Shown in pieces: positions 1 to 64,000 of a stretch of 64,000 nucleotides of DNA (positions within the stretch are counted from its first letter, which is position 1; every line of letters starts with the position of its first letter). Source of the DNA: an uncultured Candidatus Saccharibacteria bacterium (lineage in GTDB: Bacteria > Patescibacteriota > Minisyncoccia > JAHISW01 > Tagabacteraceae); assembly GCA_964601305.1 (NCBI GenBank), contig CAZRMW010000001.1:135450-199449 (forward strand). Reading direction: 5' to 3'. A model generated the notes under the pieces. That model was given only the letters and a program-made list of their open reading frames with translations. It ran no database searches and was not told the origin of the DNA. The position numbers and the translations under genes are program-made.

Positions 1-898
1 TTAACTCTTTGTCTCCATAATGTTTTAAGTATTCTTTCCATATTCCTTCGCAGTAATCAAACAGTTTGCACCCCTTACACCGCTCCGTTTTTTCGCGCCC
101 CACAACTTTTCTAGAATTTTCGACATCTAAGTTCTCAAAATCTGGCGCCAGATGTTCAGTTTCAAATGTTTGCACCTCTCTAAGTTCACTTACATTTGTT
201 AAATAATTTTTAAAATGACAAAGCGGTACATACCTAATATTCCAAAAAAAATTGCCCTCTTCGGATTCGGACGAGTTTTTTGTTAAATCTAGACACTTTT
301 TAACATAAGGCGCCACTTTAGATATTTTAGGAACTAATTTTTTAAAATTATCGTGCGCTCCCCCGTAGTTTGGGTCTACAAAAATAAACTCCGAAGTTTT
401 TATATTATTATCTAAAATAAACTGCCCTATTTTTGGTAGAAATTTATAGTTTTGTTTTACAATAGTTGTGTTAGAACCAATTTTTTTAAAGCCACATCTT
501 TTAAAATTTTCTAATCCCTTTTGAAGTTGACTAAAACTTCCCTTTGATTGAGTTAATAAATCGTGTAATTTAGAACTATGTCCATGGATAGAAAAAATAA
601 CATCGGTAAGACCTGCATTTATAGCTTTTCTGGTGTATTCAAGATACGAAAACATTCTCCCATTTGTAGCCATAGAGATAGTTTCAAACTTTAATCCCCG
701 AGCAAAACTTATAAGATCAAAAACATCTGGCCTTATTGTAGTTTCTCCTCCAATAAATTCGATATACGAAGTGCCTCTTTTTTTTGCTTCTTTCATTTCT
801 CTTTTTATTTCCTGGGTTGTTTTATTTCTTAAATCTCTTTTGTTTGAATCTATACAAAAAGAGCACTGATTGTTGCACTTATAACCAGTAATGATCAC
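1..898 (-). CDS. Radical SAM protein, 3' end running off the left window edge; paralog of 912..1760
   Basis: Reverse complement of 841-898 reads VIITGYKCNNQCSFCIDSNKR (CxxxCxxC). Reverse complement of 2-58 reads DYCEGIWKEYLKHYGDKEL, the same C-terminal Cys motif as the neighbouring rSAMs. No stop codon before position 1. Probable GTG start at 896-898. Confidence 0.7.
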   Translation of the reverse strand, partial: MIITGYKCNNQCSFCIDSNKRDLRNKTTQEIKREMKEAKKRGTSYIEFIGGETTIRPDVFDLISFARGLKFETISMATNGRMFSYLEYTRKAINAGLTDVIFSIHGHSSKLHDLLTQSKGSFSQLQKGLENFKRCGFKKIGSNTTIVKQNYKFLPKIGQFILDNNIKTSEFIFVDPNYGGAHDNFKKLVPKISKVAPYVKKCLDLTKNSSESEEGNFFWNIRYVPLCHFKNYLTNVSELREVQTFETEHLAPDFENLDVENSRKVVGREKTERCKGCKLFDYCEGIWKEYLKHYGDKEL

Positions 899-911
899 TG
901 TTTTTTTTATT

Positions 912-1760
912 TTAGAGTTTAAATTCTTCCTCGCCATAAAGATTTAAGTAATCCTTGCTAATGCCACCACAGCTTGTTTTATGTTTACAATTCTTACATA
1001 ATTTTATTTTTGTTTTTTGTAGATTTTCTTCAAGACACGGAAAAGCAAGCTCTCGATACTCTTTTGGAAAAACGCACGCAGGGTATTCTACAAACAAAAA
1101 CTTCACACCACTATGTTTATCTTGGCATTTTATTAGAGCTGGGACAACATCGCTCATCTTGGCAACCATTTTTTTAGAGGACCCAATCTTCTTATTTATA
1201 GGCATTATATGCCCTATATTTATTTCTACTACGCCAAGGCCAACAAAAAAACTTACTATTTCGTAAAGTTGTTTAAGATTTTTTTGAGTAACCATAATAT
1301 TAACAACCAAACTTGTTTCTAGTTTTTTATACAAAAGAATATTTTTTATTCCAGCAAGAGTTTGCTCAAAACTATTTTTGTCCAAAGTGTGCATGTCGTG
1401 CATTTTTGCACTATTTCCCATTACAGTAATTACAATTTGATCCGATCCACTTTTGAGAGCATTTTTAGCAAAATTTTTATAAGCAAACATTCTGCCATTT
1501 GTAGTAATACTAATATTCTTAAAATCCAATTTTTTTGCGTACAAAATAAGCTCAAAAATATCTTTGCGCAAAGTTGGCTCTTGCCCCATAAAGTTTATAA
1601 AATCAAAATTCTCTCTTATCAGTTTCATTTCTCTTTTAATCTCTGCAGTCGTTTTTTGTGAAAATTTTCTATCTGCTTCAAAACAAAAAATACACCGGTT
1701 GTTGCACACATAGCCAGCATAAACAAAAGGGCTCTTGCCTACTGTGTAATAATTATCCAT
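912..1760 (-). CDS. Radical SAM protein with C-terminal CxxCx5CGG auxiliary-cluster-like motif
   Basis: CNNRCIFC (CxxxCxxC), FMGQEPTL (GGEP-like), C-terminal CKNCKHKTSCGG...Y. Confidence 0.8.
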   Translation of the reverse strand: MDNYYTVGKSPFVYAGYVCNNRCIFCFEADRKFSQKTTAEIKREMKLIRENFDFINFMGQEPTLRKDIFELILYAKKLDFKNISITTNGRMFAYKNFAKNALKSGSDQIVITVMGNSAKMHDMHTLDKNSFEQTLAGIKNILLYKKLETSLVVNIMVTQKNLKQLYEIVSFFVGLGVVEINIGHIMPINKKIGSSKKMVAKMSDVVPALIKCQDKHSGVKFLFVEYPACVFPKEYRELAFPCLEENLQKTKIKLCKNCKHKTSCGGISKDYLNLYGEEEFKL

Positions 1761-3636
1761 GTTTTAGTTCTTTTATTTCTTTATCCCCCTTTTTTTTAAA
1801 ATAAGGTTTTGCTAAACCGCCACATTTATCAAAGTATACACAACTCTTACAAACCTTGGGTTTTATTTTGTATTTATCTTCGTATATGTATCCCTTCTTT
1901 GTTTTACTTTTGGAAACACGCTCTGGACCAAACCCTTTTTGATTTATATCTTCATATCTGTTTTGAGGAGTGAAAAAAGTTATATTTTTTATATCGAAAA
2001 CTTCTGGTTCAAAAATACAAAAAGGAAAATCAAAAATATCTACCTTATCAAAATGTTTGGAAAATTCTGATATTTTTTTAAACCCCAAAGATAAATCCTT
2101 ATACCCCACAGCTATATTGTTGTAAGCGCTAGTTCCCCTGCCATCTGGAAGAAGTTCTAAAAGATGCCATTCTCCAACACCCAAATCTCTTAAAAAATCT
2201 GCCATCTCCAAAAGATGTTTGTAGTTCATTTTCGAAACAACTGTATTTATTATTACTTTCACTTTTGGATTTTTAATAGCGTTTTTAACCCCCGAAAGAC
2301 ATTGCTTAAAAGAGCCTGGCGTTCTTGTCATTCCATCGTGCAGCACTTTTTTGTGCCCATGAAGAGAAAAATTTATAACCCGAAGACCTTCATCAACACC
2401 TTTTTTAAGAAAATAATCGTAGCCAAACAACCGACCATTTGTGGTTAATCGAATATCGTCAAAACCTATTTTTTTTGCCCCCGAAACAAGATTAAAAAAA
2501 TCTGATCGTATACTCACCTCTCCACCAATAAATTCTATTATTCTATATCCATCTTTATAGGCTTGTTTTACATCTTCTAATATTTCTTTTGTGCTTCTGT
2601 TTATATTTCTGTCTGAAACTGTTGTACAAAAAACGCAATTATTATTACACGACCAACCAGTAACCGCCAAAAAAACTTCTCCTTTGTTTTCAGTTTCTGT
2701 TTTTTTTCTGCTGACAACAGGTTTTAGTTCATCTGCCCCGTAGATTGAAACATAATCTTTCCAAAGTCCTCCACATCTATCGTCAAAAAAACATTTCTCA
2801 CAAACAGATGATTTTATTTTTGTTTTTTTATGAAATTTTTTAGAAGCAAGTTGATATCTTGTATTTTGATTTGCATCAACAAGACCAACATTTTCCGGCT
2901 GATCTAATTCTTGTTGATCAAGTAAAACATCTTCATATTCACTTAAAAAACACAGCGGCACCGTACCACACGTACTTAAAGAAAAATTTATTTTTTTCTT
3001 TTTGCATAAATCTAGAGCCTCTTTTAAATATGGTTCTACCTTCGAGAGTTTTGGAAAAATATCCTTATTCTTTAGAGCTGCGCCAGCAGGATAAATAAAA
3101 GAAAAAGTAATATTTTTTATTTTAGGAAAATTTTTATCAACAAATTTCACAAAGTCTGGCAAATACTCATAATTGTATCTAGAAATAATATGGTACAAAG
3201 AAACATCTTTACATTCACAAGACAGCAAGTTCTCTATTCCTTTTATTGTTTTATCAAAAGAATTTTTCGTGCCAGTAATTTTTTCCGAAATATTTTTTTT
3301 GTGTGAATGAAGCGACACTGAAAAAGATGCAGGCAATAATTTTTTTACCAAACCCCTATCTGCCAAAGAAACTCCGTTGGTTAAAATGTTAATTTTTTTA
3401 AAGCCCAGACCCACGGCAAAACCAACAAGCTCTTTGAGGTCCTTTCTCAGGGTCGGTTCTCCGCCGTCGAAGTAAATTTCATCATATCCTTCTTTTGCCT
3501 TTTTTTCTAAAATTTTTTTAGATTGACTCGTATTTAGAAGCTTGATTTTTGGCTCATCGCCCCCCCGCGCACAAAACAAGCACTTTTGATTGCAATTTCC
3601 TAAACTAGCAAAATATATTTTTTTTGTACTTTTCAT
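1753..3636 (-). CDS. Fused tandem double radical SAM protein (two rSAM cores, each followed by a CxxCx5CGG motif)
   Basis: CNQKCLFC near the N-terminus and CNNNCVFC around residue 330. FDGGEPTL and FIGGEVSI. CEKCFFDDRCGG mid-protein and CKSCVYFDKCGG at the C-terminus. Confidence 0.8.
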   Translation of the reverse strand: MKSTKKIYFASLGNCNQKCLFCARGGDEPKIKLLNTSQSKKILEKKAKEGYDEIYFDGGEPTLRKDLKELVGFAVGLGFKKINILTNGVSLADRGLVKKLLPASFSVSLHSHKKNISEKITGTKNSFDKTIKGIENLLSCECKDVSLYHIISRYNYEYLPDFVKFVDKNFPKIKNITFSFIYPAGAALKNKDIFPKLSKVEPYLKEALDLCKKKKINFSLSTCGTVPLCFLSEYEDVLLDQQELDQPENVGLVDANQNTRYQLASKKFHKKTKIKSSVCEKCFFDDRCGGLWKDYVSIYGADELKPVVSRKKTETENKGEVFLAVTGWSCNNNCVFCTTVSDRNINRSTKEILEDVKQAYKDGYRIIEFIGGEVSIRSDFFNLVSGAKKIGFDDIRLTTNGRLFGYDYFLKKGVDEGLRVINFSLHGHKKVLHDGMTRTPGSFKQCLSGVKNAIKNPKVKVIINTVVSKMNYKHLLEMADFLRDLGVGEWHLLELLPDGRGTSAYNNIAVGYKDLSLGFKKISEFSKHFDKVDIFDFPFCIFEPEVFDIKNITFFTPQNRYEDINQKGFGPERVSKSKTKKGYIYEDKYKIKPKVCKSCVYFDKCGGLAKPYFKKKGDKEIKELKHG

Positions 3637-3637
3637 T

Positions 3638-4534
3638 TTATTTTTTTACTGGAACAAATTCGCTCCAACCATAAAGCTCTGGGTATTCTTTCCATGGACC
3701 TTCGCAAACTTTAAAGTATTTACATTTTTTACAATTTGGCCCTTTTGTTTTTCCTTTTGACACTCTGTATTTTGAATAATCTTTCACTGCAAATCCAGCG
3801 TCGTATATGCTAGTTTCTGGAATAAAATTTTCAGCAATACAATTTTCGTAGCCCCCCATTAGACAATACGGTATAGCTTCTGTAGAGACAATTTTACCTG
3901 CCTTAATGCCTATATCCAAAGCTTTTTTCACAAAAGGCATTATTTCTGATTTTTTAGGAGTGATCCATTCTCTATTTTCCCAAGCCGTACCACCCAAATG
4001 AATAAAGGCAAATTGGAACTGATTTACCCCTAATTTGGTGAAAACCTTAGCCATTTTCACCAAATACCTATAATTTTTCGAGGTAATCACCGAATTTGTC
4101 AAAACATATTGCCCCAAATCCTTTAAGTTTTCTATACCCCGCAAAGTCTGTTTAAAGCTTCCTTTTGCTCCCGTTAAAAAATCATGTATCTCAGCTGTAT
4201 GGCCATGAAGAGAGGGGGAAAATTCTGTCGCCCCCGCATCAACAGCCCTCCTGCAAAAATCTTTATACGCAAACATCCTACCATTTGTCTGAATTTGAAT
4301 TTGTTTAAATCCAATATCTCTAGCTAAAGAAATAACTTTTAAAATATCTGGGTGCATACATGGCTCCCCTCCTGTAAAAACAACTTCTCTTTTTCCTTCA
4401 GCAAAAGATTCTTTTAGGGACTTTTCTATTTCTTTTATATCCTTGTTCGCGCGAAAATCTCGCTTCTTGCCCTGCACACAAAACAAGCAATAATTATTAC
4501 ACCCAAAACCTATTTTTATATCTACTCGTTCCAT
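3638..4534 (-). CDS. Radical SAM protein (same family)
   Basis: CNNYCLFC, FTGGEPCM, C-terminal CKKCKYFKVCEGPWKEY. Confidence 0.8.
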   Translation of the reverse strand: MERVDIKIGFGCNNYCLFCVQGKKRDFRANKDIKEIEKSLKESFAEGKREVVFTGGEPCMHPDILKVISLARDIGFKQIQIQTNGRMFAYKDFCRRAVDAGATEFSPSLHGHTAEIHDFLTGAKGSFKQTLRGIENLKDLGQYVLTNSVITSKNYRYLVKMAKVFTKLGVNQFQFAFIHLGGTAWENREWITPKKSEIMPFVKKALDIGIKAGKIVSTEAIPYCLMGGYENCIAENFIPETSIYDAGFAVKDYSKYRVSKGKTKGPNCKKCKYFKVCEGPWKEYPELYGWSEFVPVKK

Positions 4535-4535
4535 A

Positions 4536-5654
4536 TTAATTTTTAAAATATTTTTCTTCCCAAACCAAGTCCTGATGTTTTTTAAAAAATTCAGGATTTT
4601 CTAGCTTTTTATAATACTTATAGCACTGCACGTCTGGAACAAAAAGTTTGCCAGCATAACAGTATTTTACACAAGGCGCCCCACCAAAACAAAGGTCGAA
4701 ATTACTACATTTTTTACAAAAAATATGCGCATTGTTTAAATTTCTTAAATCTGCCAATTTTTCTGATCCGAAATAAACATCTTTCATTGTATCTTTCTTT
4801 ATATTTCCCAATTTTATAGGAAGCCTTCTGCAAGGATAAATATCCCCATTTGGCATAATCACCATTATTCTCCCCTCTATTATTCCACAATAATTTTTTA
4901 TGGATAGTTCGCCCATCTCAGAGTTAAATAGGCCACTTTCACATCCTGTGCTTATTCTGAGAGAACTTTTCTCTTTAATTAAACTTTTATTGGCTTCTAA
5001 AACCTGCCTATAAAAATTTTTAAGTTCTTTTGGTTCTAAAATGCTATTTTTAAGTTTTTTCCCTCTTCCCCAAGAAATAGGCCTCCTTACCCCCAATGTC
5101 GATACCCCCATACCACCTAGTCTTTTTGCTAGAGCAGGAACATCTTTTATATTTTCTTTTGTTAAGGTTAGCGAAACCACAGTTTTTATGTTTGCATCCA
5201 CCAACATTTCTATTGCTTTTAAAATTTTTTTAAAAGATCCTTTGCCTCTAATTTTATCGTTAGTTTTTTCTTCTCCCTCTAGGCTTACTTGACAAGCTAC
5301 AATATTATAATCCTTCAGCTTTTTTATATTTTTTTTTGTTAAAAGAGATCCGTTTGTAAGAAGTGCCCACTCAAATAAATCCACATTATCACCAAGACTC
5401 CTCGCAAAATTTAGAAAATCTTTTCTTATCATTGGCTCCCCTCCTGTAATATTTATCCTGGCAAATTTTTTGGACAACCCCCATTTCTTGATTAAAAAAA
5501 TGTACTGATTTAAAACCTTCGCAAGCTCCTTCCTAGACATTTCCTTTTTTATAAAATCTTTGTTTTGATAACAGTGCCCACACCTCCAGTTGCACCTTTC
5601 TGTAATGTGCCACTGCAAAGTAAAAGAAGTAGGTTTTAAAATTTTATTAGACAT
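4536..5654 (-). CDS. Radical SAM/SPASM-domain protein
   Basis: CNWRCGHC, ITGGEPMI, Cys-rich C-terminus (CGIIEG...CRRLP...CKKCSNFDLCFGG...C..C...C). Confidence 0.8.
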   Translation of the reverse strand: MSNKILKPTSFTLQWHITERCNWRCGHCYQNKDFIKKEMSRKELAKVLNQYIFLIKKWGLSKKFARINITGGEPMIRKDFLNFARSLGDNVDLFEWALLTNGSLLTKKNIKKLKDYNIVACQVSLEGEEKTNDKIRGKGSFKKILKAIEMLVDANIKTVVSLTLTKENIKDVPALAKRLGGMGVSTLGVRRPISWGRGKKLKNSILEPKELKNFYRQVLEANKSLIKEKSSLRISTGCESGLFNSEMGELSIKNYCGIIEGRIMVIMPNGDIYPCRRLPIKLGNIKKDTMKDVYFGSEKLADLRNLNNAHIFCKKCSNFDLCFGGAPCVKYCYAGKLFVPDVQCYKYYKKLENPEFFKKHQDLVWEEKYFKN

Positions 5655-7015
5655 TAAAGATTCTTTTTATTAGCTAGTGGATCTTTTTTGAAATAATCAC
5701 CATAAAACACCTTGGACGCTTGCCTACTTCCTCCTTTGCATTTAGAAACAAAAAAACATTTTTTGCATTCTTCTGGCAAATAATTTAAACTGCGGATTTT
5801 TTTTAGAAATTTATTTTTCCATACTTTTAGCACACTTGAAGTATCTCCTAAATTTTCATCGATAAAATAATGTGGTTTGTAAAACCCTCTCGGATCGACA
5901 ACAATTCTTGAATGTCCGTCGTCGGCAGTTGCGCCAACAGAAATACTACTCAATTTATTTGTATCTTTAATTGCACAAAAAGGAAGAGAGTTAGCTAAAG
6001 CAATAGGCATATCTAGTGTTTTTCTTATTTTAAAAATTTTTTCTACAAAAACTTTTACTAATTTAGAGTCTAAGATATTTTCTCCCGATATAGGAATTGG
6101 CCTATAAAACTCCCACTCATCAATGGGAAGTTTTTCAATAAAATCAGCCATATTTTCAAGATTTAAAATATTTTCTTTTGTAAGCACTGTGCCAACACGA
6201 ACAGTTTTTATTCCACTTTCTTTCAAAAATTTTATAGAGATTTCTTTCTTTTTTAAAACCCCTTTTCCTCCTGTAATTATATCCTCTTTTTGGGGTAAAT
6301 AATTTTCTATTGGGATTAAAATGTTGTCGACAAGTTTTGCTAAATTGTCTGCCATGGCTTTGTTTACCAAAATTCCATTTGTGTTTAGCCTTACTTCATC
6401 AAATCCCCTATTTTTTGCATACTTAAGAATTTTAAAAATATCTTTTCGTAAAAGAGGCTCCCCTCCAGTAAACCTGACTGTTTTTATTTTTGAACTATAG
6501 ACATCGTCTATAATTTTTTTTGTTTTCTCAAAACCCAACCGGGGAGACTTTTCTCTTCCACAAGAGGCAAAGGAAATTTTATTAAAACAAAAATTACACC
6601 TTAGATTACACTTTGGCTCTATTTCTATCATTACTTCTGTAGGTAAATCCAAAATAGGACTAAAGCCATTCTCCCTATAGTATTTCAAGTATCCCTTCGG
6701 GAATCCTCCACAAGATTTGTCCCACTTACATTTTTTGCAACTTTTCCCTTTATCTCCAGAAAAATTATCAAAAACGATATGGTCAAGAGAATTTGAAGAA
6801 ACCAAGCAATATGGAAAATTCTTTAAAATAATTTTTATCTTGCTTTCATATTTATTTAAAAGATTGTAAATAGATTCGAGAAGTTCTGGAAAAGACGGTA
6901 AATCAAGCAAGTTTTCTGCCAAAATAATTTCTAAGTTTTCTGATCTACTTTCAACAGCAATCTTCGCCAAAGAATCTATTGTTGAATAGTTTTGTTTGTC
7001 TATTTTATATTTCAT
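5654..7015 (-). CDS. Radical SAM protein with an extra N-terminal domain carrying the family CxxCx5CGG motif
   Basis: N-terminal CKKCKWDKSCGGFPKGY, central CNLRCNFC, FTGGEPLL, C-terminal CKKCFFVSKCKGG. Confidence 0.75.
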   Translation of the reverse strand: MKYKIDKQNYSTIDSLAKIAVESRSENLEIILAENLLDLPSFPELLESIYNLLNKYESKIKIILKNFPYCLVSSNSLDHIVFDNFSGDKGKSCKKCKWDKSCGGFPKGYLKYYRENGFSPILDLPTEVMIEIEPKCNLRCNFCFNKISFASCGREKSPRLGFEKTKKIIDDVYSSKIKTVRFTGGEPLLRKDIFKILKYAKNRGFDEVRLNTNGILVNKAMADNLAKLVDNILIPIENYLPQKEDIITGGKGVLKKKEISIKFLKESGIKTVRVGTVLTKENILNLENMADFIEKLPIDEWEFYRPIPISGENILDSKLVKVFVEKIFKIRKTLDMPIALANSLPFCAIKDTNKLSSISVGATADDGHSRIVVDPRGFYKPHYFIDENLGDTSSVLKVWKNKFLKKIRSLNYLPEECKKCFFVSKCKGGSRQASKVFYGDYFKKDPLANKKNL

Positions 7016-7653
7016 TTTCTCAAAACTCTAAAGTTTTCTTCATCAATAATTTCTACAACAGTAGAAGGTCTCTTTTTAGGCAACTCGCCAACATCCAAAA
7101 TTAATATATCTGAGGGAAAATTATTTTCCTCTCCAAATTGATTTAACAGCTCCTCTACGCTATAACACACCTCCCTACCAGATAAATTGGCGCTAGTTCC
7201 CACAAGTGGATTATTCAATTTAGAAAGTAGTTTTAAATAAAAAATATTTCTAGGAATTTGTATACCAATTGTTTTTAATCCAGGATTTAGACTAATAGGT
7301 ACGTTGTCTTTCCTTGGTACAATAAATGTAAATATTTTTTCTTGTTTTTTTTGAAGTATTCTTTCAACCAAAAAACTTGCCTTTCCATAAGTATTAAACT
7401 CTTCTACATTTTTGACTGTTATAAAAAAGGGCTTACTATAATCCCTGTTTTTAAACTGATAAATTTTTTTTATTGCATCTTCATTGTTCATATCGGCACC
7501 TATGCCATAGCAAGAATCTGTAGGATGCACAATAAGACCCCCTCTCTCTATCACCCCAATCGAAGCTTTTATTGCTTCATTTACTTCTTTCTCGTTTTCT
7601 TGATTTATTTTTAAAATTTCCATACTCATATCAAAGTGTAATGTTAGGCTCAA
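7012..7653 (-). CDS. YrdC/Sua5/TsaC-family (threonylcarbamoyl-AMP synthase-like) protein
   Basis: HPTDSCYGIGAD resembles the PTDTxYGLG signature. About 210 aa. Shares a 4-nt overlap with the downstream gene. Confidence 0.65.
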   Translation of the reverse strand: MSLTLHFDMSMEILKINQENEKEVNEAIKASIGVIERGGLIVHPTDSCYGIGADMNNEDAIKKIYQFKNRDYSKPFFITVKNVEEFNTYGKASFLVERILQKKQEKIFTFIVPRKDNVPISLNPGLKTIGIQIPRNIFYLKLLSKLNNPLVGTSANLSGREVCYSVEELLNQFGEENNFPSDILILDVGELPKKRPSTVVEIIDEENFRVLRK

Positions 7654-8668
7654 AATTTTTGAATTTTATTTTGTATTTATTTTGGTAATAGGCCAAGCAT
7701 CCAATCATTGCAGCATTATCTAACCTATATTCTTTTTTTGTTGGCTTTCTTAAAATAATTTCACCCCTTATTTTATTTTTGATTTTTTTGTACAAATCTT
7801 TGTTTTGAGAAAGTCCACCAACTAAATGAACCTCTTTTGCTTTCTTTTTTTTAGCTAGCAAAACTATTTTTTCAGAAAGTATTTCGTTTAATGATTCTTG
7901 AAAACTTGCTGCCACGTCTCTGGCAAAAGATCTGCTAATCCTTCCTGTTTTTCTTTTTTCTACCTCTATAAAAAGTTTAATTTGCTTTAAGAAATTAAAA
8001 AAGTTTAAATCTGTCAAATCTCCTTTGTAATACTTTTTGAAATTATATTTACAGGGATCCCCTTGCTCCATAATCTTTATAGCATTTTTAATTCCATCTA
8101 CATCGTCTCTGGAGGGCTTAACAACCCCTAAACTCTTTCCAACTGCCCTAAAAATTTTTCCAACACCTATAAAAGTTTTTATTCCGGCAATTTTTTTAGT
8201 TTCCACACTTCCACAAAGAGATTCGAAACTCTTTATATTTTTGATCAACGCAAAATCGCTATGGCTTCCAGAAGCAGAAAAAACTAATATTGGAAAATTA
8301 AAATCTTCTGGTTTTCTTTCGATCCACGAGGAATAATTGTGAGCCAAGATATGATCAACTTCCACGACGGGTTTTTTGTAAATCTTTCCCAACAACTTGG
8401 CAAACGATAATCCAACCAAAACGCAGTTATATATACCAGACTTTGAACTGACAGCAATAGCATCTATTTTATCCAAATTTATATTTTTATTATTTATATT
8501 TTTTAGCAAAAACTCTAAATGTTTTTTGGGGAGCAATTGAATAAACTCTCTCCAGCTCTTTGTTGGCAAATACCCTGAACCAGTTTTGTTAAACAAAACT
8601 TCTGTTCCATTTTCTACTATAGAAATTGCGGCACTAAAACCAGTTGTATCAATTGCTAAAATTCTCAT
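7631..8668 (-). CDS. Kae1/TsaD(Gcp)/HypF-type ASKHA-fold protein, divergent
   Basis: MRILAIDTTG start, HILAH (HxxxH metal motif), SASGSHSDF resembles SGGHT. About 345 aa. Immediately follows the YrdC-like gene. Confidence 0.55.
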   Translation of the reverse strand: MRILAIDTTGFSAAISIVENGTEVLFNKTGSGYLPTKSWREFIQLLPKKHLEFLLKNINNKNINLDKIDAIAVSSKSGIYNCVLVGLSFAKLLGKIYKKPVVEVDHILAHNYSSWIERKPEDFNFPILVFSASGSHSDFALIKNIKSFESLCGSVETKKIAGIKTFIGVGKIFRAVGKSLGVVKPSRDDVDGIKNAIKIMEQGDPCKYNFKKYYKGDLTDLNFFNFLKQIKLFIEVEKRKTGRISRSFARDVAASFQESLNEILSEKIVLLAKKKKAKEVHLVGGLSQNKDLYKKIKNKIRGEIILRKPTKKEYRLDNAAMIGCLAYYQNKYKIKFKNFEPNITL

Positions 8669-9822
8669 AACAATTCTTTAACTACTTTATTTCTCTTAAT
8701 TTTTCCTAAATTTAATTTTAAAAAACTTTTTTTCATTTTCTTTGTATTTTTTAAAGCACTTTTTACTTCTTTTTTAAAAATATTTTTTGAATCTTTGTCT
8801 ACAACTCTAGCCACACCAACATTTTTTAAAAATTTTGCTCGTTCATATTGTTCTTTGCTGTCTCTGTCTAGCGGAACTAACACTGATGGCACCCTCGCCT
8901 GCACTATTTCATTACAAACATTATAGCCCGCTGTAGATATTATTAAACTAGACAAAGTAAAAAGTTCGGGTAAGTTTTTTTCAAAAGATATTAATTTTAT
9001 TTTTAGTTTTCTTCTTTTAACTTCTTTTTTAAGTTTATCTAAATATTTAAAAGAAGGCCCCACACAAATAATCATTCTTGCTTTTGTTTCTTCTTTTTTT
9101 ATTTCTTCAAAAATTTCCACAGTTCGCTTCGCTACCCAAAAAGGAGACTTGCAATTAGCATTAACTATTTCTCCTCCACCCCCCAAAGAGACGGTAATTA
9201 AAAAATCATTATTTTTTATTTTATATTTTACTCTGCATTCACTTATATTTTTTTTAGAAATACTTTTTACTATACTCCCTGAAATAAAAAATTTTTTGTC
9301 TTTTTTAATATTTTTAAATTCTTTTTTAGATAAAATTCTAGCGACCTCTTCTTCACTATGTGGAATAATAATTTTATCAAACTCACTTAAAATTTCACTT
9401 CTTTTTTTTAAAACTAATTGATACTTTTCTTTGTCAGCTAATCTAAAGATTAACACCTTTTTTATATCACCAAACTCCGAGTCTAATATTTCAAAAGGGA
9501 AAGAAAACCCAAACAAAAAAACATCAACCACTATAGTATCTGGCTTGTGTTTGTAGATAGTTTTAATAAATTTTTCTCTATTTTTTTCCTTGGTTTTTAA
9601 AATACTTTTTCTTCCTTTTTTAATTAGACCATCTGAGGCAGGAGTAAGCCGTACAAAGGAAATATTGTTTTCTTTCAAAAAATGTGGTGATTTGCTTAAA
9701 GTGGCAAACAAAATATCTGTTTTTGGTTTTTCTTTTTTAACCAAATTAGCCAAAAGAATTGATCTTCTTAAGTGCCCTAAGCCAACACTATTTGAAGCAT
9801 AAAATAAAATTTTTTTATCCAT
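8665..9822 (-). CDS. GT-B fold glycosyltransferase-family protein (MurG/PseG/SpsG-like)
   Basis: N-terminal FYASNSVGLGHLRRSILLANLV matches the PseG/MurG G-x-G-H..R motif. C-terminal STAGYNVCNEIVQARVPSVLVP resembles the MurG C-terminal domain. Confidence 0.5.
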   Translation of the reverse strand: MDKKILFYASNSVGLGHLRRSILLANLVKKEKPKTDILFATLSKSPHFLKENNISFVRLTPASDGLIKKGRKSILKTKEKNREKFIKTIYKHKPDTIVVDVFLFGFSFPFEILDSEFGDIKKVLIFRLADKEKYQLVLKKRSEILSEFDKIIIPHSEEEVARILSKKEFKNIKKDKKFFISGSIVKSISKKNISECRVKYKIKNNDFLITVSLGGGGEIVNANCKSPFWVAKRTVEIFEEIKKEETKARMIICVGPSFKYLDKLKKEVKRRKLKIKLISFEKNLPELFTLSSLIISTAGYNVCNEIVQARVPSVLVPLDRDSKEQYERAKFLKNVGVARVVDKDSKNIFKKEVKSALKNTKKMKKSFLKLNLGKIKRNKVVKELL

Positions 9823-10726
9823 TTTTGTTTTTTAAAAACTTGGCAATACAAGGCCCCTCTATCAAACAATCTTTTTCTTCTGTTTTGTAAAGCAAGCTAT
9901 TAAAATATTTTTCAATCTCTCTGCAATTTTTAAAATCACCAAGTTTTTTTCTGTGCCAACTAGCCAGTGGGAGGCATCTAAAAACAGATAAATCTGTGCC
10001 TATATCAAACTTTCCGGAATTACCCTCGCAACCATATTTAATCCCTTTCTTATTGAAAACATCTTTAGATAGACCACAGCCCAAACCGACTCCTATGTTT
10101 TCTCTTTTAATTTTTTGGATTTCATTTATAAGTTTTTCTGAGTTTACAGAAAAATTCGGATTAGCCAGTCTTAAAACAATATTTTTTATACCAAATCTTT
10201 TGGCAATTTTTATTAAATAGTCTGATTCAAACTTATCGTCAAAAACGACCGCACCCACCAGAGTGTTTTTAAAAACAGAAATTTTTTCTAAATTTTTTAA
10301 AACCTGGTTCCATATTTTGGAAGAATATTTTTCTTTTGGATTTATATTAAAACTATATCTTATTCGAGAATCCTTACTTAACAAAAAATCTAAAATATTT
10401 TTATCAAAAATTCCGTTTGTAAAAATTTGCACAGAAAACCCTCTTTTTAAAGACGCTTCTACAATTTCTTTGAATTTAGGGTGCAAAGTTGGCTCTCCAC
10501 CCATTAGACGCACCTTTTTTTCTCTGCTCCCCCCCAAAAAATCCAAAACTTTTTCAAAATCAGAAAAAGACATTTCTTTGTTTTTTTTCTCCATTTCGCT
10601 TTTAGCAAAACAATAAGAACATTTTTGATTACATCTATTTGTCAGTAAAATATTAGCCATAGAATATAAGTTTATTCTATATAAAATAAACCAAATGAAA
10701 AAGGCATGCTGTACAAGACAACACAC
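9815..10726 (-). CDS. Radical SAM protein (start probably at MANILLTNRCN, position 10660)
   Basis: CNQKCSYC, LMGGEPTL, Cys-containing C-terminus. Confidence 0.75.
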   Translation of the reverse strand: MCCLVQHAFFIWFILYRINLYSMANILLTNRCNQKCSYCFAKSEMEKKNKEMSFSDFEKVLDFLGGSREKKVRLMGGEPTLHPKFKEIVEASLKRGFSVQIFTNGIFDKNILDFLLSKDSRIRYSFNINPKEKYSSKIWNQVLKNLEKISVFKNTLVGAVVFDDKFESDYLIKIAKRFGIKNIVLRLANPNFSVNSEKLINEIQKIKRENIGVGLGCGLSKDVFNKKGIKYGCEGNSGKFDIGTDLSVFRCLPLASWHRKKLGDFKNCREIEKYFNSLLYKTEEKDCLIEGPCIAKFLKNKNG

Positions 10727-10749
10727 CTTTAGCTTGAAAGACCCTTACC

Positions 10750-10965
10750 TTACCAACTGGTAATTTCGGTCTCATCGACACCGAAAAACATATCGGTGTC
10801 GATGGCTGACGGCAAGTTTGTCGAAAACCATTTCATGATTTCGGCATCATTTATGTTTATGCCGAAATACATGTCAGAATCGACGGCCGACATAGGCTCG
10901 GCAGCGATGGCCAGAGAAGCAACAAAACAAACAATAAGTGCGGCGATAAGCAGTGAACGGATCAT
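10750..10965 (-). CDS. Small secreted/signal-peptide protein with two internal repeats (DSDMYFGI.../DTDMFFGV...)
   Basis: 71 aa with a hydrophobic N-terminus (LLIAALIVCFVASLAIAA). Strong SD AAGGAG 7 nt before the ATG. TTGACA-N17-TAAACT promoter on the minus strand at about 11024-11052. GC about 46% against about 30% in the flanks. Confidence 0.5.
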   Translation of the reverse strand: MIRSLLIAALIVCFVASLAIAAEPMSAVDSDMYFGININDAEIMKWFSTNLPSAIDTDMFFGVDETEITSW

Positions 10966-11066
10966 GATGTCTCTCCTTTTTTTATCTGTTTTTTAAAATA
11001 TCACATCCCATAATCTATTCTGAAGTTTATCATAGCCTATTCTATCTGTCAAGACCCTGATACAAT

Positions 11067-12233
11067 TTAAAAACGATTTAGTTTTTCTATTCTTATTCCT
11101 TCTTTTTTCTTCAACACCCTTCTTCTATGTTGACGCCCAGTACATTCACCTGCAATTTTTCCAATTGCCACATCTTTTTTAAGACAATTCTGCTCTTGAC
11201 GCATATTTACCATACTTTGATCAAACCACAATTCTTTAAGTGATGTTTTTTTTACGTTTCCAGTCGGCAAATCTTCCCTCATCCAACAAGGAACAACATT
11301 CCCTTTTTCGTTAATAAACAATGACATTTTCTCCATTAAGCAAATGTCCCCATCCAAAAACGGAGCACCGATCCAACTCCAACCCTCTTTTTGAATCTTT
11401 TCCATTTTTTGATTAAATCCAAAAATTTGCTTTTCTGTAAGTTGTAATTTTTTAAAATTATCAATAGCCCTACCAGACCACTGTATCCTTTCTACACAAG
11501 GTTGTATATTATGACCAACACACCATTTGATGATATTAGGCACCTCTTTGTAATTCAAACTACAAAGTAAATTATTGTTTATTAATCTGGTTCTGCCCCA
11601 CTGATTGCTTTTATTAAAACCTGCCGACATCAAATTAAAAACACCTTTATACATTTTAGTTGCTGCGCCAGACACACCAACTAAATAGTCTTGTGTTTTA
11701 GAATCAAAAGAATTGATCTTAAATATAATCGAACAATCTAAGTCATATAGCCTATGGGCAATCTTAGGTGTAACTAAAATTGCATTTGTCAGCAATAAAC
11801 TACGAACACCTTGGCTTCTTGTGTATTCCATTAACTTCCAAATAAAAGGATATAACAATGGTTCGCCTCGTCCAGCAAAAATTACTTGTTTAACCCCCAA
11901 ATCAGCTGCCTGCTGAATTATGTTTTTATATTCTTCTTCCGATAATATTTGACTTTTGTTTTCTTTGCCACAGCTACCCAAACAATAAATACATTTCAAA
12001 TTACATTTTTTACCAAGAAACAACTGTAGTTTGTCGGGACGATAATCAGATTCAAAATCGACTAAACTATTTTTACAATACAATTTCCTAAAAACACCTC
12101 TTTGGTTTTTTGGTAAATTCCTGTTTGTGGAAGGCAAAATATCAAAAGCTGATTTTGTTGTTTTAATCATAAAATAAATTAATTTATAAAATCTATAAAA
12201 TACTCGTAAGAATACTCTTGCTTTCTTGGACAA
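11067..12233 (-). CDS. Radical SAM protein (start likely MIKTTK, position 12170)
   Basis: CNLKCIYCLGSC, FAGRGEPLL, Cys in the C-terminal part. Confidence 0.75.
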   Translation of the reverse strand: MSKKARVFLRVFYRFYKLIYFMIKTTKSAFDILPSTNRNLPKNQRGVFRKLYCKNSLVDFESDYRPDKLQLFLGKKCNLKCIYCLGSCGKENKSQILSEEEYKNIIQQAADLGVKQVIFAGRGEPLLYPFIWKLMEYTRSQGVRSLLLTNAILVTPKIAHRLYDLDCSIIFKINSFDSKTQDYLVGVSGAATKMYKGVFNLMSAGFNKSNQWGRTRLINNNLLCSLNYKEVPNIIKWCVGHNIQPCVERIQWSGRAIDNFKKLQLTEKQIFGFNQKMEKIQKEGWSWIGAPFLDGDICLMEKMSLFINEKGNVVPCWMREDLPTGNVKKTSLKELWFDQSMVNMRQEQNCLKKDVAIGKIAGECTGRQHRRRVLKKKEGIRIEKLNRF

Positions 12234-13147
12234 AATCTTTTTTTAGTATCTTCTATAGATATTGAAAAACTATTCCCCCAATTAAGGTGTTCGTACCCTT
12301 TATTGGCAAGCATTTCTAGAAAAAAGAGATTCAAAACACCACTAGCACCCGGTATTTTTCTGTCTACACACAAAACACTTCCAGATAAATTCTTTGATTT
12401 TGCAAGTTTGAAGGCAATATTTATCCCTATTGGACGCTGGTTGCAACACAAAACAAAACTTTCATACAATCTTGGGTTTTTTAGTGTTTCTTTTACTATT
12501 CTTAGATTCTTATTATAAACATGCTTGTAAGTAACAAGATTGGTCTCCTCTTTCTCCGCCCCCCTCTCTTTGTGTTTTTTCCAATCATCTAAAAGTCTTT
12601 TTACGCCACAATAATTACTATCTAACAATGGCTGGTAGGAAATTTGTTGTTTAGTTTTCTGTTTAGCTACAAAATTAAAAAAACTATTCCAACTTTTTCG
12701 TCTTAAATCAGGCTTGTCAGACAAAAAATCTTCTAAGTTTTTATAATCAGGCAGGTAAGAAATAAGCCTCTTTCGTTTTACAAATTTTATGGATTTGAAC
12801 TTTTCGTTGTGCAAATATTTATCTAAAACCTGTTCTGGCAACTCCCAAAGCCAAGCTTTTCTAAAATTTTTACCTAATTTATCTTTTCGTTTGATTAAAA
12901 AAGAAAATAATTTCTCTTGCCAATCTTTACCCTTGGGACAACAGAAAAAATACATTCCTGAATTAAACTTACCAAAAAAGAAAATATCTTTCCCGTCGTT
13001 GTAACTCAGGGCTAGTTTATTGCCATCAATATAATTATCAACAAAAGCTTCGCTGTCACTAAAAAAAGAAGAATTGGGGCTACATAAACGATTAAAGAGT
13101 TCTACGTCACCCTTATTAATTGAATGTATTTCAGATAAATTAACCAT
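12179..13147 (-). CDS. Hypothetical protein (322 aa), no confident family assignment
   Basis: Long ORF co-directional within the operon. No recognisable motif. Confidence 0.45.
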   Translation of the reverse strand: MVNLSEIHSINKGDVELFNRLCSPNSSFFSDSEAFVDNYIDGNKLALSYNDGKDIFFFGKFNSGMYFFCCPKGKDWQEKLFSFLIKRKDKLGKNFRKAWLWELPEQVLDKYLHNEKFKSIKFVKRKRLISYLPDYKNLEDFLSDKPDLRRKSWNSFFNFVAKQKTKQQISYQPLLDSNYCGVKRLLDDWKKHKERGAEKEETNLVTYKHVYNKNLRIVKETLKNPRLYESFVLCCNQRPIGINIAFKLAKSKNLSGSVLCVDRKIPGASGVLNLFFLEMLANKGYEHLNWGNSFSISIEDTKKRFCPRKQEYSYEYFIDFIN

Positions 13148-13157
13148 TATTAAATAT

Positions 13158-14531
13158 TTAATTAAAATCTTTTTCTAGTTTAGGGTGATTTGGAAGATTT
13201 TCTAGCTTCTTAAGAGCAATTAAAATCTCCGACAAACTAGTCTGACAAAATAAATGCACCCAATCATTAATCATCTCCTGTCTATCAAAACTATCTTTAT
13301 ATTTATATTTCTTCTCCATTTTTTTAACCAATAATTGAAAAGACAAAGAATTAGGCAAAGGCTCAAAAATATGAGACAAGACCACATTCATACCTAACGC
13401 ATTAAGTTTATACACAAAATCTACTGTCCGATCTATTGAATCTTTGCTTTCTCCTGGACCACCAAACACAAAATTCCCTATTACACTAATTCCGGCTTTC
13501 TTCAAATCTTTTACAGCCTTAAACCCAATACTAGTTACTGTGCCTTTTTTCATAGAAGAAAGTATTTTTGGATCACCGCTTTCTAGCCCCAAAACAACCT
13601 GATGAATGTTGAGATCTTTAATTTTTTTAATATTCTCAGAATTTATATCATCAGCTCTAGCATAAACTCTCATTCGTGGTTTAAAACTATATCCTTTGTA
13701 CAAACTGTGAAATTCTTTAAACCAACCTTTCTGATCAAAAAAATCATCACTAATATCCCAAATAAGATCCGCGTTAAATTTTTTTACCAAAGAATCTATC
13801 TCTTCCAAAACTAAATGGGGACTACGAGCTCTTAGGCTCTTATACATTCTAGAACAAAAAATACAGCCACCTTTTGAATTTGTGCGCCAACCACAACCCT
13901 TTTTTGAATATATATGAAAAACATTTTTGTAAAAGCGATCAGGCCATTTTTGATCGAAAATTTTATAATATTTTTTATAATCAATTATTTCCCGACCAAA
14001 ATTGGGCAAGCTGTTTAAATCAACGTGTTCAATTATATTTTTTTTAATAGAGCCGTCTTTTCTGTCTTGGAAAACAAGATTCTTTATTTTGCTTAAAGGT
14101 TTGCCTATTGCATATTCATAAAAACTCCTTTCCCCATCTTCTTGAATAACCGCATCAACACAATAATTATCAGAACAAATTCCTCGATTTAGCATAATTT
14201 CTTCAGCAAGACCTGTTGCATGATGGCCACCCATAACAACTTTACTGCCCAACATCTTCGATTTTAAAGCCAAAGACAAAGCATTGCCATAATTAACAAG
14301 CATTGGTCCAATTCCCACCAAGTCCGGTTTATTTTCTTCTAAAAAAGAAATAGTTTCAGAAAGATCCAAAATTTGGCCATCTAAAATATGTATTTCTGCT
14401 TTTAAATTTTTTCTTTCTAAATAATTAGCCAGACTAATAGCCCAAAGTGGTGGATAAATACACCCCTCAATAAAAACGTTATCATTATATCCATCGTCGT
14501 CTTTTGGGGGATCTATCAACACAATAATCAT
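13158..14531 (-). CDS. B12-binding domain / radical SAM (class B rSAM, methyltransferase-like)
   Basis: N-terminal Rossmann-like cobalamin-binding region (LVGIGPM...VVMGGHHATG), then CGWRTNSKGGCIFC and LGLESGD. Typical class-B architecture. Confidence 0.7.
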   Translation of the reverse strand: MIIVLIDPPKDDDGYNDNVFIEGCIYPPLWAISLANYLERKNLKAEIHILDGQILDLSETISFLEENKPDLVGIGPMLVNYGNALSLALKSKMLGSKVVMGGHHATGLAEEIMLNRGICSDNYCVDAVIQEDGERSFYEYAIGKPLSKIKNLVFQDRKDGSIKKNIIEHVDLNSLPNFGREIIDYKKYYKIFDQKWPDRFYKNVFHIYSKKGCGWRTNSKGGCIFCSRMYKSLRARSPHLVLEEIDSLVKKFNADLIWDISDDFFDQKGWFKEFHSLYKGYSFKPRMRVYARADDINSENIKKIKDLNIHQVVLGLESGDPKILSSMKKGTVTSIGFKAVKDLKKAGISVIGNFVFGGPGESKDSIDRTVDFVYKLNALGMNVVLSHIFEPLPNSLSFQLLVKKMEKKYKYKDSFDRQEMINDWVHLFCQTSLSEILIALKKLENLPNHPKLEKDFN

Positions 14532-15241
14532 AGATGACTTTTTTTAAGAATATATATTGGATAAAGTTCAAAATCGCTGTAATCAGCAGCCATTTTTAAA
14601 TCACGAACAATAAAATATTTTGATAAAAGCTCATCAATTTCTTCTACTGTTCTTTGTGTAAGAATTTGAGAATCATTCTTTTTGTTAATAATATTTTTAT
14701 CAAACAAACACACGCGGGTAACAAAAAATCCAGTCTCTTTCAGCAAAAGAGAAATTCTTTTTAAAAATTCCGCTTGTTCATTTGGCTCAAAATTACACAA
14801 AACAAAATCACCAATAATTAAATCAAAATGACTTTCTTTTAAAAAACCAGTCAAATCCATCCAATTAGCCTTTGTCCATTTTTCATTATTTTTAACCTCC
14901 TCTTTACATACCACAACATCAATATTAAGCTTAAACAAAACATCTCTTATTTCTGGGGTAGAACCTAAGAGCAAAACTTTTTCTTTTATGCTTATTTGAT
15001 TAAAAATCAGCAAGTAATTTTTGATATCTTCTGGAGAAAGCCTAAAAGGAGAAGAATATTCGGCCCACCTTGATAAAGCGCCACCCTGATCTAGTTCGTC
15101 AAATAAGCTATTGTTATTCGACAATTCTAATGATTTCTGTAGTTTTTTATTGTTGTTTATACCTCTTATTGTCATTAATTTTTCAGCTGATATTTTAAAT
15201 TTCTTTTGTGTTATTCTCTCATAAAAAGTATGGGCACTCAA
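14528..15241 (-). CDS. Rossmann-fold SAM-dependent methyltransferase-like protein (paralog A)
   Basis: VLLLGSTPEIRDV...VVVCKEE and FDLIIGDFVLCNFEPNEQAEFLKRISLLLKETGFFV (motif II/III-like). Paralogous to 15284..16135. Confidence 0.4.
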   Translation of the reverse strand: MSAHTFYERITQKKFKISAEKLMTIRGINNNKKLQKSLELSNNNSLFDELDQGGALSRWAEYSSPFRLSPEDIKNYLLIFNQISIKEKVLLLGSTPEIRDVLFKLNIDVVVCKEEVKNNEKWTKANWMDLTGFLKESHFDLIIGDFVLCNFEPNEQAEFLKRISLLLKETGFFVTRVCLFDKNIINKKNDSQILTQRTVEEIDELLSKYFIVRDLKMAADYSDFELYPIYILKKSHL

Positions 15242-15283
15242 GCATTTGTACCAAAAGAAGTATATATTAATTTAATACGACGC

Positions 15284-16135
15284 TCACTCCAAGCATCGTT
15301 TTTTCATTTTGTATACTGGATAAAATTCCGAATCTATATAGTCACCAGAGTTTATATTTTTATTTATATAAAAACTATCCAAAAACATTTTTTCTAATTC
15401 TTCTTTAGTATTCTGAACCCATGTTCTCTTCCCTCTCCATTTTTTTAAAATATTTTCTAAAACAACTTTTTCTCTTTTGCTTGTTGTTTTGTTATTTAAA
15501 TAGTTATAAATATCATTGGTAAATTTTTCTTTATTAATTTTTTTATTTTTCAGATTTGTGTTTTTATCAAACAAACGAGATGTTATAAGATCCTCGATCA
15601 ATTTACTTTTCAAAACAGAATATTTTTTAAAAGCGTTTTTTATTATATTTTCTGACTTAAAATTAATCATTTTTTTGTTAAAACAATGTATTCTCGTAAT
15701 AAAAATTCCTTCTTTGTTTAATAGTCTTGAGATTTTGTTTAAAAACTTGCTTTGGTATTTGGTCTCAATATTTCGCAAAACCAAATCTCCCAAAATAAAA
15801 TCAAAATAATTATCCTCAAAAAATTTATCTAAATTTAACCAATCAATTTTTATCCATTCTTCTTTGTTTTTGTTAATTTTGTATCCTAATTTAGTCATTT
15901 CTTCCATCATTTCTATAGAAAAATCTGCCACAGTAATTTTAGAACTATTTTTTGAAAAAATTTCTCTAATTTCTGGGGTAGCTCCCAACAATAATATTTT
16001 TTTATTACTATCTATACCAGAAAAATAATTTTTTATGTCCTTTTTAGAAGGTCTGAAAGGGAAAGTATATTTATTCCATAACAAAGAAGCATTTTCCCAA
16101 TTTGATTTTTTAAAATTACTCTTTTTTGTTTTCAT
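15284..16135 (-). CDS. Rossmann-fold SAM-dependent methyltransferase-like protein (paralog B)
   Basis: ILLLGATPEIREIF, FDFILGDLVLRNIETKYQSKFLNKISRLLNKEGIFI. Clearly homologous to 14528..15241. Confidence 0.4.
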   Translation of the reverse strand: MKTKKSNFKKSNWENASLLWNKYTFPFRPSKKDIKNYFSGIDSNKKILLLGATPEIREIFSKNSSKITVADFSIEMMEEMTKLGYKINKNKEEWIKIDWLNLDKFFEDNYFDFILGDLVLRNIETKYQSKFLNKISRLLNKEGIFITRIHCFNKKMINFKSENIIKNAFKKYSVLKSKLIEDLITSRLFDKNTNLKNKKINKEKFTNDIYNYLNNKTTSKREKVVLENILKKWRGKRTWVQNTKEELEKMFLDSFYINKNINSGDYIDSEFYPVYKMKKRCLE

Positions 16136-16197
16136 TAAAAAATAATACCAAAGGATTGGTATTTATAAAACACAAACAACTAGCTGTAATCTCAAAA
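16136..16197 (-). terminator. Intra-operon hairpin plus U-tract (partial terminator/attenuator) between the membrane-protein gene and the methyltransferase-like genes
   Basis: On the minus strand, AAUACCAAUCCUUUGGUAUU (8-bp stem) is followed by AUUUUUUA immediately before the next start codon. Confidence 0.4.
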
Positions 16198-17109
16198 CTA
16201 CTCAATCTCACACAACAAACCTAAAAAAACACTTAAATGTTCCGTCTCGCAATAATCTCCCTTGATGTATTCTTCGTATTCTTTTATCCTTAAAATTTCG
16301 TCATTGCATACTATTTCTGAAGTTCCCATATTTTTACAAACTAGACGAGAAAAATCTTCACCTAAAGATCTATAGGCATAAGCAATTCTAATACCAGTCT
16401 GCACCTCTCTTATTTTTTTATTTTCTACCAAAGGCCCTATGCCCTCTATCGCTTTGAGTGCTTCACCTTCTTCTAGCCCGGAAAAACTCTTTGCAACGTC
16501 ACAAATATTATCACATTTCTTCGGAAATCCACTAGGAGTAGTGTCCAAAGAATTTAATCCATCCTCACATCTTTTTGTTAAAAGACTACAAGTATCTTCG
16601 TTTAAATCTTCTACTGTGGCTAAAACAAGTATAAGTTTATTAAAACCTTCTCTTTCTTCTAATTTTTCCAGATATGTTTTTTTTGATTCATCAGCAGTAT
16701 CTTCTTGATAATTTATATTTTCAATAAAATTTTTAGCTCTATTATAAAAATCTTCATCATTAGGATTTGCAAGAGATTTACATATTAAATATCTTCTAAG
16801 TTTACCGACAGCCAAAGACATTCTGTCTAATTCAAATGTAGTATTTCTAAAAACAATGTTGTTAACCTTAAAATCCAAGCTTTTGTCTGATTCTTTTAGA
16901 TTTGCTAATTTTTCTATCAACTCATCGTCTGATAAATTTTTAGATTCTTCTAAACATTTTGCTTTTACCGCTTCTGATGAAATATGGTGTTGGTCTCTAC
17001 TAAAAAACCAAAAAGCCACAGCTAATAAAATCAAAACAACTGCTGTAAATATTATTGAAAATTTTTTATTTTGTAGCATTTGAAAAATTAATAAGCCGGA
17101 CTCATACAC
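16198..17109 (-). CDS. Membrane-anchored Cys-rich hypothetical protein
   Basis: N-terminal TM segment (FSIIFTAVVLILLAVAFWFF) and many Cys residues. Probable start at M11, which removes the overlap with the precursor gene. Confidence 0.5.
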   Translation of the reverse strand: MYESGLLIFQMLQNKKFSIIFTAVVLILLAVAFWFFSRDQHHISSEAVKAKCLEESKNLSDDELIEKLANLKESDKSLDFKVNNIVFRNTTFELDRMSLAVGKLRRYLICKSLANPNDEDFYNRAKNFIENINYQEDTADESKKTYLEKLEEREGFNKLILVLATVEDLNEDTCSLLTKRCEDGLNSLDTTPSGFPKKCDNICDVAKSFSGLEEGEALKAIEGIGPLVENKKIREVQTGIRIAYAYRSLGEDFSRLVCKNMGTSEIVCNDEILRIKEYEEYIKGDYCETEHLSVFLGLLCEIE

Positions 17110-17570
17110 CCGCCACCACTACAACACGCAAAACAAACACAAGCATTTGAATGGTTTGCATGAGAACTATGTGAACCATGGCTACCGTGTGATCCATGAC
17201 TACCGTGACGGCCGTGACTACCGTGAGACCCATGCGATCCATGCGAACCATGAGATCCGTGACTACCATGCGATCCGTGACTACCATGCGATCCGTGACT
17301 GCCGTGAGAACCATGTGAGCCATGAGAACCGTGAGACCCATGCGAGCCATGCGAACCGTGAGACCCGTGGCTACCGTGTGATGCATGAGAACAATCAGCC
17401 GAACTTGTATTTGGCTTCATCGCCCCCGAAAGCACAACACCCAAAGACAGCACCCCCATAGCAATTTTGGCAGCACTTTTTTTATTTATTCTACCCTCTT
17501 CACTATTTAAAAAAGCTTTTATATCTTTTTTAATTTGAGGAAATTTTTCTTCCGATTTCTTTTTGGCCAT
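17088..17570 (-). CDS. His-Xaa-Ser repeat (HxsA-like) precursor-type protein: leader/TM-like N-terminus, 27 S-H-G-type triplets, Cys-rich tail CVCFACCSGGGC
   Basis: Translation MAKKKSEEKF...SSADC-SHA-(SHG)19-RHG-(SHG)3-SHS-SHA-NHS-NACVCFACCSGGGCMSPAY. A rSAM/SPASM gene sits directly upstream. Confidence 0.8.
   Translation of the reverse strand: MAKKKSEEKFPQIKKDIKAFLNSEEGRINKKSAAKIAMGVLSLGVVLSGAMKPNTSSADCSHASHGSHGSHGSHGSHGSHGSHGSHGSHGSHGSHGSHGSHGSHGSHGSHGSHGSHGSHGRHGSHGSHGSHGSHSSHANHSNACVCFACCSGGGCMSPAY
17148..17390 (-). repeat. 9-bp-periodic coding tandem repeat encoding Ser-His-Gly triplets
   Basis: catgNccgtgNNtaccgtg-type periodicity with varied codons (synonymous heterogeneity), so not a recent slippage array. 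Confidence 0.85.
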
Positions 17571-17591
17571 TAACTAAATTATAACAATTAT

Positions 17592-19022
17592 TTAATTTTT
17601 ATTAAACCAGTCTTCTAAAATTTTTCTAGACTCTTTATTTTTAAGTTTTTCAAACAAAAACTCTAGTGTTGCCATATTTATCTTACACCTTTCATTTGAA
17701 GACATTTGCCCAAAAATATTTCCCTGAACAAAATAATTGTATATAGGGCAAACCCCGCAATACGGCTTGTAGGCACAATCGCAACACCCGGGCAGACCAT
17801 CTAAGCACGACGCCATACACATAGTTCTAGATACAGGACTAGCTACTATTTCTTGGTAACTATCCTTGGAAACATTGCCAAGTCTAAAACTTTCATCGCC
17901 CATCATACTCATCATTCTGCCTTCATCGCACGTGTAAACATCGCCATTATAATTGTAAGCTAGCTGCCCTATACCTGCTCCGCACGGAGACCTAAAATCT
18001 AAATGGTTTGGGTCTTTGTGAGTTAAAATTTTTGCCAAAAAAGTAATAGCCATTTTTTCCCTGAAATCTACCCCTTTTTTGTTTAATTCTAAAATATAAT
18101 CAAAAGCGGCTTTGTAGAAATCCATATATTCATCGGTAGTATAGCCAATTTTTTCAAAATGATTTTTAGAAAAACCAAATGGATTAAGCGGTCTTAAATA
18201 AACATCGGAAAATCCAAGCTTAATAAATTCGTCTATCATTTTTTTATAATATGGCAAAGAGAATTTGCTTACGGTTACAGAAGGACTTAGTTTGTAAATA
18301 TAGCCTTTTTTCTTTAGCTGTGGATACATCTTATTAAACTTTTTCGCCCATTTAATCGCATGTTTGTAGCTGTTTTTATTTTTGCCACTTATTATTGGCC
18401 TGTTTTTATTGTGGACACCCTCTGGGCCGTCTAAAGAAATACAAAAACTCACTTTGTTGTCTATTAGATATTTAAACTTGTTTTCTGTCATCAAAGAAAA
18501 ATTAGAAACTAACCTTAGTTGCAAATCTTTATTAGCTTTTTTATTTTTTTCTTGCGCATACTCAATAATAAATTTTACTATAGACCAATTCACCAGTGGT
18601 TCTCCCCCCTGAAATTCTATTGCCACAAAATCACTTGTTGTTTCAAAAATTTTATCAACCACGCTTTTTGCAGTTTTTTTATCCATATCTAAATCCCCTC
18701 TATCTAAATCTTGGGCGCTTGCATGACAATATACACACTTATGATTGCATCTTAAAGTAACCACAACTATGTGCAAACTGGGTCCACCAAAAACAAAATC
18801 ATTTTTAGATTTATATTTTTCTATTACATAGCTTAAGTCTGCTTCATTTTTTAAGAAATTTTTGTCCTCTAGTTTTTTGTATAGTTTACTCCTCTTTTTT
18901 ACTTTTCCATCTTTAAAATCTTGAAAATCTTCTTTACCTAAAAACAAAAAATCACCAACATCGTTGGTTAAAAAATATTCATCTCCCACTAATTTAAAAC
19001 GAAAATGACTAGGTTTGCTCAT
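17592..19022 (-). CDS. Radical SAM/SPASM maturase (HxsB/HxsC-like, anSME-like)
   Basis: CNHKCVYCHA, FQGGEPLV, C-terminal SPASM cysteines (CGAGIGQ...C...CMASC...CCDCAYKPYCGVCP). Confidence 0.8.
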   Translation of the reverse strand: MSKPSHFRFKLVGDEYFLTNDVGDFLFLGKEDFQDFKDGKVKKRSKLYKKLEDKNFLKNEADLSYVIEKYKSKNDFVFGGPSLHIVVVTLRCNHKCVYCHASAQDLDRGDLDMDKKTAKSVVDKIFETTSDFVAIEFQGGEPLVNWSIVKFIIEYAQEKNKKANKDLQLRLVSNFSLMTENKFKYLIDNKVSFCISLDGPEGVHNKNRPIISGKNKNSYKHAIKWAKKFNKMYPQLKKKGYIYKLSPSVTVSKFSLPYYKKMIDEFIKLGFSDVYLRPLNPFGFSKNHFEKIGYTTDEYMDFYKAAFDYILELNKKGVDFREKMAITFLAKILTHKDPNHLDFRSPCGAGIGQLAYNYNGDVYTCDEGRMMSMMGDESFRLGNVSKDSYQEIVASPVSRTMCMASCLDGLPGCCDCAYKPYCGVCPIYNYFVQGNIFGQMSSNERCKINMATLEFLFEKLKNKESRKILEDWFNKN

Positions 19023-19025
19023 AAA

Positions 19026-19253
19026 TTAATTAAGCATTAAAGCTAAAACATAATTGCAAAATTCATCTTTTACCAGAGTAGCTTTAGATTTTTTTAGATT
19101 TTTTATTTTCACTGAAAAATAGTTCCCTTTTCTGCTAAAAACAAAATCTGCAAAACCACTAAAGTCTTTTATGGCCAATTTTATTGCTCCTAATTTATAT
19201 AACTTATTATGAAATTTTATTGTTTCCATATTTTTCTTCCCATGGCACGGCAA
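19026..19253 (-). CDS. Small hypothetical protein (75 aa)
   Basis: ORF within the operon. No motif. Confidence 0.3.
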   Translation of the reverse strand: MPCHGKKNMETIKFHNKLYKLGAIKLAIKDFSGFADFVFSRKGNYFSVKIKNLKKSKATLVKDEFCNYVLALMLN

Positions 19254-19629
19254 TGCCTAATGGATCATCCTCAGAGTTAAACGAATCATCAAAATCTTCT
19301 TCGCTTTCTCCCACAGCCGAAAACAAAGCTTGTCCCACTATAAACTCTCTTATTTTCTTATTGTTTTTAGAAAGTCTCGCTCTAGTTTCGCAACTTAATA
19401 ACTCGTTTAAAAATTCATCTTTCAAATTTTCTAATTGTTTTTTGGTAGAATTTTTTTTAGATTTTAAAGATACCAAAATTTTTTTTGGACTTTTGTTGTC
19501 AAAAAATATATAGGCTTTATCTAAAAACGCATAAGCTGCACCATAAAGAGCATCTACAGAATAATTTTGTAGATTAAAAACAAATTCTATCTTATCTTTT
19601 TCGATTTTTTCGCTATATTTTTTACTCAT
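19207..19629 (-). CDS. Hypothetical acidic-C-terminus protein; possible HxsD-like accessory protein (weak FLNELLSCE resemblance to the LLNDYxLRE motif)
   Basis: 140 aa ORF, first gene of the block. Confidence 0.35.
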   Translation of the reverse strand: MSKKYSEKIEKDKIEFVFNLQNYSVDALYGAAYAFLDKAYIFFDNKSPKKILVSLKSKKNSTKKQLENLKDEFLNELLSCETRARLSKNNKKIREFIVGQALFSAVGESEEDFDDSFNSEDDPLGIAVPWEEKYGNNKIS

Positions 19630-19751
19630 TGTTAATTAAATAGCTATCTTCAAAGCATGTCTCATTAGCCTTAGTTTTTGCCAAATAAAAACCAGCATAA
19701 AAAGATAGTGCTAAAAAAACAAAAACAAAGAGATATCTAAAAAAAATCTTC
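19622..19751 (-). CDS. Possible small membrane peptide (42 aa, MKIFFRYLFVFVFLALSFYAGFYLAK...) upstream of the cluster
   Basis: Short ORF below the track cutoff. Hydrophobic. Confidence 0.2.
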
Positions 19752-19778
19752 ATACAACCTTAGAATAACAAAAACAAA

Positions 19779-22415
19779 CTATGAGCACAAACCCCACCCA
19801 CAAGCTGGGCAAGACAAACAACCTTCTTTGAAAGAAACCTCTACTTCACAATTTGGACAGTGAGTAACTTTTTTACCAAAGTCTTTTACCTCTTCCTCCC
19901 CACCAGCTTCTCCATTTACATATGGCGCCGAAGGGTCTCTATAAACTGCTAGCCCTTCTGCTTTTTCATCTTTAATCCTTTTTAGCGATTCAAGATCAAC
20001 CTCCTCTTTCTTTTTCTTTTCTCTTTTTTTGTTTGTAGAAGAAAGAACCTGGTCTTTTATAGAGCCATCTCTGTACACTGTTGTACCCTTACATCCAAGT
20101 TCATAAGCCAACATATAAACTTTTTTCATATCGGCTATCGTTGCATCTTTTGGAAAATTAATAGTTTTTGAAATAGAAGAATCTACCCATTTCTGAAAAG
20201 ATGCCAAACTTCTAACATGATCTTCTGGTTTAATATCGTGGCTTACTACAAAAACTTTTTTTAAAGCTGGCGGAATGTAGTTTATTTTCTGAGAAGAGCC
20301 TCCATGATTTAAAACATCCGTAACCAAGCTGTCATCAAATAACTCTTCTGCGAGCATAGCTCTCTCAAAAACAGAGTCTATATAATAAAACTTTCCGACA
20401 GCCACATTTTTTTGAAACACCAAAGAATACACAGGCTCTATTCCTGAAGAACATCCTGCAATCATAGAAATAGAGCCAGTCGGAGCAATTACTGTGGTAT
20501 AGCTATTTCTAATGCCATTTTTTTTGATATCTTTTGCAAGTTTTTTCCAGTCGAGGTTCCAACTACTCTTGTTATAAAAACCAGCAAAAGGCATTTTGCC
20601 CTCTGCATAAGAACTATTCTTAAATAAGGGGAAAACTCCCCGACTTTTCGCCATATTCATAGATTCTGCCTTAGAATAATAGTTTATAAATTCTGCAATT
20701 TTTTCCATTAAATCTCTACCTTTTTTAGAATTGTAAGGAATTCTAAGCTCAAAAAGCAAATCACCAAGCCCCATTATTCCGAGACCGATTTTTCTTGTTT
20801 TTAAAGTCATTTCCTCTATCTCGGCCATAGGAAAAGCATTTATATCTATAATATTGTCTAAAAATCGCACTGCAGAACGCACAGCTTCTTCCAGTTTATC
20901 CCAGTCTATAGATTTCTTTTTTCGATTGTTTATTTTTACAAAACGCCATAAGTTTATTGAACCTAAGTTGCAAGATTCGTCTGGGTAAAGAAGTAATTCG
21001 CCGCATGGATTTGTGGTAACAATATCGCCCAACTCTTTTGCAAGAGGGTTGTGTTCGTTTATTCTGTCATGAAAAAGCACGCCAGGCTCTGCAGACTCCC
21101 ATGCCTGATAAACAATACTTTCAAACAATATTTTTGAAGAAATTGTTCCCAAAATTTTTCCGTCTCTAGGGTTTTTTAGTGGGTAAGGCTTTCCTTTTTT
21201 GTAGTAATCCCAAAAATCTCCCATCATTAGTACAGAAATATTAAAATTCTTTAACGCTTTGTTGCCATCTTTTGCTACAACAAATTTTTCAATATCTGGA
21301 TGATTGCTATTCATAATACCCATATTAGCGCCTCTGCGTATTCCCCCTTGCTTTACAACTTCTGTCATAGTATCGAAAAGCTTCATAAAACTAAGCGGAC
21401 CAGAAGATGTACCTCCAGTTTTTTTAATAAAATCTCCCTCCGGACGAAGTTTTGAAAAATTATATCCCAACCCACCGCCAGATTTAAAAATAAGAGCTGC
21501 TTTTCTTAAAGTATCCATTATAGAATCCATTGAATCGTCAATATCTAAAGCAAAACAAGCAGAGCCCATACCCAAGTAGCTACCAAAATTTGCTAGAGTT
21601 GGTGTATTTGGCATAAAACTTCTAGAAACCATTAGGTTATAAAAATTATCTATTTCTTTTTGGTGCTCATCAAACTTTCCCTTCTTTAACATAGAGACAA
21701 GTTTATCCCATTTTATTTTTATTTTCCCATTAGACTCAAGCCTTTTAAAAGTATGGTGCAAAGCTTTTATATGAAATCTATTTAAAGTGTACTCTCCTAT
21801 TTTGATCTTTCCCTCTAACACGATGGCCTTTTTGTTGCTCAAGGTAAGTTTTTCTTCGCTTGGAACAGTATCTTTTTTAACTTTCTTATAACTAACTCTT
21901 TTGTCGTACAAAATATCTGGTAAAGCAGTATGTATTGCTACTCTTAAAAAAAGTTCTCTAGGTGTTTCTTCTATCTTTCCTTCGTCGTTTTTGTTTAAAT
22001 ACCTACTTTTTAAAACCTTAAGCGCGTTTGAATCAAAAGCTTTGTCTACATCATCTATTTCCTTCTTGTTTAAAATTTCTTGTTTTTCTTTTCTAATCTC
22101 AGATCTTTTTTGCCTGTACAATATATAAGTCTTTGCAACCTTAGCAAATCCTTTATCCACCAAAGACTGTTCTACCATATCTTGAACTTCTTCAATGGTT
22201 GGCACAGCCTTTGAAAAATTTTTCTTATGCTTGGCAAAAATTTTTTCAAGCACCGATACTGTAACTTCTTCCGCAAGTTTTTTTTCAGGCTTTCCGCACA
22301 CCTCAAGTGCCTTAAAAACCGCCTCTGTAATGCGGTTTTTGTCAAAATCTTCTATTCTCCCACCTCTTTTTTTAATCTTTTTGGGAGTCTTTAATTGGGA
22401 ATTTTTTCCTCTCAT
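19779..22415 (-). CDS. nrdJ: Adenosylcobalamin-dependent ribonucleotide reductase (class II) with N-terminal ATP-cone and C-terminal zinc ribbon
   Basis: ATP-cone RGGRIEDFDKNRITEAV, active-site TNPCGE, C-terminal CPNCEVEV...CLSCPACG. Confidence 0.85.
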   Translation of the reverse strand: MRGKNSQLKTPKKIKKRGGRIEDFDKNRITEAVFKALEVCGKPEKKLAEEVTVSVLEKIFAKHKKNFSKAVPTIEEVQDMVEQSLVDKGFAKVAKTYILYRQKRSEIRKEKQEILNKKEIDDVDKAFDSNALKVLKSRYLNKNDEGKIEETPRELFLRVAIHTALPDILYDKRVSYKKVKKDTVPSEEKLTLSNKKAIVLEGKIKIGEYTLNRFHIKALHHTFKRLESNGKIKIKWDKLVSMLKKGKFDEHQKEIDNFYNLMVSRSFMPNTPTLANFGSYLGMGSACFALDIDDSMDSIMDTLRKAALIFKSGGGLGYNFSKLRPEGDFIKKTGGTSSGPLSFMKLFDTMTEVVKQGGIRRGANMGIMNSNHPDIEKFVVAKDGNKALKNFNISVLMMGDFWDYYKKGKPYPLKNPRDGKILGTISSKILFESIVYQAWESAEPGVLFHDRINEHNPLAKELGDIVTTNPCGELLLYPDESCNLGSINLWRFVKINNRKKKSIDWDKLEEAVRSAVRFLDNIIDINAFPMAEIEEMTLKTRKIGLGIMGLGDLLFELRIPYNSKKGRDLMEKIAEFINYYSKAESMNMAKSRGVFPLFKNSSYAEGKMPFAGFYNKSSWNLDWKKLAKDIKKNGIRNSYTTVIAPTGSISMIAGCSSGIEPVYSLVFQKNVAVGKFYYIDSVFERAMLAEELFDDSLVTDVLNHGGSSQKINYIPPALKKVFVVSHDIKPEDHVRSLASFQKWVDSSISKTINFPKDATIADMKKVYMLAYELGCKGTTVYRDGSIKDQVLSSTNKKREKKKKEEVDLESLKRIKDEKAEGLAVYRDPSAPYVNGEAGGEEEVKDFGKKVTHCPNCEVEVSFKEGCLSCPACGWGLCS

Positions 22416-22453
22416 TCTTCTATTGTACCTCTAAAATTTCCAAACACCAAAAC

Positions 22454-22484
22454 TGTGGATAACCCAGTCATCCGACCGGATAAA
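22454..22484 (-). promoter_or_regulatory. Two DnaA-box-like motifs (TTATCCACA perfect; TTATCCGG) abutting a putative TTGGTG-N17-TACAAT promoter of nrdJ
   Basis: The plus strand shows TGTGGATAA (22454-22462) and CCGGATAAA (22476-22484). The -10 TACAAT ends 7 nt before the ATG, which suggests a leaderless mRNA. Confidence 0.45.
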
Positions 22485-22493
22485 CAATATTTT

Positions 22494-22526
22494 TTGCACC
22501 AAAAAAACCGCCTTCGCAGGCGGTTT
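22494..22526 (-). terminator. Rho-independent terminator of the HTH gene
   Basis: AAACCGCC-TTCGCA-GGCGGTTT hairpin followed by a U7 tract on the minus strand. Confidence 0.75.
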
Positions 22527-22550
22527 CTATATCGCAAATTTTAAGAGAAA

Positions 22551-22847
22551 TTATTTCTTACTTAAGCACCCTCCATCACAGGCGCATTTATGTTCAGGTT
22601 TGTCTGCCACGAAGTTTATCAGTTTTTTCAAAATATTTGATCTCATCATCATTGCTGGATAGGTTTCCTTTTCGATCCACCTTTCTACACTATCTGTGGG
22701 TACCCCAATCTCCCGAGCCACAGTCTCTGTGTCCAAATCGTAAAGATAAATAAGTGTTTTAAAAAAATCACAAAAATAATCATCTCCTAACTTTTTTGCA
22801 TCCTTAATTTCTTCCGGCAAAATAGCCCCCCATTCCTTTTTTCCCAT
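22551..22847 (-). CDS. Small HTH DNA-binding protein with C-terminal Cys cluster
   Basis: TETVAREIGVPTDSVERWI helix-turn-helix. HKCACDGGC tail. Strong RBS GGGAGGAG. Confidence 0.5.
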   Translation of the reverse strand: MGKKEWGAILPEEIKDAKKLGDDYFCDFFKTLIYLYDLDTETVAREIGVPTDSVERWIEKETYPAMMMRSNILKKLINFVADKPEHKCACDGGCLSKK

Positions 22848-23063
22848 TTCTCCTCCCTTGCCCGCCTGCTTGTGTAATTTGCGGCGAGTCCTTTTTTGTT
22901 AAAAACCAGTCTTTTGCCTCAATTTTGTCTACCAAAAAGATATCACCTCAACTTGGCACTGTCAAATAAAAACCTAATACATCCTTGGCGATAGCGTGAT
23001 ATATATTAGGTTTTGATTTTGAAGGTATTGAGATAGCAACTAAGTTAATATACTCTAATTAAT

Positions 23064-24335
23064 ATGAAAACAAAGAAAAAAACTATCCCAAAACAAGATA
23101 AACCCGAACTTCTTGCGCCTGTGCAAGACTACATTTCCTTAAAAACAGCTGTAGACAGTGGTGCAGACGCTGTGTATTTTGGCATCCGCGGGTTTAATAT
23201 GCGCGCTGGCGCCAAAAATTTCACCACACTAGATTTGCCTAAAATTTCTAAAATTGCGCACAGTAAAGGTGTTCGTGTTTTTTTAGCGATAAATACAATA
23301 ATTTATGAAGAAGAACTAAAAAATGTAGAAAAAATCTTAGAAAAAGCCAAGAAAGCAAAGATAGATGCCATTATTTGTTGGGATATGGCTGTAATGAAAA
23401 TAGCAAAAAAATTAGACTTTGAAATTCACTTAAGCACGCAGGCTAGTGTAGCCAATTCCGAGGCAGCAGAATTTTACCGCAAAGCTGGAGCAAATAGAAT
23501 TATTTTGGCGCGCGAATGTAGCCTTGAGCAAATTAAAAAAATAAAGAAAGCTTGTCCAAAAATAGAGATAGAAATATTTATTCACGGAGCTATGTGTGTG
23601 TCTGTTTCTGGCCGGTGTTTTATCTCTCAATTTTTACATAATAAATCTGCAAATCGCGGAGAGTGTCTCCAACCTTGCAGACGAAAATATTTAATTAAAC
23701 AAGTTAGCAATGGAGATGGAAAAAATACAGAGCTAGAAATAGCAGAAAGCTATGTGCTAAGCCCAAAAGATTTGTGTACAATAGATTTTTTTGAAAAATT
23801 AATGGATGTTGGCGTAGATTGCTTCAAAATAGAGGGTAGAAACAGAAGTCCAGAATATGTCGCCACCACCACAAAAGCATACAGAACTCTCATAGATTTT
23901 CTATCTGTTGGAAGTCGGACCTCCAACCGAAGCAAAGATGGACTAAATAAACTAAAAACGAAACTCAAAAACGATGTTAAAAAAGTATACAATCGTAAGT
24001 TTGGAAGTGGGTTTTTTCTAGGTAAACCAATCAGTGAGTGGACAAACTCCTACGGAAGCCAAGCTACAGAGAAAAAAATTCATATTGGTATTGTGTCTCA
24101 CTATTACAAAAAAATCGGGGTAGCAGAAATTTTAATTCAAGCAAATAAAAGTATAAAAATTGGTGACACCTTAATTTTTCAAGGCCCAACGACAGGAAGC
24201 CACAAACAAAAAATAGAATCTATGGAAATAGACCACAAGCCAATTAAAAAAGCCCTTCAGGGAGACAAAGTTGCAATAAAATTAAGAAAAATTGTTCACA
24301 AAAACGACCAGGTGTATATAATAAAGAAGGTTTAG
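23064..24335 (+). CDS. Peptidase U32 family protein
   Basis: EIFIHGAMCVSVSGRC U32 signature. About 420 aa. Confidence 0.8.
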   Translation: MKTKKKTIPKQDKPELLAPVQDYISLKTAVDSGADAVYFGIRGFNMRAGAKNFTTLDLPKISKIAHSKGVRVFLAINTIIYEEELKNVEKILEKAKKAKIDAIICWDMAVMKIAKKLDFEIHLSTQASVANSEAAEFYRKAGANRIILARECSLEQIKKIKKACPKIEIEIFIHGAMCVSVSGRCFISQFLHNKSANRGECLQPCRRKYLIKQVSNGDGKNTELEIAESYVLSPKDLCTIDFFEKLMDVGVDCFKIEGRNRSPEYVATTTKAYRTLIDFLSVGSRTSNRSKDGLNKLKTKLKNDVKKVYNRKFGSGFFLGKPISEWTNSYGSQATEKKIHIGIVSHYYKKIGVAEILIQANKSIKIGDTLIFQGPTTGSHKQKIESMEIDHKPIKKALQGDKVAIKLRKIVHKNDQVYIIKKV

Positions 24336-24346
24336 ATAATTTACAT

Positions 24347-24437
24347 GGTGAGGTGTCCGAGTGGTTTAAGGAGCACGCTTGGAAAGCGTGTGTGCGTTCA
24401 TTGCGTACCGCGGGTTCGAATCCCGCCCTCACCGCCA
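24347..24437 (+). tRNA. tRNA-Ser (anticodon GGA), long variable arm, CCA encoded
   Basis: GGTGAGG acceptor stem, anticodon loop CTTGGAAAG, TTCGAATCC T-loop, terminal ...CCTCACCGCCA. Confidence 0.85.
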
Positions 24438-24517
24438 ATCAAAAGGTTCCCTGCCCGCAGTCGCTAAAGCGACAGTTTTTGCAGGCGGGAAATCCTGTCT
24501 CCTCCGCATTGTAAAAA

Positions 24518-24871
24518 TTAGGCGGCTTTTTTAGTAGCAGTATCTCCTTCTTGAATTTTTAGAGACAAAAATTCATAAAACATAAAACGCGGGTCTTCTT
24601 CCAACTCTCCCTCCTCTTCGTCAAAACTTCCTATTATCTCTAGCCTATATTTACTTAAAATACCCACCATTTCACCAAAAGACAGGTCTCCTTCATCAAA
24701 CTCTTTATATTTTTTAAAAACAACAAGATCATCATCTCCAAACTCCTCTATATCTACATCATCAGCTACCTCTTCAGACAAAAACTCTTGCAACTCGTCT
24801 CTTAAAAGCACTGCTTCATTATCTTCTAAAATTTCCTCTTCGTTATCAATTGGTACACCTTCAAAAGTCAT
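24518..24871 (-). CDS. Highly acidic hypothetical protein
   Basis: 117 aa, rich in Asp/Glu. Confidence 0.4.
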   Translation of the reverse strand: MTFEGVPIDNEEEILEDNEAVLLRDELQEFLSEEVADDVDIEEFGDDDLVVFKKYKEFDEGDLSFGEMVGILSKYRLEIIGSFDEEEGELEEDPRFMFYEFLSLKIQEGDTATKKAA

Positions 24872-24898
24872 AAAAATTTATTAATAATTTTAATAAAT

Positions 24899-25813
24899 TT
24901 ATTTTAATTTAATTCCCCTTAGTTTTGCAACCCTGTTTTCCACAGGTGGATGAGTAGCAAACAGTCCTGCGATATTTCTTCGAGCTTGCCCGCTGAAGCC
25001 TAGGCGAAGGCGGGGATCAGATACCCACAAATGATTCGTAGCTTTATTGGCCACCTTCAGCGGTGTTGTATCTTTACTAATTTTAATTAGCGCTTGTGCC
25101 AGCCCCTCTGGATATCTAGTTAAAAATGCTCCTGAAGTGTCTGCTAAATATTCTCTTTTTCTAGATATTGCTAATTGAATAAGTGTGGTAGCTATTGGTG
25201 CCAAAATCGCCAAAGCAATCCCAACAACAAGTAAAATTGCCCCCACCCTACCACCGTCGTCTCTATCCCTAAAACTCCCCCAAAAAAGAGACCTCATAAA
25301 AAAATCAGAGAGGAGTGCCACAAACCCCACAAGCACAACCACAACAGTAGAAATAAGCATATCTCTGTTGCCCACATGCGCAAGTTCATGCGCGAGCACT
25401 CCCTCAAGCTCTGTTCTGTTTAGTTTATTCAACAAGCCTGTAGTTACAGCCACCACCGCATGCTCTGGATCTCTTCCGGTAGCAAAAGCATTTGGAGCTT
25501 GCTCGTCTACCAAATAAAGTTTTGGCATTGGAAGCCCCGCGGTAATACTTAAATTTTCTAAAATATTATAAAGCTCTCTGTGAGTTTCTCTTTTTATTTC
25601 TTTAGCTTTGCTAATTTTTAATACAATTTTGTCGCTATACCAATAGCTAAAAAAACTCATAAAAAAACTAAGGCCCACGGCAAAAACCAAAATCACAGAA
25701 TTGCCATAAATTTGAGAAAACACCCAACCAATACCAATTACAACCACAAAAAACAATGTAAACAACATCCACGTCCTTCGTATATTAGATTCCTTTTGAG
25801 TATATAAATTCAT
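24899..25813 (-). CDS. htpX: Zinc metalloprotease HtpX (M48)
   Basis: HELAHVGNRD (HExxH), TM segments, ~300 aa, adjacent to a LemA-like gene. Confidence 0.85.
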   Translation of the reverse strand: MNLYTQKESNIRRTWMLFTLFFVVVIGIGWVFSQIYGNSVILVFAVGLSFFMSFFSYWYSDKIVLKISKAKEIKRETHRELYNILENLSITAGLPMPKLYLVDEQAPNAFATGRDPEHAVVAVTTGLLNKLNRTELEGVLAHELAHVGNRDMLISTVVVVLVGFVALLSDFFMRSLFWGSFRDRDDGGRVGAILLVVGIALAILAPIATTLIQLAISRKREYLADTSGAFLTRYPEGLAQALIKISKDTTPLKVANKATNHLWVSDPRLRLGFSGQARRNIAGLFATHPPVENRVAKLRGIKLK

Positions 25814-25815
25814 TT

Positions 25816-26376
25816 TTAGAAACTAACTTTTACTGGTTCTTTTTCAGTGTCGTTTATGGTTTCAAAAAATTTCATTTTTGAAAATCCAAACACACCAGCA
25901 ACAAGTATTGTTGGAAAAGTTTCTACTTTTATGTTTAAGTCGCGAATATTTGTATTGTAAAACCTTCGTGATGCTTGAATTTTATTTTCTGTATCTGCAA
26001 GCTCACGTTGAAGGTCTAAAAAATTTGCATTTGCTTTTAAGTCTGGATAATTTTCAGAAACCGCAAACAAAGTTTTTAGAGTTTGTGAAAGCATATTTTC
26101 TTTTTCTGCCTTCTCTACTGCGTCGCCCGATGCATTCATAACTTCTGTTCGAGCCTTGGTAACACTATCTAGTGTCTCTTTCTCGTGGCTAGCATAACCT
26201 TTTACAGTTTCAATAAGGTTTGGAATAAGATCGTACCTTCTTTTTGTTTGCACATCTATATCACTGAGAGCTTCTTTTGTTCTTGTTCTTAAAACAACCA
26301 ATCTGTTAAAAGTAAAAATAAGCCACAAGGCAACAACCCCTAAAACTGATAAAACTATAATTAAAGTAGTACTCAT
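25816..26376 (-). CDS. lemA: LemA family protein
   Basis: N-terminal TM segment, RRYDLIPNL motif, ~186 aa. Confidence 0.8.
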   Translation of the reverse strand: MSTTLIIVLSVLGVVALWLIFTFNRLVVLRTRTKEALSDIDVQTKRRYDLIPNLIETVKGYASHEKETLDSVTKARTEVMNASGDAVEKAEKENMLSQTLKTLFAVSENYPDLKANANFLDLQRELADTENKIQASRRFYNTNIRDLNIKVETFPTILVAGVFGFSKMKFFETINDTEKEPVKVSF

Positions 26377-26421
26377 AGAAAATTGTGTCCCACCTGAGGC
26401 GGATAAGTTAATTATTAATAA

Positions 26422-26781
26422 TTAAGCTGTTTGAGCTTGTAAAGATCTTAATTGCTTTTCAAAGCTATCTTGTCTTTCGCTTATTTTTTCTATTTGTTTA
26501 TTTAAAGCAATAATATCTTCGTTTTCTGTTTTTGTGATTCTATCAACTTTTTCTTTTAACATTTCTATATCTCGTTCGATAGAGGTTAGCCTATCTGATA
26601 TAGAATCTAATCTCAAAAAAATTGGTTCTAGCTTTTCGTCCAACTTTTGGCCTAGCTTTTCATCTAAACTAATCTCAACAACTTCTTTTATTAACTTTAA
26701 GTCTTCTTTTTCTAACATGTGTTTATTATAATCAAAAGCACAAAATTGTACAACAAACATATATATCAAAACAAAATTCAT
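26422..26781 (-). CDS. Coiled-coil hypothetical protein
   Basis: Heptad-like Lys/Glu/Leu-rich sequence. Confidence 0.35.
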   Translation of the reverse strand: MNFVLIYMFVVQFCAFDYNKHMLEKEDLKLIKEVVEISLDEKLGQKLDEKLEPIFLRLDSISDRLTSIERDIEMLKEKVDRITKTENEDIIALNKQIEKISERQDSFEKQLRSLQAQTA

Positions 26782-26830
26782 GACACCAAAACAGAAAAGC
26801 CCATAAAGGGCTTTTTTAGTCTATTTATCT

Positions 26831-27277
26831 TTATCTTTTCAAGGCTCCTGATCTGATATGACCAGAATAAAGTCTTCCTTTGGGAACTAAATAATTTCCA
26901 GGAATGTGTTTTTTTATAGTACCTAAATATTCCTCTGTGCTAACTTCTTTCCATTTCCCATCTTTTATTATAAATAACTGACCAAATTTAGTTTTTCCAT
27001 TCATTAATTGACCATCGTCAAAAATTACATATTGAACGATCTGCACATCAATTCCAACAAACTCAATGCGGACAGCATATTCCTTTCTCTTGATTATTCT
27101 ATCCTCGCTTATATAAATAATAGCCTTGATTTTTGGTGGATCAGACAAAGCGTCCTCGCGCTCAACCACATTTTCAAATTTCGAAAAATCTATCGCCTCA
27201 ACCTCGGCGCCACACTCACAAGCAACAAAAAACAAACAGAAAAAAACTAAACCAAAAAACAATGTGTGTTTTCTCAC
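26831..27277 (-). CDS. Secreted hypothetical protein (signal peptide, GTG start)
   Basis: AAGGAG RBS, then GTG. Hydrophobic N-terminus. Confidence 0.45.
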   Translation of the reverse strand: MRKHTLFFGLVFFCLFFVACECGAEVEAIDFSKFENVVEREDALSDPPKIKAIIYISEDRIIKRKEYAVRIEFVGIDVQIVQYVIFDDGQLMNGKTKFGQLFIIKDGKWKEVSTEEYLGTIKKHIPGNYLVPKGRLYSGHIRSGALKR

Positions 27278-27289
27278 TTTAATTCTCCT

Positions 27290-27310
27290 TCTTGCCCCGC
27301 TCGGCGGGGT
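27290..27310. repeat. GC-rich hairpin CTTGCCCCGCTCGGCGGGG (plus adjacent TTTGTTAAGGTTCA) between groEL and the next gene
   Basis: Reverse complement identical to 40571..40590. Confidence 0.6.
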
Positions 27311-27333
27311 TTGTTAAGGTTCAAGCCTAATTT

Positions 27334-29233
<1,900 letters not shown>

Positions 29234-29548
29234 TTATTCAATTACTGCTAATATGTTACTTTCACTTATTATAAAATATTCTTTGTCGTCGACTTTTATT
29301 TTTTCAGAACTATACTCTGAAAAAACCACGAGCTGATCTTTTTTGATGTTCATTGGAATTTTTTTACCATCTTCAGAGATTCTCCCCGGACCTACAGCTA
29401 CCACATGGCCTCTGTCTACTTTCTTCTCGCCCCTCACCGTGTCTGGAATGATTATTCCAGTTTTTGTTTTTTTAGTTCTTTCCTCTTCTGAAAGCGGTTC
29501 TATTAAAACTCTATCTGCAAGAGGTGTGATTTTTGTTTGTTTTGGCAT
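29234..29548 (-). CDS. groS: Co-chaperonin GroES (start re-placed at MPKQTKITPLADRVLIEP)
   Basis: GroES family sequence. A start at 29611 would run through an upstream terminator hairpin. Confidence 0.85.
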   Translation of the reverse strand: MPKQTKITPLADRVLIEPLSEEERTKKTKTGIIIPDTVRGEKKVDRGHVVAVGPGRISEDGKKIPMNIKKDQLVVFSEYSSEKIKVDDKEYFIISESNILAVIE

Positions 29549-29584
29549 AATATTTTTATTAAAAAGTGTTATTTTATAAAGGTA

Positions 29585-29645
29585 TTCTAACAAAAAACCC
29601 CCGTGTGTCAACCCCGCCTAACGGGGTGAAGAACACGGGGGTTTT
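29585..29645 (-). terminator. Compound hairpin plus U-tract; terminator of 29653..30159, lying in the groES upstream region
   Basis: AAAACCCCCGTGT...(inner CCCCG-CCTAA-CGGGG)...ACACGGGGGTTTT, then UUUUUUGUU on the minus strand. Confidence 0.75.
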
Positions 29646-29652
29646 GTATTAT

Positions 29653-30159
29653 TTAAAATTCTGGAAAAATCACAATATCTTTATTTAATGAATTCCCAAG
29701 CCTAGCTTCAATATAATTTTTAAGAAGATTCATTTCACTAAGAGTATTCTTGTTCATTGTCTTTCGACAACATTTAGTTAAAATTGTTACAAAAATCCAT
29801 TCAATTTCTTCTTTTTTGATATCTTTTCTTAATAAATAAGCTGGTATTAAAGGGTATTTTTTAATATGCTTAACAAGTTCTGTCATTCTTGATTTTTCTT
29901 GAAGATGAACAACCCCTCTCCCATTCGTTTGTGGAAAAAATTCAAGAAAAAGATCTATGCCGGTTTTATCCTTTTCTCCGTGCATTTTTGAAAAAAAATA
30001 AGACATTAACCATCTTTTCTCAATAAATTCATCAAGAGTAGTGTTTCTTAAGCTTCTTACAGCAAGAGTTTCTTCAGAAGGTTTTTGTATCTTTTTACTA
30101 GACCTCTTTTTCTTTCTAGGAACGACCTTATGATACGCCCGCCTTAGTGATTCGGACAA
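29653..30159 (-). CDS. Hypothetical basic protein (TTG start after AGAGGAGG SD)
   Basis: 168 aa ORF. Confidence 0.45.
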   Translation of the reverse strand: MSESLRRAYHKVVPRKKKRSSKKIQKPSEETLAVRSLRNTTLDEFIEKRWLMSYFFSKMHGEKDKTGIDLFLEFFPQTNGRGVVHLQEKSRMTELVKHIKKYPLIPAYLLRKDIKKEEIEWIFVTILTKCCRKTMNKNTLSEMNLLKNYIEARLGNSLNKDIVIFPEF

Positions 30160-30197
30160 AATTGCCTCCTCTTGTTTTGATTGTCAACTTGTCCCGC

Positions 30198-30222
30198 TCG
30201 GCGGGATTTATAGATTTATATT
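30198..30222. repeat. GC-hairpin family member with compensatory stem change (TCCCGC-TCG-GCGGGA)
   Basis: C to T and G to A changes preserve base pairing. Confidence 0.55.
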
Positions 30223-30260
30223 TAAAGTACAATTATTTCTACAATAAATCAAGGACAGCA

Positions 30261-30294
30261 AATAAAAAAACGGGGTAGCACATAGTACTACCCC
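30261..30294 (-). terminator. Rho-independent terminator (minus strand)
   Basis: GGGGTAG-loop-CTACCCC followed by U7 on the minus strand. Confidence 0.65.
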
Positions 30295-30296
30295 AT

Positions 30297-30905
30297 ACAA
30301 CAAAGAACATTAACTTAGATTTTAGCCTTAGGTGAGTTGGTTACAGATACTTTGTACCCTAGAGTACATTTCTCCTTAGCCTAACGGTAAGACCGTCGAT
30401 TGAATTACCGCTCTGAACATCACCCAGATTCCTACCTTTTTCAAGATAGTACTTGGAATATTCGTCCAGGAAGATTTAGGTCACCCTAAATTTTGTAACT
30501 CCCCGAGAGATCTGCTAATCTCTCCAACGAATCTCCGCAACCCTCCACAAGCAACGCTAGCAGGCTTTAACGCACGTGAAGTTTGGGCTATTCCGGGTAT
30601 ACCGGTTACCGGAATCACTCTTTGTTTTCTTGCTAAGTTAATGACCTTTTTTAACTGTTCTTAATACAGTATATAAAAATAAATTCTCAAGTCAAGCGTT
30701 TGTTTATCCCCAACAGACTAGAGGTATGCACCTGTCCAGCCTGCCGGTAAGTATGACTCGGTAGACAAAAAATACCAAACTTACAACTTCGAAGTGAAAA
30801 CAGTGGAGGTGTGGACAAGCCTTGACGACAGAATAGTAAATATGATATATATTTAAGATATTAACACCACTGCCCCTGCTCCTTGGAGTAAGGGCAGTTT
30901 GTTGT
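30297..30905 (-). ncRNA. Candidate structured non-coding RNA of about 600 nt (identity unknown; strand uncertain)
   Basis: About 770 bp without an ORF and with locally elevated GC. Many stem-loops. A minus-strand terminator at the 3' side, a weak TTGAAT-N15-TATAAC promoter near 30900, and a plus-strand hairpin plus T-run at 30868-30905. Confidence 0.3.
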
Positions 30906-30932
30906 TATAGTTAAACGTATTCAAATTCAAAT

Positions 30933-31493
30933 ATGCTATTTAAATCTCCGAAAAAAGAACGAGTGGCGATATATATTGATGGTAATAATTTTTATAATCG
31001 CTTAAAAGAACCTGAAATTAATTTTCCAAAAGGTGTTAATTTTAATTATTCAGAATTTATAAATTTTTTGTTGGGAGACAGAGAATTAATTTCAAAAAGA
31101 TATTATATTGGTATAGTAAAAAATTTTGATGGAAAAGAAAAAAGCAAGAAAATGGTTTCAAGTCAGCAAAAATTTCTATCTGAATTAGAAAATCAGGGGT
31201 TTAGTATTAAAAGAGGTAAAATTATTTATGACAACGGGAAGCCAAGAGAAAAAGGCGTTGATGTTAAAATAGCCATAGATTTGATTACGGGAGCAATTGA
31301 TGATTTATATGATACAGCTATTTTAATAAGTTCTGATACAGATTTAATACCAGCGATCAAATATATTAAATTTAAAGACAAAAAACTTGAATATGTTGGA
31401 TTTTCTCACAACCCATCCTTTGGGATGATAAAATGGTCAACCACAAGAAGACTTCTTCTACCTGAAGATATAAACAGATTTAAGCAATTTTGA
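30933..31493 (+). CDS. NYN-domain (LabA-like) protein
   Basis: VAIYIDGNNFYNRL...GVDVKIAIDLI...AILISSDTDLIPAI. Confidence 0.7.
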   Translation: MLFKSPKKERVAIYIDGNNFYNRLKEPEINFPKGVNFNYSEFINFLLGDRELISKRYYIGIVKNFDGKEKSKKMVSSQQKFLSELENQGFSIKRGKIIYDNGKPREKGVDVKIAIDLITGAIDDLYDTAILISSDTDLIPAIKYIKFKDKKLEYVGFSHNPSFGMIKWSTTRRLLLPEDINRFKQF

Positions 31494-31567
31494 ATTCTTC
31501 TGATTGGTAGTATTGACTTAAAAAGTACTTGCAATATACTGTAGATATCGTTTAATACTCATTATAT

Positions 31568-31786
31568 ATGGAAAACATTCTACCAATATTTCAAATAGTT
31601 GTTTCTGTTTTGCTTGTAGTTGCTGTTTTACTCCAACAAAGAGGCGCTGGTCTTTCTGGGCTTTTTGGCGGAAGCGACGGGGGCTATCACACCAAAAGAG
31701 GTTTTGAGAAAAAGCTGTTCGTGGCAACCATAGTTCTTGCCTTTCTGTTTTTGGCATCAACATTCGTTGCACTACTTATACACTAA
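31568..31786 (+). CDS. secG: Preprotein translocase subunit SecG
   Basis: Two TM segments flanking QQRGAGLSGLFGGSDG. Confidence 0.75.
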   Translation: MENILPIFQIVVSVLLVVAVLLQQRGAGLSGLFGGSDGGYHTKRGFEKKLFVATIVLAFLFLASTFVALLIH

Positions 31787-31795
31787 ACACAAAAA

Positions 31796-33580
31796 GTGAT
31801 TTATCTAAAAAAAATCCAAGCAAAAATTATCTTGCTGGAGCTAAGGCTTCGGTATGTTTTGCTTCACCTGTCGCCAAGACTTAAAAAAGTTTTGCTTTTT
31901 TCTTTGGCTATATTTATTATGAGCACTGCGCTTATAATAAACGAAATAGATAAAAATCTAAGTACAAAAATTCCAGAAAAAGGAGGGGCTTTAACAGAAG
32001 GAATAATAGGTACTCCCAGATTTGTAAATCCGGTGCTTACAATTTCCGACGCAGATAGAGACCTAACCATGCTAGTTTATTCAGGGCTTCTTAGGTCAAA
32101 CAACAACCAGCTTGTATTAGATTTGGCAGAAAGCTACGAAATAGATGAAGACGAACTTTGCTACACATTTACACTAAAACCAAACTTGCGCTGGTCAGAC
32201 AATATGCCACTAACCAGCGACGATGTTATTTTTACCATAGAGCAAATAAAGAACCCTACAACAAAAAGCCCTAGAAGAGCTTCTTGGGAAGGAGTAGAGA
32301 TTGAAAAAATAGATGAAAAAAATTTGAGTTTTTGTCTGCAAAAACCTTATGCTCCTTTTTTAGAAAACATGACTCTTGGAATATTACCAAAACATATTTG
32401 GAAAGATGTACTCCCAGAACAAATGCCTTTAAGTATTTTTAATATAGAAGCGACTGGTTCTGGACCATACAAAATAGAAAACATTTCTAGAAATTCTTCT
32501 GGTATCATCACTTCATACACACTTAAACCAAACAAAAACTTCCCTATACAAGACCCTTATCTTCAAAAAATAATTCTTAAGTTTTATCCATCAGAAAAAG
32601 AGCTTGTTTCTGCTTACAAAAGTGGAGAAATAGATAGCTTGAGTGCTTTAGCTCCACAAAAAATACTAGAAATAAAAAAAGATAACTCTTTTATAAAAAC
32701 CTATTTCCTTTCTCGTGTTTTTGCTATTTTCTTTAACCAAGACAATGCAAAACTTTTTGCAGAAAGCGAAGTAAGGCACGCACTTGATGTAAGCACAAAC
32801 AAACAAAAAATAGTAAATGAAATATTAAAAAACTTTGGTACACCAATTAGCTCCCCTATTCCTCCAGGAAGTATCGGTTTTAAAGAAACATCCACAATAC
32901 AAGAAAATATAAATGGAGATTTAGGAAAAGCAAAAGATATTTTAGAAAGAAATGGATGGAAGTTTCCAAAAACTAAACCCGCCGAAAGTGAAGACATTCA
33001 GGCGGGCAAGGACGAAGAACAGAAAGTACTAGAAAGAAAAAAGGGCAAAGAACTCTTACGACTTGAATTTTCTATTTCAACTTCAAACATTCCCGACTTG
33101 GTACAAACAGCTGAGCTTATAAAACAAAACTGGGAAGAACTTGGCGCAAAAGTGAATTTGAAAATATATGAAATAGGAGATCTTGAACAAAATGTTATCC
33201 GCCCAAGAGAATACGATGCGCTTCTTTTTGGAGAAATTATGGGCAAAGATCCAGATGCTTTCGCTTTTTGGCACTCCTCTCAAAGAAACGATCCTGGCTT
33301 GAACATAGCACAATATACCAATATCAGCGCCGACAAATTTCTTGAAGAAGCTCGTACAACTTTCGATATCAAAAAAAGAGAAGATAAATATCTAAAATTT
33401 CAAGAAGAAATAAAAGAAGATGCACCAGCTGTATTTCTATATTCACCATATTTTGTTCATCTACTACCAACTTCTATAAAAGGGGTCGACGAAGAATCTA
33501 TTACTGTGTCCTCTGAAAGATTCTCTCAAATTTATAAATGGCACATAAAAACCAAAAAAGTATGGAAAATATTTCAATAG
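31796..33580 (+). CDS. ABC transporter substrate-binding protein, family 5 (OppA/DppA-like)
   Basis: Size and SBP_bac_5-like central region. N-terminal signal/TM segment. The true start may lie downstream. Confidence 0.6.
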   Translation: MIYLKKIQAKIILLELRLRYVLLHLSPRLKKVLLFSLAIFIMSTALIINEIDKNLSTKIPEKGGALTEGIIGTPRFVNPVLTISDADRDLTMLVYSGLLRSNNNQLVLDLAESYEIDEDELCYTFTLKPNLRWSDNMPLTSDDVIFTIEQIKNPTTKSPRRASWEGVEIEKIDEKNLSFCLQKPYAPFLENMTLGILPKHIWKDVLPEQMPLSIFNIEATGSGPYKIENISRNSSGIITSYTLKPNKNFPIQDPYLQKIILKFYPSEKELVSAYKSGEIDSLSALAPQKILEIKKDNSFIKTYFLSRVFAIFFNQDNAKLFAESEVRHALDVSTNKQKIVNEILKNFGTPISSPIPPGSIGFKETSTIQENINGDLGKAKDILERNGWKFPKTKPAESEDIQAGKDEEQKVLERKKGKELLRLEFSISTSNIPDLVQTAELIKQNWEELGAKVNLKIYEIGDLEQNVIRPREYDALLFGEIMGKDPDAFAFWHSSQRNDPGLNIAQYTNISADKFLEEARTTFDIKKREDKYLKFQEEIKEDAPAVFLYSPYFVHLLPTSIKGVDEESITVSSERFSQIYKWHIKTKKVWKIFQ

Positions 33581-34284
33581 AGGCACTTGTTAAAGACATC
33601 GAAAACACTCCTCGAAAACTAGAAGGTCTAAAAGATGTATTAAAAACTCCAAAAATCGCCGACCAAAATCCTCAAAAAATTGTATATGACGTCTATAGAG
33701 AAGTAGATCTGGTAAACACTTTGAGATACGATATCACTATTATGCACCCAGAAATGCTAGGTAGTGAATTTTGCAAAACATACGGACACTCTCATGAATA
33801 CTTAGAGGTAATGGAGGTGCTAGAAGGAAAAGCTCTGTGGTTACTTCAGAAACACGACCAGAATAACCCAGAAATCATAAAAGAAGTCTATTTGGTTTCT
33901 GCAAACAAAGGAGAAAAAGCTATTATTCCCAGCGACTTTGGATCAATAAGCATAAACCCAACAAAAGAAAAGGCCGTGCTTTCAAACTGGATGTGTACAG
34001 AGTCTATAAGTAGCTACGAATTAAACAAAAAATTTCAGGGTATGTGCTATTACATTTTAAAAAACAAAAACGGAGAAATAATTTATGAAAAAAATCCAAA
34101 TTACAAAGAAGTTCCTAGTTTAATTGAGTTAAAGCCAAAAGAACTACCAGAATACGGAATCACTTTCGACAAACCCCTACTCTCTTTAAAAGAAACTCCT
34201 GAAAAATTGGAATTTCTTAAAGACCCCGAAAAATATAAAAACATTCTTACAATCGATAAATGTTATGAAGAAACAAGAAAATAA
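33538..34284 (+). CDS. Hypothetical protein, possible cupin-fold (GHSHEY motif)
   Basis: KTYGHSHEYLEVMEVLEG is cupin-like. Weak. Confidence 0.3.
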   Translation: MAHKNQKSMENISIEALVKDIENTPRKLEGLKDVLKTPKIADQNPQKIVYDVYREVDLVNTLRYDITIMHPEMLGSEFCKTYGHSHEYLEVMEVLEGKALWLLQKHDQNNPEIIKEVYLVSANKGEKAIIPSDFGSISINPTKEKAVLSNWMCTESISSYELNKKFQGMCYYILKNKNGEIIYEKNPNYKEVPSLIELKPKELPEYGITFDKPLLSLKETPEKLEFLKDPEKYKNILTIDKCYEETRK

Positions 34285-34780
34285 TTACGCTTTTATAGAC
34301 AGCCAAAATGTTAATCTCGGTGTCCAAAGTCTTGGATGGAAATTGGATTTCAAAAAATTCCGAGCTTACTTAAAAGATAAATACAATATAAACAAAGCCT
34401 TTTTGTTTATTGGATATCTTCCAGGCAACGAACGACTGTACACCTTTTTACAAAAAGCTGGTTTTATCTGTGTTTTAAAACCAACCCTTGAACTACCTAA
34501 CGGTCGAGTAAAAGGAAATGTTGATGCTGAATTAGTTTTACACACAATGATTGAAATTAATAATTTTGACAAAGCAATAATTGTATCTGGAGACGGAGAT
34601 TTTTATTGTTTAGTTAAACACTTATTAAAAATTAGAAAATTTAAAAAAATGCTTATACCTAACCAAAAACGGTATTCCGGACTTCTTAAACAACTAAGTA
34701 CTCCAGATTATAATATTCTCGATTTTATGGATACATTACAGAAAAAACTTTTTTTCGAAAAAAGAAAAGAGCTCTCGTAG
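34265..34780 (+). CDS. NYN-domain (LabA-like) protein, second copy
   Basis: YAFIDSQNV...GNVDAELV...AIIVSGDGDF. Confidence 0.65.
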   Translation: MKKQENNYAFIDSQNVNLGVQSLGWKLDFKKFRAYLKDKYNINKAFLFIGYLPGNERLYTFLQKAGFICVLKPTLELPNGRVKGNVDAELVLHTMIEINNFDKAIIVSGDGDFYCLVKHLLKIRKFKKMLIPNQKRYSGLLKQLSTPDYNILDFMDTLQKKLFFEKRKELS

Positions 34781-34861
34781 AGAACCCCTTTCGTCGTGAT
34801 GTTTTCACTATATCAAATCAAAAAAAAAAGTCAAGTAATAAATAATTAACAATAAATAAAA

Positions 34862-36532
34862 ATGAAAATTTCTAACAAGGTAAAAATAATCCCACTTGGT
34901 GGAGTGGAAGAAATCGGTCGCAATATGACAGTAATAGAATACGGAAACGACATCGTTGTTGTCGATGCTGGTTTTCAATTTCCCGAAGCAGAAACTCCTG
35001 GCATAGATTATATTTTGCCAAACACAGAGTATCTACAAAAAAACAAACACAAAATCCGCGGGCTAATAATTAGCCACGGACACTTAGACCATATTGGCGC
35101 CATTCCATACATAATGGATAAAATTGGCAACCCTACTATTTACACAACTAGACTTACAAAAGCTATGGTACTTAAACGCCAAGAAGAATTTCCACATGTA
35201 CCAAAACTGATTATAAAAGAAATAAAATCTGGAGATAGAATTAGGCTTGGGAACCTAAAAGCAAAATTTTTCGATATTACTCACACCATTCCAGATGCAA
35301 TAGGTACAATAATAGAAACCCCTCTAGGAAATGTTGTTTATCCGGGTGATGCAAAAATAGAGCACAATAGTCGTGGACAAATTTCTAAAACAGAGGCCTA
35401 TCAAAAACTAGGCAAAGAAAAAAACTTGGTTCTACTTTTAGAAAGCACCAACTCTGAAAAGCCTGGCTTTTCAATGACAGAAGACACCGTAAAGAAAAAC
35501 TTGGAAAAAGTTTTTAAAGAAGCTCCAAAAAGAATTATCGTTGGAACATTTTCTTCTCAGCTTGAAAGAATAATAGAGATTATAAAAATCGCCCAGAAGC
35601 TAAAAAAGAAAGTCGCTATCGACGGATTTAGTATGAAATCCAACATTGAAATTGCCAAAAAACTAGAACTTTTTAAGCCTAAAAAAGATACTATAATACC
35701 CATAAAAAACATTGACGATTATCCAGACGAAAGAATTATTATAGTGTGCACAGGCGCGCAAGGAGAAAAAAACGCTTCACTTATGCGCATAGCAAGTAAA
35801 AAACATGCACATATAAACTTAAAGTCTAGAGATACTGTAGTACTTTCTTCTTCCATTATTCCTGGAAATGAAAAGAGTATTCAAAACCTAAAAGATAATC
35901 TTGCAAGGCAAGACGCTAAAGTAATTCACTACGAAGTGGCCGACATCCATGCTAGTGGGCACGCATATGCTGAAGAATTAAAAATAATTACAAAGCTTAT
36001 AAAACCAAAATTTTTAGTGCCAGTGCATGGACACTTCTTTATGCTAAAAACAAATGCCCTTTTGGGAGAATCCGTAGGTATACCCAAAGCAAACATAGAA
36101 GTACCTATGAAAAACGGAGTAATAATAGAAACTGACGGCAAAAAAATAAGCACCAGAAAAGAAACAGTACCGGCAAACTATGTTATGGTAGACGGGCTTG
36201 GCGTTGGCGATGTACGAGAAGTGGTGCTTAGGGACAGGCAAATGCTCGCCAAAGACGGAATTTTCGTAATCATCGCCGTAATAGATACCAAAGCCAGAAA
36301 AGTGCTTGGCTCTCCAGATATTATTTCTCGTGGCTTTGTTTATCTAAAAGAATCTCAAGATTTATTAAAAAAAGCTCGGTTTATTGTGAAAAAAATTGTT
36401 GGCGAATCTGCGCAAATGAGCCCAATGAATATTACGTTTGTAAAAGACAATATTCGTGAACGAATTGGCAAATACCTTTTCCAAAAAACAAAAAGACGAC
36501 CGATGGTCTTACCGGTCGTCATTGAGATCTAA
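34862..36532 (+). CDS. rnj: Ribonuclease J
   Basis: Metallo-beta-lactamase HxHxDH (ISHGHLDHIG), beta-CASP region and RNase J C-terminal domain. 556 aa. Confidence 0.9.
   Translation: MKISNKVKIIPLGGVEEIGRNMTVIEYGNDIVVVDAGFQFPEAETPGIDYILPNTEYLQKNKHKIRGLIISHGHLDHIGAIPYIMDKIGNPTIYTTRLTKAMVLKRQEEFPHVPKLIIKEIKSGDRIRLGNLKAKFFDITHTIPDAIGTIIETPLGNVVYPGDAKIEHNSRGQISKTEAYQKLGKEKNLVLLLESTNSEKPGFSMTEDTVKKNLEKVFKEAPKRIIVGTFSSQLERIIEIIKIAQKLKKKVAIDGFSMKSNIEIAKKLELFKPKKDTIIPIKNIDDYPDERIIIVCTGAQGEKNASLMRIASKKHAHINLKSRDTVVLSSSIIPGNEKSIQNLKDNLARQDAKVIHYEVADIHASGHAYAEELKIITKLIKPKFLVPVHGHFFMLKTNALLGESVGIPKANIEVPMKNGVIIETDGKKISTRKETVPANYVMVDGLGVGDVREVVLRDRQMLAKDGIFVIIAVIDTKARKVLGSPDIISRGFVYLKESQDLLKKARFIVKKIVGESAQMSPMNITFVKDNIRERIGKYLFQKTKRRPMVLPVVIEI
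36483..36520 (-). terminator. Terminator of the DUF378 gene, overlapping the rnj 3' coding end; copy 1 of a duplicated terminator module
   Basis: GACGACCGG-loop-CCGGTCGTC followed by UUUUUGUUUUUUU on the minus strand. Confidence 0.65.
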
Positions 36533-36590
36533 AATATAAACGGCCCTCGACTTTGTGTCGGGACCATTTATATTTTTACTATAAAAAACT

Positions 36591-36797
36591 TTACTTACAA
36601 CAATTACCAGTAAGTTTTGGAAGCATTGTTAGCATATATACAGCGCTAATACCTACTAAAATATAAACTACTTTAGAAAGCATAGACATATCTCCAAAAA
36701 TAGTAGCAACCAAATCAAAACCAAACAGACCAACTAGTCCCCAGTTTAATCCTCCAATTACTACTAAAATAACAGCAATTAAGTTTAAAATTTTCAT
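36591..36797 (-). CDS. DUF378-family small membrane protein
   Basis: VIGGLNWGLVGLFGFDLVA motif. Confidence 0.7.
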   Translation of the reverse strand: MKILNLIAVILVVIGGLNWGLVGLFGFDLVATIFGDMSMLSKVVYILVGISAVYMLTMLPKLTGNCCK

Positions 36798-36867
36798 AAA
36801 TTTTTTTATACATTATATAACTCGACCCTACCTATATTTTACCTCAAAAACTAGTTAAATGACTGTG

Positions 36868-36904
36868 GAAAACAAAAAGACGACCGATGGTACTCCCGGT
36901 CGTC
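36868..36904 (-). terminator. Terminator of 36918..37415; copy 2 of the duplicated module
   Basis: GACGACCGGGAGUACCAUCGGUCGUC followed by UUUUUGUUUUCC. Confidence 0.7.
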
Positions 36905-36917
36905 ATAGAAATTTAAA

Positions 36918-37415
36918 CTAGAAAGATCCCTTCGGGCCTTTTGGTATTTCTGTCCAGGCTGTTACCTCAATCCGATGCTTAGTGGTTTTTCTAAAAATTC
37001 CTGTCGAAATTTTTGCTTCCCAAAAACGTGGTTTTATAGTCGCATTAAACCTTCTTATCCACCAAGTACCCTGTTCTACAAAAAAACGAGCTTGCTCAGG
37101 AATCACTGATTCTCTACTTTCGTCATCCCAAATAAGTTTTACTAGTAGCATTCGCTCATGCTTCGGAGGTTCTTTTGGGTCTCTCCAATCAATATGCTCC
37201 CGGAAATTTTCTCGTCTTTCTTTTTCGGCTTTTAAAGCAACTAAATCGTCGTCAAGAGCCTTTATGTACAAACGTTCATAACCTTGATCTTTGGCTGATT
37301 TCAAATCTTTTCTAGCAATATTTAAGTTCTTTTGTTGTATTTCAATAAATTCCTCTAACTCACTATCAGAAATCTCTTTCAAATTTTCGACATCAGAAAA
37401 TGTTACTTGACTCAT
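36918..37415 (-). CDS. Hypothetical protein, paralog of 38113..38625 (shared EKERRENFRE.IDW...KGPKGSF)
   Basis: Pairwise similarity visible across the full length. Confidence 0.5.
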   Translation of the reverse strand: MSQVTFSDVENLKEISDSELEEFIEIQQKNLNIARKDLKSAKDQGYERLYIKALDDDLVALKAEKERRENFREHIDWRDPKEPPKHERMLLVKLIWDDESRESVIPEQARFFVEQGTWWIRRFNATIKPRFWEAKISTGIFRKTTKHRIEVTAWTEIPKGPKGSF

Positions 37416-37574
37416 TTTGTCTCCTCCTTTTTCTTCCTTTCCATTTTATTTTTTCTCGGACATCCGTGTAAAAGATGGGTTAAATCAGTTCGAACACCGC
37501 CACACAAAGGACACAATCCCATTCCAACAAGCATTGCCGGGATATTCCTCACCAGACGACGTTTTTTCTTTTTT

Positions 37575-37982
37575 TTAAACATTAAGTTTCTTCCCCCAAA
37601 CAGAATATACGCCAGAAATTTGGCGACCACCCCAGCCTGCATCCGTACAAACCAGCACATCGTAGCCTTCTTTTTTAAAACTCTCTATCACTTTCCAAGG
37701 TCTCGGATCATGAAACGAAGAAACTCTCTTTAAAATATTTCTGAGATGTGTATAATCCATCTCCTCAAGTTCTTCTGGGCTGTGTCTGCTTACAACAATT
37801 TCTTTTTCTGGCCCATCAGACCGATCACTTACTTTACCCACAATCCAAGAAAAAAATAAAAGAAAAAATAGACAGCCTAAAAAATTCATAAGAAAATTCC
37901 TTTCCTTTTTTGTCAACCATTGCCTACTCACAAAACTACCAAAAACAGTCTCAAAAAGCAAGTTTTTTAAACTTAAGTACAC
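37575..37982 (-). CDS. Membrane-anchored hypothetical protein, paralog of 38622..38987
   Basis: Shared LFE.VFGS..., SPEELEEM.Y..L and K.QGY...VWGKK. TM segment. Confidence 0.45.
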   Translation of the reverse strand: MYLSLKNLLFETVFGSFVSRQWLTKKERNFLMNFLGCLFFLLFFSWIVGKVSDRSDGPEKEIVVSRHSPEELEEMDYTHLRNILKRVSSFHDPRPWKVIESFKKEGYDVLVCTDAGWGGRQISGVYSVWGKKLNV

Positions 37983-37998
37983 TTTTATCTACATAAAC

Positions 37999-38038
37999 AA
38001 AATGCCAAACTCTTACGATCGTATGAGTATGGCGAATT
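37999..38038. repeat. 40-nt imperfect palindromic element (ATGCCA...CTTACGATCGTATGAG.ATGGCGAA), copy 1
   Basis: Near-identical to 56924..56966. Confidence 0.6.
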
Positions 38039-38112
38039 AGAAAACTTGAAAAACAAAGTAAAAAATAAATTTAAACGCCTCAGTCGACTGAGGCGTTTGT
38101 TTTTTAGTTTTG

Positions 38113-38625
38113 CTATTTCATTTTTTCGTCCAAGGCTCCCATATAAACTTCTTTCTTTTTTTGTTTTGTTGAAAAAGATCCTTTTGGGCCTTGTGGCATT
38201 TCTGTCCAAGCCTCCACTACTACCGCCACATTTTTAAATTTCCAAACACCTGGTTTTATCCAGGCATTATGTCTTCTTATCCACCAACTCTTTACTTCAG
38301 TCATCCAACGTACTTCTTGAAAAGTTCGAATGTTGTCATTTTCCCAAAAAAGACGCCCAAGTAGTGCTTTATTGTGCGTTGGCAGATCCTTCGGGTCATT
38401 CCAATCAATGTATTCACGAAAATTTTCTCGTCTTTCTTTTTCGGCATAAAGAATTTCCAAATTTTCCCTAACAGCAGTTATGTAAGATCCTTCTGGAGGA
38501 TTGTCGGCATAACCAATTCCCTCTAAAGATCTCAGAGCATTTTCTTGTCTCTCTAAAAACCTCCCTAAATTAATATCCGAAATGCTTTTCAAATACCTAG
38601 CAAACGGATTTTCTGTTTTAATCAT
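38113..38625 (-). CDS. Hypothetical protein, paralog of 36918..37415
   Basis: See paralog. Confidence 0.5.
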   Translation of the reverse strand: MIKTENPFARYLKSISDINLGRFLERQENALRSLEGIGYADNPPEGSYITAVRENLEILYAEKERRENFREYIDWNDPKDLPTHNKALLGRLFWENDNIRTFQEVRWMTEVKSWWIRRHNAWIKPGVWKFKNVAVVVEAWTEMPQGPKGSFSTKQKKKEVYMGALDEKMK

Positions 38626-38987
38626 TTGTCCTCCTTAGGTTTTTTACCCCATACAACGTGGTGTTTATTGTCAAACAGAAGAATAATTATTTCATACCCT
38701 TGCTCTTTTAGCTTTTTAATTTCAGCACCGGGGTGAGCTTCAAAAAAAGTGGGATTATTTTTTATGAAAAAAAGTTCTTCATATCCCATTTCTTCTAATT
38801 CTTTGGAAGTATATTCTGAAATAACAATCTCTTCATCTAGCTCATAGTGTTCCCCGCATGTTTTACCAACAACAATCACTAAAAACAAAACCCCGATAAT
38901 TACTGCTAATACCGTTCCATCTATTCCCATATTTTGCCTCCTATTTTCTACCTCCAAACTACCAAAAACAGCCTCAAAAAGCAACAA
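38622..38987 (-). CDS. Membrane-anchored hypothetical protein, paralog of 37575..37982
   Basis: 4-nt overlap with the downstream partner. TM segment. Confidence 0.45.
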   Translation of the reverse strand: MLLFEAVFGSLEVENRRQNMGIDGTVLAVIIGVLFLVIVVGKTCGEHYELDEEIVISEYTSKELEEMGYEELFFIKNNPTFFEAHPGAEIKKLKEQGYEIIILLFDNKHHVVWGKKPKEDK

Positions 38988-39036
38988 ACTACCAAAAACC
39001 TATATAGGTTTTTGGTAGTTTGGCTCATTTAAAGCC

Positions 39037-39834
39037 TTATTTTCCTTCGTAATGCTCGAGTAAAAATTCTACTAAAATTTCACCTCCAAGTTGACCCTTG
39101 CTTCTTGCCCCGCCCGGCGGGGTTGGTTCTATAAAATACTCCGACTCTACTCTATCTTTGTTTACCGTTATACCCTTGCCCACTTGAAGCATTTCTGCAT
39201 CATTATAGTTGTTGCCCGTGGTCATAATTTGTTTTGGCTCTATGTTTAACTGCTTAGCTAAATTTTTTATTCCCATCCCTTTGTTTGTTTTTTTGCTTCC
39301 TATATCGTACCCTTCATTTGTCCAAAGACAGTAAAGCTCTCCTTCTCCAACCTCTTCCACCAATTTACAAATTTCTTCCATTTCATCACAATGAACCGTA
39401 AGCACAAAAAGTTTTGGTTCAAACCCTCTTATCCTGCTGTCCATCTTTTTCATTTCTTTTATTTTTTCTTTAAGAACTCTCAATTTATTAAAATATTCAT
39501 CGCTATAAACTTCGTGAGTAATTCTGTTATCAAGCCAAGTGATATTTCCATTCTCTGCTTGCAAAATCGTTTCTTTGTCAGAAAATCTATTTGTTAAACT
39601 TTTTAGATACAAAATATTTCTACCAGATGAAAAGTTTAAACGCACATATTTTTCTAGCTTGTTTAAATTTTCTACAAATTTATCTGAAAGCTGCTTAGAC
39701 TCCATAAAAAGCTTAGAGCCATCATCCTCCTCTCTAATTTCTGTACCAACAGGAGCTATCACTCCATCGATATCAAAAGTAACTACTTTTATATTGTCTA
39801 ATTCTTCTTTAGTTATTTCTTCTAGTTTTTTCAT
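39037..39834 (-). CDS. HAD-superfamily hydrolase (Cof/IIB-like)
   Basis: VVTFDIDGVI (DxD), TGNNYNDAEML (motif IV). The C-terminus carries an in-frame GC-rich repeat (PPGGARSKG). Confidence 0.7.
   Translation of the reverse strand: MKKLEEITKEELDNIKVVTFDIDGVIAPVGTEIREEDDGSKLFMESKQLSDKFVENLNKLEKYVRLNFSSGRNILYLKSLTNRFSDKETILQAENGNITWLDNRITHEVYSDEYFNKLRVLKEKIKEMKKMDSRIRGFEPKLFVLTVHCDEMEEICKLVEEVGEGELYCLWTNEGYDIGSKKTNKGMGIKNLAKQLNIEPKQIMTTGNNYNDAEMLQVGKGITVNKDRVESEYFIEPTPPGGARSKGQLGGEILVEFLLEHYEGK
39104..39125. repeat. GC-hairpin family member CTTGCCCCGCCCGGCGGGG inside the 3' end of the HAD CDS
   Basis: One loop substitution relative to 27290. Confidence 0.55.
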
Positions 39835-39951
39835 CCCGTACGAAATAGAGAATCAAAGATTCTCGTTTATTAATCTAATAATTTTATAATAAAAAATAAT
39901 TTTTCTTGTTTTTTGTTTTTATCTATCTAAATCCCGGATTTCGTACGGGAT
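39833..39951. mobile_element. MITE-like element (~119 bp) with 14-bp TIRs ATCCCGTACGAAAT/ATTTCGTACGGGAT, copy 1
   Basis: Two copies share the TIRs and an internal GAGAATC-ARA-GATTCTC hairpin. The end abuts the ATG of 39037..39834. Confidence 0.6.
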
Positions 39952-40008
39952 TCATGTGTTTATTTTTTTGGTTTTGTTAAATTACAATATTTAGTATATC
40001 ATACTGTT

Positions 40009-41103
40009 ATGAAAATCGGTATTGTAGGCCTACCAAACGTAGGCAAATCCACACTTTTTAAAGCACTAACAAAAATACAGGTAGATATAAACAACTACCC
40101 GTTTTGTACTATTGAACCAAATACAGGTATCGTTGAGGTGCCCGACGAAAGAATAGACAATCTTGCCAAACTTTCTAACTCCAAGAAAAAAATCTATGCC
40201 ACAATAGAGTTTGTAGACATTGCAGGAATTATAGAAGGAGCCAGCGAAGGTCAGGGACTTGGAAACAAATTTCTTCACAATATCCGCGAAGTAGATGCTA
40301 TAGCCCAAGTAGTGCGTGCTTTTAGAAATAAAAATATTACTCATGTACGAGACGAAGTAAATCCAGAAAAAGACATTGAAATTATAAACACCGAGCTTAT
40401 TTTGGCCGACATGGAAACAGTTTTAAAAAGAATTCCAAAACTAGAAAAAGAGGCCCGGGCACTAGATAAAACCGCTATCAAGCAATTAGAACTCGTCAAG
40501 CAACTCGAAAAAATATTAAACGAAAATAGTATGAAAAAAGTGAAAGAATTTATAAATTCTTTGGGAGAAGACCCCGCCGAGCGGGGCAAGCTTGAATTAA
40601 TTAAAGACCTTCACTTACTTTCTTTTAAACCAATCTTGTATGTAGTAAATGGGAGTAATTCGGGGGAAAAAATTGAAGGACTCGATAACAAAAACAGCCT
40701 CGTGCTAGATATAAAAACTGAGGAGGATTTGCTTGAATTATCAAACGAAGAACAACAAGAACTAGAATTAAAATCTCATCTATCAAAACTAATTACAAAA
40801 AGCTATGAGCTATTAGGGCTTATGACCTTTCTCACAACTGGAGAGGACGAGACGCGGGCATGGACCGTACCTATAAGCTCTGCGGCCCCGCGAGCTGGGC
40901 GCGCTATTCATGGAGATTTTGAAGAAAAATTTATCCGCGCTGATATCATCAACTACACCACTCTCCTCTCATCTGTGGGAAGCTCAACTTCCCACAGAGA
41001 TGATGTCAACCCTATGGCAAACGCCCGCGAAAAAGGCCTCATAAAAACCGTTGGTAAAGACTATATAGTCCAAAACGGCGACATAATAGAGTTTAGGATA
41101 TAA
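40009..41103 (+). CDS. ychF: Ribosome-binding ATPase YchF (Obg-like ATPase)
   Basis: MKIGIVGLPNVGKSTLF, TGS/C-terminal AWTV...IHGDFE...GKDYIVQNGD. Contains in-frame REP (SVGSSTSHR) and GC-hairpin (DPAERGK) segments. Confidence 0.9.
   Translation: MKIGIVGLPNVGKSTLFKALTKIQVDINNYPFCTIEPNTGIVEVPDERIDNLAKLSNSKKKIYATIEFVDIAGIIEGASEGQGLGNKFLHNIREVDAIAQVVRAFRNKNITHVRDEVNPEKDIEIINTELILADMETVLKRIPKLEKEARALDKTAIKQLELVKQLEKILNENSMKKVKEFINSLGEDPAERGKLELIKDLHLLSFKPILYVVNGSNSGEKIEGLDNKNSLVLDIKTEEDLLELSNEEQQELELKSHLSKLITKSYELLGLMTFLTTGEDETRAWTVPISSAAPRAGRAIHGDFEEKFIRADIINYTTLLSSVGSSTSHRDDVNPMANAREKGLIKTVGKDYIVQNGDIIEFRI
40571..40590. repeat. GC-rich hairpin repeat CCCCGCCGAGCGGGGCAAG (in-frame in ychF)
   Basis: Identical 19-mer to the reverse complement of 27290..27310. 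Confidence 0.6.
40972..40998. repeat. 27-bp REP palindrome TCTGTGGGAAGCTCAACTTCCCACAGA (in-frame in ychF)
   Basis: One mismatch to the copies at 42160 and 42395. Confidence 0.7.
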
Positions 41104-41149
41104 AAACTGGTAAACAAAAACTTTGCTTACCAGTTTCAAACAACTCTTT

Positions 41150-41584
41150 TTATTTTTTCTTTGTCAAAAACAAACAATTCTCAGTCCATTCTATTGTTTG
41201 TATCTCAAGCGAGTTTATTATTTTTTCTACAATTTCTCCGTCTTCTATGTTAAACACATGAGCACAAAGCTCTCCATCTTTATTCAAAAAAATAACAACG
41301 GGAAGATATTTAACAAAACTTGGAGATATTTCAAAAAAAACTTTTACCTCATTCAGACTAGCAGACATGAGAGACTTTTCTGCCATTTCTTTTGTAACTT
41401 TTTTTGTTGAGCTACCATCTTTTGTGGTAAATAAATGAAAATCACCACTCTCAAAACTGGGCGCCACCACCCCATCTTTAATGTTTAATTCACCACAATC
41501 TCTACAGTTTCTTAATAATTTTCCACATTCATCACAATACTCTGGTTTTACAGGTTTCATAAAATCTCCCTTTTTTATTTTCAA
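41150..41584 (-). CDS. Hypothetical protein with N-terminal zinc-ribbon (CDEC...CRDC)
   Basis: Probable start at MKPVKPEYCDEC. Confidence 0.4.
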   Translation of the reverse strand: MKIKKGDFMKPVKPEYCDECGKLLRNCRDCGELNIKDGVVAPSFESGDFHLFTTKDGSSTKKVTKEMAEKSLMSASLNEVKVFFEISPSFVKYLPVVIFLNKDGELCAHVFNIEDGEIVEKIINSLEIQTIEWTENCLFLTKKK

Positions 41585-41653
41585 CGATCAATGTTAGTTT
41601 ATAAAATAAAACCACAAAACCAAATTTTTTACAACACCACACACAAAATCTTC

Positions 41654-41682
41654 ATCTGTGCGACATCCGATGTCGCACAGAT
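41654..41682. repeat. REP-variant palindrome ATCTGTGCGACATCCGATGTCGCACAGAT, 3' of the RAYT gene
   Basis: Perfect 29-bp palindrome sharing the ATCTGTG...CACAGAT ends with the REP family. Confidence 0.65.
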
Positions 41683-41706
41683 ACCCTGTCAAGTTTTTAC
41701 ACCATC

Positions 41707-42387
41707 CTACTCTATTATAAATTCTCTAATTTCTTCGAAGGTGTTTTTTGCTTTGTTTTTATTTTTTTGGCAACTTTTTAAAAACTCATCGTACTCACTA
41801 AAGTTTTTACAATTTGTCCATTTATATTCTTCTAAAAACTTTTTTGCTTTTCTCCAATCTTTTAATCCACCATCTTTCCACCCTGGTTCAAATAAATCTA
41901 AGGGATTCATGTAAATATATTGTTTCAAATAATTTAAATATTCATCTCTATTAACCAAAATAGCCTTAAATCTTCCTTGGAAAAGAGACCCGCTTCTTTC
42001 ATATTTCTGATTAAAATAATTAGTATAACCAGTGCCAAGCTTTTGCATAAAACTAACAACCCCATTTTCTTCTACTTGTTCAAGTATCAAATGAAAATGA
42101 TTCGACATCAAACAAGAACAATGAATCTTAATTACTGGTTCCCTATCTTCTTTTTCTATTCTGTGGGAAGTTGAACTTCCCACAGATACAATACCGTTGC
42201 TCTTATTTATACGTCGAAATAAATTAATCGAAGAATTTTTGTCGTTAAAATCTCTCAACCCATAAAGAAACCTGTGGTAGTCTTCGTTATTCATAAAGAC
42301 TTTTCTCTTGTCTACTCCACGATTAAAAATATGATAAAAATGATTGTCTACAAATTGTGGTCTTTTCATTGTTTGTAGTATACACAT
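41707..42387 (-). CDS. REP-associated tyrosine transposase (RAYT; IS200/IS605-like Y1 HUH transposase)
   Basis: HFYHIFNRG...LMSNHFHLIL (HuH)...GTGYTNYFNQKYERSGSLFQGRFKAILV...YIYMNPL. Flanked by REP palindromes. A 27-bp REP lies in-frame at 42160-42186. Likely start at MKRPQF (42369). Confidence 0.75.
   Translation of the reverse strand: MCILQTMKRPQFVDNHFYHIFNRGVDKRKVFMNNEDYHRFLYGLRDFNDKNSSINLFRRINKSNGIVSVGSSTSHRIEKEDREPVIKIHCSCLMSNHFHLILEQVEENGVVSFMQKLGTGYTNYFNQKYERSGSLFQGRFKAILVNRDEYLNYLKQYIYMNPLDLFEPGWKDGGLKDWRKAKKFLEEYKWTNCKNFSEYDEFLKSCQKNKNKAKNTFEEIREFIIE
42160..42186. repeat. REP palindrome TCTGTGGGAAGTTGAACTTCCCACAGA (inside the RAYT CDS, in-frame)
   Basis: Exact reverse complement of the 42395..42421 copy. 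Confidence 0.75.
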
Positions 42388-42394
42388 TTTTTTA

Positions 42395-42421
42395 TCTGTG
42401 GGAAGTTCAACTTCCCACAGA
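42395..42421. repeat. REP palindrome TCTGTGGGAAGTTCAACTTCCCACAGA (between the RAYT start and rpsF)
   Basis: Perfect 11-bp arms. Confidence 0.75.
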
Positions 42422-42473
42422 TATATTGCATAATTTTGGAAAATTGGTAGTATATATCAGTAATACAAATATT

Positions 42474-42944
42474 ATGACAAAAGAAGAAAATTTATACGAA
42501 ATAGGTTATTTACTTAAATCAGACCTCAAAGATGAGGAGCTTTTAGCATTTTCTAATGAACTTAAGGAAGAAATTTCTAAAAAAAGTGGTTTGGTATTAT
42601 CCGAAGGAAGAAATAAGAGAGAAAACTTGTCTTACCCTATCTCAAAAGAAACTACTGCTTTTTTTAATTGGATAAAATTTAATCTTCCAAAAACCGATGT
42701 AATAAAAGAAATCTCTAGCCACTTAGAAAAACAAACAAGTGTTCTAAGATTTCTTACTATAAAATCTTCTGAAGAGGAAAAAATTAAGCCTTTTACTCCC
42801 AGAACTTTTATTAAAAAACCACGTCTTGATTCGAATAAAATTGAAAAAGAAGAAACAACCATCACAAAAAAGTCAGAGCCAATAAAAGAGAAGGTTAAGG
42901 AAGAGGAAATTGATAAAAAAATTGAGGAATTATTAGGAAAATAA
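42474..42944 (+). CDS. rpsF: 30S ribosomal protein S6 (with Lys/Glu-rich C-terminal extension)
   Basis: MTKEENLYEIGYLL... Gene order rpsF-ssb-rpsR. Confidence 0.7.
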   Translation: MTKEENLYEIGYLLKSDLKDEELLAFSNELKEEISKKSGLVLSEGRNKRENLSYPISKETTAFFNWIKFNLPKTDVIKEISSHLEKQTSVLRFLTIKSSEEEKIKPFTPRTFIKKPRLDSNKIEKEETTITKKSEPIKEKVKEEEIDKKIEELLGK

Positions 42945-42953
42945 ACAAAAAAT

Positions 42954-43406
42954 ATGAATTTAAACAAAGTTTTTATAATCGGTAGATTAACACAAGATCC
43001 GGAGATGAGAAATCTTCCTTCTGGTAAGCCTGTTGTTTCGTTTGGTCTTGCAACCAATAGAAATTGGACTAGTCAAAGTGGAGAAAAACAACAAGACACA
43101 CAATTTCACAATATTGTTTTGTTTGGACGTTTGGCAGAAATAGCTAGCCAGTATCTTAAAAAAGGAAGTATGGCTCTAATTGAGGGCCGAATACAAACGA
43201 GAAACTGGGAAGGCCAAGATGGAAATAAAAAATATAAAACAGAAATTATAGCCGAAAGACTTCAGATGGGTCCAAGAAGTGCAGGAAGCGCTAATTCAGC
43301 TCCATCAACAGCAAACAATTTTAACCAAAATAACAAGAAGGAAGAAACTCTAGATACAATCGAGTACCCTGAAGAAAACAATAATCCAGATAAAATTCCT
43401 TTTTAA
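42954..43406 (+). CDS. ssb: Single-stranded DNA-binding protein
   Basis: [19 protein letters not shown]...[20 protein letters not shown]...acidic tail DKIPF. Confidence 0.9.
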
Positions 43407-43426
43407 ATATTAACTTATTAAAACCT

Positions 43427-43630
43427 ATGACTAAGCAATGCTTTTTTTGCACAAACAATATAAAAAAAATAGACTATAAAGAGACAGATACTCTTAAAAA
43501 TTTTATTGATGCACAAGCAAAAATTCTTCCTAAAAGACAAACTCATTTGTGTATAAAACACCAAAAAAGACTCGCACTAGCTATAAAGAGAGCTCGGTTT
43601 TTAGCACTACTTCCTTTTGTTAAGAAGTAA
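43427..43630 (+). CDS. rpsR: 30S ribosomal protein S18
   Basis: [23 protein letters not shown]...[28 protein letters not shown]. Confidence 0.9.
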
Positions 43631-43641
43631 CGCTTTATAAT

Positions 43642-44646
43642 TTAGGAATTTTTTAACTCTTCTTTTATTTTTTTAGTAATTTCTTTAGCTACTCCTGTGT
43701 TTTCTTTTAAGAAAGCTCGGGCTTTTTCGTATCCAACACCTAGTTTAGTCTTACCATAAGAGTAAGAAGCTCCAGCTTTTTTGACTATTCCATACTTTTC
43801 TCCTAAATTAAGTATCTCGCCTGTATGAGAAATCCCTTCATTGTAAATAAGGTCAAACTCCGCAATCCTAAAGGGAGCAGCTGTTTTGTTTTTTACTACC
43901 TTAGCCCTGGTTCTGTTTCCAATTATCTGATCTCCTTTTTTGATTTGTGCAATTCTTCTTACATCTATCCTTACTGAAGAATAAAATTTTAGAGCTTTAC
44001 CTCCAGGAGTAGTTTCTGGACTCCCAAACATTACCCCAATCTTCATTCTAATTTGATTTATAAAGATAACTATTGTGTTTGATTTAGCAACTATGGAAGT
44101 AAGTTTTCTAAGTGCTTGAGACATTAGTCTAGCCTGCAAGCCTATATGCCTGTCGCCCATCTCTCCTTCTATTTCTGCCTTTGGTGTTAAGGCTGCCACA
44201 GAGTCCACCACTACCACATCTAATTTACCTGAACGTACCAAGCTTTCTGTAATCTCTAGTGCCTGTTCGCCTGTATCTGGCTGAGAAATAAGCAAATCTT
44301 TTACCTTTACACCTAATTTTTTGGCATACACAGGATCCATTGCATGTTCGGCATCTACAAATGCGCAAAGCCCTCCTTTCTTTTGAGCTTGAGCTACCAC
44401 ATGAAGAGCCAGTGTAGTTTTTCCAGAAGATTCTGGACCGTACACCTCCACTACCCTTCCTTTTGGAAGACCTCCTACACCAAGCGCAGCGTCAAGAGCT
44501 AACGACCCAGTAGGAATCGAGTCTACATGCACCTTTGGCACATCGCCAAGCTTCATTATTGCTCCCTCACCATATTTTGCTTTTAATCCCTCTAAAACAA
44601 TTTCTATGTCTTCTCCTGTTTTTTTAACCTTTTTTTCTTTTGCCAT
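43642..44646 (-). CDS. recA: Recombinase RecA
   Basis: [23 protein letters not shown]...[19 protein letters not shown]. Confidence 0.95.
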
Positions 44647-44647
44647 A

Positions 44648-44995
44648 TTATTTAAGTATTACTTTTAATTTTTTATGTACTTCTCTATCAAACTTGTCTT
44701 TGGCTAATAGCTCGATAATATTATAACCCTCTGCTAAAATCAAGCTCCCCTTAAAATTACCAGATGTATCGACAAGAATGCTTTTCCCATTTAAAAGCAA
44801 GAGGGAAACATTTTGAGCTTTTCCTTTAACTTCAATTAAAGATTCTTTTAAAACATCTCCATTTTGTGGAAATTCTACAACAATACGTGGTCCTAGTATA
44901 AAAAATCTAGCTTGATAAAAAAAATAAAAAATTAAAATCCCGGATATAATTATCAGTACAGAAAGTCTAATATAAAAAAGTGGTTTTGAATTCAT
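44648..44995 (-). CDS. Hypothetical membrane protein
   Basis: N-terminal TM segment. The start codon abuts MITE copy 2. Confidence 0.4.
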
Positions 44996-45113
44996 CCCGT
45001 ACGAAATAGAGAATCAGAGATTCTCGTTTGTTAGTCTAATAATTTGATAATTTATATTTTTTATTTTTCTACACATAAAAATGTTTATTAAAAGTCAGAA
45101 TTTCGTACGGGAT
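44994..45113. mobile_element. MITE-like element copy 2 (~120 bp; same TIRs and internal hairpin)
   Basis: See copy 1. Lies between the ftsK stop and the start of 44648..44995. Confidence 0.6.
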
Positions 45114-45119
45114 TCATTT

Positions 45120-47261
45120 TTAATATTCTTCACTTGGTTTTTCTACCAAAACATCTCTAGGCTTAGAACCATCTGCAGGTCCAACAACCCCCCTCTCTTC
45201 TAGCATATCTAAAAGACGCGCTGCTCTGGCATACCCCACACGCAATCTTCTTTGCAAATAAGAAGAAGACGCTTTGCCAGCAGCAATAACAATTTCTCTT
45301 GCCTCTTCATAAAGGTCGTCGCCATTCTCACCTGAATCTTCTAATGAACTATCGTCAAAAATAGATGTCTGTTGAGTTTCCCCACTCATACTAACTTCCT
45401 GCGAGTCATAATCTTCATATTCTTTTTTGAGAAAATCAACTACATTTCTTACTTCTTTCTCTGAAACAAAAGAGCCTTGAATACGCCTTGGTTTTGAAGA
45501 ATCACTAGACAAGAAAAGCATATCTCCATTACCCAGAAGTTTCTCTGCCCCAGACATATCCAAAATAGTCCTCGAATCAACCTGGGAAGCCACCTGAAAT
45601 GCTATACGCCCAGTAATATTGGCCTTAATTAGACCTGTAATAACATTTACGGAAGGTCTTTGTGTAGAAACAACTAGGTGTATCCCCACAGCTCTAGACA
45701 TCTGTGCAAGCCTTACAATAGAAGCCTCAAACTCTCTCGGATAAGTCGCCATAATATCTGCAAGCTCATCTATAACAATAACAATGTAAGGCATATCGTC
45801 TGGTCTTTTTTTGTGATAAGAATTAATATCTCTAGCTCCTACTTCAAGAAGAGCTTCGTACCTTCTTTCCATTTCTTTTGTCGCCCATTTAAGCGCCATT
45901 ATGGCTTTTTTTGCTTCTGTAATAACCGGAGTAAGTAAGTGGGGCAAATCGTTGTAAACATTAAGCTCTACTCTCTTTGGATCTACCAAAAGAAGCTGTA
46001 ATTCTTGCGGTGAATGCCTAAAAAGCAAACTCATCATAAGGCCGTGTATGGAAACAGATTTTCCAGAGCCAGTAGCTCCAGCTATAAGCAAATGTGGCAT
46101 TTTAACAATGGAAGAAAAAACAGATCTTCCAGCAACATTTTTACCAAGAGCGAGAAGCAAAGGAATTTCTTTATATTTTTTATTTGCCTCTTCAAGAAGT
46201 TTTTTAAGACCAACAACAGAAGAAGACCTATTTGGAACTTCTATCCCAACAAGAGATTTTCCAGGAATAGGGGCTTCTATCCTTATCGGGTGCGCAGCCA
46301 AGGCTAGAGATAAGTCGTTGTTTAGTGCAACTATTCTTGAAAGTTTCACCCCTTCTGCTGGCTTTATGGAATATTGAGTTACTGCAGGACCTATACAAAC
46401 TTCTGCTATTTCCACATTAATACCAAAATTTTGAAATGTTCTTCTTATTATATTAGAATTTGCCTTTATATCTCCTGCCGAAGGCTTACCTTTATCGCTC
46501 TGCAAGAGATCTAGGGGTGGTCCAGAAAAACTTTTGTTGCCAAAAAATTTGAGTGAACTTATTTTTGTACCTCTACCTTTAAAAAATCCCTCTTCTTTTG
46601 TTTCTTGTTTGCTGTTTGTTGTTTGTCCGTCTTCTGACGCTGTTTCTTGTTCGTATTCTTCATCTTCCTCTTCACCATCGTCTTCCTCTTGGTCTTCTAT
46701 CTCCTCACCTTCACTGTCGTCTTCAAATAGTTTTTGCTGTTTTGGCTTTCTTTTTAGAAAAGAGAAGGAAAGTGGCACATTAAACATTACCAAAAATCCG
46801 ATTAGTAAAATTATTATAAAAATTATTAAGGTGGCCCAAAAATCTACTAATTTTAAAAAAGGGAGAGAAATAAAATACCCCGCATACCCTCCTGTTTTTT
46901 CTCCAAAAAGAATTTCAGCAAGAGCTAAGCCACTTAAAAGTATTAAAAAGCCTCCTACCAAGTTAGAAGATAATAAATTTGGACGAAAAGAGGCAAATAA
47001 AGAAACTGCAGCTAAAACAAAAAGCAAAGGTATTAAAAACAATCCATCTCCAAACAGAAACTCTAAAACCATATAAGTATACCTACCTAAAAGGCCTGCC
47101 TTGCTAAATATAGCTAAAATAAAAAAGACGGAGAATCCAAGGGAGACAATGGCCCAAATAGAATGGGTTGTCTCTTTGTTTAGCCCGTGGTACCACCTTT
47201 CAATTACATCTCTTTCTTTGTTTTTTGTAATTTTTTTCTTCTTTGCAACCATACTACCCAT
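45120..47261 (-). CDS. ftsK: DNA translocase FtsK/SpoIIIE
   Basis: TM N-terminus, acidic linker, Walker A GATGSGKS, FtsK gamma-like C-terminus. Confidence 0.9.
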   Translation of the reverse strand: MGSMVAKKKKITKNKERDVIERWYHGLNKETTHSIWAIVSLGFSVFFILAIFSKAGLLGRYTYMVLEFLFGDGLFLIPLLFVLAAVSLFASFRPNLLSSNLVGGFLILLSGLALAEILFGEKTGGYAGYFISLPFLKLVDFWATLIIFIIILLIGFLVMFNVPLSFSFLKRKPKQQKLFEDDSEGEEIEDQEEDDGEEEDEEYEQETASEDGQTTNSKQETKEEGFFKGRGTKISSLKFFGNKSFSGPPLDLLQSDKGKPSAGDIKANSNIIRRTFQNFGINVEIAEVCIGPAVTQYSIKPAEGVKLSRIVALNNDLSLALAAHPIRIEAPIPGKSLVGIEVPNRSSSVVGLKKLLEEANKKYKEIPLLLALGKNVAGRSVFSSIVKMPHLLIAGATGSGKSVSIHGLMMSLLFRHSPQELQLLLVDPKRVELNVYNDLPHLLTPVITEAKKAIMALKWATKEMERRYEALLEVGARDINSYHKKRPDDMPYIVIVIDELADIMATYPREFEASIVRLAQMSRAVGIHLVVSTQRPSVNVITGLIKANITGRIAFQVASQVDSRTILDMSGAEKLLGNGDMLFLSSDSSKPRRIQGSFVSEKEVRNVVDFLKKEYEDYDSQEVSMSGETQQTSIFDDSSLEDSGENGDDLYEEAREIVIAAGKASSSYLQRRLRVGYARAARLLDMLEERGVVGPADGSKPRDVLVEKPSEEY

Positions 47262-47317
47262 TATAAACTATTTGAGTTATGATTTAAACAGCTTGAAAAA
47301 AAGGAGGATTACTGATT

Positions 47318-47713
47318 ATGAAAAAAATGTCTTTATTTTGTGTAGTTTTGTTTGTGCTTTCTACTCTTATTTCTTTTATATCTGTATCTTTTGTAAATAG
47401 TGCCAGTAGTCCAACAACGGACTACAAAAAAATACTAGAAACACTTAAAAAAGAAAAACCAAGTATTGAATATTTTATTACAAGCACCGGAGATAAAATA
47501 GAAGACCCTTCCCATGCAAAAGGAAAAGATTATATAAAATTAGTAAGACAAAAAAGAGGGAATATAAGACTTGTACAATATATCATCTTTGAAAAAAACA
47601 ACACATATAAAATAGTCTATTTATATATAAACAATAAATTATTAATAGACAGAGAAGACAAGGAAGGAAATCAAGGAGCAGATGGAAAATTCGAAGCAGA
47701 GTTTCCATATTAA
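47318..47713 (+). CDS. Secreted hypothetical protein
   Basis: Signal peptide. 131 aa. Confidence 0.4.
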   Translation: MKKMSLFCVVLFVLSTLISFISVSFVNSASSPTTDYKKILETLKKEKPSIEYFITSTGDKIEDPSHAKGKDYIKLVRQKRGNIRLVQYIIFEKNNTYKIVYLYINNKLLIDREDKEGNQGADGKFEAEFPY

Positions 47714-47721
47714 TATAAAAA

Positions 47722-47773
47722 TCCCCCCGCCAACATCTGTGAAGTTGTGGCAGGGGGAATTTCGTTTTTTATT
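47722..47773. terminator. Bidirectional terminator between convergent genes
   Basis: UCCCCCCGCCAACA...UUGUGGCAGGGGGAA hairpin with a T-run on the plus side and an A-run on the other. Confidence 0.7.
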
Positions 47774-48368
47774 TCAAAAGTGGGTTTATGATTTTTTTCA
47801 TTTGTTCCAGCGTCTTTACTGGTGCATTATGCTCAGAAAATCTAACAATACCCTGATCATCAAAAACAATGAGAAAAGGGTAATTTCCCACCTTATGTTT
47901 TTTAAGCAAGGGAATAAGGCTCGAATATTCCGGATGCGACTGAATTAAAAGCCAATTCTCAAAATCAAACGGGCCAAACCTGTTTATCATAGAAGCTTGT
48001 GCTGGGCGATAAAATGAAACAGCAGGAATTCCAATAATCTTGATTTTGTTTTTATATTCTTTGGACAATTCGTTAAAAACTTTCACCTGCAAACTGCAGT
48101 CTTTTGCTCCTGGTCACCAAAATCCTAAAACAGTTACCTTCCCTTTTGTTTCTTCATAAAAATTCATAGAAAAGGTTTGTCTCGTGTGAAAATTAATGTG
48201 AACCAAAGTAAAGTCGACTGCCTTTTGGCCAACCATTGAATCGCCAACGGCAATATCGTCTTGATTTTGTTCATCAGCGACGACCTTGGTATCCAGAGCC
48301 AAAACAGCTCCACAAAACACCAAAGAAACCACGACTGCCAAAGTTAAAAAGATTGATATCTGTTTCAT
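47769..48368 (-). CDS. TlpA/ResA-like thioredoxin-fold protein interrupted by an in-frame TGA at the active-site position (candidate selenoprotein, recoding, or pseudogene)
   Basis: Signal peptide ...GKVTVLGFW-TGA-PGAKDCSLQVKVF.... The frame is continuous across 48114-48116. The combined length of ~199 aa fits the TlpA family. Confidence 0.55.
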
Positions 48369-48569
48369 GGTTCTATCCCCCTAGTTTTGTTGGTTTTTAC
48401 TTAATGATTGTTGTCAAAGATTTTTATCTCTACCCTATTTTTAGTCTAGTTTATTAAAAAAAAATTAAAAGTACCTAATATAACAATACAGACATACCAA
48501 AATGTCTATATAAAACAAAAATCCTGGTGATATAAAACCACGAGGATTTTCTTTACTTAAAATTTATCA

Positions 48570-50372
48570 TTAATATGGAGTTGTTATCTCCAAAAATGAA
48601 TTTACCATCATTTTATAAACTTTATTGCCAGTTATATTCTTTTTGGCAAATTCTTTTGATAATTCAAAAATACTTTGCTTCGTTTCTACCAACCTGTCTC
48701 CGTCAAAGTATCTTTCAACAATTTTGTACACACCCGGTTCCATCTGAAAATTTTTAACAGAAGTTTTTTTATTTTCTTCTGTATCAGGCATAAGACCAAA
48801 AACATATTTTGGAACTAATTTATTACTTGGTTCAAAAATCCTCACCTCAACCCTGTGTTTGGGGTCTTTATTTATCATACGAGCTGGGTATCCATCTCCA
48901 ACAGACGGACTTGTGGATTGCAGTACTTTTAAAGCCACATCTATAGCCTCATCATTTTCTGTTTTTGGATCATCAACAACATAGACATCAGGAGTTACGC
49001 CTACACCTTCTATATCTTCCTCTTTTACTGGAGAAAAGTATCTGCCAGTTGGAAGCATAAAAGTACCGCCTGTTTTTAAGTGAAACTCAGAGAGTATAGT
49101 TCCTTTTCCTGTTGTATTTTCTCCTACAACAATTGCTCCTCTGTCTCTTAAAGCAACACTCATTACTTCTGAACCGCTGGCAGAATTTCTATTTACTAAA
49201 ACAATAATTTTTGTTTTTTTAGACAAGATTTTAGGCACTTCACTTTCAGGAGGAGAAATGAAATAACCGCTGTAAAAAACATCTTCTTTTTTTGGGATAT
49301 GGGGATAATTATAATAAACGGTAATTTCCCCAGGCGAAATTAATCGCTCCAAAATCATATCTGTTAAAACAAATAAGCCTCCGGTATTGTCTCTCAAATC
49401 AAGCACTAACCCTTTTTTCATCCCTTTCTTTTTTAATTCATTCACTTTATCAACAAAGGGCTTAACAAATTTTTCCCTACCTTTTTTTGTCTGAAAATCC
49501 GCACCTTCTGTTGGCCATATAAAAGTGTTGAGTGAAAGATATCCTACGTCATCAGAAAGCATTTTAGCCTTCAGCTCAACTTTTGTAATCAGACCCCTCA
49601 TTACTTCTATTTCTTTTTTTGTTTTTCCATCTGGAGAAAGAAGTTTAAGAAGAACTTTTGTCCCTTCTGGGCCTCTAATCAAATCTACAGCATCCTTCAA
49701 ACGAAGTCCTTTAAAAAGACTCTCTTCTTCTTTTGATTTTACACCAACAGCAAACCAACCTTCTTCAACGCCAGCCTTGTGAGCCCCCTGACCAGGCATT
49801 ATTTTATCAATAAGCAATCCTTTGTCGCCAAGAACAGGGTTTTTAAAATTTTCATAAAGTTTTTTAAATTCAGGCTTTTTTAGCATCAACCTAAAAACTA
49901 ATGCCGTAATTTCAACGTCCTCAAACTCTGTTTCTGAAAAAGGAAAGGAATTAAACAGTTTTTCCCTTTCTTTTTCAAAAGATTCTAAATACCCCTCGTC
50001 TGCTGACGACACACCCATACCAACTCCTGAAAAATTTTGATTTTTTTCTTCTTGTTCTTTGTGTTTCTTGGGAATGTACCCACCCCATTTGTGCCCCGAG
50101 GTGTTTATAAGCAATCCCAAAAAGAACTCCATTTGATCTATCATTTTTTTCTTATTTTCTGGCTTTATTGAGCTATAGGCTTTTTTATCAAGCCTGTGAA
50201 GAATTTCTACAAAGTCTACCGCCCATCTACCTATTTCTTCTTTATTCCTCCAATTTAAAAATTCTTGAAGAGCAGGATTCCCTTGCTGTCTAAAGGCAAG
50301 AACAAAATTAGGTACAGACGCAAACACAAAAAACACTAAAAATACAAATGTTATAAGCCTTTTTGTATTCAT
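48570..50372 (-). CDS. S41 family C-terminal processing peptidase (with PDZ)
   Basis: GLVLDLRDNTGGL, LVNRNSASGSEVMSVAL, GENTTGKGT. Confidence 0.75.
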   Translation of the reverse strand: MNTKRLITFVFLVFFVFASVPNFVLAFRQQGNPALQEFLNWRNKEEIGRWAVDFVEILHRLDKKAYSSIKPENKKKMIDQMEFFLGLLINTSGHKWGGYIPKKHKEQEEKNQNFSGVGMGVSSADEGYLESFEKEREKLFNSFPFSETEFEDVEITALVFRLMLKKPEFKKLYENFKNPVLGDKGLLIDKIMPGQGAHKAGVEEGWFAVGVKSKEEESLFKGLRLKDAVDLIRGPEGTKVLLKLLSPDGKTKKEIEVMRGLITKVELKAKMLSDDVGYLSLNTFIWPTEGADFQTKKGREKFVKPFVDKVNELKKKGMKKGLVLDLRDNTGGLFVLTDMILERLISPGEITVYYNYPHIPKKEDVFYSGYFISPPESEVPKILSKKTKIIVLVNRNSASGSEVMSVALRDRGAIVVGENTTGKGTILSEFHLKTGGTFMLPTGRYFSPVKEEDIEGVGVTPDVYVVDDPKTENDEAIDVALKVLQSTSPSVGDGYPARMINKDPKHRVEVRIFEPSNKLVPKYVFGLMPDTEENKKTSVKNFQMEPGVYKIVERYFDGDRLVETKQSIFELSKEFAKKNITGNKVYKMMVNSFLEITTPY

Positions 50373-50474
50373 TTTGATACTCCTTTTATTTAGTTTTCAA
50401 GCTTGTTCGCCTCCGGCGATGTCTATTTTTATTGTATAACTCGTATTTTTGCGGTCAATTGACTAATTATAAGA

Positions 50475-50509
50475 AAACAAAAAAGCCGAATCTGCAAATT
50501 GCATCCGGC
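50475..50509 (-). terminator. Terminator of 50525..51178
   Basis: GCCGGAUGCAAUUUGCAGAUUCGGC followed by UUUUUUGUUUUC. Confidence 0.6.
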
Positions 50510-50524
50510 CTTTATATTCATTTT

Positions 50525-51178
50525 TTATTTTACTTTGTCGGGAAAATTTTTTTTAACAAAAGAAGAAAGCTGATCGGAATCCATACCGTCAATTAAAGGA
50601 ATTTCTCCGACAATATCTCCCTTACCATCAATAAGAAACAAGTGAGGAATGGAAGCTATCCCTGTTTTAGACAAAATTTCATACCCATCTTGATCTTCCA
50701 GCATATATGCTTTCCCACCGTATATCTTATTAATGGCCTTGTAATATATTATGCCTCTGGGAGAAAACTCTACTCTTTCTCCTTTATCACCTCTCATAAC
50801 AGCCTCTACCATTGCCACGTTAAAATCTGGATTATTTTCTTTAAATATTGCTATTACAAAAATCAAACCAGCGGTATCTATAACACCAGGATTATATTTG
50901 GTAATAACGACAAGCGTTGGTTTTTTACCGGTAACACTCTCTATATCAACAGCTTCCCCTTCTACATTGCTCATACTAACGAGCCTTAGATCTTTTAAAG
51001 ATTTTTCAGGAACAGCAGGTTTTTCCACCTCTTTTACAACAGGAATTTCCTCCTCTTCTACACTTGAGCTAAACGCCCACCCCGAGGGTGCCACCAAGCA
51101 TACAGACATAAAAAACAATAAAAACAAAATATGTTTGTTTTTCATTTTTGCCATCCTTTTGTTTTTGTTAAGGTTCAT
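50525..51178 (-). CDS. Secreted thioredoxin-fold-like protein lacking CxxC
   Basis: Signal peptide. IPHLFLIDGKGDIV strand typical of the TlpA fold. No Cys. Confidence 0.4.
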   Translation of the reverse strand: MNLNKNKRMAKMKNKHILFLLFFMSVCLVAPSGWAFSSSVEEEEIPVVKEVEKPAVPEKSLKDLRLVSMSNVEGEAVDIESVTGKKPTLVVITKYNPGVIDTAGLIFVIAIFKENNPDFNVAMVEAVMRGDKGERVEFSPRGIIYYKAINKIYGGKAYMLEDQDGYEILSKTGIASIPHLFLIDGKGDIVGEIPLIDGMDSDQLSSFVKKNFPDKVK

Positions 51179-51195
51179 CCGCCTTCGGCGGGTTC
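51164..51195. repeat. TTTGTTAAGGTTCA motif plus CCGCCTTCGGCGG hairpin (variant of the GC-hairpin family)
   Basis: Same TTTGTTAAGGTTCA motif as at 27311..27327. Confidence 0.5.
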
Positions 51196-51210
51196 TTGCT
51201 TATTTTCAGC

Positions 51211-52200
51211 CTACATTTCCTGCACCTCCACGTCAACCCTTTTCCACTCTCCCCACTCGCCTTTTTTGAGCAAGCCATTTGTAGCTCCCATTTCTTGAAG
51301 TACAGATGTAGCATTAGCCGTGCCCAGCTGAATTGCATGAGAGATATCTCCAGTATCTATATAGCCCGCAGTAAACGCAGAGCCAAACGCATCGCCCGCG
51401 CCAGTTCTCTCTACCATATCCGACTCTGGTATTCCAGCAGAATAAAGTTTTTCACCGTCCGACACTACCACCCCATCAGGGCCTTTTGTCATTACAACAA
51501 TTCCACCCGCCATCTGCCCCAATTTCTCAAAAATTTCTTTTTCATTTTTATAATCTACTCCCGTTAACTTCGCGCACTCTTCTTGGTTTAATATTAAAAT
51601 ATCTATTTTATCTAAATTTTCTTTAAGGATTTGCATATGTTCGTCTGTTTTTAGACTGCCAGCAGGATTTGAAGATACTTTTATCCCCTCGCTCCTAGCA
51701 TGCTCTAAGATAGCCGGAAGCATATCGTGACTATTTCCAGAAAGAGATCCTAAATAAAACCAATCTGCTTTCAAATCTCCAAAAGGAAGATCTTTTTCTA
51801 CAAGCTCGTGGCAAGCTCCGTATTTTTCTAAAATACTTCTCCCCACTTCTGGCAAAGAAAGTACCACTGAAAATGCTGTGTTGTACTCTTCTGACTCCCT
51901 AAGTAAATCTAAAGACACACCGTGCTTTGTTAATTCGTTTTTCACAGATTCTCCAAACGGATCTGTACCAACACCGCCAAAATACGCCGTTTTTAAGCCT
52001 TGCTCTGCAAGAGTGCAAGCAGTATTTGTGCCAACACCCCCCATTGCAAAAAGAACACTGTCCATTTTCATTTTAGAACCCAAAGAAATACACAGGCCTT
52101 TGTGTGTATCAAATTTTTCATTTTCTATCTCAGTAAAATTTTTACTACTCATAAAAACATCTTGAGTAGCGGAACCAAAAGTAATTATATCAAACTTCAT
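51211..52200 (-). CDS. PfkB-family carbohydrate kinase (ribokinase-like)
   Basis: TGAGDAFGSAFTAGY (DTxGAGD). N-terminal GSATQD. Confidence 0.8.
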   Translation of the reverse strand: MKFDIITFGSATQDVFMSSKNFTEIENEKFDTHKGLCISLGSKMKMDSVLFAMGGVGTNTACTLAEQGLKTAYFGGVGTDPFGESVKNELTKHGVSLDLLRESEEYNTAFSVVLSLPEVGRSILEKYGACHELVEKDLPFGDLKADWFYLGSLSGNSHDMLPAILEHARSEGIKVSSNPAGSLKTDEHMQILKENLDKIDILILNQEECAKLTGVDYKNEKEIFEKLGQMAGGIVVMTKGPDGVVVSDGEKLYSAGIPESDMVERTGAGDAFGSAFTAGYIDTGDISHAIQLGTANATSVLQEMGATNGLLKKGEWGEWKRVDVEVQEM

Positions 52201-52202
52201 TT

Positions 52203-53198
52203 TTAATCTTTTCTTTTTAAAACTTTTCTAATCGCTTCTTTTATGCTTTCCACACCCATTCCAAATTTTTCTATAAGCTCTTCCGGCTCTCCAGACTCTC
52301 CAAACCTATCTTGTACACCTACAAATTCCATCGGTACCGGGCAATTTTTTGCCAAAACTTCTGCCACCGCACTTCCAAGCCCTCCATTTATTTGATGCTC
52401 CTCCACAGAAACAACGGTCCCAGATCTTTTAGCACTCTCACAAATTGTTTTTTCATCTATCGGTTTTATAGTGTGATTGTTTATTACCTCTACTCCTATT
52501 CCCTCTTCTTCCAATTCTTTTGCTGCCAAAAGTGCTTTATATACCAAGGGTCCACACGCTATTACAGAAACTTTTGGAGATTTTTTGCTAGTATAAAAAA
52601 CTTCAGCTTTGCCTATTTCAAAAGGAGTATCTTCTGTTGTAAAAACCGGTGTCTTTTCTCTCGCAAATCTTAAATATGCTGGCCCTTTAGCTTTTGCCAG
52701 AGCCAAAGTAGCCTTTTTGGTTTCTATGCTGTCGCAAGGCACAACTACAGTCATATTTGGAATCACTCTTGTAATAGCTATATCTTCTACGGCTTGATGT
52801 GTAGCACCGTCTGGCCCCACAGAAACACCTGCATGCGCTCCAACAATTTTTACATTTGAATCGTTATAACAAATCGTTGTCCTAATTTGCTCCCAATTTC
52901 TTCCCGGAGAAAACATGGCATACGAAGCCAAAAAAGGAATCTTTCCTTCAGCCGCCATACCAGAAGCAACGCTAGCCATACTCTGTTCACCTATCCCCAT
53001 TTGTACAAATCTTTCTGGAAATTTATCAGAAAAAACTTGAGTACGTGTAGACCCAGAAAGGTCTGCACAAAGCGCCACAACATTTTCGTTTTCCTCACCC
53101 GCTTGAACCAGCCCCTCCCCATATCCATTTCTAGTGGGAATTTGTTCTATCTCCTCGCTAAATATTTTTTCTGATAGTTTTAAATTTTTATTTAACAT
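52203..53198 (-). CDS. Transketolase, C-terminal subunit (pyrimidine-binding plus C-terminal domains)
   Basis: RNGYGEGLV...ADLSGST...FVQMGIGEQSMASVASGMA. Confidence 0.85.
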   Translation of the reverse strand: MLNKNLKLSEKIFSEEIEQIPTRNGYGEGLVQAGEENENVVALCADLSGSTRTQVFSDKFPERFVQMGIGEQSMASVASGMAAEGKIPFLASYAMFSPGRNWEQIRTTICYNDSNVKIVGAHAGVSVGPDGATHQAVEDIAITRVIPNMTVVVPCDSIETKKATLALAKAKGPAYLRFAREKTPVFTTEDTPFEIGKAEVFYTSKKSPKVSVIACGPLVYKALLAAKELEEEGIGVEVINNHTIKPIDEKTICESAKRSGTVVSVEEHQINGGLGSAVAEVLAKNCPVPMEFVGVQDRFGESGEPEELIEKFGMGVESIKEAIRKVLKRKD

Positions 53199-53322
53199 AA
53201 AAATAATTTTAAATTTTAAGTTTTAAGTTTTAATTGAATTTTAAATAAGTAAATATTTTAAAAATTAAATAATTTAGATTTGATTTAAAATTTAAAATTT
53301 GTTATTTAAAATTTTATTAATA
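53199..53322. repeat. 124-bp spacer of essentially only A/T/G (no C), heptamer-like AA(T/G)TTTTA repeats, splitting the two transketolase subunit genes
   Basis: Direct inspection of 53199-53322. Confidence 0.7.
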
Positions 53323-54210
53323 CTAATCCACTTCACTAACAATTTTTCCATCTAGCGACCTCAGTTGTCTCAATGCTCTCTCTGCCTCTTCTGGTTTAGG
53401 TGGCTTACCATGCCACGAAAACTCTCTTTCCATAAAATCCACACCTTTGCCAGGAATTGTATTTGCAATTATTATAGATGGCTTATTAAAAATCGTCTTA
53501 CACTTTTCTACAGAATCCACAATTTCTTCAAAATTATGCCCGTTTATTTCTTCCACATGCCAACCAAAATCCTCAAACTTATCTTTTAGTGGCTCAAGAG
53601 GCATCACGTCTTCTGTAAAGCCATCTATTTGAATGTTGTTTCTATCTATAATTCCAATAATATTATAAAGTTTTTCTTTGCCTGCCATCATTGTAGCTTC
53701 CCAAATTTGCCCGCAATCAAGCTCTCCGTCGCCAAGCAAGCAATAAATCCAACTTGGATTGTCCGCCCTTTCCCCTTCTTTTTCTTTATCTATCCCCATT
53801 CTCATGGCAAGCGACATTCCAATAGCTTGTGAAAGACCAGAGCCAAGAGGCCCAGAGCTAGTTTCAAGGCCTGGAAGCACAGTTCTGTGCGGATGCCCCT
53901 GAAGCCTTGTGCCAAGCTTTCGCAAAGTTTTTAGCTCTTCAAGTGGCAAATATCCAGCATGAGCCATAGCAGTATATTGCACAGGGCAAATATGCCCATT
54001 TGAAAGTATGAGTCTGTCTCTTTCTTCCCAATCTGGCTTTTGTGGATCGTGTTTTAAAATATGAAAATAAAGTGCTGTAAAAATATCTGCCATACCAAGT
54101 GGCCCAGCAGAATGCCCAGACTTAGCCTCAAGAAGCATTTCTATTACATCTTGGCGAATTTCGTTCGCTTTTTCTTCTAAAAATTTTGTTTTTTTATCGT
54201 CTAAAGACAT
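53323..54210 (-). CDS. Transketolase, N-terminal subunit (TPP-binding)
   Basis: GHSAGPLGMADI...SNGH...GDGELDCGQIWEA. Confidence 0.85.
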   Translation of the reverse strand: MSLDDKKTKFLEEKANEIRQDVIEMLLEAKSGHSAGPLGMADIFTALYFHILKHDPQKPDWEERDRLILSNGHICPVQYTAMAHAGYLPLEELKTLRKLGTRLQGHPHRTVLPGLETSSGPLGSGLSQAIGMSLAMRMGIDKEKEGERADNPSWIYCLLGDGELDCGQIWEATMMAGKEKLYNIIGIIDRNNIQIDGFTEDVMPLEPLKDKFEDFGWHVEEINGHNFEEIVDSVEKCKTIFNKPSIIIANTIPGKGVDFMEREFSWHGKPPKPEEAERALRQLRSLDGKIVSEVD

Positions 54211-54872
54211 TTTAACTCCTCTATTTTTTGTTTAATATTATCACTTTCGAATATGTGGCTTGCCGCGCTTACTATATCTGCCCCTGCTTCTTTACATTTC
54301 TCTGCCACTTCTTTGTTTATTCCACCATCAACCTCAATTATAGCATCTGGACAATTTTTTCGTAAGTGCTCTATTTTTTCTAAACTTTCTTCTACAAATT
54401 TTTGCCCAGAAGGTCCAGGATAAACCGCCAAAATCTGAAACAAGTCTACCTTTTCATAAAACTGCGCAAGCTGTGTCCACGGTGTATCTGGCCCTATAGA
54501 AATTCCCACTTCTTTATCGGCTTCTTTGCATTTTTTGATTATAAAATGCGGATCTTTTACAGATTCCAATTGAAAAATTATTCTTTTTATTGGCGCTATT
54601 AGCCAATCTTCTATTCTCCTTTCTAAATTATCTATCATTAAATGAACTTCGATATTTAGCGAAGTTTCTACAGAAAGAAGGTCGCTGGCATTGTGCCATT
54701 TTACAACACTATTAAAAGTGCCATCTGAAATATCTATTTGTACAAAATCTACAAGATGCTTAAACGGCTCAATGGCTTTGAGCCGTTTTTTTACTTCCTC
54801 AAAATCTTCTACATTTATAATTGGAATAACTTGCATTAGGATAATTATATCAAAAATCCCCCCGAAGTACAT
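54201..54872 (-). CDS. rpe: Ribulose-phosphate 3-epimerase family protein (true start probably M13 at 54836)
   Basis: DISDGTF, EVHLMI, GISIGPDTP, VDGGIN. The first 12 codons lie in an upstream terminator hairpin. Confidence 0.7.
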   Translation of the reverse strand: MYFGGIFDIIILMQVIPIINVEDFEEVKKRLKAIEPFKHLVDFVQIDISDGTFNSVVKWHNASDLLSVETSLNIEVHLMIDNLERRIEDWLIAPIKRIIFQLESVKDPHFIIKKCKEADKEVGISIGPDTPWTQLAQFYEKVDLFQILAVYPGPSGQKFVEESLEKIEHLRKNCPDAIIEVDGGINKEVAEKCKEAGADIVSAASHIFESDNIKQKIEELKCL

Positions 54873-54890
54873 CGGGGGGATTTGTTTTTT
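54854..54890 (-). terminator. Terminator of 54893..55375
   Basis: AAAUCCCCCCGA-loop-UCGGGGGGAUUU (12-bp stem) followed by UUUUGAUAU. Confidence 0.75.
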
Positions 54891-54892
54891 AT

Positions 54893-55375
54893 TTATTCTC
54901 TCAAAAAAGGATGAGTATAAATTGCAACAATTTTTCTATCACCATTATATTGGAAATGATGAATTTTGGGAACACCACTAGGCGACCTAGTGCTTATAGC
55001 TTGTTGACCATATAAATAAAAACCAACATGTTTGTGCATTTTCCCATCACTCTTTTTTTGAGCCTCCCAAACAAGAATAACACCTGGTTTTAAAAGTTTT
55101 AAATTATTTGTAAATTTCCAACCACACTTCTCTAGTTCCTTCATGAGAGTATCAATATTTGCAGTAGGTGTCTCTATAAGATTAAATCTACTCAAAGTAT
55201 TGGATACAAAAACTGCACAACTAAACATACCTCTTTGACAGACATCCAAGATTTCTCCGTTTTCATTCTTAACAAAACAGTGCAAAAAAAGATCACTATT
55301 TTCGCTGTATCTTATTGTAGTAAGATAATTTTCTTTCAAAACAAAAGTATATTGTGGTTTTTTTATTTTACTCAA
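54893..55375 (-). CDS. Hypothetical protein (possible papain-like Cys/His hydrolase fold)
   Basis: Conserved-looking C and H positions only. Weak. Confidence 0.3.
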   Translation of the reverse strand: MSKIKKPQYTFVLKENYLTTIRYSENSDLFLHCFVKNENGEILDVCQRGMFSCAVFVSNTLSRFNLIETPTANIDTLMKELEKCGWKFTNNLKLLKPGVILVWEAQKKSDGKMHKHVGFYLYGQQAISTRSPSGVPKIHHFQYNGDRKIVAIYTHPFLRE

Positions 55376-55518
55376 TTTTTCCTCCTTTATCGTTTTGTTT
55401 TCAAACCTAAATCTAAACCAAAAATAGCACGCTTGGTACTATTTGTCTATAAAAACCGAAAACCGACATCGCCACGCCCGCCGCGCTTCGCTGGCGATAC
55501 GGGCAGGTAAGTCGGTTA

Positions 55519-55779
55519 TTAAGAATAAAGATTGCTATGAGTATCTATATCAACAAATTCAACTGAATCTCTGTCTAATATACTATAAATCGCCCGGAAA
55601 TCACCGGTAATGTTAATGCTTCTAAATATTTTAAATTTTCCACAAAGAGGATGGTTATTTAAAAAAGGATCGAAGGGATTTATTTCAAATAGTTTAAGTT
55701 TTTCATCAAATTTTCTCCGCTCTCGCAAGCGAAGTTTTTTGTACTTCTTTTTAAAAGATTTATGAAAATTTATATTCAT
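55519..55779 (-). CDS. RelE/ParE-superfamily toxin (YafQ-like), copy 1
   Basis: NNHPLCGKFKIFRSINITGDFRAIYSI...THSNLY fits the YafQ pattern hPLxGxWKGYRxxHIxxDWxLIY...TGTHxxL. Confidence 0.65.
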   Translation of the reverse strand: MNINFHKSFKKKYKKLRLRERRKFDEKLKLFEINPFDPFLNNHPLCGKFKIFRSINITGDFRAIYSILDRDSVEFVDIDTHSNLYS

Positions 55780-55789
55780 TATTTATGAA

Positions 55790-56062
55790 TTATGAATGCA
55801 GATATGCAATAGCTTCTTTTGCACTCTTAAAAGGACCGTCGACATTCTTATTGTTTTCCATATCTAGCAATATCCGATCTAAAAGTTTTTGAGTTTTATT
55901 ATTTGGTTTGGGGTGAGTAGAAAAAACAACTCGTTGTTCTTGAACGAATTCTCTTAGATATGAGTTTATAATAGTTCCCAACGGGAGCCTTAGCTCTTTT
56001 GCAATTTTTTGAGCTTCTTCTTTAAGACTCTTGTCTGTTTTTATGTTTATAACTGTTTGCAT
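55790..56062 (-). CDS. DinJ/RelB-family RHH antitoxin, copy 1
   Basis: INIKTDKSLKEEAQKIAKELRLPLGTIINSYLREFV, ribbon-helix-helix DinJ-like. Confidence 0.6.
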   Translation of the reverse strand: MQTVINIKTDKSLKEEAQKIAKELRLPLGTIINSYLREFVQEQRVVFSTHPKPNNKTQKLLDRILLDMENNKNVDGPFKSAKEAIAYLHS

Positions 56063-56134
56063 AATAACCTCAGTATATACCTAGGTTAAGTTTTGTCAAC
56101 ACGTACCATAAAAACCGACATCGTAAGTCGGTTG

Positions 56135-56395
56135 TTAAGAATAAAGATCGCTGTGAGAGCCAATATCAATAAATCTTACAATGTTGAAATCAATTTTGGT
56201 ATAAATAGCCCTTATATCACCAGTGATATTTATGCTTCTAAACTCAGACCACTTACCAGAAAGTGAATGATTTTTAAGTCGAGTGTCCATTGGGTCAATT
56301 AAAAATATTTCTAGCTGTCTAATTGTTTTATTTTTAATTTTTTGAGAAAATTTAGAAAAACTTTTCTCAAACTGTTTTGATAGTATATACTGCAT
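56135..56395 (-). CDS. RelE/ParE-superfamily toxin (YafQ-like), copy 2
   Basis: KNHSLSGKWSEFRSINITGDIRAIYTK...SHSDLYS. Confidence 0.65.
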   Translation of the reverse strand: MQYILSKQFEKSFSKFSQKIKNKTIRQLEIFLIDPMDTRLKNHSLSGKWSEFRSINITGDIRAIYTKIDFNIVRFIDIGSHSDLYS

Positions 56396-56398
56396 ACT

Positions 56399-56773
56399 CT
56401 AAAACTTAGATAAATGTTCCAAAAGCTGCTTACCCGAAATTGGCCCGGTTGATTCTCCTCTTATATATTCTTTTTCGGCTTCTTTTATAATACTTTGGAG
56501 ATATGGAGTGGGAACAGAGTTATTTGAAGACAAAGTTATTTCTTTATCTCTCACAAATTGCTTAAGAAAAGCATTTATAGCAGTTCCCAAAGGAATACCT
56601 ATTTCCTTTGCGGTTTGTTGAGCTGCTCCCTTTAAACTTTTTTCAGTTTTTATGTTTAATATAGTTTTAGTATTCATATACCTTAGTATATACAACGGTA
56701 TATTTTTGTCAACACACGCTAAAAACAAAAATAGCACACATAACGCTGTTTTGTCTATATTAGGTACGAACAC
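56399..56773 (-). CDS. DinJ/RelB-family antitoxin, copy 2 (start probably MNTKTILNIKTEK)
   Basis: LNIKTEKSLKGAAQQTAKEIGIPLGTAINAFLKQFV. Confidence 0.6.
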   Translation of the reverse strand: MFVPNIDKTALCVLFLFLACVDKNIPLYILRYMNTKTILNIKTEKSLKGAAQQTAKEIGIPLGTAINAFLKQFVRDKEITLSSNNSVPTPYLQSIIKEAEKEYIRGESTGPISGKQLLEHLSKF

Positions 56774-56923
56774 CCTAAATCCAGGGGGGTTTTGGTAGAA
56801 TAGAAGAAAAAACGGCTTAACAAGGCACTTAATTTATGACAAATACAAAAGGTTCAACAAAACCCTAATTTTAAAAACATACCTTTTTAAATTGAGTATT
56901 TAAAGATTTAACCTGAAACATCA

Positions 56924-56966
56924 AAAATGCCATCTGCTTACGATCGTATGAGAATGGCGAAATTTA
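56924..56966. repeat. 40-nt palindromic element, copy 2 (see 37999..38038)
   Basis: AAAATGCCATCTGCTTACGATCGTATGAGAATGGCGAAATTT. Confidence 0.6.
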
Positions 56967-57068
56967 AAAATTGTAAAAAATTAAACTCTCCAGTTTAAAT
57001 CGAGATTTTTGTTGCCAAAAGTATGTATTTTAGGTATATTATATACGAGTCGAAGGAGTCTTTTTAAG

Positions 57069-57141
57069 TCGGGGTAGCTCAGTTGGTTAGAGCACAGCAC
57101 TCATAAAGCTGAGGTCGTGAGTTCGAATCTCACCCTCGACA
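57069..57141 (+). tRNA. tRNA-Met (anticodon CAT; elongator or Ile2-type, not initiator-like)
   Basis: GTCGGGG acceptor stem, TAGCTCAGTTGGTTAGAGC D-arm, CTCATAA anticodon loop, GTGAGTTCGAATCTCAC T-arm. No encoded CCA. Confidence 0.85.
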
Positions 57142-57165
57142 CACGGCAAAAAATAAAATAAATTT

Positions 57166-57239
57166 GCGGGTGTAGCTTAGTGGTTTAAAGCGCTGCCCTG
57201 TCACGGCAGAGACCGTGGGTTCAAATCCCATCACTCGCG
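57166..57239 (+). tRNA. tRNA-Asp (anticodon GTC)
   Basis: GCGGGTG acceptor stem, CTGCC-CTGTCAC-GGCAG anticodon arm, GTGGGTTCAAATCCCAT T-arm. Confidence 0.85.
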
Positions 57240-57291
57240 CATAGCCAAAAATAGTCATCTTTTGATGGTTTATTTTTGTGCTTGGATGTTC

Positions 57292-57320
57292 TTGACACAG
57301 TGTGTTTAACGTGCTATTAT
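57292..57320 (+). promoter_or_regulatory. Near-consensus sigma70-type promoter TTGACA-N17-TATTAT
   Basis: TTGACA at 57292-57297 and TATTAT at 57315-57320. Confidence 0.6.
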
Positions 57321-57344
57321 CAAATCAGTTTGAAATCCTAGTTT

Positions 57345-57394
57345 TCACGACAGCAAGATGTAAATAATTACTTGTTCATATCTTGCTGTCGTGA
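57345..57394 (+). promoter_or_regulatory. Perfect 15-bp inverted repeat (TCACGACAGCAAGAT...ATCTTGCTGTCGTGA, 20-nt spacer) in the 5' UTR/operator region of 57452..57829
   Basis: Lies between the promoter and the AAAGGAG RBS. Confidence 0.6.
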
Positions 57395-57451
57395 TGATAG
57401 CGAGTGAAATAATTTTTCTTTGAGATGTGATATCTCAGAAAGGAGTAGAAA

Positions 57452-57829
57452 ATGTCCAAAAAGAGTTTGGTGGCTAAGGATTTAGCAGTAGTAGAAGTAA
57501 TTTCACACTTCTGTCGTCGGTTTAATTTCAGATTTTTTAATCGTGGAGGAATGGATATCAGGTATGCAGATGGAAAAAATCCAAGTCTGGCTATGGCAAT
57601 CGTGAAATTTTTATTGGTTACTAAAGATTCCGTTTCTCCAATAAAATGCAAGGTTGTTGTCACTTTGACCGAGTTAGAGGGAGTTTGGGAAGCCCTCGGT
57701 ATATTTCAAGTTAATATGAAAGAGGTTGGGGTGCCCCAAAGCAAATTTTCCAAACTCAATTCGTTTTCGGTTCGCTTTGACGACGACGGCGAGGATACTG
57801 AACACCGTTACGTCTTTACCCAAAGATAA
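57452..57829 (+). CDS. Small hypothetical protein (cassette 1)
   Basis: RBS AAAGGAG, own promoter. 125 aa. Confidence 0.45.
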   Translation: MSKKSLVAKDLAVVEVISHFCRRFNFRFFNRGGMDIRYADGKNPSLAMAIVKFLLVTKDSVSPIKCKVVVTLTELEGVWEALGIFQVNMKEVGVPQSKFSKLNSFSVRFDDDGEDTEHRYVFTQR

Positions 57830-57945
57830 AAAACCTGCCAGCGAGGAAGACTTGCTTCGGCAGGTTTTCCTTTTTTGAAAGTAATTAAACTATTTTTGCC
57901 TCCTCTAAACTCAGTTTTGGTATAAAAAATCTTTCGTTGCTTTGC

Positions 57946-58000
57946 TCAAAAAAAGTTCTAACGTCATTCACCAGTCCGCGCATAGCCAAGAAAAGGCCCA
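57946..58000 (+). repeat. Pseudo-tRNA 3'-half repeat (GTTCTAACGTC...CCGCGCATAGCCAAG) plus hairpin; copy of the tRNA-Asp 3' end/downstream region
   Basis: Aligns with 57206-57260 (GTTCAAATCCC...TCGCGCATAGCCAAA). Confidence 0.55.
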
Positions 58001-58107
58001 ATTTTAATTGGGTTTTTTCTTGTGCTTGGATACAACAACTTGTTTTTGAGCATAAAAAAATATATAATTTTTTTAGAACAATATTAAAACAACATTGGGA
58101 GGGAAAA

Positions 58108-58350
58108 ATGTCAGAAGATGAAAAAGAGTTTAAGGTTTCAGTTTATCTTGATGATGGAAGAATTTTTTTCTACCACGTTCCTACAGCAAATAAAGCCAGG
58201 GAACATTCGGCTGCAATAGTGAAAGGTGGCTACAGACACAATGATGGAAAGGGTGAATTTGAACATTATCCTTCACATAGGATTCTTAAGGTAAAAGTTT
58301 CTGGTAACATAGTACCTACTAATTATCTAGACGGAGTAGAGGGAACTTAA
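58108..58350 (+). CDS. Small hypothetical protein (cassette 2; start MSEDEKEF)
   Basis: TTGTTT-N17-TATAAT promoter, GGGAGGG RBS. Confidence 0.45.
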   Translation: MSEDEKEFKVSVYLDDGRIFFYHVPTANKAREHSAAIVKGGYRHNDGKGEFEHYPSHRILKVKVSGNIVPTNYLDGVEGT

Positions 58351-58415
58351 TTATATCTCCTCCTTTCTTAAGCCATCTTGTTTACAAGGTGGCATTTGTT
58401 TTTCGCAACCTCAGT

Positions 58416-58470
58416 TCTAACGTCCCCCACGAGGGTGCGCATCGAAAATAAGCCTTATTTTACAAGGCTT
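58416..58470 (+). repeat. Pseudo-tRNA 3'-half repeat, third copy (GTTCTAACGTCCCCCACGAGGGTGCGCAT...) plus terminator-like hairpin AAGCCTT/AAGGCTT
   Basis: Homologous to the two junctions upstream. Confidence 0.5.
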
Positions 58471-58577
58471 ATTTTTGTCGGTTGATGAAAGTTAGAACTG
58501 AAATTGAAAAAAAGATATAATATGCTATCCTCTTAGAAAAATAGCAAACGTTGAAATCTAAAAAAAGGACGAATAAA

Positions 58578-58910
58578 ATGAATGTTTATCGAGAAAACCG
58601 AGGAAAAGAAGTAAGAGAAAAAATAAGGATAATTTTAAATAAACACGGACATTCGTATAAAAGAGAAGATGAGACAAGACATTCATGGAATGAAAAGTCT
58701 GGAAAAGAAGTCTGTTTTAATTGTGAAGGAAAGAGATTAATCATTGATTCGGGCTGGAGTTCTACAGAAGGAAAATCAGGCGGAGGAGGATGTCGGCATT
58801 ATGAGATGGTTGAGTTTAATGGAGAAATTGTTTTTTTCTACAACGAAAAAGTTGTTGATTTCAAGCCAGGAAAGTGGTTGGAGGAATTAGATAAAATTTG
58901 CGAAAAATAA
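58578..58910 (+). CDS. Small hypothetical protein with CFNCEG...GGGGCRHYE (cassette 3; start MNVYREN)
   Basis: AAGGA RBS 8 nt upstream. Confidence 0.45.
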   Translation: MNVYRENRGKEVREKIRIILNKHGHSYKREDETRHSWNEKSGKEVCFNCEGKRLIIDSGWSSTEGKSGGGGCRHYEMVEFNGEIVFFYNEKVVDFKPGKWLEELDKICEK

Positions 58911-58923
58911 ATAGCTTCAATTT

Positions 58924-58958
58924 AAAAGCGGTGCGATAATATCAATCCGCTTTTTTTG
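58924..58958 (+). terminator. Terminator of cassette 3
   Basis: AAAGCGG-loop-CCGCTTTTTTT. Confidence 0.65.
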
Positions 58959-59066
58959 TTTCTGCCGCGATCCGAGGGGGTTAAAAAGAAAAAGAGCTTC
59001 CACGAAAAAAAATTTTCCGCGAAAGCTCAAGTTATCAAAAGGTTCAAAACCTCAAGACTTCAAGGT

Positions 59067-59834
59067 TCAGTTGAACTTCCGAGAGGACGAGACACCCAAG
59101 CGGCCGCCGCGAGCGTCATCCCAGTCGTTGCTGAAGCCGAGCCCGTCCGAGCCAAAGCCACCAACGCCGACACGGCCATCGCCAGAGAACAAATCCGAGC
59201 AACGGGCATAGATGTGTTCAAACAGTCGTTCGCCCGTGTTCAGATAATGCCCGATAATTGTATAGTCCATAACACGAGCGGTTGGGGTCTCTTCGTTGTC
59301 GCCGAGCAGGGCTTGCTGTTCACCCCAGTTCTTGCTGGTGGAGTTCGGCACGATGGTCTTGCGAACCAAGTGCGAACCAACTTCGCCTTTGTCATTGGCG
59401 AATTTCTCGTTGGCATACCAGCCTTCCGTTTCGGAGTAGAAAAGTTTTTTGTTTGCTTTTCTGACATCTAGAATGGAGAGGGGAAATACGGCAACCAAGA
59501 CGTGTGTGTCTTTGGTTTCCCGAAGCTCCTGCTCACTGAACGGGATGACCGACAGGGTGGCAAGCTGGGCTCTGGTCGGTTTGACCTTGAAGTGCTGAAT
59601 GGCTTCCTGCACGCCGAAGACGGGAATACCGATTGCCCGTGCCATTTTCTCGTCGGTTGTGGGTTCATAGTCGCCTGACCGCCAGAACTTGACCAGTCTT
59701 GCCCGCATTTGCGGGTCATCAATTGGGCTCTGAAAATCCTCGTAAGTCAGCCCTGCTTCCATCAGGCGACGCAAGCACTCGCTTGTGCGTGCAATCACTT
59801 TTTCTGGTGCAGGGTTCGCAATGTATTGAGACAT
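59067..59834 (-). CDS. Hypothetical protein encoded in a ~0.9-kb GC-rich (~55% GC) island; no family recognised
   Basis: Sharp compositional shift between 58950 and 59890. Strong SD AGGAGGTG. Gly-rich C-terminus. Confidence 0.45.
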   Translation of the reverse strand: MSQYIANPAPEKVIARTSECLRRLMEAGLTYEDFQSPIDDPQMRARLVKFWRSGDYEPTTDEKMARAIGIPVFGVQEAIQHFKVKPTRAQLATLSVIPFSEQELRETKDTHVLVAVFPLSILDVRKANKKLFYSETEGWYANEKFANDKGEVGSHLVRKTIVPNSTSKNWGEQQALLGDNEETPTARVMDYTIIGHYLNTGERLFEHIYARCSDLFSGDGRVGVGGFGSDGLGFSNDWDDARGGRLGVSSSRKFN

Positions 59835-59890
59835 CGCACACCTCCTATTTTGTATTACCCAAAACGCTTGGGTTTACGACTTGTCTCTAA

Positions 59891-59946
59891 GTTGAGACGA
59901 GTGTTTCAGAAACTGCTTATTTAGCGTCCAAAACACTCATCTCAAC
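59891..59946. promoter_or_regulatory. 16-bp inverted repeat (GTTGAGACGAGTGTTT / AAACACTCATCTCAAC, 24-nt spacer) at the island boundary; tandem TTGTCAAA repeats follow
   Basis: Direct inspection. Confidence 0.5.
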
Positions 59947-60053
59947 AAACTGAACCATTTTCAAAGAACACCTCAATTATATCATTCTGTCAAATTTTGT
60001 CAAACTAAATTCAAGTTGCGCAAATCAAAAAAGCCTCACAATCGCAAGGCGTT

Positions 60054-60947
60054 TTATTTTTTGGAAGGCAACCTTCCCACTAGTTCATAAATATAGTCCT
60101 TTACATCTAATGTTGTCCTCCAGCCAAACCACTCACACATTTTACTTACATCAATCGTAGAACTATTCCTGTCCCCCTTTTTCTTCGCTTTCCAATCTAT
60201 TTCTCCACCGAAAAATCCGGCAATTTGTTTTATAGAATACGTGTTTTCAGGACCAAGACAAAAACCATCGCCAACTCCATTTTCTCCTACCATTATTAAT
60301 CCACGTACAACATCTTTTACCCAAGTAAAAGCTCTCCTCTGTTCACCTTTCCCGTATATAATAAGTTTCTTACCTTCTTGCATCGCTCTTGCATATTTAG
60401 CGATAAGAGTGCCGTATTTTTTACTGTCATTTTCTCTCTTGCCAAAAACATTATAAAAATAAACTATAGCATAAGGCATTTTAAACCAGTCTCCATAATT
60501 TTTTACCCACTCCGTATTATCTGCCTTTGATCGCGCATAGGGCGAAGAATTTATATCACCGATACTATCCCCAAATTTTGTACTAGATCCTGCATAAACA
60601 AGTTTTATTTTATGTTTTTTGCAAAAATCCAAAACTGCTCGTGTCCCCACGACATTAAATAAGTTTACAAGCCTTACATCAGTAAAACTCGTCAAAACTC
60701 GAGAATATTCTCCTAAATGATAGATAACATATGGCAAATCAATCGAATTTTCTTTTAATACTTCACCTATGCCCCCCGTAAAACCTTTTATATATCTGAC
60801 TCCTGCAATATGATTTTTTTCGCTACCAGTAAAATAATTATCCAAAGACACGACATTGTGTCCATTTTTTAATAATTCTTCTACTAAGTGCGAGCCTATA
60901 AATCCAGCTCCACCAGTTACAAGAACTATTTTATTTTTATTCGACAT
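60054..60947 (-). CDS. NAD-dependent NDP-sugar epimerase/dehydratase (SDR family; UXS/RmlB-like)
   Basis: VLVTGGAGFIGSHLV, YARSKADNTEW (YxxxK). Confidence 0.8.
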   Translation of the reverse strand: MSNKNKIVLVTGGAGFIGSHLVEELLKNGHNVVSLDNYFTGSEKNHIAGVRYIKGFTGGIGEVLKENSIDLPYVIYHLGEYSRVLTSFTDVRLVNLFNVVGTRAVLDFCKKHKIKLVYAGSSTKFGDSIGDINSSPYARSKADNTEWVKNYGDWFKMPYAIVYFYNVFGKRENDSKKYGTLIAKYARAMQEGKKLIIYGKGEQRRAFTWVKDVVRGLIMVGENGVGDGFCLGPENTYSIKQIAGFFGGEIDWKAKKKGDRNSSTIDVSKMCEWFGWRTTLDVKDYIYELVGRLPSKK

Positions 60948-60971
60948 TTTGTCCCCCTAAATTTTCAAGGT

Positions 60972-63179
60972 CTATGGATTTCTTCCAGCTCGTATTTCAT
61001 TTATAAAATACTCTCCTTGCTGTTTAAAATCTGGCGCCAACTGCATAGCTTTTTGAATATTTTTTATGGCTTCTTCCCTTTCTCCCAAATTGAGATTTGT
61101 TGCTGCTAGACTAATGTAATTTTGTGGATTTGTAGGCTCCACTTCTGTCAATCTTAGCCAAACTTTTTTCACCTTCCTGTAGTCGCCAAGCCCAACAAAT
61201 GCATTTAAAAAACTTTTGTTTAAAACCGATTCCTTGCCGTGCATCTCCTCTATCTCAAAAATAATTTCACTTGCATAGTCTTTTTGTCCTGCAGAAACAG
61301 CAACTCTTGCTAAATTAGCGCCGGCTGCAATATAATTTTTGTCTAATTCGTAGGCTGTCTTTAAAACTCCAATCGCTTTGTCTAGTTGGTTTGTAGACAA
61401 ATAAACATCTGCCATACCAAATAATATTTGTTGTTTTTTTGGAGAAAGCTCTAGCGCTCTCTCAAAAGTTTCTATAGATTTTTCAAACAAGCCGCTCCTC
61501 AAATAAATATTGGCTAAAAAAGTTTGAGTCCGAGTACTTTTTGGATGTTCTTTTGCTTGTTTTTCCATTTCCTCTATTGCTTTATTTAAAACTTTTATCT
61601 TATCTTCCTGAGAAACACTGCCACTCATGGCAATATTATTTGCATAGCCAGCAAGCTGTTCGCGGGCTTCCCCTGTACCAAAAGTATTATAAGAAAAAAC
61701 TTTGTCATACATAGACAACACCACATCAGCAGAAGCACCTCCTCGAGTAGCTCCCAAGGCCTTGAGCAAATTGTTTGAAGCTAAAATTGGCTTAACATTT
61801 GCAAAATAAATAGAAAAAATTACAAAACAAAAAACGAATGTAATAAGGATATAGGCTCCTATACTCATATCTTCTTCTTTAATTTTTTTTGCAGGTTCTT
61901 CTTGTCTGTCATTTATACTAGAAAAATGAACAAACCCCAACACAGAGAAAAACATAAAATAAGAAGTCAAATTATCAAAAACGAAAAGGTTATGGAAAAA
62001 ATAAGCGACAAAAAGAGAAACTATTGTAGCAAATTCAAACAATAGTATCTTCTTTTCTTTAAAAAGTTTTTTAAGAGCTAAAAGAGAAAAAACAAATATG
62101 CTTATGTAGGCCAAAAAGCCAAGAAGCCCTGCACTAATTAGCCAATCAAAAACAACATTATGAGATCTATCAAACCAAGCCTCCTGTTTCCATAATTTTG
62201 GCTCAAAATACTTATTAAAAACTTGATTATAATTTTCTATTCCCCACCCCATTATTGGATACTCTTGCAATCCTTTCATAGACATTCCCCAAATTGTAAA
62301 TCGAGATTCAACTGTTGTTTCTTTAAGAGATATAGAAGCTAGTCTTCCAAAAACATAGTTGTCTCTTATAAAAGGAGCGTCTTTTAAAGCAATGAATAAA
62401 ATTACCAACAAAACCACTCCTGCTCCACCAAGAAGAAAAGTTTTCTTAACTCTTTTATTTTCTGAAAAAACACCTACTAACAAGGCAAAAAGAAAAGATG
62501 CACCAATAAGTCCGAGTATTGCTCCCCTAGTAGCAGTTCTAAAAACAATAAACAGTTCAAAGAAAATTAAAGCTGCGAGGCCTGCTCTAATCCAAGTATT
62601 TTTATTCCAAAAGAAAAACAGTAAAGCAATAAAAATATTAAAAATTAAATATATAGCCAAATATCCAGAGTTACCCAAAGTAGCATCTAAGCGCACATCG
62701 CTTTGATATACAGATATTTTTCCCAAAGACTGAAGAAAACCATAGCAAGCCACCACAAAACCAACAGCCAAATTTGTGCCCAGAAAATACTTCCAAATCT
62801 TTTTTGTTTGAAAAACGCTTGTTAAAATTAAAAAGTAGGCAAAGAGGTGTATATGCCCTATAAGCCCCTCCATTCTTTCATAATTAGACCAAAAACTTCT
62901 ATATGGATCTTCACCAAATATTGTAGAAACAGACAAAAACAAAAGAACGGCAAAAAGAGAAATTAATATTGGAGAAAATTTTGGTCTATATTTTTTATCA
63001 AAAACTGCAATAAAAACCCAGAAGAAAAATAATATCTCAACTACTATTCTAAAGAAGAAGTTTTTTCCAGTAATAAACGGAAAAAACATTGAGCTAGAAA
63101 TAATAAGCGACAAGACAGGAAGTATAAACAACCCCGCAACTATGATATAAGAAATATATTTTATGGATTTTTCGGACAT
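60972..63179 (-). CDS. Polytopic membrane protein, O-antigen ligase/polymerase-like, with C-terminal TPR repeats
   Basis: About 10 TM segments over ~400 aa, then TPR-like repeats (SGLFEKSIETFERALELSP...). Confidence 0.5.
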   Translation of the reverse strand: MSEKSIKYISYIIVAGLFILPVLSLIISSSMFFPFITGKNFFFRIVVEILFFFWVFIAVFDKKYRPKFSPILISLFAVLLFLSVSTIFGEDPYRSFWSNYERMEGLIGHIHLFAYFLILTSVFQTKKIWKYFLGTNLAVGFVVACYGFLQSLGKISVYQSDVRLDATLGNSGYLAIYLIFNIFIALLFFFWNKNTWIRAGLAALIFFELFIVFRTATRGAILGLIGASFLFALLVGVFSENKRVKKTFLLGGAGVVLLVILFIALKDAPFIRDNYVFGRLASISLKETTVESRFTIWGMSMKGLQEYPIMGWGIENYNQVFNKYFEPKLWKQEAWFDRSHNVVFDWLISAGLLGFLAYISIFVFSLLALKKLFKEKKILLFEFATIVSLFVAYFFHNLFVFDNLTSYFMFFSVLGFVHFSSINDRQEEPAKKIKEEDMSIGAYILITFVFCFVIFSIYFANVKPILASNNLLKALGATRGGASADVVLSMYDKVFSYNTFGTGEAREQLAGYANNIAMSGSVSQEDKIKVLNKAIEEMEKQAKEHPKSTRTQTFLANIYLRSGLFEKSIETFERALELSPKKQQILFGMADVYLSTNQLDKAIGVLKTAYELDKNYIAAGANLARVAVSAGQKDYASEIIFEIEEMHGKESVLNKSFLNAFVGLGDYRKVKKVWLRLTEVEPTNPQNYISLAATNLNLGEREEAIKNIQKAMQLAPDFKQQGEYFINEIRAGRNP

Positions 63180-63281
63180 ACCTTTATATACGAGTATACA
63201 ACCAATTTAGCACGAGAAAAGTTTTTTGGAAACATTTTGCCCTAATATTGAATTTTAAATATAAAGTGATAGTATAAAGTA

Positions 63282-64000
63282 ATGATTTTGTCAAAAAATA
63301 AAGGGGTTTTTACCCTTCTTTTGGGAGATTTAGCTCTTTTTTATGTGAGTCTCTTTTGGGCTCTTTTTTTTCGATATTTAGGAAACATTACTTTTAGTGC
63401 GTGGGATATCCATCAACTTCCTTTTCTGTTTATACATATTGTTTGGCTTTTGGTTTTTTATGCTAGCGAAATGTACGACACAAGTATATTCCCATCTCTT
63501 AAAAAAACTTCTGAAAAAGTTCTAAAAACTATGGCTGTAGCCACTGTAGTAGCCACTCTTATTTTCTACCTAAACTTAGCCCCAGGTGTAGAAATCACAC
63601 CAAAAACAAACTTATTTATAGATGCTGGTATTTTAACAGTACTTTTAATTTTATGGAGAAGATTTTTCTGGAAACTAAACAAAAATGCATCAAAGACCAA
63701 TGCGATGTTTTTAGGAGAGTCAAAAGAAGTCGACGAAATCATAGAAAAATTAAAAATAAATCCCCACTTAGGATATTTTCCGAGCGTCGTTTTAAGTAAT
63801 TTTTCTAAAAATTTAAAGAAAATAATAAAAGAAAAAAATATACACCTAGTTGTAGCCTCAAAAAAATTTTTAGAAGATCAGGAGTATTCTAAAAAACTAT
63901 ACGAAGTAATTCCTCTCGGAGTAAGTATTATAAACCTGCCAAACTTTTATGAAATGCTTTCAGAAAAAATACCAATTTCAAGAATAAGCGAAGCATGGTT
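63282..64000 (+). CDS. Partial (5' part) polyprenyl-phosphate sugar transferase-like membrane protein, running off the right edge
   Basis: ATG at 63282. 4-5 TM helices, then a cytoplasmic region. No stop before the window end. Confidence 0.4.
   Translation, partial: MILSKNKGVFTLLLGDLALFYVSLFWALFFRYLGNITFSAWDIHQLPFLFIHIVWLLVFYASEMYDTSIFPSLKKTSEKVLKTMAVATVVATLIFYLNLAPGVEITPKTNLFIDAGILTVLLILWRRFFWKLNKNASKTNAMFLGESKEVDEIIEKLKINPHLGYFPSVVLSNFSKNLKKIIKEKNIHLVVASKKFLEDQEYSKKLYEVIPLGVSIINLPNFYEMLSEKIPISRISEAW

Follow-up and report, generated by a model that had tools for sequence, protein, structure and literature searches.

A gene of a RAYT/TIRYT-like Y1 HUH transposase, present once in a 64-kb stretch of DNA that was analyzed as a whole (the window), is accompanied by three copies of a short palindrome, one on each side of the gene and one in frame within its own coding sequence, an arrangement that is conserved in the clade to which the gene belongs. 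The hairpins formed by these palindromes diverge freely between lineages, while the copies belonging to one locus stay alike. A further copy, in the nearby ychF gene, is a genuine lineage-specific in-frame insertion. We consider it reasonably probable that the enzyme belongs to a Patescibacteria-specific clade of Y1 HUH transposases and that the window carries a REPtron/TIRtron. The features, in window coordinates, are:

40009..41103, plus strand: ychF (redox-regulated ATPase YchF), host gene of a REP copy; TIGR00092, 358.6 bits (cut-off 279)
40972..40998, no strand: REP copy in ychF, in frame, SVGSSTSHR inside an 11-aa (33-nt) lineage-specific insertion
41654..41682, no strand: 3' variant REP hairpin, ATCTGTGCGACATC-C-GATGTCGCACAGAT, -14.5 kcal/mol
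41707..42369, minus strand: gene of the RAYT/TIRYT-like Y1 HUH transposase; ATG 42369 gives 220 aa, with the open frame running to 42387
42160..42186, no strand: REP copy within the RAYT coding sequence, in frame, S68-R76 (SVGSSTSHR) of the 226-aa ORF
42393..42423, no strand: 5' cognate REP hairpin, core 42395-42421; 15-nt arms, 100% complementary; -14.4 kcal/mol, z -8.6

Three copies of the 27-nt palindrome TCTGTGGGAAG-N5-CTTCCCACAGA are found at 40972-40998, 42160-42186 and 42395-42421, and a chance origin is ruled out by an expectation of zero matches (100 shuffles). The outer-arm pattern TCTGTG...CACAGA added a fourth element at 41655-41681, its full 29-nt palindrome being 41654-41682. The pattern search thereby returned all four positions (40972, 41654, 42160, 42395) proposed in a first-pass annotation of this DNA, as well as the proposed REP-RAYT-REP layout, with cognate hairpins on both sides of the gene (42395-42421 and 41654-41682); both intragenic copies do translate to the shared peptide SVGSSTSHR. 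Reverse-complementing the 42395 copy gives exactly the 42160 copy (loops TTCAA and TTGAA, respectively), and the ychF copy is different in a single loop base (CTCAA). Folded as single-stranded DNA, the hairpins have energies of -12.4 to -14.5 kcal/mol (z -5.6 to -8.6). TTA, GTA or TCA immediately precedes TCTGTG at the flanks of the copies, and neither a GTAG nor a CGTC tag is present at the hairpin foot of any copy (the guide tetranucleotide sought was GT[AG]G). The other ~62 kb of the window contain zero further copies of the palindrome, and Rfam, scanned with gathering thresholds over the full window, yielded three tRNAs only and no known RNA family over the hairpins. An assembly artefact is ruled out by the same four-hairpin arrangement having been assembled independently, with 0-2 mismatches, in three other metagenome samples.

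The RAYT gene and rpsF are divergent, and the 5' copy occupies the promoter region that separates them, its end lying 25 nt upstream of the ATG at 42369, and its proximal arm holds a sigma-70-like -35 element (TTCCCA) with a -10 element (TATACT) alongside, both recognized by consensus match only. The 3' variant begins 24 nt past the RAYT stop codon and scores as terminator-like on the strand of this gene (a 14-pair stem followed by AAGATTTTGT).

The RAYT identity assigned to the open reading frame 41707-42387 (minus strand) in the first-pass annotation is sustained by a match to Pfam Y1_Tnp (PF01797; 32.8 bits, cut-off 23) and by the intact motifs YHIFNRG, NHFH, LFQGRFK and YIYMNP. This match spans residues 85-158 only, the N-terminal part being left outside because a long insertion splits it off. 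The score against the NCBIfam equivalog REP_Tyr_transpos (NF047646), 33.8 bits, is below the cut-off of 80. The HUH motif corresponds to N96-H97-F98-H99, the single catalytic tyrosine motif to Y-I-Y-M-N-P, and residues H97, H99, Y157 and N161 are invariant in an alignment of 31 homologs. Homology establishes ATG 42369 (MKRPQF) as the real start, the exact protein (P0001) also beginning with MKRPQF. Among 3011 homologs, those with a named source are all called Patescibacteria. An AlphaFold model of the protein (mean pLDDT only 65.9, and <50 at residues 70-75) has 4ER8, 2XM3, 2FYX and 2A6M as its top PDB fold matches (probability 0.95-1.0, E 1.6e-3 to 2e-2), the best being 4ER8 (E. coli TnpA_REP bound to REP); a profile search of PDB sequences with this protein gave no match. 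Helix alphaA and the HUH strand are joined by a long loop that is specific to the family and modeled with low confidence, and the internal REP falls in this loop. This REP was previously suggested to move the two catalytic motifs further apart, which is not the case: the insert sits upstream of HUH, between the N-terminal beta1 motif and HUH, rather than between HUH and the tyrosine. The gene may be described as a domesticated transposase with a predicted hairpin-cutting activity.

The internal palindrome had also been interpreted as an insertion into the RAYT gene. A protein alignment, in which homologs at 45-77% identity have an equivalent hairpin-encoded peptide at the same site, together with the DNA of 28 distinct homologous loci, which contain a strong hairpin at this site, 26-67 nt (mostly 35-55) before the CLMxNHxH codons, rules out a recent private event. 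This is essentially the outcome that the first-pass annotation had itself named as refuting its proposal. An internal hairpin of at least 9 bp is present in 28 of 71 loci, compared with 6.4% of control windows (P about 1e-15), and in 25 of the 39 loci of the closer subfamily. Its sequence varies from locus to locus, yet agrees with the 5' and 3' flanking hairpins of its own locus: a 10-mer is common to the internal copy and the 5' flank of its locus in all 22 testable loci, and to the internal copy and the 3' flank in 15 of 19, compared with about 10% sharing between loci. The same triad layout, with different sequences, is observed in L001, L004, L066, L198 and roughly 25 metagenome loci, the 3' copies being located at +2 to +24 nt in most homologous loci (at +80 in one). 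In the single-cell genome SAG AM-311-F06, each of two RAYT paralogs has its own hairpin triad. A fixed orientation rule (5' G, internal C, 3' G) was considered and dropped; the window, L001 and L004 conform to it, but the metagenome loci as a whole do not.

Pairing within the internal stems is maintained through this divergence, with 87% paired cells vs. 47% after arms were shuffled between loci, and with up to four pair types per stem position in the 28-locus set. Over stem positions 2-10 of 27 distinct loci, 95.5% of pairs (232/243) are Watson-Crick, the remainder comprising 4 wobbles and 7 other mismatches. Moreover, the palindrome center is read in two codon phases (15 loci vs. 12) and, therefore, it is the DNA palindrome and not the peptide that is conserved.

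By analogy with E. coli TnpA_REP and IS608 TnpA, the enzyme would bind the hairpins as single-stranded DNA and cut and rejoin at their feet, a predicted activity that would spread and replace REP copies. The internal copy may represent an old insertion or a site that is repeatedly re-filled, and it would stay identical to the active REP variant via excision and re-insertion, or via conversion. The concerted evolution within a locus could stem from ordinary recombination instead of the enzyme. The ychF copy would stem from a transposition that was recent and covered a short distance, its site lying about 700 bp from the RAYT gene, and it would survive, we infer, because its reading frame yields a small hydrophilic loop peptide.

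The Pfam domains of YchF are MMR_HSR1 and YchF-GTPase_C; in the second, 94 residues of the protein are aligned with 83 positions of the profile. An in-frame insertion, as proposed in the first-pass annotation, was borne out by alignments in which 11 extra residues appear without a counterpart: there is an 11-residue gap in the 78%-identical syntenic ortholog of L001, and the same gap in the structurally characterized YchF of H. influenzae and E. coli (PDB 1JAL, 8KIE). Among the 120 best homologs, 117 have the short form, and the insert is present in none of the other 119. The REP copy itself recurs in the independent assemblies L199 and L200.

Only in relatives is a REP family shown to extend over the genome; the evidence from the window itself covers 64 kb, with one copy away from the gene (in ychF). 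Dispersed copies number at least 16 over at least 8 contigs in SAG AM-311-F06 and at least 6 in CAZPYD01, among the matches listed. Some of them lie in frame in housekeeping genes, e.g., IscS of L111 has gained about 8 aa at a REP. The REP in TsaD was not retained as a clean 9-aa insertion, as it lies within a 38-aa lineage-specific insert, and GatA of L062, showing no length change relative to Aquifex GatA, was set aside as a REP-like palindrome in a coding sequence.

The REPtron/TIRtron model alone does not account for the persistence of the internal copy in other loci. An alternative, which we regard as unlikely, is that this copy is a selected cis-acting element, i.e., a binding/nicking site of the enzyme in its own gene, rather than tolerated selfish DNA. 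HUH enzymes with a target in their own coding sequence include those of the phiX174 gene A origin and the pT181 repC origin. Such a site could act by titration, with the size of the REP pool governing how strongly the RAYT is expressed or acts in cis, or as an off switch, a REP pair excising or rearranging the promoter-proximal part of the gene; an L197 gene that is cut exactly at its internal REP, and the overlap of the promoter-like -35 with the 5' REP, would suit this alternative. Selection on the site would also agree with its persistence, as near-perfect stems reaching 19 bp, in a clade spanning about 40-77% identity, while the encoded peptide varies freely and in two phases, with the match of each paralog's internal copy to its own flanks, and with the fact that insertions in other genes are not kept even between close relatives (ychF). 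Nevertheless, many homologs have matched 5' and 3' REPs without an internal copy (at least 18 loci lack a strong internal hairpin, and P0018 lacks the whole segment) and, thus, the internal copy is dispensable. Its orientation relative to the flanks is not conserved between loci, and the same pattern is expected from continuous re-insertion or conversion at a permissive loop with no function. Similar in-gene REPs of TnpA_Y1 subclass 2.4 are read as neutral in the study describing them (PMC6006769).

Another alternative is that the hairpins work at the RNA or transcription level, as terminators, mRNA stabilizers or translational control elements, and resemble each other because one host factor was recruited. 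This view, to which we assign little probability, draws on the terminator-like score of the 3' variant, on the position of the 5' copy in the RAYT/rpsF divergent promoter region and on E. coli REPs, known as 3'-UTR regulators (10.64898/2026.03.23.713779). However, no wobble enrichment is found in the internal hairpins (243 pairs, 27 distinct loci), wobble pairs being no commoner than other mismatches, and the near-exclusive Watson-Crick pairing points, therefore, to a strand-symmetric DNA palindrome. In addition, the copies in ychF, IscS and TsaD have no plausible RNA-regulatory position, and the hairpin variants track the RAYT paralog.

It is very unlikely that the gene and its two hairpins form an autonomous IS200-like insertion sequence, with the hairpins as left and right ends and the other copies as solo ends or MITEs: the hairpin-gene-hairpin arrangement does resemble IS200/IS605 ends, homologs occur in varied contexts (next to nifU in L004, next to recG in L197) and one genome has two paralogs, but the window contains no second copy of the gene, the paralogs of SAG AM-311-F06 have drifted apart (their identities to the query being 75% and 74%) with different REPs and, hence, are not recent copies, the rpsF-RAYT-x-ychF synteny common to the window and L001 is held at 77% RAYT protein identity, and the tyrosine motif is Y...NP (RAYT class) in a protein of 220 aa, as opposed to Y...Q (Table 1 of PMC6006769) in about 150 aa and several near-identical copies for IS200/IS605.

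The REPtron/TIRtron reading was further compared with described systems. The features of REPtrons (Nunvar 2010, PMC2817692; Ton-Hoang/Messing 2012, PMC3479197; PDB 4ER8) that are reproduced here include a single-copy Y1 HUH gene with a Y...NP tyrosine motif, short palindromes on both sides that recur elsewhere in the genome (here shown in relatives), an own REP variant for each gene copy and apparently vertical inheritance. The differences are the missing GTAG/CGTC tag at the hairpin foot, a lower copy number (from at least 6 to at least 16 in relatives vs. >100 typical of REPtrons) and a protein score under the NCBIfam equivalog cut-off. The protein also exceeds E. coli TnpA_REP in length by about 60 aa, carries an insertion of roughly 35 aa ahead of HUH and has another C-terminal domain.

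On motif evidence, the enzyme may belong with the TIRtron/TIRYT systems, probably TnpA_Y1 subclass 2.1, also known as Bertels group 1 (PMC6006769; Di Nocera et al. 2013, PMC3733652). The subclass motifs NH[YF]H, FQ and Y[IV]HLNP, a length of about 238 aa and a C-terminal 'SS' were matched by eye, the counterparts being NHFH, FQ and YIYMNP in the window and YIHLNP and YRWSSY in relatives. TIRtrons likewise have flanking repeats without GTAG, sometimes self-complementary and in only moderately abundant families. In contrast, the GGGGWSAS motif shared by their TIRs is missing here, where the flanking elements are compact perfect palindromes, and subclass 2.1 is reported without REP-like sequences nearby and without in-gene copies.

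In-frame REPs inside tnpA_REP are described for TnpA_Y1 subclass 2.4 (Bertels group 4) by Quentin, Siguier, Chandler & Fichant 2018 (PMC6006769). That subclass resembles the present case in having a cognate REP inside the transposase coding sequence with the frame intact, in a peripheral variable region and on top of the flanking REPs, as well as REPs inside unrelated genes. It is distinguished by the site, which is here upstream of HuH (alphaA to beta2), 20 codons before HUH, by its motifs (WQ and YIxNNP vs. FQ and YI(H/Y)(L/M)NP here), by long REPs that are GTAG-tagged or of the 'double foot' type and by its hosts, which are for the most part Cyanobacteria and Bacteroidetes. The sections of that study consulted here do not mention concerted evolution within a locus, the use of two codon phases or triads specific to a paralog, all of which are shown in the present analysis. 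Rickettsia palindromic elements (RPEs) and intragenic REPs (cited in PMC3733652) similarly place short palindromes in frame in housekeeping genes, adding a tolerated peptide segment that orthologs do not have. The best-known of them, RPE-1, is longer than the 27-33 nt element described here, and RPE-4 and RPE-6, which are short, are classified as CGTC-tagged REPs, a class without a dedicated transposase (PMC3733652); in the present case, a cognate transposase adjoins the element, and one codon phase (S-V-G...S-H/N-R) recurs in every example found.

Thus, in-frame REPs have already been published both for RAYT genes (subclass 2.4; PMC6006769) and for housekeeping genes (PMC3733652), and what is novel here is that the subclass is another one, that the REPs have no tag and that the conserved site within the gene also differs. 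Searchable literature returned no report of REP/RAYT-type systems in Patescibacteria, where, according to this analysis, they exist. Their presence bears on the open questions of how RAYTs benefit their hosts and how REP families arise and stay uniform, for which this clade offers a compact natural experiment, with tiny genomes and few REP copies, a target copy locked in the enzyme's own gene, paralog-specific triads in one genome and fresh in-frame insertions into essential genes (ychF, IscS, TsaD). The palindromic elements add to the lineage-specific loop insertions in Patescibacteria proteins and, in annotation, peptide inserts of the SVGxxxS[HN]R type in conserved proteins should be taken as footprints of mobile DNA. 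If the internal copy were regulatory, it would provide a new logic for matching a domesticated transposase with its own repeats; if it were a selected cis element, gene and target would have to evolve together throughout a large clade of Patescibacteria.

Minor observations concern gene neighborhoods and reading frames. NUDIX genes adjoin RAYT in L001 and L004, and the idea of a conserved RAYT-NUDIX module was dropped. The element had been thought to read as the same peptide on either strand, which does not hold in the window, where flipping the element brings AGT TGA, with its stop codon, into that frame; both intragenic copies (RAYT and ychF) have the same orientation relative to the host gene, with the sense loop YTCAA. 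In relatives with the loop TCSGA, both orientations are open and encode different middle residues (SVGSPTSHR vs. SVGGRTSHR).

Pattern searches and an ORF listing (positions 40000-43200) placed the RAYT gene and its REPs in the following arrangement:

40009-41103, plus strand: ychF (ORF listing)
40972: REP within ychF
41150-41584, minus strand: 144-aa ORF between the RAYT gene and ychF (ORF listing)
41654: 3' variant of the REP
41707-42387, minus strand: RAYT open frame of 226 codons (ORF listing and Pfam Y1_Tnp)
42160: internal REP, within the RAYT coding sequence
42395: 5' REP
42474 onward: rpsF, followed by ssb and rpsR (ORF listing)

The pattern TCTGTGGGAAG-N5-CTTCCCACAGA is present at 40972, 42160 and 42395, and a fourth hairpin was recovered at 41655 with an outer-arm pattern, while shuffled sequence gave zero matches. 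The internal REP and the 5' copy are exact reverse complements, a single loop base distinguishes the ychF copy, and all form hairpins as single-stranded DNA, with folding energies (-12.4 to -14.5 kcal/mol) well under those of shuffled controls; no further copies or near-copies occur elsewhere in the 64-kb window. The RAYT frame is matched by Pfam Y1_Tnp (32.8 bits vs. a cut-off of 23) and weakly by the NCBIfam RAYT equivalog (33.8 bits vs. a cut-off of 80), and the gene was bounded at 41707-42369 because homologs, as well as the identical database protein P0001, begin at MKRPQF. The window has no second RAYT gene. The same arrangement, including the ychF copy, was found with 0-2 mismatches in three other, independently assembled samples, so that pattern searches, shuffles, profile matches and assemblies all bear out the palindromes and the RAYT of the first-pass annotation. 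By consensus match, the 5' REP carries a promoter-like -35 and the 3' REP appears terminator-like. The 144-aa ORF has no Pfam or NCBIfam match, and the syntenic position in L001 (a locus from a Patescibacteria MAG labelled 'Candidatus Saccharibacteria') holds an unrelated NUDIX gene.

The REP within the RAYT gene had been taken for an insertion; one private to this gene is ruled out by the homolog alignment and by locus DNA carrying a hairpin at the same site, which is in essence the result that the first-pass annotation had named as refuting its reading. Nearly all of 30 aligned homologs (44-100% identity) have a related yet variable peptide there (e.g., VSVGYPMSNR, VSVGNPISHK, EVELRYI, EVGLPKI, EVEPRKI), with residue pairs (V/H, V/N, I/N) resembling reverse-complement codons. 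At the DNA level, CTGTTGGAYATC-S-GATRTCCAACAG occurs three times in L001 (upstream of, inside and downstream of the RAYT gene), and GGGAAGTC-S-GACTTCCC lies upstream of and inside the gene in L004, a locus from SAG AM-311-F06. In a further 80 homologous metagenome loci (32-49% identity), the 95 nt preceding the CLMxNHxH codons contained a hairpin (stem ≥9 bp) in 28/71 loci vs. 6.4% of control windows (P ~1e-15); the closer, AFCLM-type subfamily contributed 25 of 39 loci and the distant, GAYCLM-type subfamily 3 of 32, several weaker internal copies of the latter still matching their own flanks.

The internal copies evolve in concert with their flanks: a 10-mer is common to the internal hairpin and its own 5' flank in 22/22 loci and to its own 3' flank in 15/19, vs. 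~10% across different loci. Across 28 distinct, centre-aligned internal hairpins, 89-100% are Watson-Crick paired at any one of stem positions 2-10, and as many as four pair types occur at a position (pooled, 232/243 cells from 27 of the 28 hairpins), and paired cells overall amount to 87% vs. 47% (maximum 56%) after shuffling arms between loci. The 4 wobble pairs do not outnumber the 7 other mismatches, a pattern more in keeping with a strand-symmetric palindrome in DNA than with a structure confined to RNA. The palindrome centre is read in two codon phases (15 vs. 12 loci); therefore, it is the DNA element that is conserved, not the peptide. The proposal that in-frame copies are tolerated because they encode the same peptide on either strand fails for the window REP, since its flipped form reads AGT TGA in the used frame; both intragenic window copies share one orientation relative to their host genes. 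In the AlphaFold model of the RAYT protein (mean pLDDT 65.9; top fold match 4ER8, E. coli TnpA_REP with bound REP), residues 70-75, the apex of the REP-encoded peptide, have pLDDT <50 and belong to a lengthy segment, specific to the family, that connects helix 34-46 to the HUH strand.

The REP in ychF is a different case, and here the first-pass interpretation of a genuine in-frame insertion holds. L001, which has the same gene order (rpsF-RAYT-x-ychF), encodes a YchF 78% identical to that of the window that lacks exactly 11 residues at SSVGSSTSHRD; the solved structures 1JAL and 8KIE show the identical gap. Of the 120 best database homologs (58-100% identity), the short form is found in 117 and an unrelated 8-residue insert nearby in two, and the REP-encoded insert is confined to the window's own YchF. 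This comparison points to a real and young insertion. The window also contains small GC-rich palindromes of another, unrelated family, (C)TTGC-CCCGC-YSR-GCGGG-GT (27296-27308, 30193-30205, 39109-39121 and 40573-40585, with a weaker copy at 29613-29625; 0.16 matches expected by chance). The copy at 39109, within a HAD-hydrolase ORF (39037-39834), encodes TPPGGARSKG, and that at 40573 encodes PAERGK, six residues that, among the 120 best YchF homologs, occur in the window protein alone; ychF therefore bears two different in-frame palindromic insertions.

REPs are also dispersed in relatives. When one genome per species was scanned with TCTGTNGGA-N9-TCCNACAGA, copies numbered at least 16 in SAG AM-311-F06 (RAYT loci included) and at least 6 in the genome of L001, and two other Patescibacteria MAGs had at least 3 apiece. 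The SAG carries two diverged RAYT paralogs (L004 and L198, on contigs 1 and 3), each with its own 5'/internal/3' triad (GGGAAGTC-S-GACTTCCC for P0003, GGGAGATY-SR-ATCTCCC for P0005) and each variant with separate dispersed copies, in line with the pairing of one enzyme with one repeat that is established for RAYTs. In-frame genic copies, several among the matches listed plus that in the window ychF, are always in the phase S-V-G-x-x-x-S-[HN]-R; the hosts are TsaD (L047), cysteine desulfurase (L111), GatA (L062) and YchF (window). Relative to solved structures, the TsaD copy falls within a 38-residue lineage-specific insert, the L111 desulfurase, with a flipped REP reading SVGGRTSHR, has gained ~8 residues, and GatA shows no change in length. 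Two genomes carry REP-derived sequence in the desulfurase (IscS) loop after NLA[IV]FG: in L111 (5585-5637) a 12-nt tandem duplication (TTCCCACAGACC twice) comes after the REP, and in L004 (8553-8640) the REP is interrupted by another palindrome nested within it (CACTGAGAGAGATC/AGATCTCTCTCAG), a partial REP being present as well. The degenerate scan pattern also caught a recurrent palindrome, TCTGTCGGACTTCTATAGTCCGACAGA, and its variants in many Lachnospiraceae and Blautia genomes (L005, L008, L022, L037, L045, L048, L074 and others), probably an unrelated repeat family.

The phenomenon is already known in kind. Quentin et al. 2018 (PMC6006769) describe in-frame REPs within tnpA_REP genes of subclass 2.4 and cite REPs in unrelated genes; Di Nocera et al. 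2013 (PMC3733652) catalogued intragenic REPs as well as TIRtrons, in which a RAYT-like gene lies between inverted repeats that lack GTAG; some of these repeats are self-complementary and occur in moderate abundance. By motifs assigned by eye from Table 1 of the former paper (NH[YF]H, FQ, Y[IV]HLNP, about 238 aa, SS tail), the window protein appears to fit subclass 2.1, not 2.4; that paper reports no REPs for subclass 2.1. A literature search found no papers linking REPs with Patescibacteria. New here are the phylum, the subclass, the untagged compact palindromes and a different intragenic site, one shown to be conserved, covarying with its flanks, read in two phases and paralog-specific.

By analogy with TnpA_REP and IS608 TnpA, the enzyme would recognise hairpins in single-stranded DNA and would cut and rejoin at their feet, which could spread and replace REP copies. 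The internal copy may simply be tolerated, with re-insertion or conversion at a permissive loop keeping it up to date, or it may be selected as a cis element. Loci that have matched flanking REPs and no internal copy speak for its being dispensable, and its near-perfect upkeep in most close relatives speaks for some force that retains it. Over the C-terminal part, the closest relative is P0013 (82% identity), which begins inside the REP peptide. At its locus, L197, non-homologous DNA adjoining recG is followed at once by a REP (5997-6023) and coding sequence from VGSSASHR, with a second REP (6478-6504) directly after the stop codon; the gene is cut exactly at the internal REP, either through loss of the stretch separating the 5' copy from the internal one or through a REP-REP rearrangement. 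Several copies (window 41651-41685; L025, L031) share non-palindromic flanks, TCA-REP-TAC, which may correspond to a guide or cleavage signal.

Follow-up and report, generated by a model that had tools for sequence, protein, structure and literature searches.

Thiol-disulfide oxidoreductases of the TlpA/ResA/DsbE(CcmG) group (cd02966; Pfam families Thioredoxin_8, AhpC-TSA and Redoxin) are characterized by an N-terminal signal or anchor and by a thioredoxin fold marked by the landmarks FW...C...cis-Pro. In nearly all selenoproteins, Sec aligns with a Cys of the homologues (the Sec/Cys pair), normally at the redox-active residue. Selenoproteins of the TlpA and redoxin families are described in a 2026 review under the names UxxC 'thiol-disulfide isomerase-like', 'UGC-containing TlpA family' and 'Redoxin family UxxC' (PMC13188914).

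The gene considered here lies in a stretch of 64,000 nucleotides, referred to as the window, and shares with the TlpA/ResA/DsbE(CcmG) proteins the signal or anchor, the fold and the landmarks. Its frame is interrupted by a TGA codon close to the active-site motif. A recent nonsense mutation at codon 85 has probably inactivated what was an exported TlpA/ResA-like gene. This is an ordinary event and does not represent a new kind of feature.

An exported thioredoxin-like gene with one internal TGA

The elements of the locus are as follows.

47769..48368, minus strand: the whole interrupted gene (translation, Pfam, AF2 model, Foldseek)
48376..48381, minus strand: Shine-Dalgarno-like GGGGGA, 7 nt 5' of the ATG, read from the sequence
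48294..48368, minus strand: N-terminal hydrophobic signal or anchor, residues 1-25, MKQISIFLTLAVVVSLVFCGAVLAL (sequence; helix 4-23 in the model)
48114..48116, minus strand: in-frame TGA, codon 85, context TGG TGA CCA (sequence, 10 assemblies, homologue alignment)
48096..48107, minus strand: degenerate CxxC, codons 88-91, GCA AAA GAC TGC = A-K-D-C (alignments)
48087..48099, minus strand: small hairpin CUGCA-GUU-UGCAG, 14 nt 3' of the TGA (folding compared with background)
47769..48113, minus strand: frame 3' of the TGA, codons 86-199 plus TAA, open and thioredoxin-like, including the cis-Pro P164
47717..47763, both strands: strong bidirectional intrinsic terminator, about -26 kcal/mol on either strand, with U-runs after it

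The frame extends on the minus strand from the ATG at 48368 to the TAA at 47769, a total of 200 codons including the TAA, and contains exactly one in-frame TGA. An earlier note on this DNA had already observed that the frame runs on through 48114-48116, and this holds: the TGA is codon 85 on the minus strand. The product, 199 codons long, is a predicted secreted or membrane-anchored TlpA/ResA-like protein of thioredoxin fold. With the stops spelled out, the translation reads MKQ...GKVTVLGFW-stop-PGAKDCSLQVKV...PLLK-stop, and the surroundings of the internal stop read ...GKVTVLGFW-stop-PGAKDCSLQVKVFNEL.... Given the base composition, the chance that the 114 codons 3' of the TGA stay open is approximately 2e-4. 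Downstream, the terminator separates the gene from a convergent gene for a 131-aa protein (47318-47713).

When any residue is substituted at codon 85, the protein matches Pfam Thioredoxin_8 over residues 76-175 (E = 3e-7; 31.1 bits against a gathering cutoff of 27) and AhpC-TSA over residues 46-177 (E = 5e-7; 30.2 bits against a gathering cutoff of 26). As both domains extend to either side of codon 85, thioredoxin-fold homology crosses the stop. An AlphaFold (AF2) model built from a 20-sequence alignment (mean pLDDT 78, pTM 0.70) places helices at 4-23 (N-terminal) and 89-108, the latter preceded by a strand at 78-84 and a loop at 85-88. Its top Foldseek matches are extracytoplasmic TlpA/ResA/DsbE-like thiol-disulfide oxidoreductases, with TM scores of 0.78-0.83 normalised to the target, and the best structures include 4nmu, 3gl3 (DsbE-like), Bacillus subtilis ResA (1su9, 2h1a) and StoA. 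The cis-proline P164 is invariant in the homologue alignment (A2). The predicted fold and the predicted export signal are thus those of a TlpA/ResA-type protein; a redox-active CxxC is missing, its place being taken by A-K-D-C, and the open reading frame is broken by the TGA at codon 85.

The neighbouring genes encode FtsK, an S41 peptidase, RecA, S6/SSB/S18, a split transketolase and PfkB, as well as ribulose-phosphate epimerase, a cupin-type glucose-6-phosphate isomerase, RNase J and GroEL. This gene content, together with a GC content of 29-39%, appears to resemble that of a small-genome bacterium of the CPR/Patescibacteria type. Elsewhere in the window, positions 912-19022 (minus strand; also in contigs L014 and L015) accommodate at least 10 radical-SAM genes in an unusually long run that extends past the window start; SPASM domains occur in several of them and a B12-binding domain in one, and they are interspersed with genes for a methyltransferase, a GT28 glycosyltransferase, TsaD and Sua5. 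An ORF at 41707-42387 (minus) gives a partial match to an IS200-like Y1 transposase, covering profile positions 40-118 of 121. Two NYN-domain genes, at 30933-31493 and 34265-34780 (plus), flank the genes for a solute-binding protein and the cupin-type glucose-6-phosphate isomerase.

The TGA codon, its alignment column and its population

Ten assemblies, independent of one another and drawn from at least nine samples in the Logan, ENA and JGI records, have the TGA at codon 85, and both haplotypes of the population keep it. Because it recurs across ten independent assemblies, a sequencing error, one of the alternatives raised in the earlier note, is excluded. Within the window, an in-frame TGA is missing from all 56 stop-to-stop ORFs of at least 150 codons (approximately 18,000 codons in total), and the stops of the 56 likely genes are TAA in 35 cases, TAG in 13 and TGA in eight. 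Reading TGA as a sense codon fuses no other pair of genes in the window. As long ORFs are free of in-frame TGA and eight genes end in this codon, there is no genome-wide recoding, in agreement with what the earlier note had considered likely. The internal TGA is followed by C, and the eight genuine stops by A (three), T (three) or G (two), a sample too small to interpret. Two public protein records of 199 aa, P0001 and P0074, display tryptophan (W) at codon 85; their own DNA reads TGA, from which they do not translate under the standard code. The tryptophan arose because genes on short contigs were called with a code-4 model, and the records are spurious full-length database proteins.

The place of the TGA in the active-site region emerges from an alignment of 91 homologous domains from 65 distant relatives, retrieved by exhaustive HMMER search. 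The TGA aligns with a variable residue that immediately follows FW and precedes the first Cys of CxxC by three residues. The residues in this column are F (26 domains), G (16), Y (14), A (13), S (7), R (5), H, I, W and T (2 each), and K and Q (1 each), with Cys in 0 of 91; an example of tryptophan is FWWDGCTPC in P0010. The register is unchanged when solved thioredoxins are used, FW-A-P-W-C-G-P-C against FW-stop-P-G-A-K-D-C. The earlier note had placed the TGA exactly at the active-site position, which is off by three residues and concerns a column that is never Cys; its remark that one Cys is retained is correct. Position 88 is Cys in 84 of the 91 domains and Ala88 in the interrupted gene; at position 91, where 88 of the 91 domains have Cys, the gene retains it (C91). 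The nucleophilic first Cys of CxxC appears to have been lost before the stop arose. This loss would be old, because the GCA codon is unreachable from TGY in one step. A peroxiredoxin register, in which C91 would be the peroxidatic Cys, was considered as well and is rejected, the PxxxTxxC motif being absent (P-G-A-K-D-C).

No orthologue exists outside the population. A word-indexed search of 5.8 billion proteins returned only the same gene (at least 98% identity), an exhaustive HMMER search of 1.84 billion representatives returned only distant TlpA-like proteins of no more than 34% identity, and the sole yield of DNA scans of genome and metagenome contig collections was an unrelated Pacearchaeota TrxA with the word KEYKNKIK in common. 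The comparison of orthologues proposed in the earlier note thus found none to compare; the distant homologues do align, and their codon-85 column is never Cys. The closest of these is P0004, a protein of 180 aa with 29-33% identity and a Cys-free FWINESYSN, which comes from the same samples. Its gene is located at L019:2520-3062 (also in L020-L022), on contigs of 34% GC with a tetranucleotide correlation of 0.974 to the window, and in a different context, close to genes for an SbmA/BacA-like transporter, a PRTase and a PNP. P0004 could belong to a sister organism, or else its gene could be an intact paralogue within the same genome.

The population comprises two haplotypes. Over 1401 bp, haplotype B (contigs L008 and L013) is distinguished from the window by four transitions, at 47885, 47831, 47807 and 47786. 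All of these lie 3' of the TGA, in codons 162, 180, 188 and 195 (N>D, H>Y, E>K and N>D, respectively); all four are nonsynonymous and all four fall at codon position 1. Intact neighbouring genes in the same assemblies harbour 14 synonymous and five nonsynonymous SNPs. The comparison of 0 synonymous and 4 nonsynonymous changes with 14 and 5 gives p = 0.014 by Fisher's exact test, on only four SNPs that are all at position 1, and p = 0.006 when one doubtful edge SNP is dropped and two adjacent SNPs in the same codon are counted once. The probability that four changes out of four are nonsynonymous is 0.19 if the segment is neutral and 0.0007-0.02 if omega is 0.1-0.3. This pattern argues, on a small sample of four SNPs, that the segment after the TGA is not under purifying selection. 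Under uniform neutrality, the placement of all four changes at codon position 1 has a chance of 1/81; alternatively, this bias could stem from positive selection, were the protein translated, or from recombination over a short tract.

Two further observations concern the same region. An antisense ORF of 88 aa at 47682-47948 (plus) has the four haplotype-B SNPs at its third positions, where three are synonymous and one is M>I. This ORF is unlikely to be a real gene, as it runs into the end of the upstream gene and spans the -26 kcal/mol bidirectional terminator; because it crosses this terminator, the phase of the SNPs is probably a coincidence of the codon-complement frame. Separately, the assembly of SAMN10231901 (L010:2887-3467) follows the window from 50368 to 47483 and continues with unrelated sequence within the 131-aa gene at 47318-47713, either through a strain-level rearrangement or in a chimeric contig.

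Probable inactivation of the gene and the competing explanations

Recent pseudogene formation was one of three options listed in the earlier note, beside a selenoprotein and local recoding, and it is the one that fits the evidence best: relative to its homologues, the DNA contains a real premature stop. The simplest path would be a single G-to-A transition converting TGG (Trp) to TGA in a low-GC genome (33-36% GC). TGG is the presumed ancestral codon, Trp being tolerated at this aromatic-rich position, as seen in P0010. Termination would then occur after 84 residues and yield a signal peptide with the first strands of the fold. Because such a product would end before the active-site helix and the remainder of the fold, no working protein would be expected from it. 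The nonsense allele would have spread to fixation in the natural population, and the part downstream of the stop would be starting to drift. The allele is likely to be young, as decay has not yet touched the remaining frame, the ribosome-binding site or the terminator. The loss of the first Cys (A-K-D-C) seems, from the codons, to have preceded the nonsense mutation, and the lack of Cys in the motif of the closest homologue, P0004, suggests that the family is degenerating locally. As a counterpoint, the gene is flawless apart from the TGA in its frame, ribosome-binding site, terminator, cis-Pro and confident fold model, and a functional recoded gene would look identical.

The main rival to a nonsense mutation is a leaky stop. 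According to this explanation, a near-cognate tRNA-Trp reads through the UGA-C at low frequency and restores FWWPGAKDC, so that the allele is a hypomorph or a tolerated low-expression form. In E. coli, no stop context is leakier than UGA with a C after it, as Poole, Brown and Tate reportedly found in 1995. As the TGA in TGG TGA C precedes C, some full-length protein may be made. Homologues accept Trp in the codon-85 column, no damage is visible in the frame, ribosome-binding site, terminator or fold, and the allele has reached fixation in the samples. Of the eight genuine TGA stops in the window, not one precedes C; eight stops, however, are too few to show that the context is avoided. Against readthrough speak the four changes downstream of the stop, which carry no sign of purifying selection when set against the neighbouring genes, and a leaky stop is on balance unlikely.

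A selenoprotein is considerably harder to accommodate. On this account UGA-85 encodes a selenocysteine that pairs with Cys91 in an unusual manner (U-x5-C), and the hairpin at 48099-48087 is a minimal bacterial SECIS. Several points are consistent with it: the UGA is in frame within a conserved coding frame with homology on both sides, it is fixed in the population, and it occurs in a thioredoxin-fold redox family with known selenoproteins, including UxxC forms and the UGC-containing forms of the TlpA family (PMC13188914). The Sec/Cys pair is nevertheless missing, because the UGA is at neither Cys of CxxC and none of the 91 homologous domains has a Cys in the column; even the first-Cys column holds Ala in this gene. 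Conservation of the UGA in orthologues combined with purifying selection downstream is likewise missing, as there is no orthologue and all of the few downstream changes (n = 4) are nonsynonymous.

The hairpin itself has some appeal, beginning 14 nt downstream and presenting a G as its first loop base. The CUGCA/UGCAG hairpin reported in the earlier note some 14 nt downstream is therefore present, but as a SECIS candidate it is indistinct from background. An 86-nt fold, which starts 9 nt 5' of the TGA and spans the hairpin, has a z of -0.24 against shuffles. The 45 nt after the TGA fold with an MFE of -7.9 kcal/mol. Against a background of 3,000 in-frame positions taken from the long ORFs of the window, this value ranks at the 16th percentile, and among TGG codons at the 13th. 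A simple bSECIS rule, which calls for a stem no shorter than 5 bp and a 3-14 nt loop that has a G among its first two bases and starts 16-37 nt downstream, is satisfied by 50% of background in-frame sites. The Rfam SECIS models gave zero matches on the TGA-proximal stretch even at E <= 10, and none of the NCBIfam selenoprotein-specific models matches the interrupted gene.

The decoding machinery is equally elusive in the DNA covered. ARAGORN found no tRNA-Sec in the window and the flanking loci, only tRNA-Ser, tRNA-Met and tRNA-Asp, and an Rfam scan of the window gave three ordinary tRNAs only. Pfam scans of 40 window proteins revealed no SelA, SelB or SelD, and no Sec machinery lies within the 64-kb window and its flanks of approximately 20 kb; it is presumably absent from the rest of the genome too. 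The gene content looks like that of a small-genome CPR-type bacterium, and no relevant report of selenocysteine in Patescibacteria/CPR was found in the literature. The selenoprotein option of the earlier note finds no support in the column that is never Cys, the ordinary hairpin, the lack of a SECIS family match, the lack of a tRNA-Sec in the window and flanking loci or the nonsynonymous changes downstream, and must be regarded as very unlikely. The same low expectation applies more broadly to any decoding of the UGA, whether as selenocysteine or by programmed Trp readthrough, that would yield a secreted TlpA-like product with a reactive residue three positions upstream of the usual nucleophile and Cys91 as its partner (U-x5-C).

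Still less probable is a split gene, in which the N-terminal ORF of 84 aa and a downstream ORF of 105-107 aa, starting with GTG or TTG at or near 48092, would act as two functional polypeptides. Both pieces have been called in public annotations (P0072, 84 aa; P0073, 105 aa). The break, however, falls inside the modelled fold, between the strand at 78-84 and the helix at 89-108, the downstream piece has no export signal, no homologue is divided at that point and the four SNPs give no indication of purifying selection downstream. Frameshifting at the TGA is rejected, as the +1 and -1 frames both meet stops within 15 codons. The two gene calls with W at codon 85 notwithstanding, the idea that the TGA is a sequencing or assembly error, or stands for Trp or Gly as in codes 4 and 25, has virtually nothing left to commend it and is already refuted by the assemblies and by the ORF and stop-usage results.

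As it stands, the interrupted gene matters little: it is a further accessory gene, probably inactivated not long ago, of an uncultured bacterium with a small genome of low GC. The locus does convey some cautions. An in-frame TGA in a thioredoxin-fold gene is insufficient for calling a selenoprotein, and such calls need the exact alignment column and a SECIS test calibrated against background; code-4 gene calls on short contigs have already produced misleading 'full-length' Trp proteins. If selenocysteine insertion or programmed readthrough were true after all, selenium use or recoding would be extended to a lineage in which neither is known, and U-x5-C would be a new active-site geometry in the first selenoprotein for such an organism.

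Comparison with oxidoreductases, selenoproteins and pseudogenes

Set beside the TlpA/ResA/DsbE(CcmG) oxidoreductases, whose architecture it otherwise follows, the interrupted gene differs in its A-K-D-C motif, in an identity of at most 34% to any homologue, in the TGA and in the lack of an orthologue outside one population. The altered motif has counterparts among TlpA-like proteins with a single Cys or none, namely P0004 (FWINESYSN), a domain of P0002 (FWYADKLEC), P0043 (FWFIDGPSC) and P0064 (FLYLDLKPC), in which the first Cys is lost and the fold retained. Unlike the TGA-bearing gene, the genes for these four proteins are uninterrupted.

With the known TlpA and redoxin selenoproteins the locus has in common the fold family and an in-frame UGA near the redox motif (PMC13188914). 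In the known proteins Sec replaces a redox Cys (UxxC/UGC), whereas here the UGA lies three residues before the first-Cys position and six before the only Cys, Cys counterparts are missing from its column and there is no convincing SECIS.

With an ordinary nonsense pseudogene the gene shares a single premature stop relative to homologues, otherwise intact signals and, on four SNPs, no visible purifying selection downstream. Only its fixation across many samples and its UGA-C context, which leave room for residual readthrough, set it apart from that picture.
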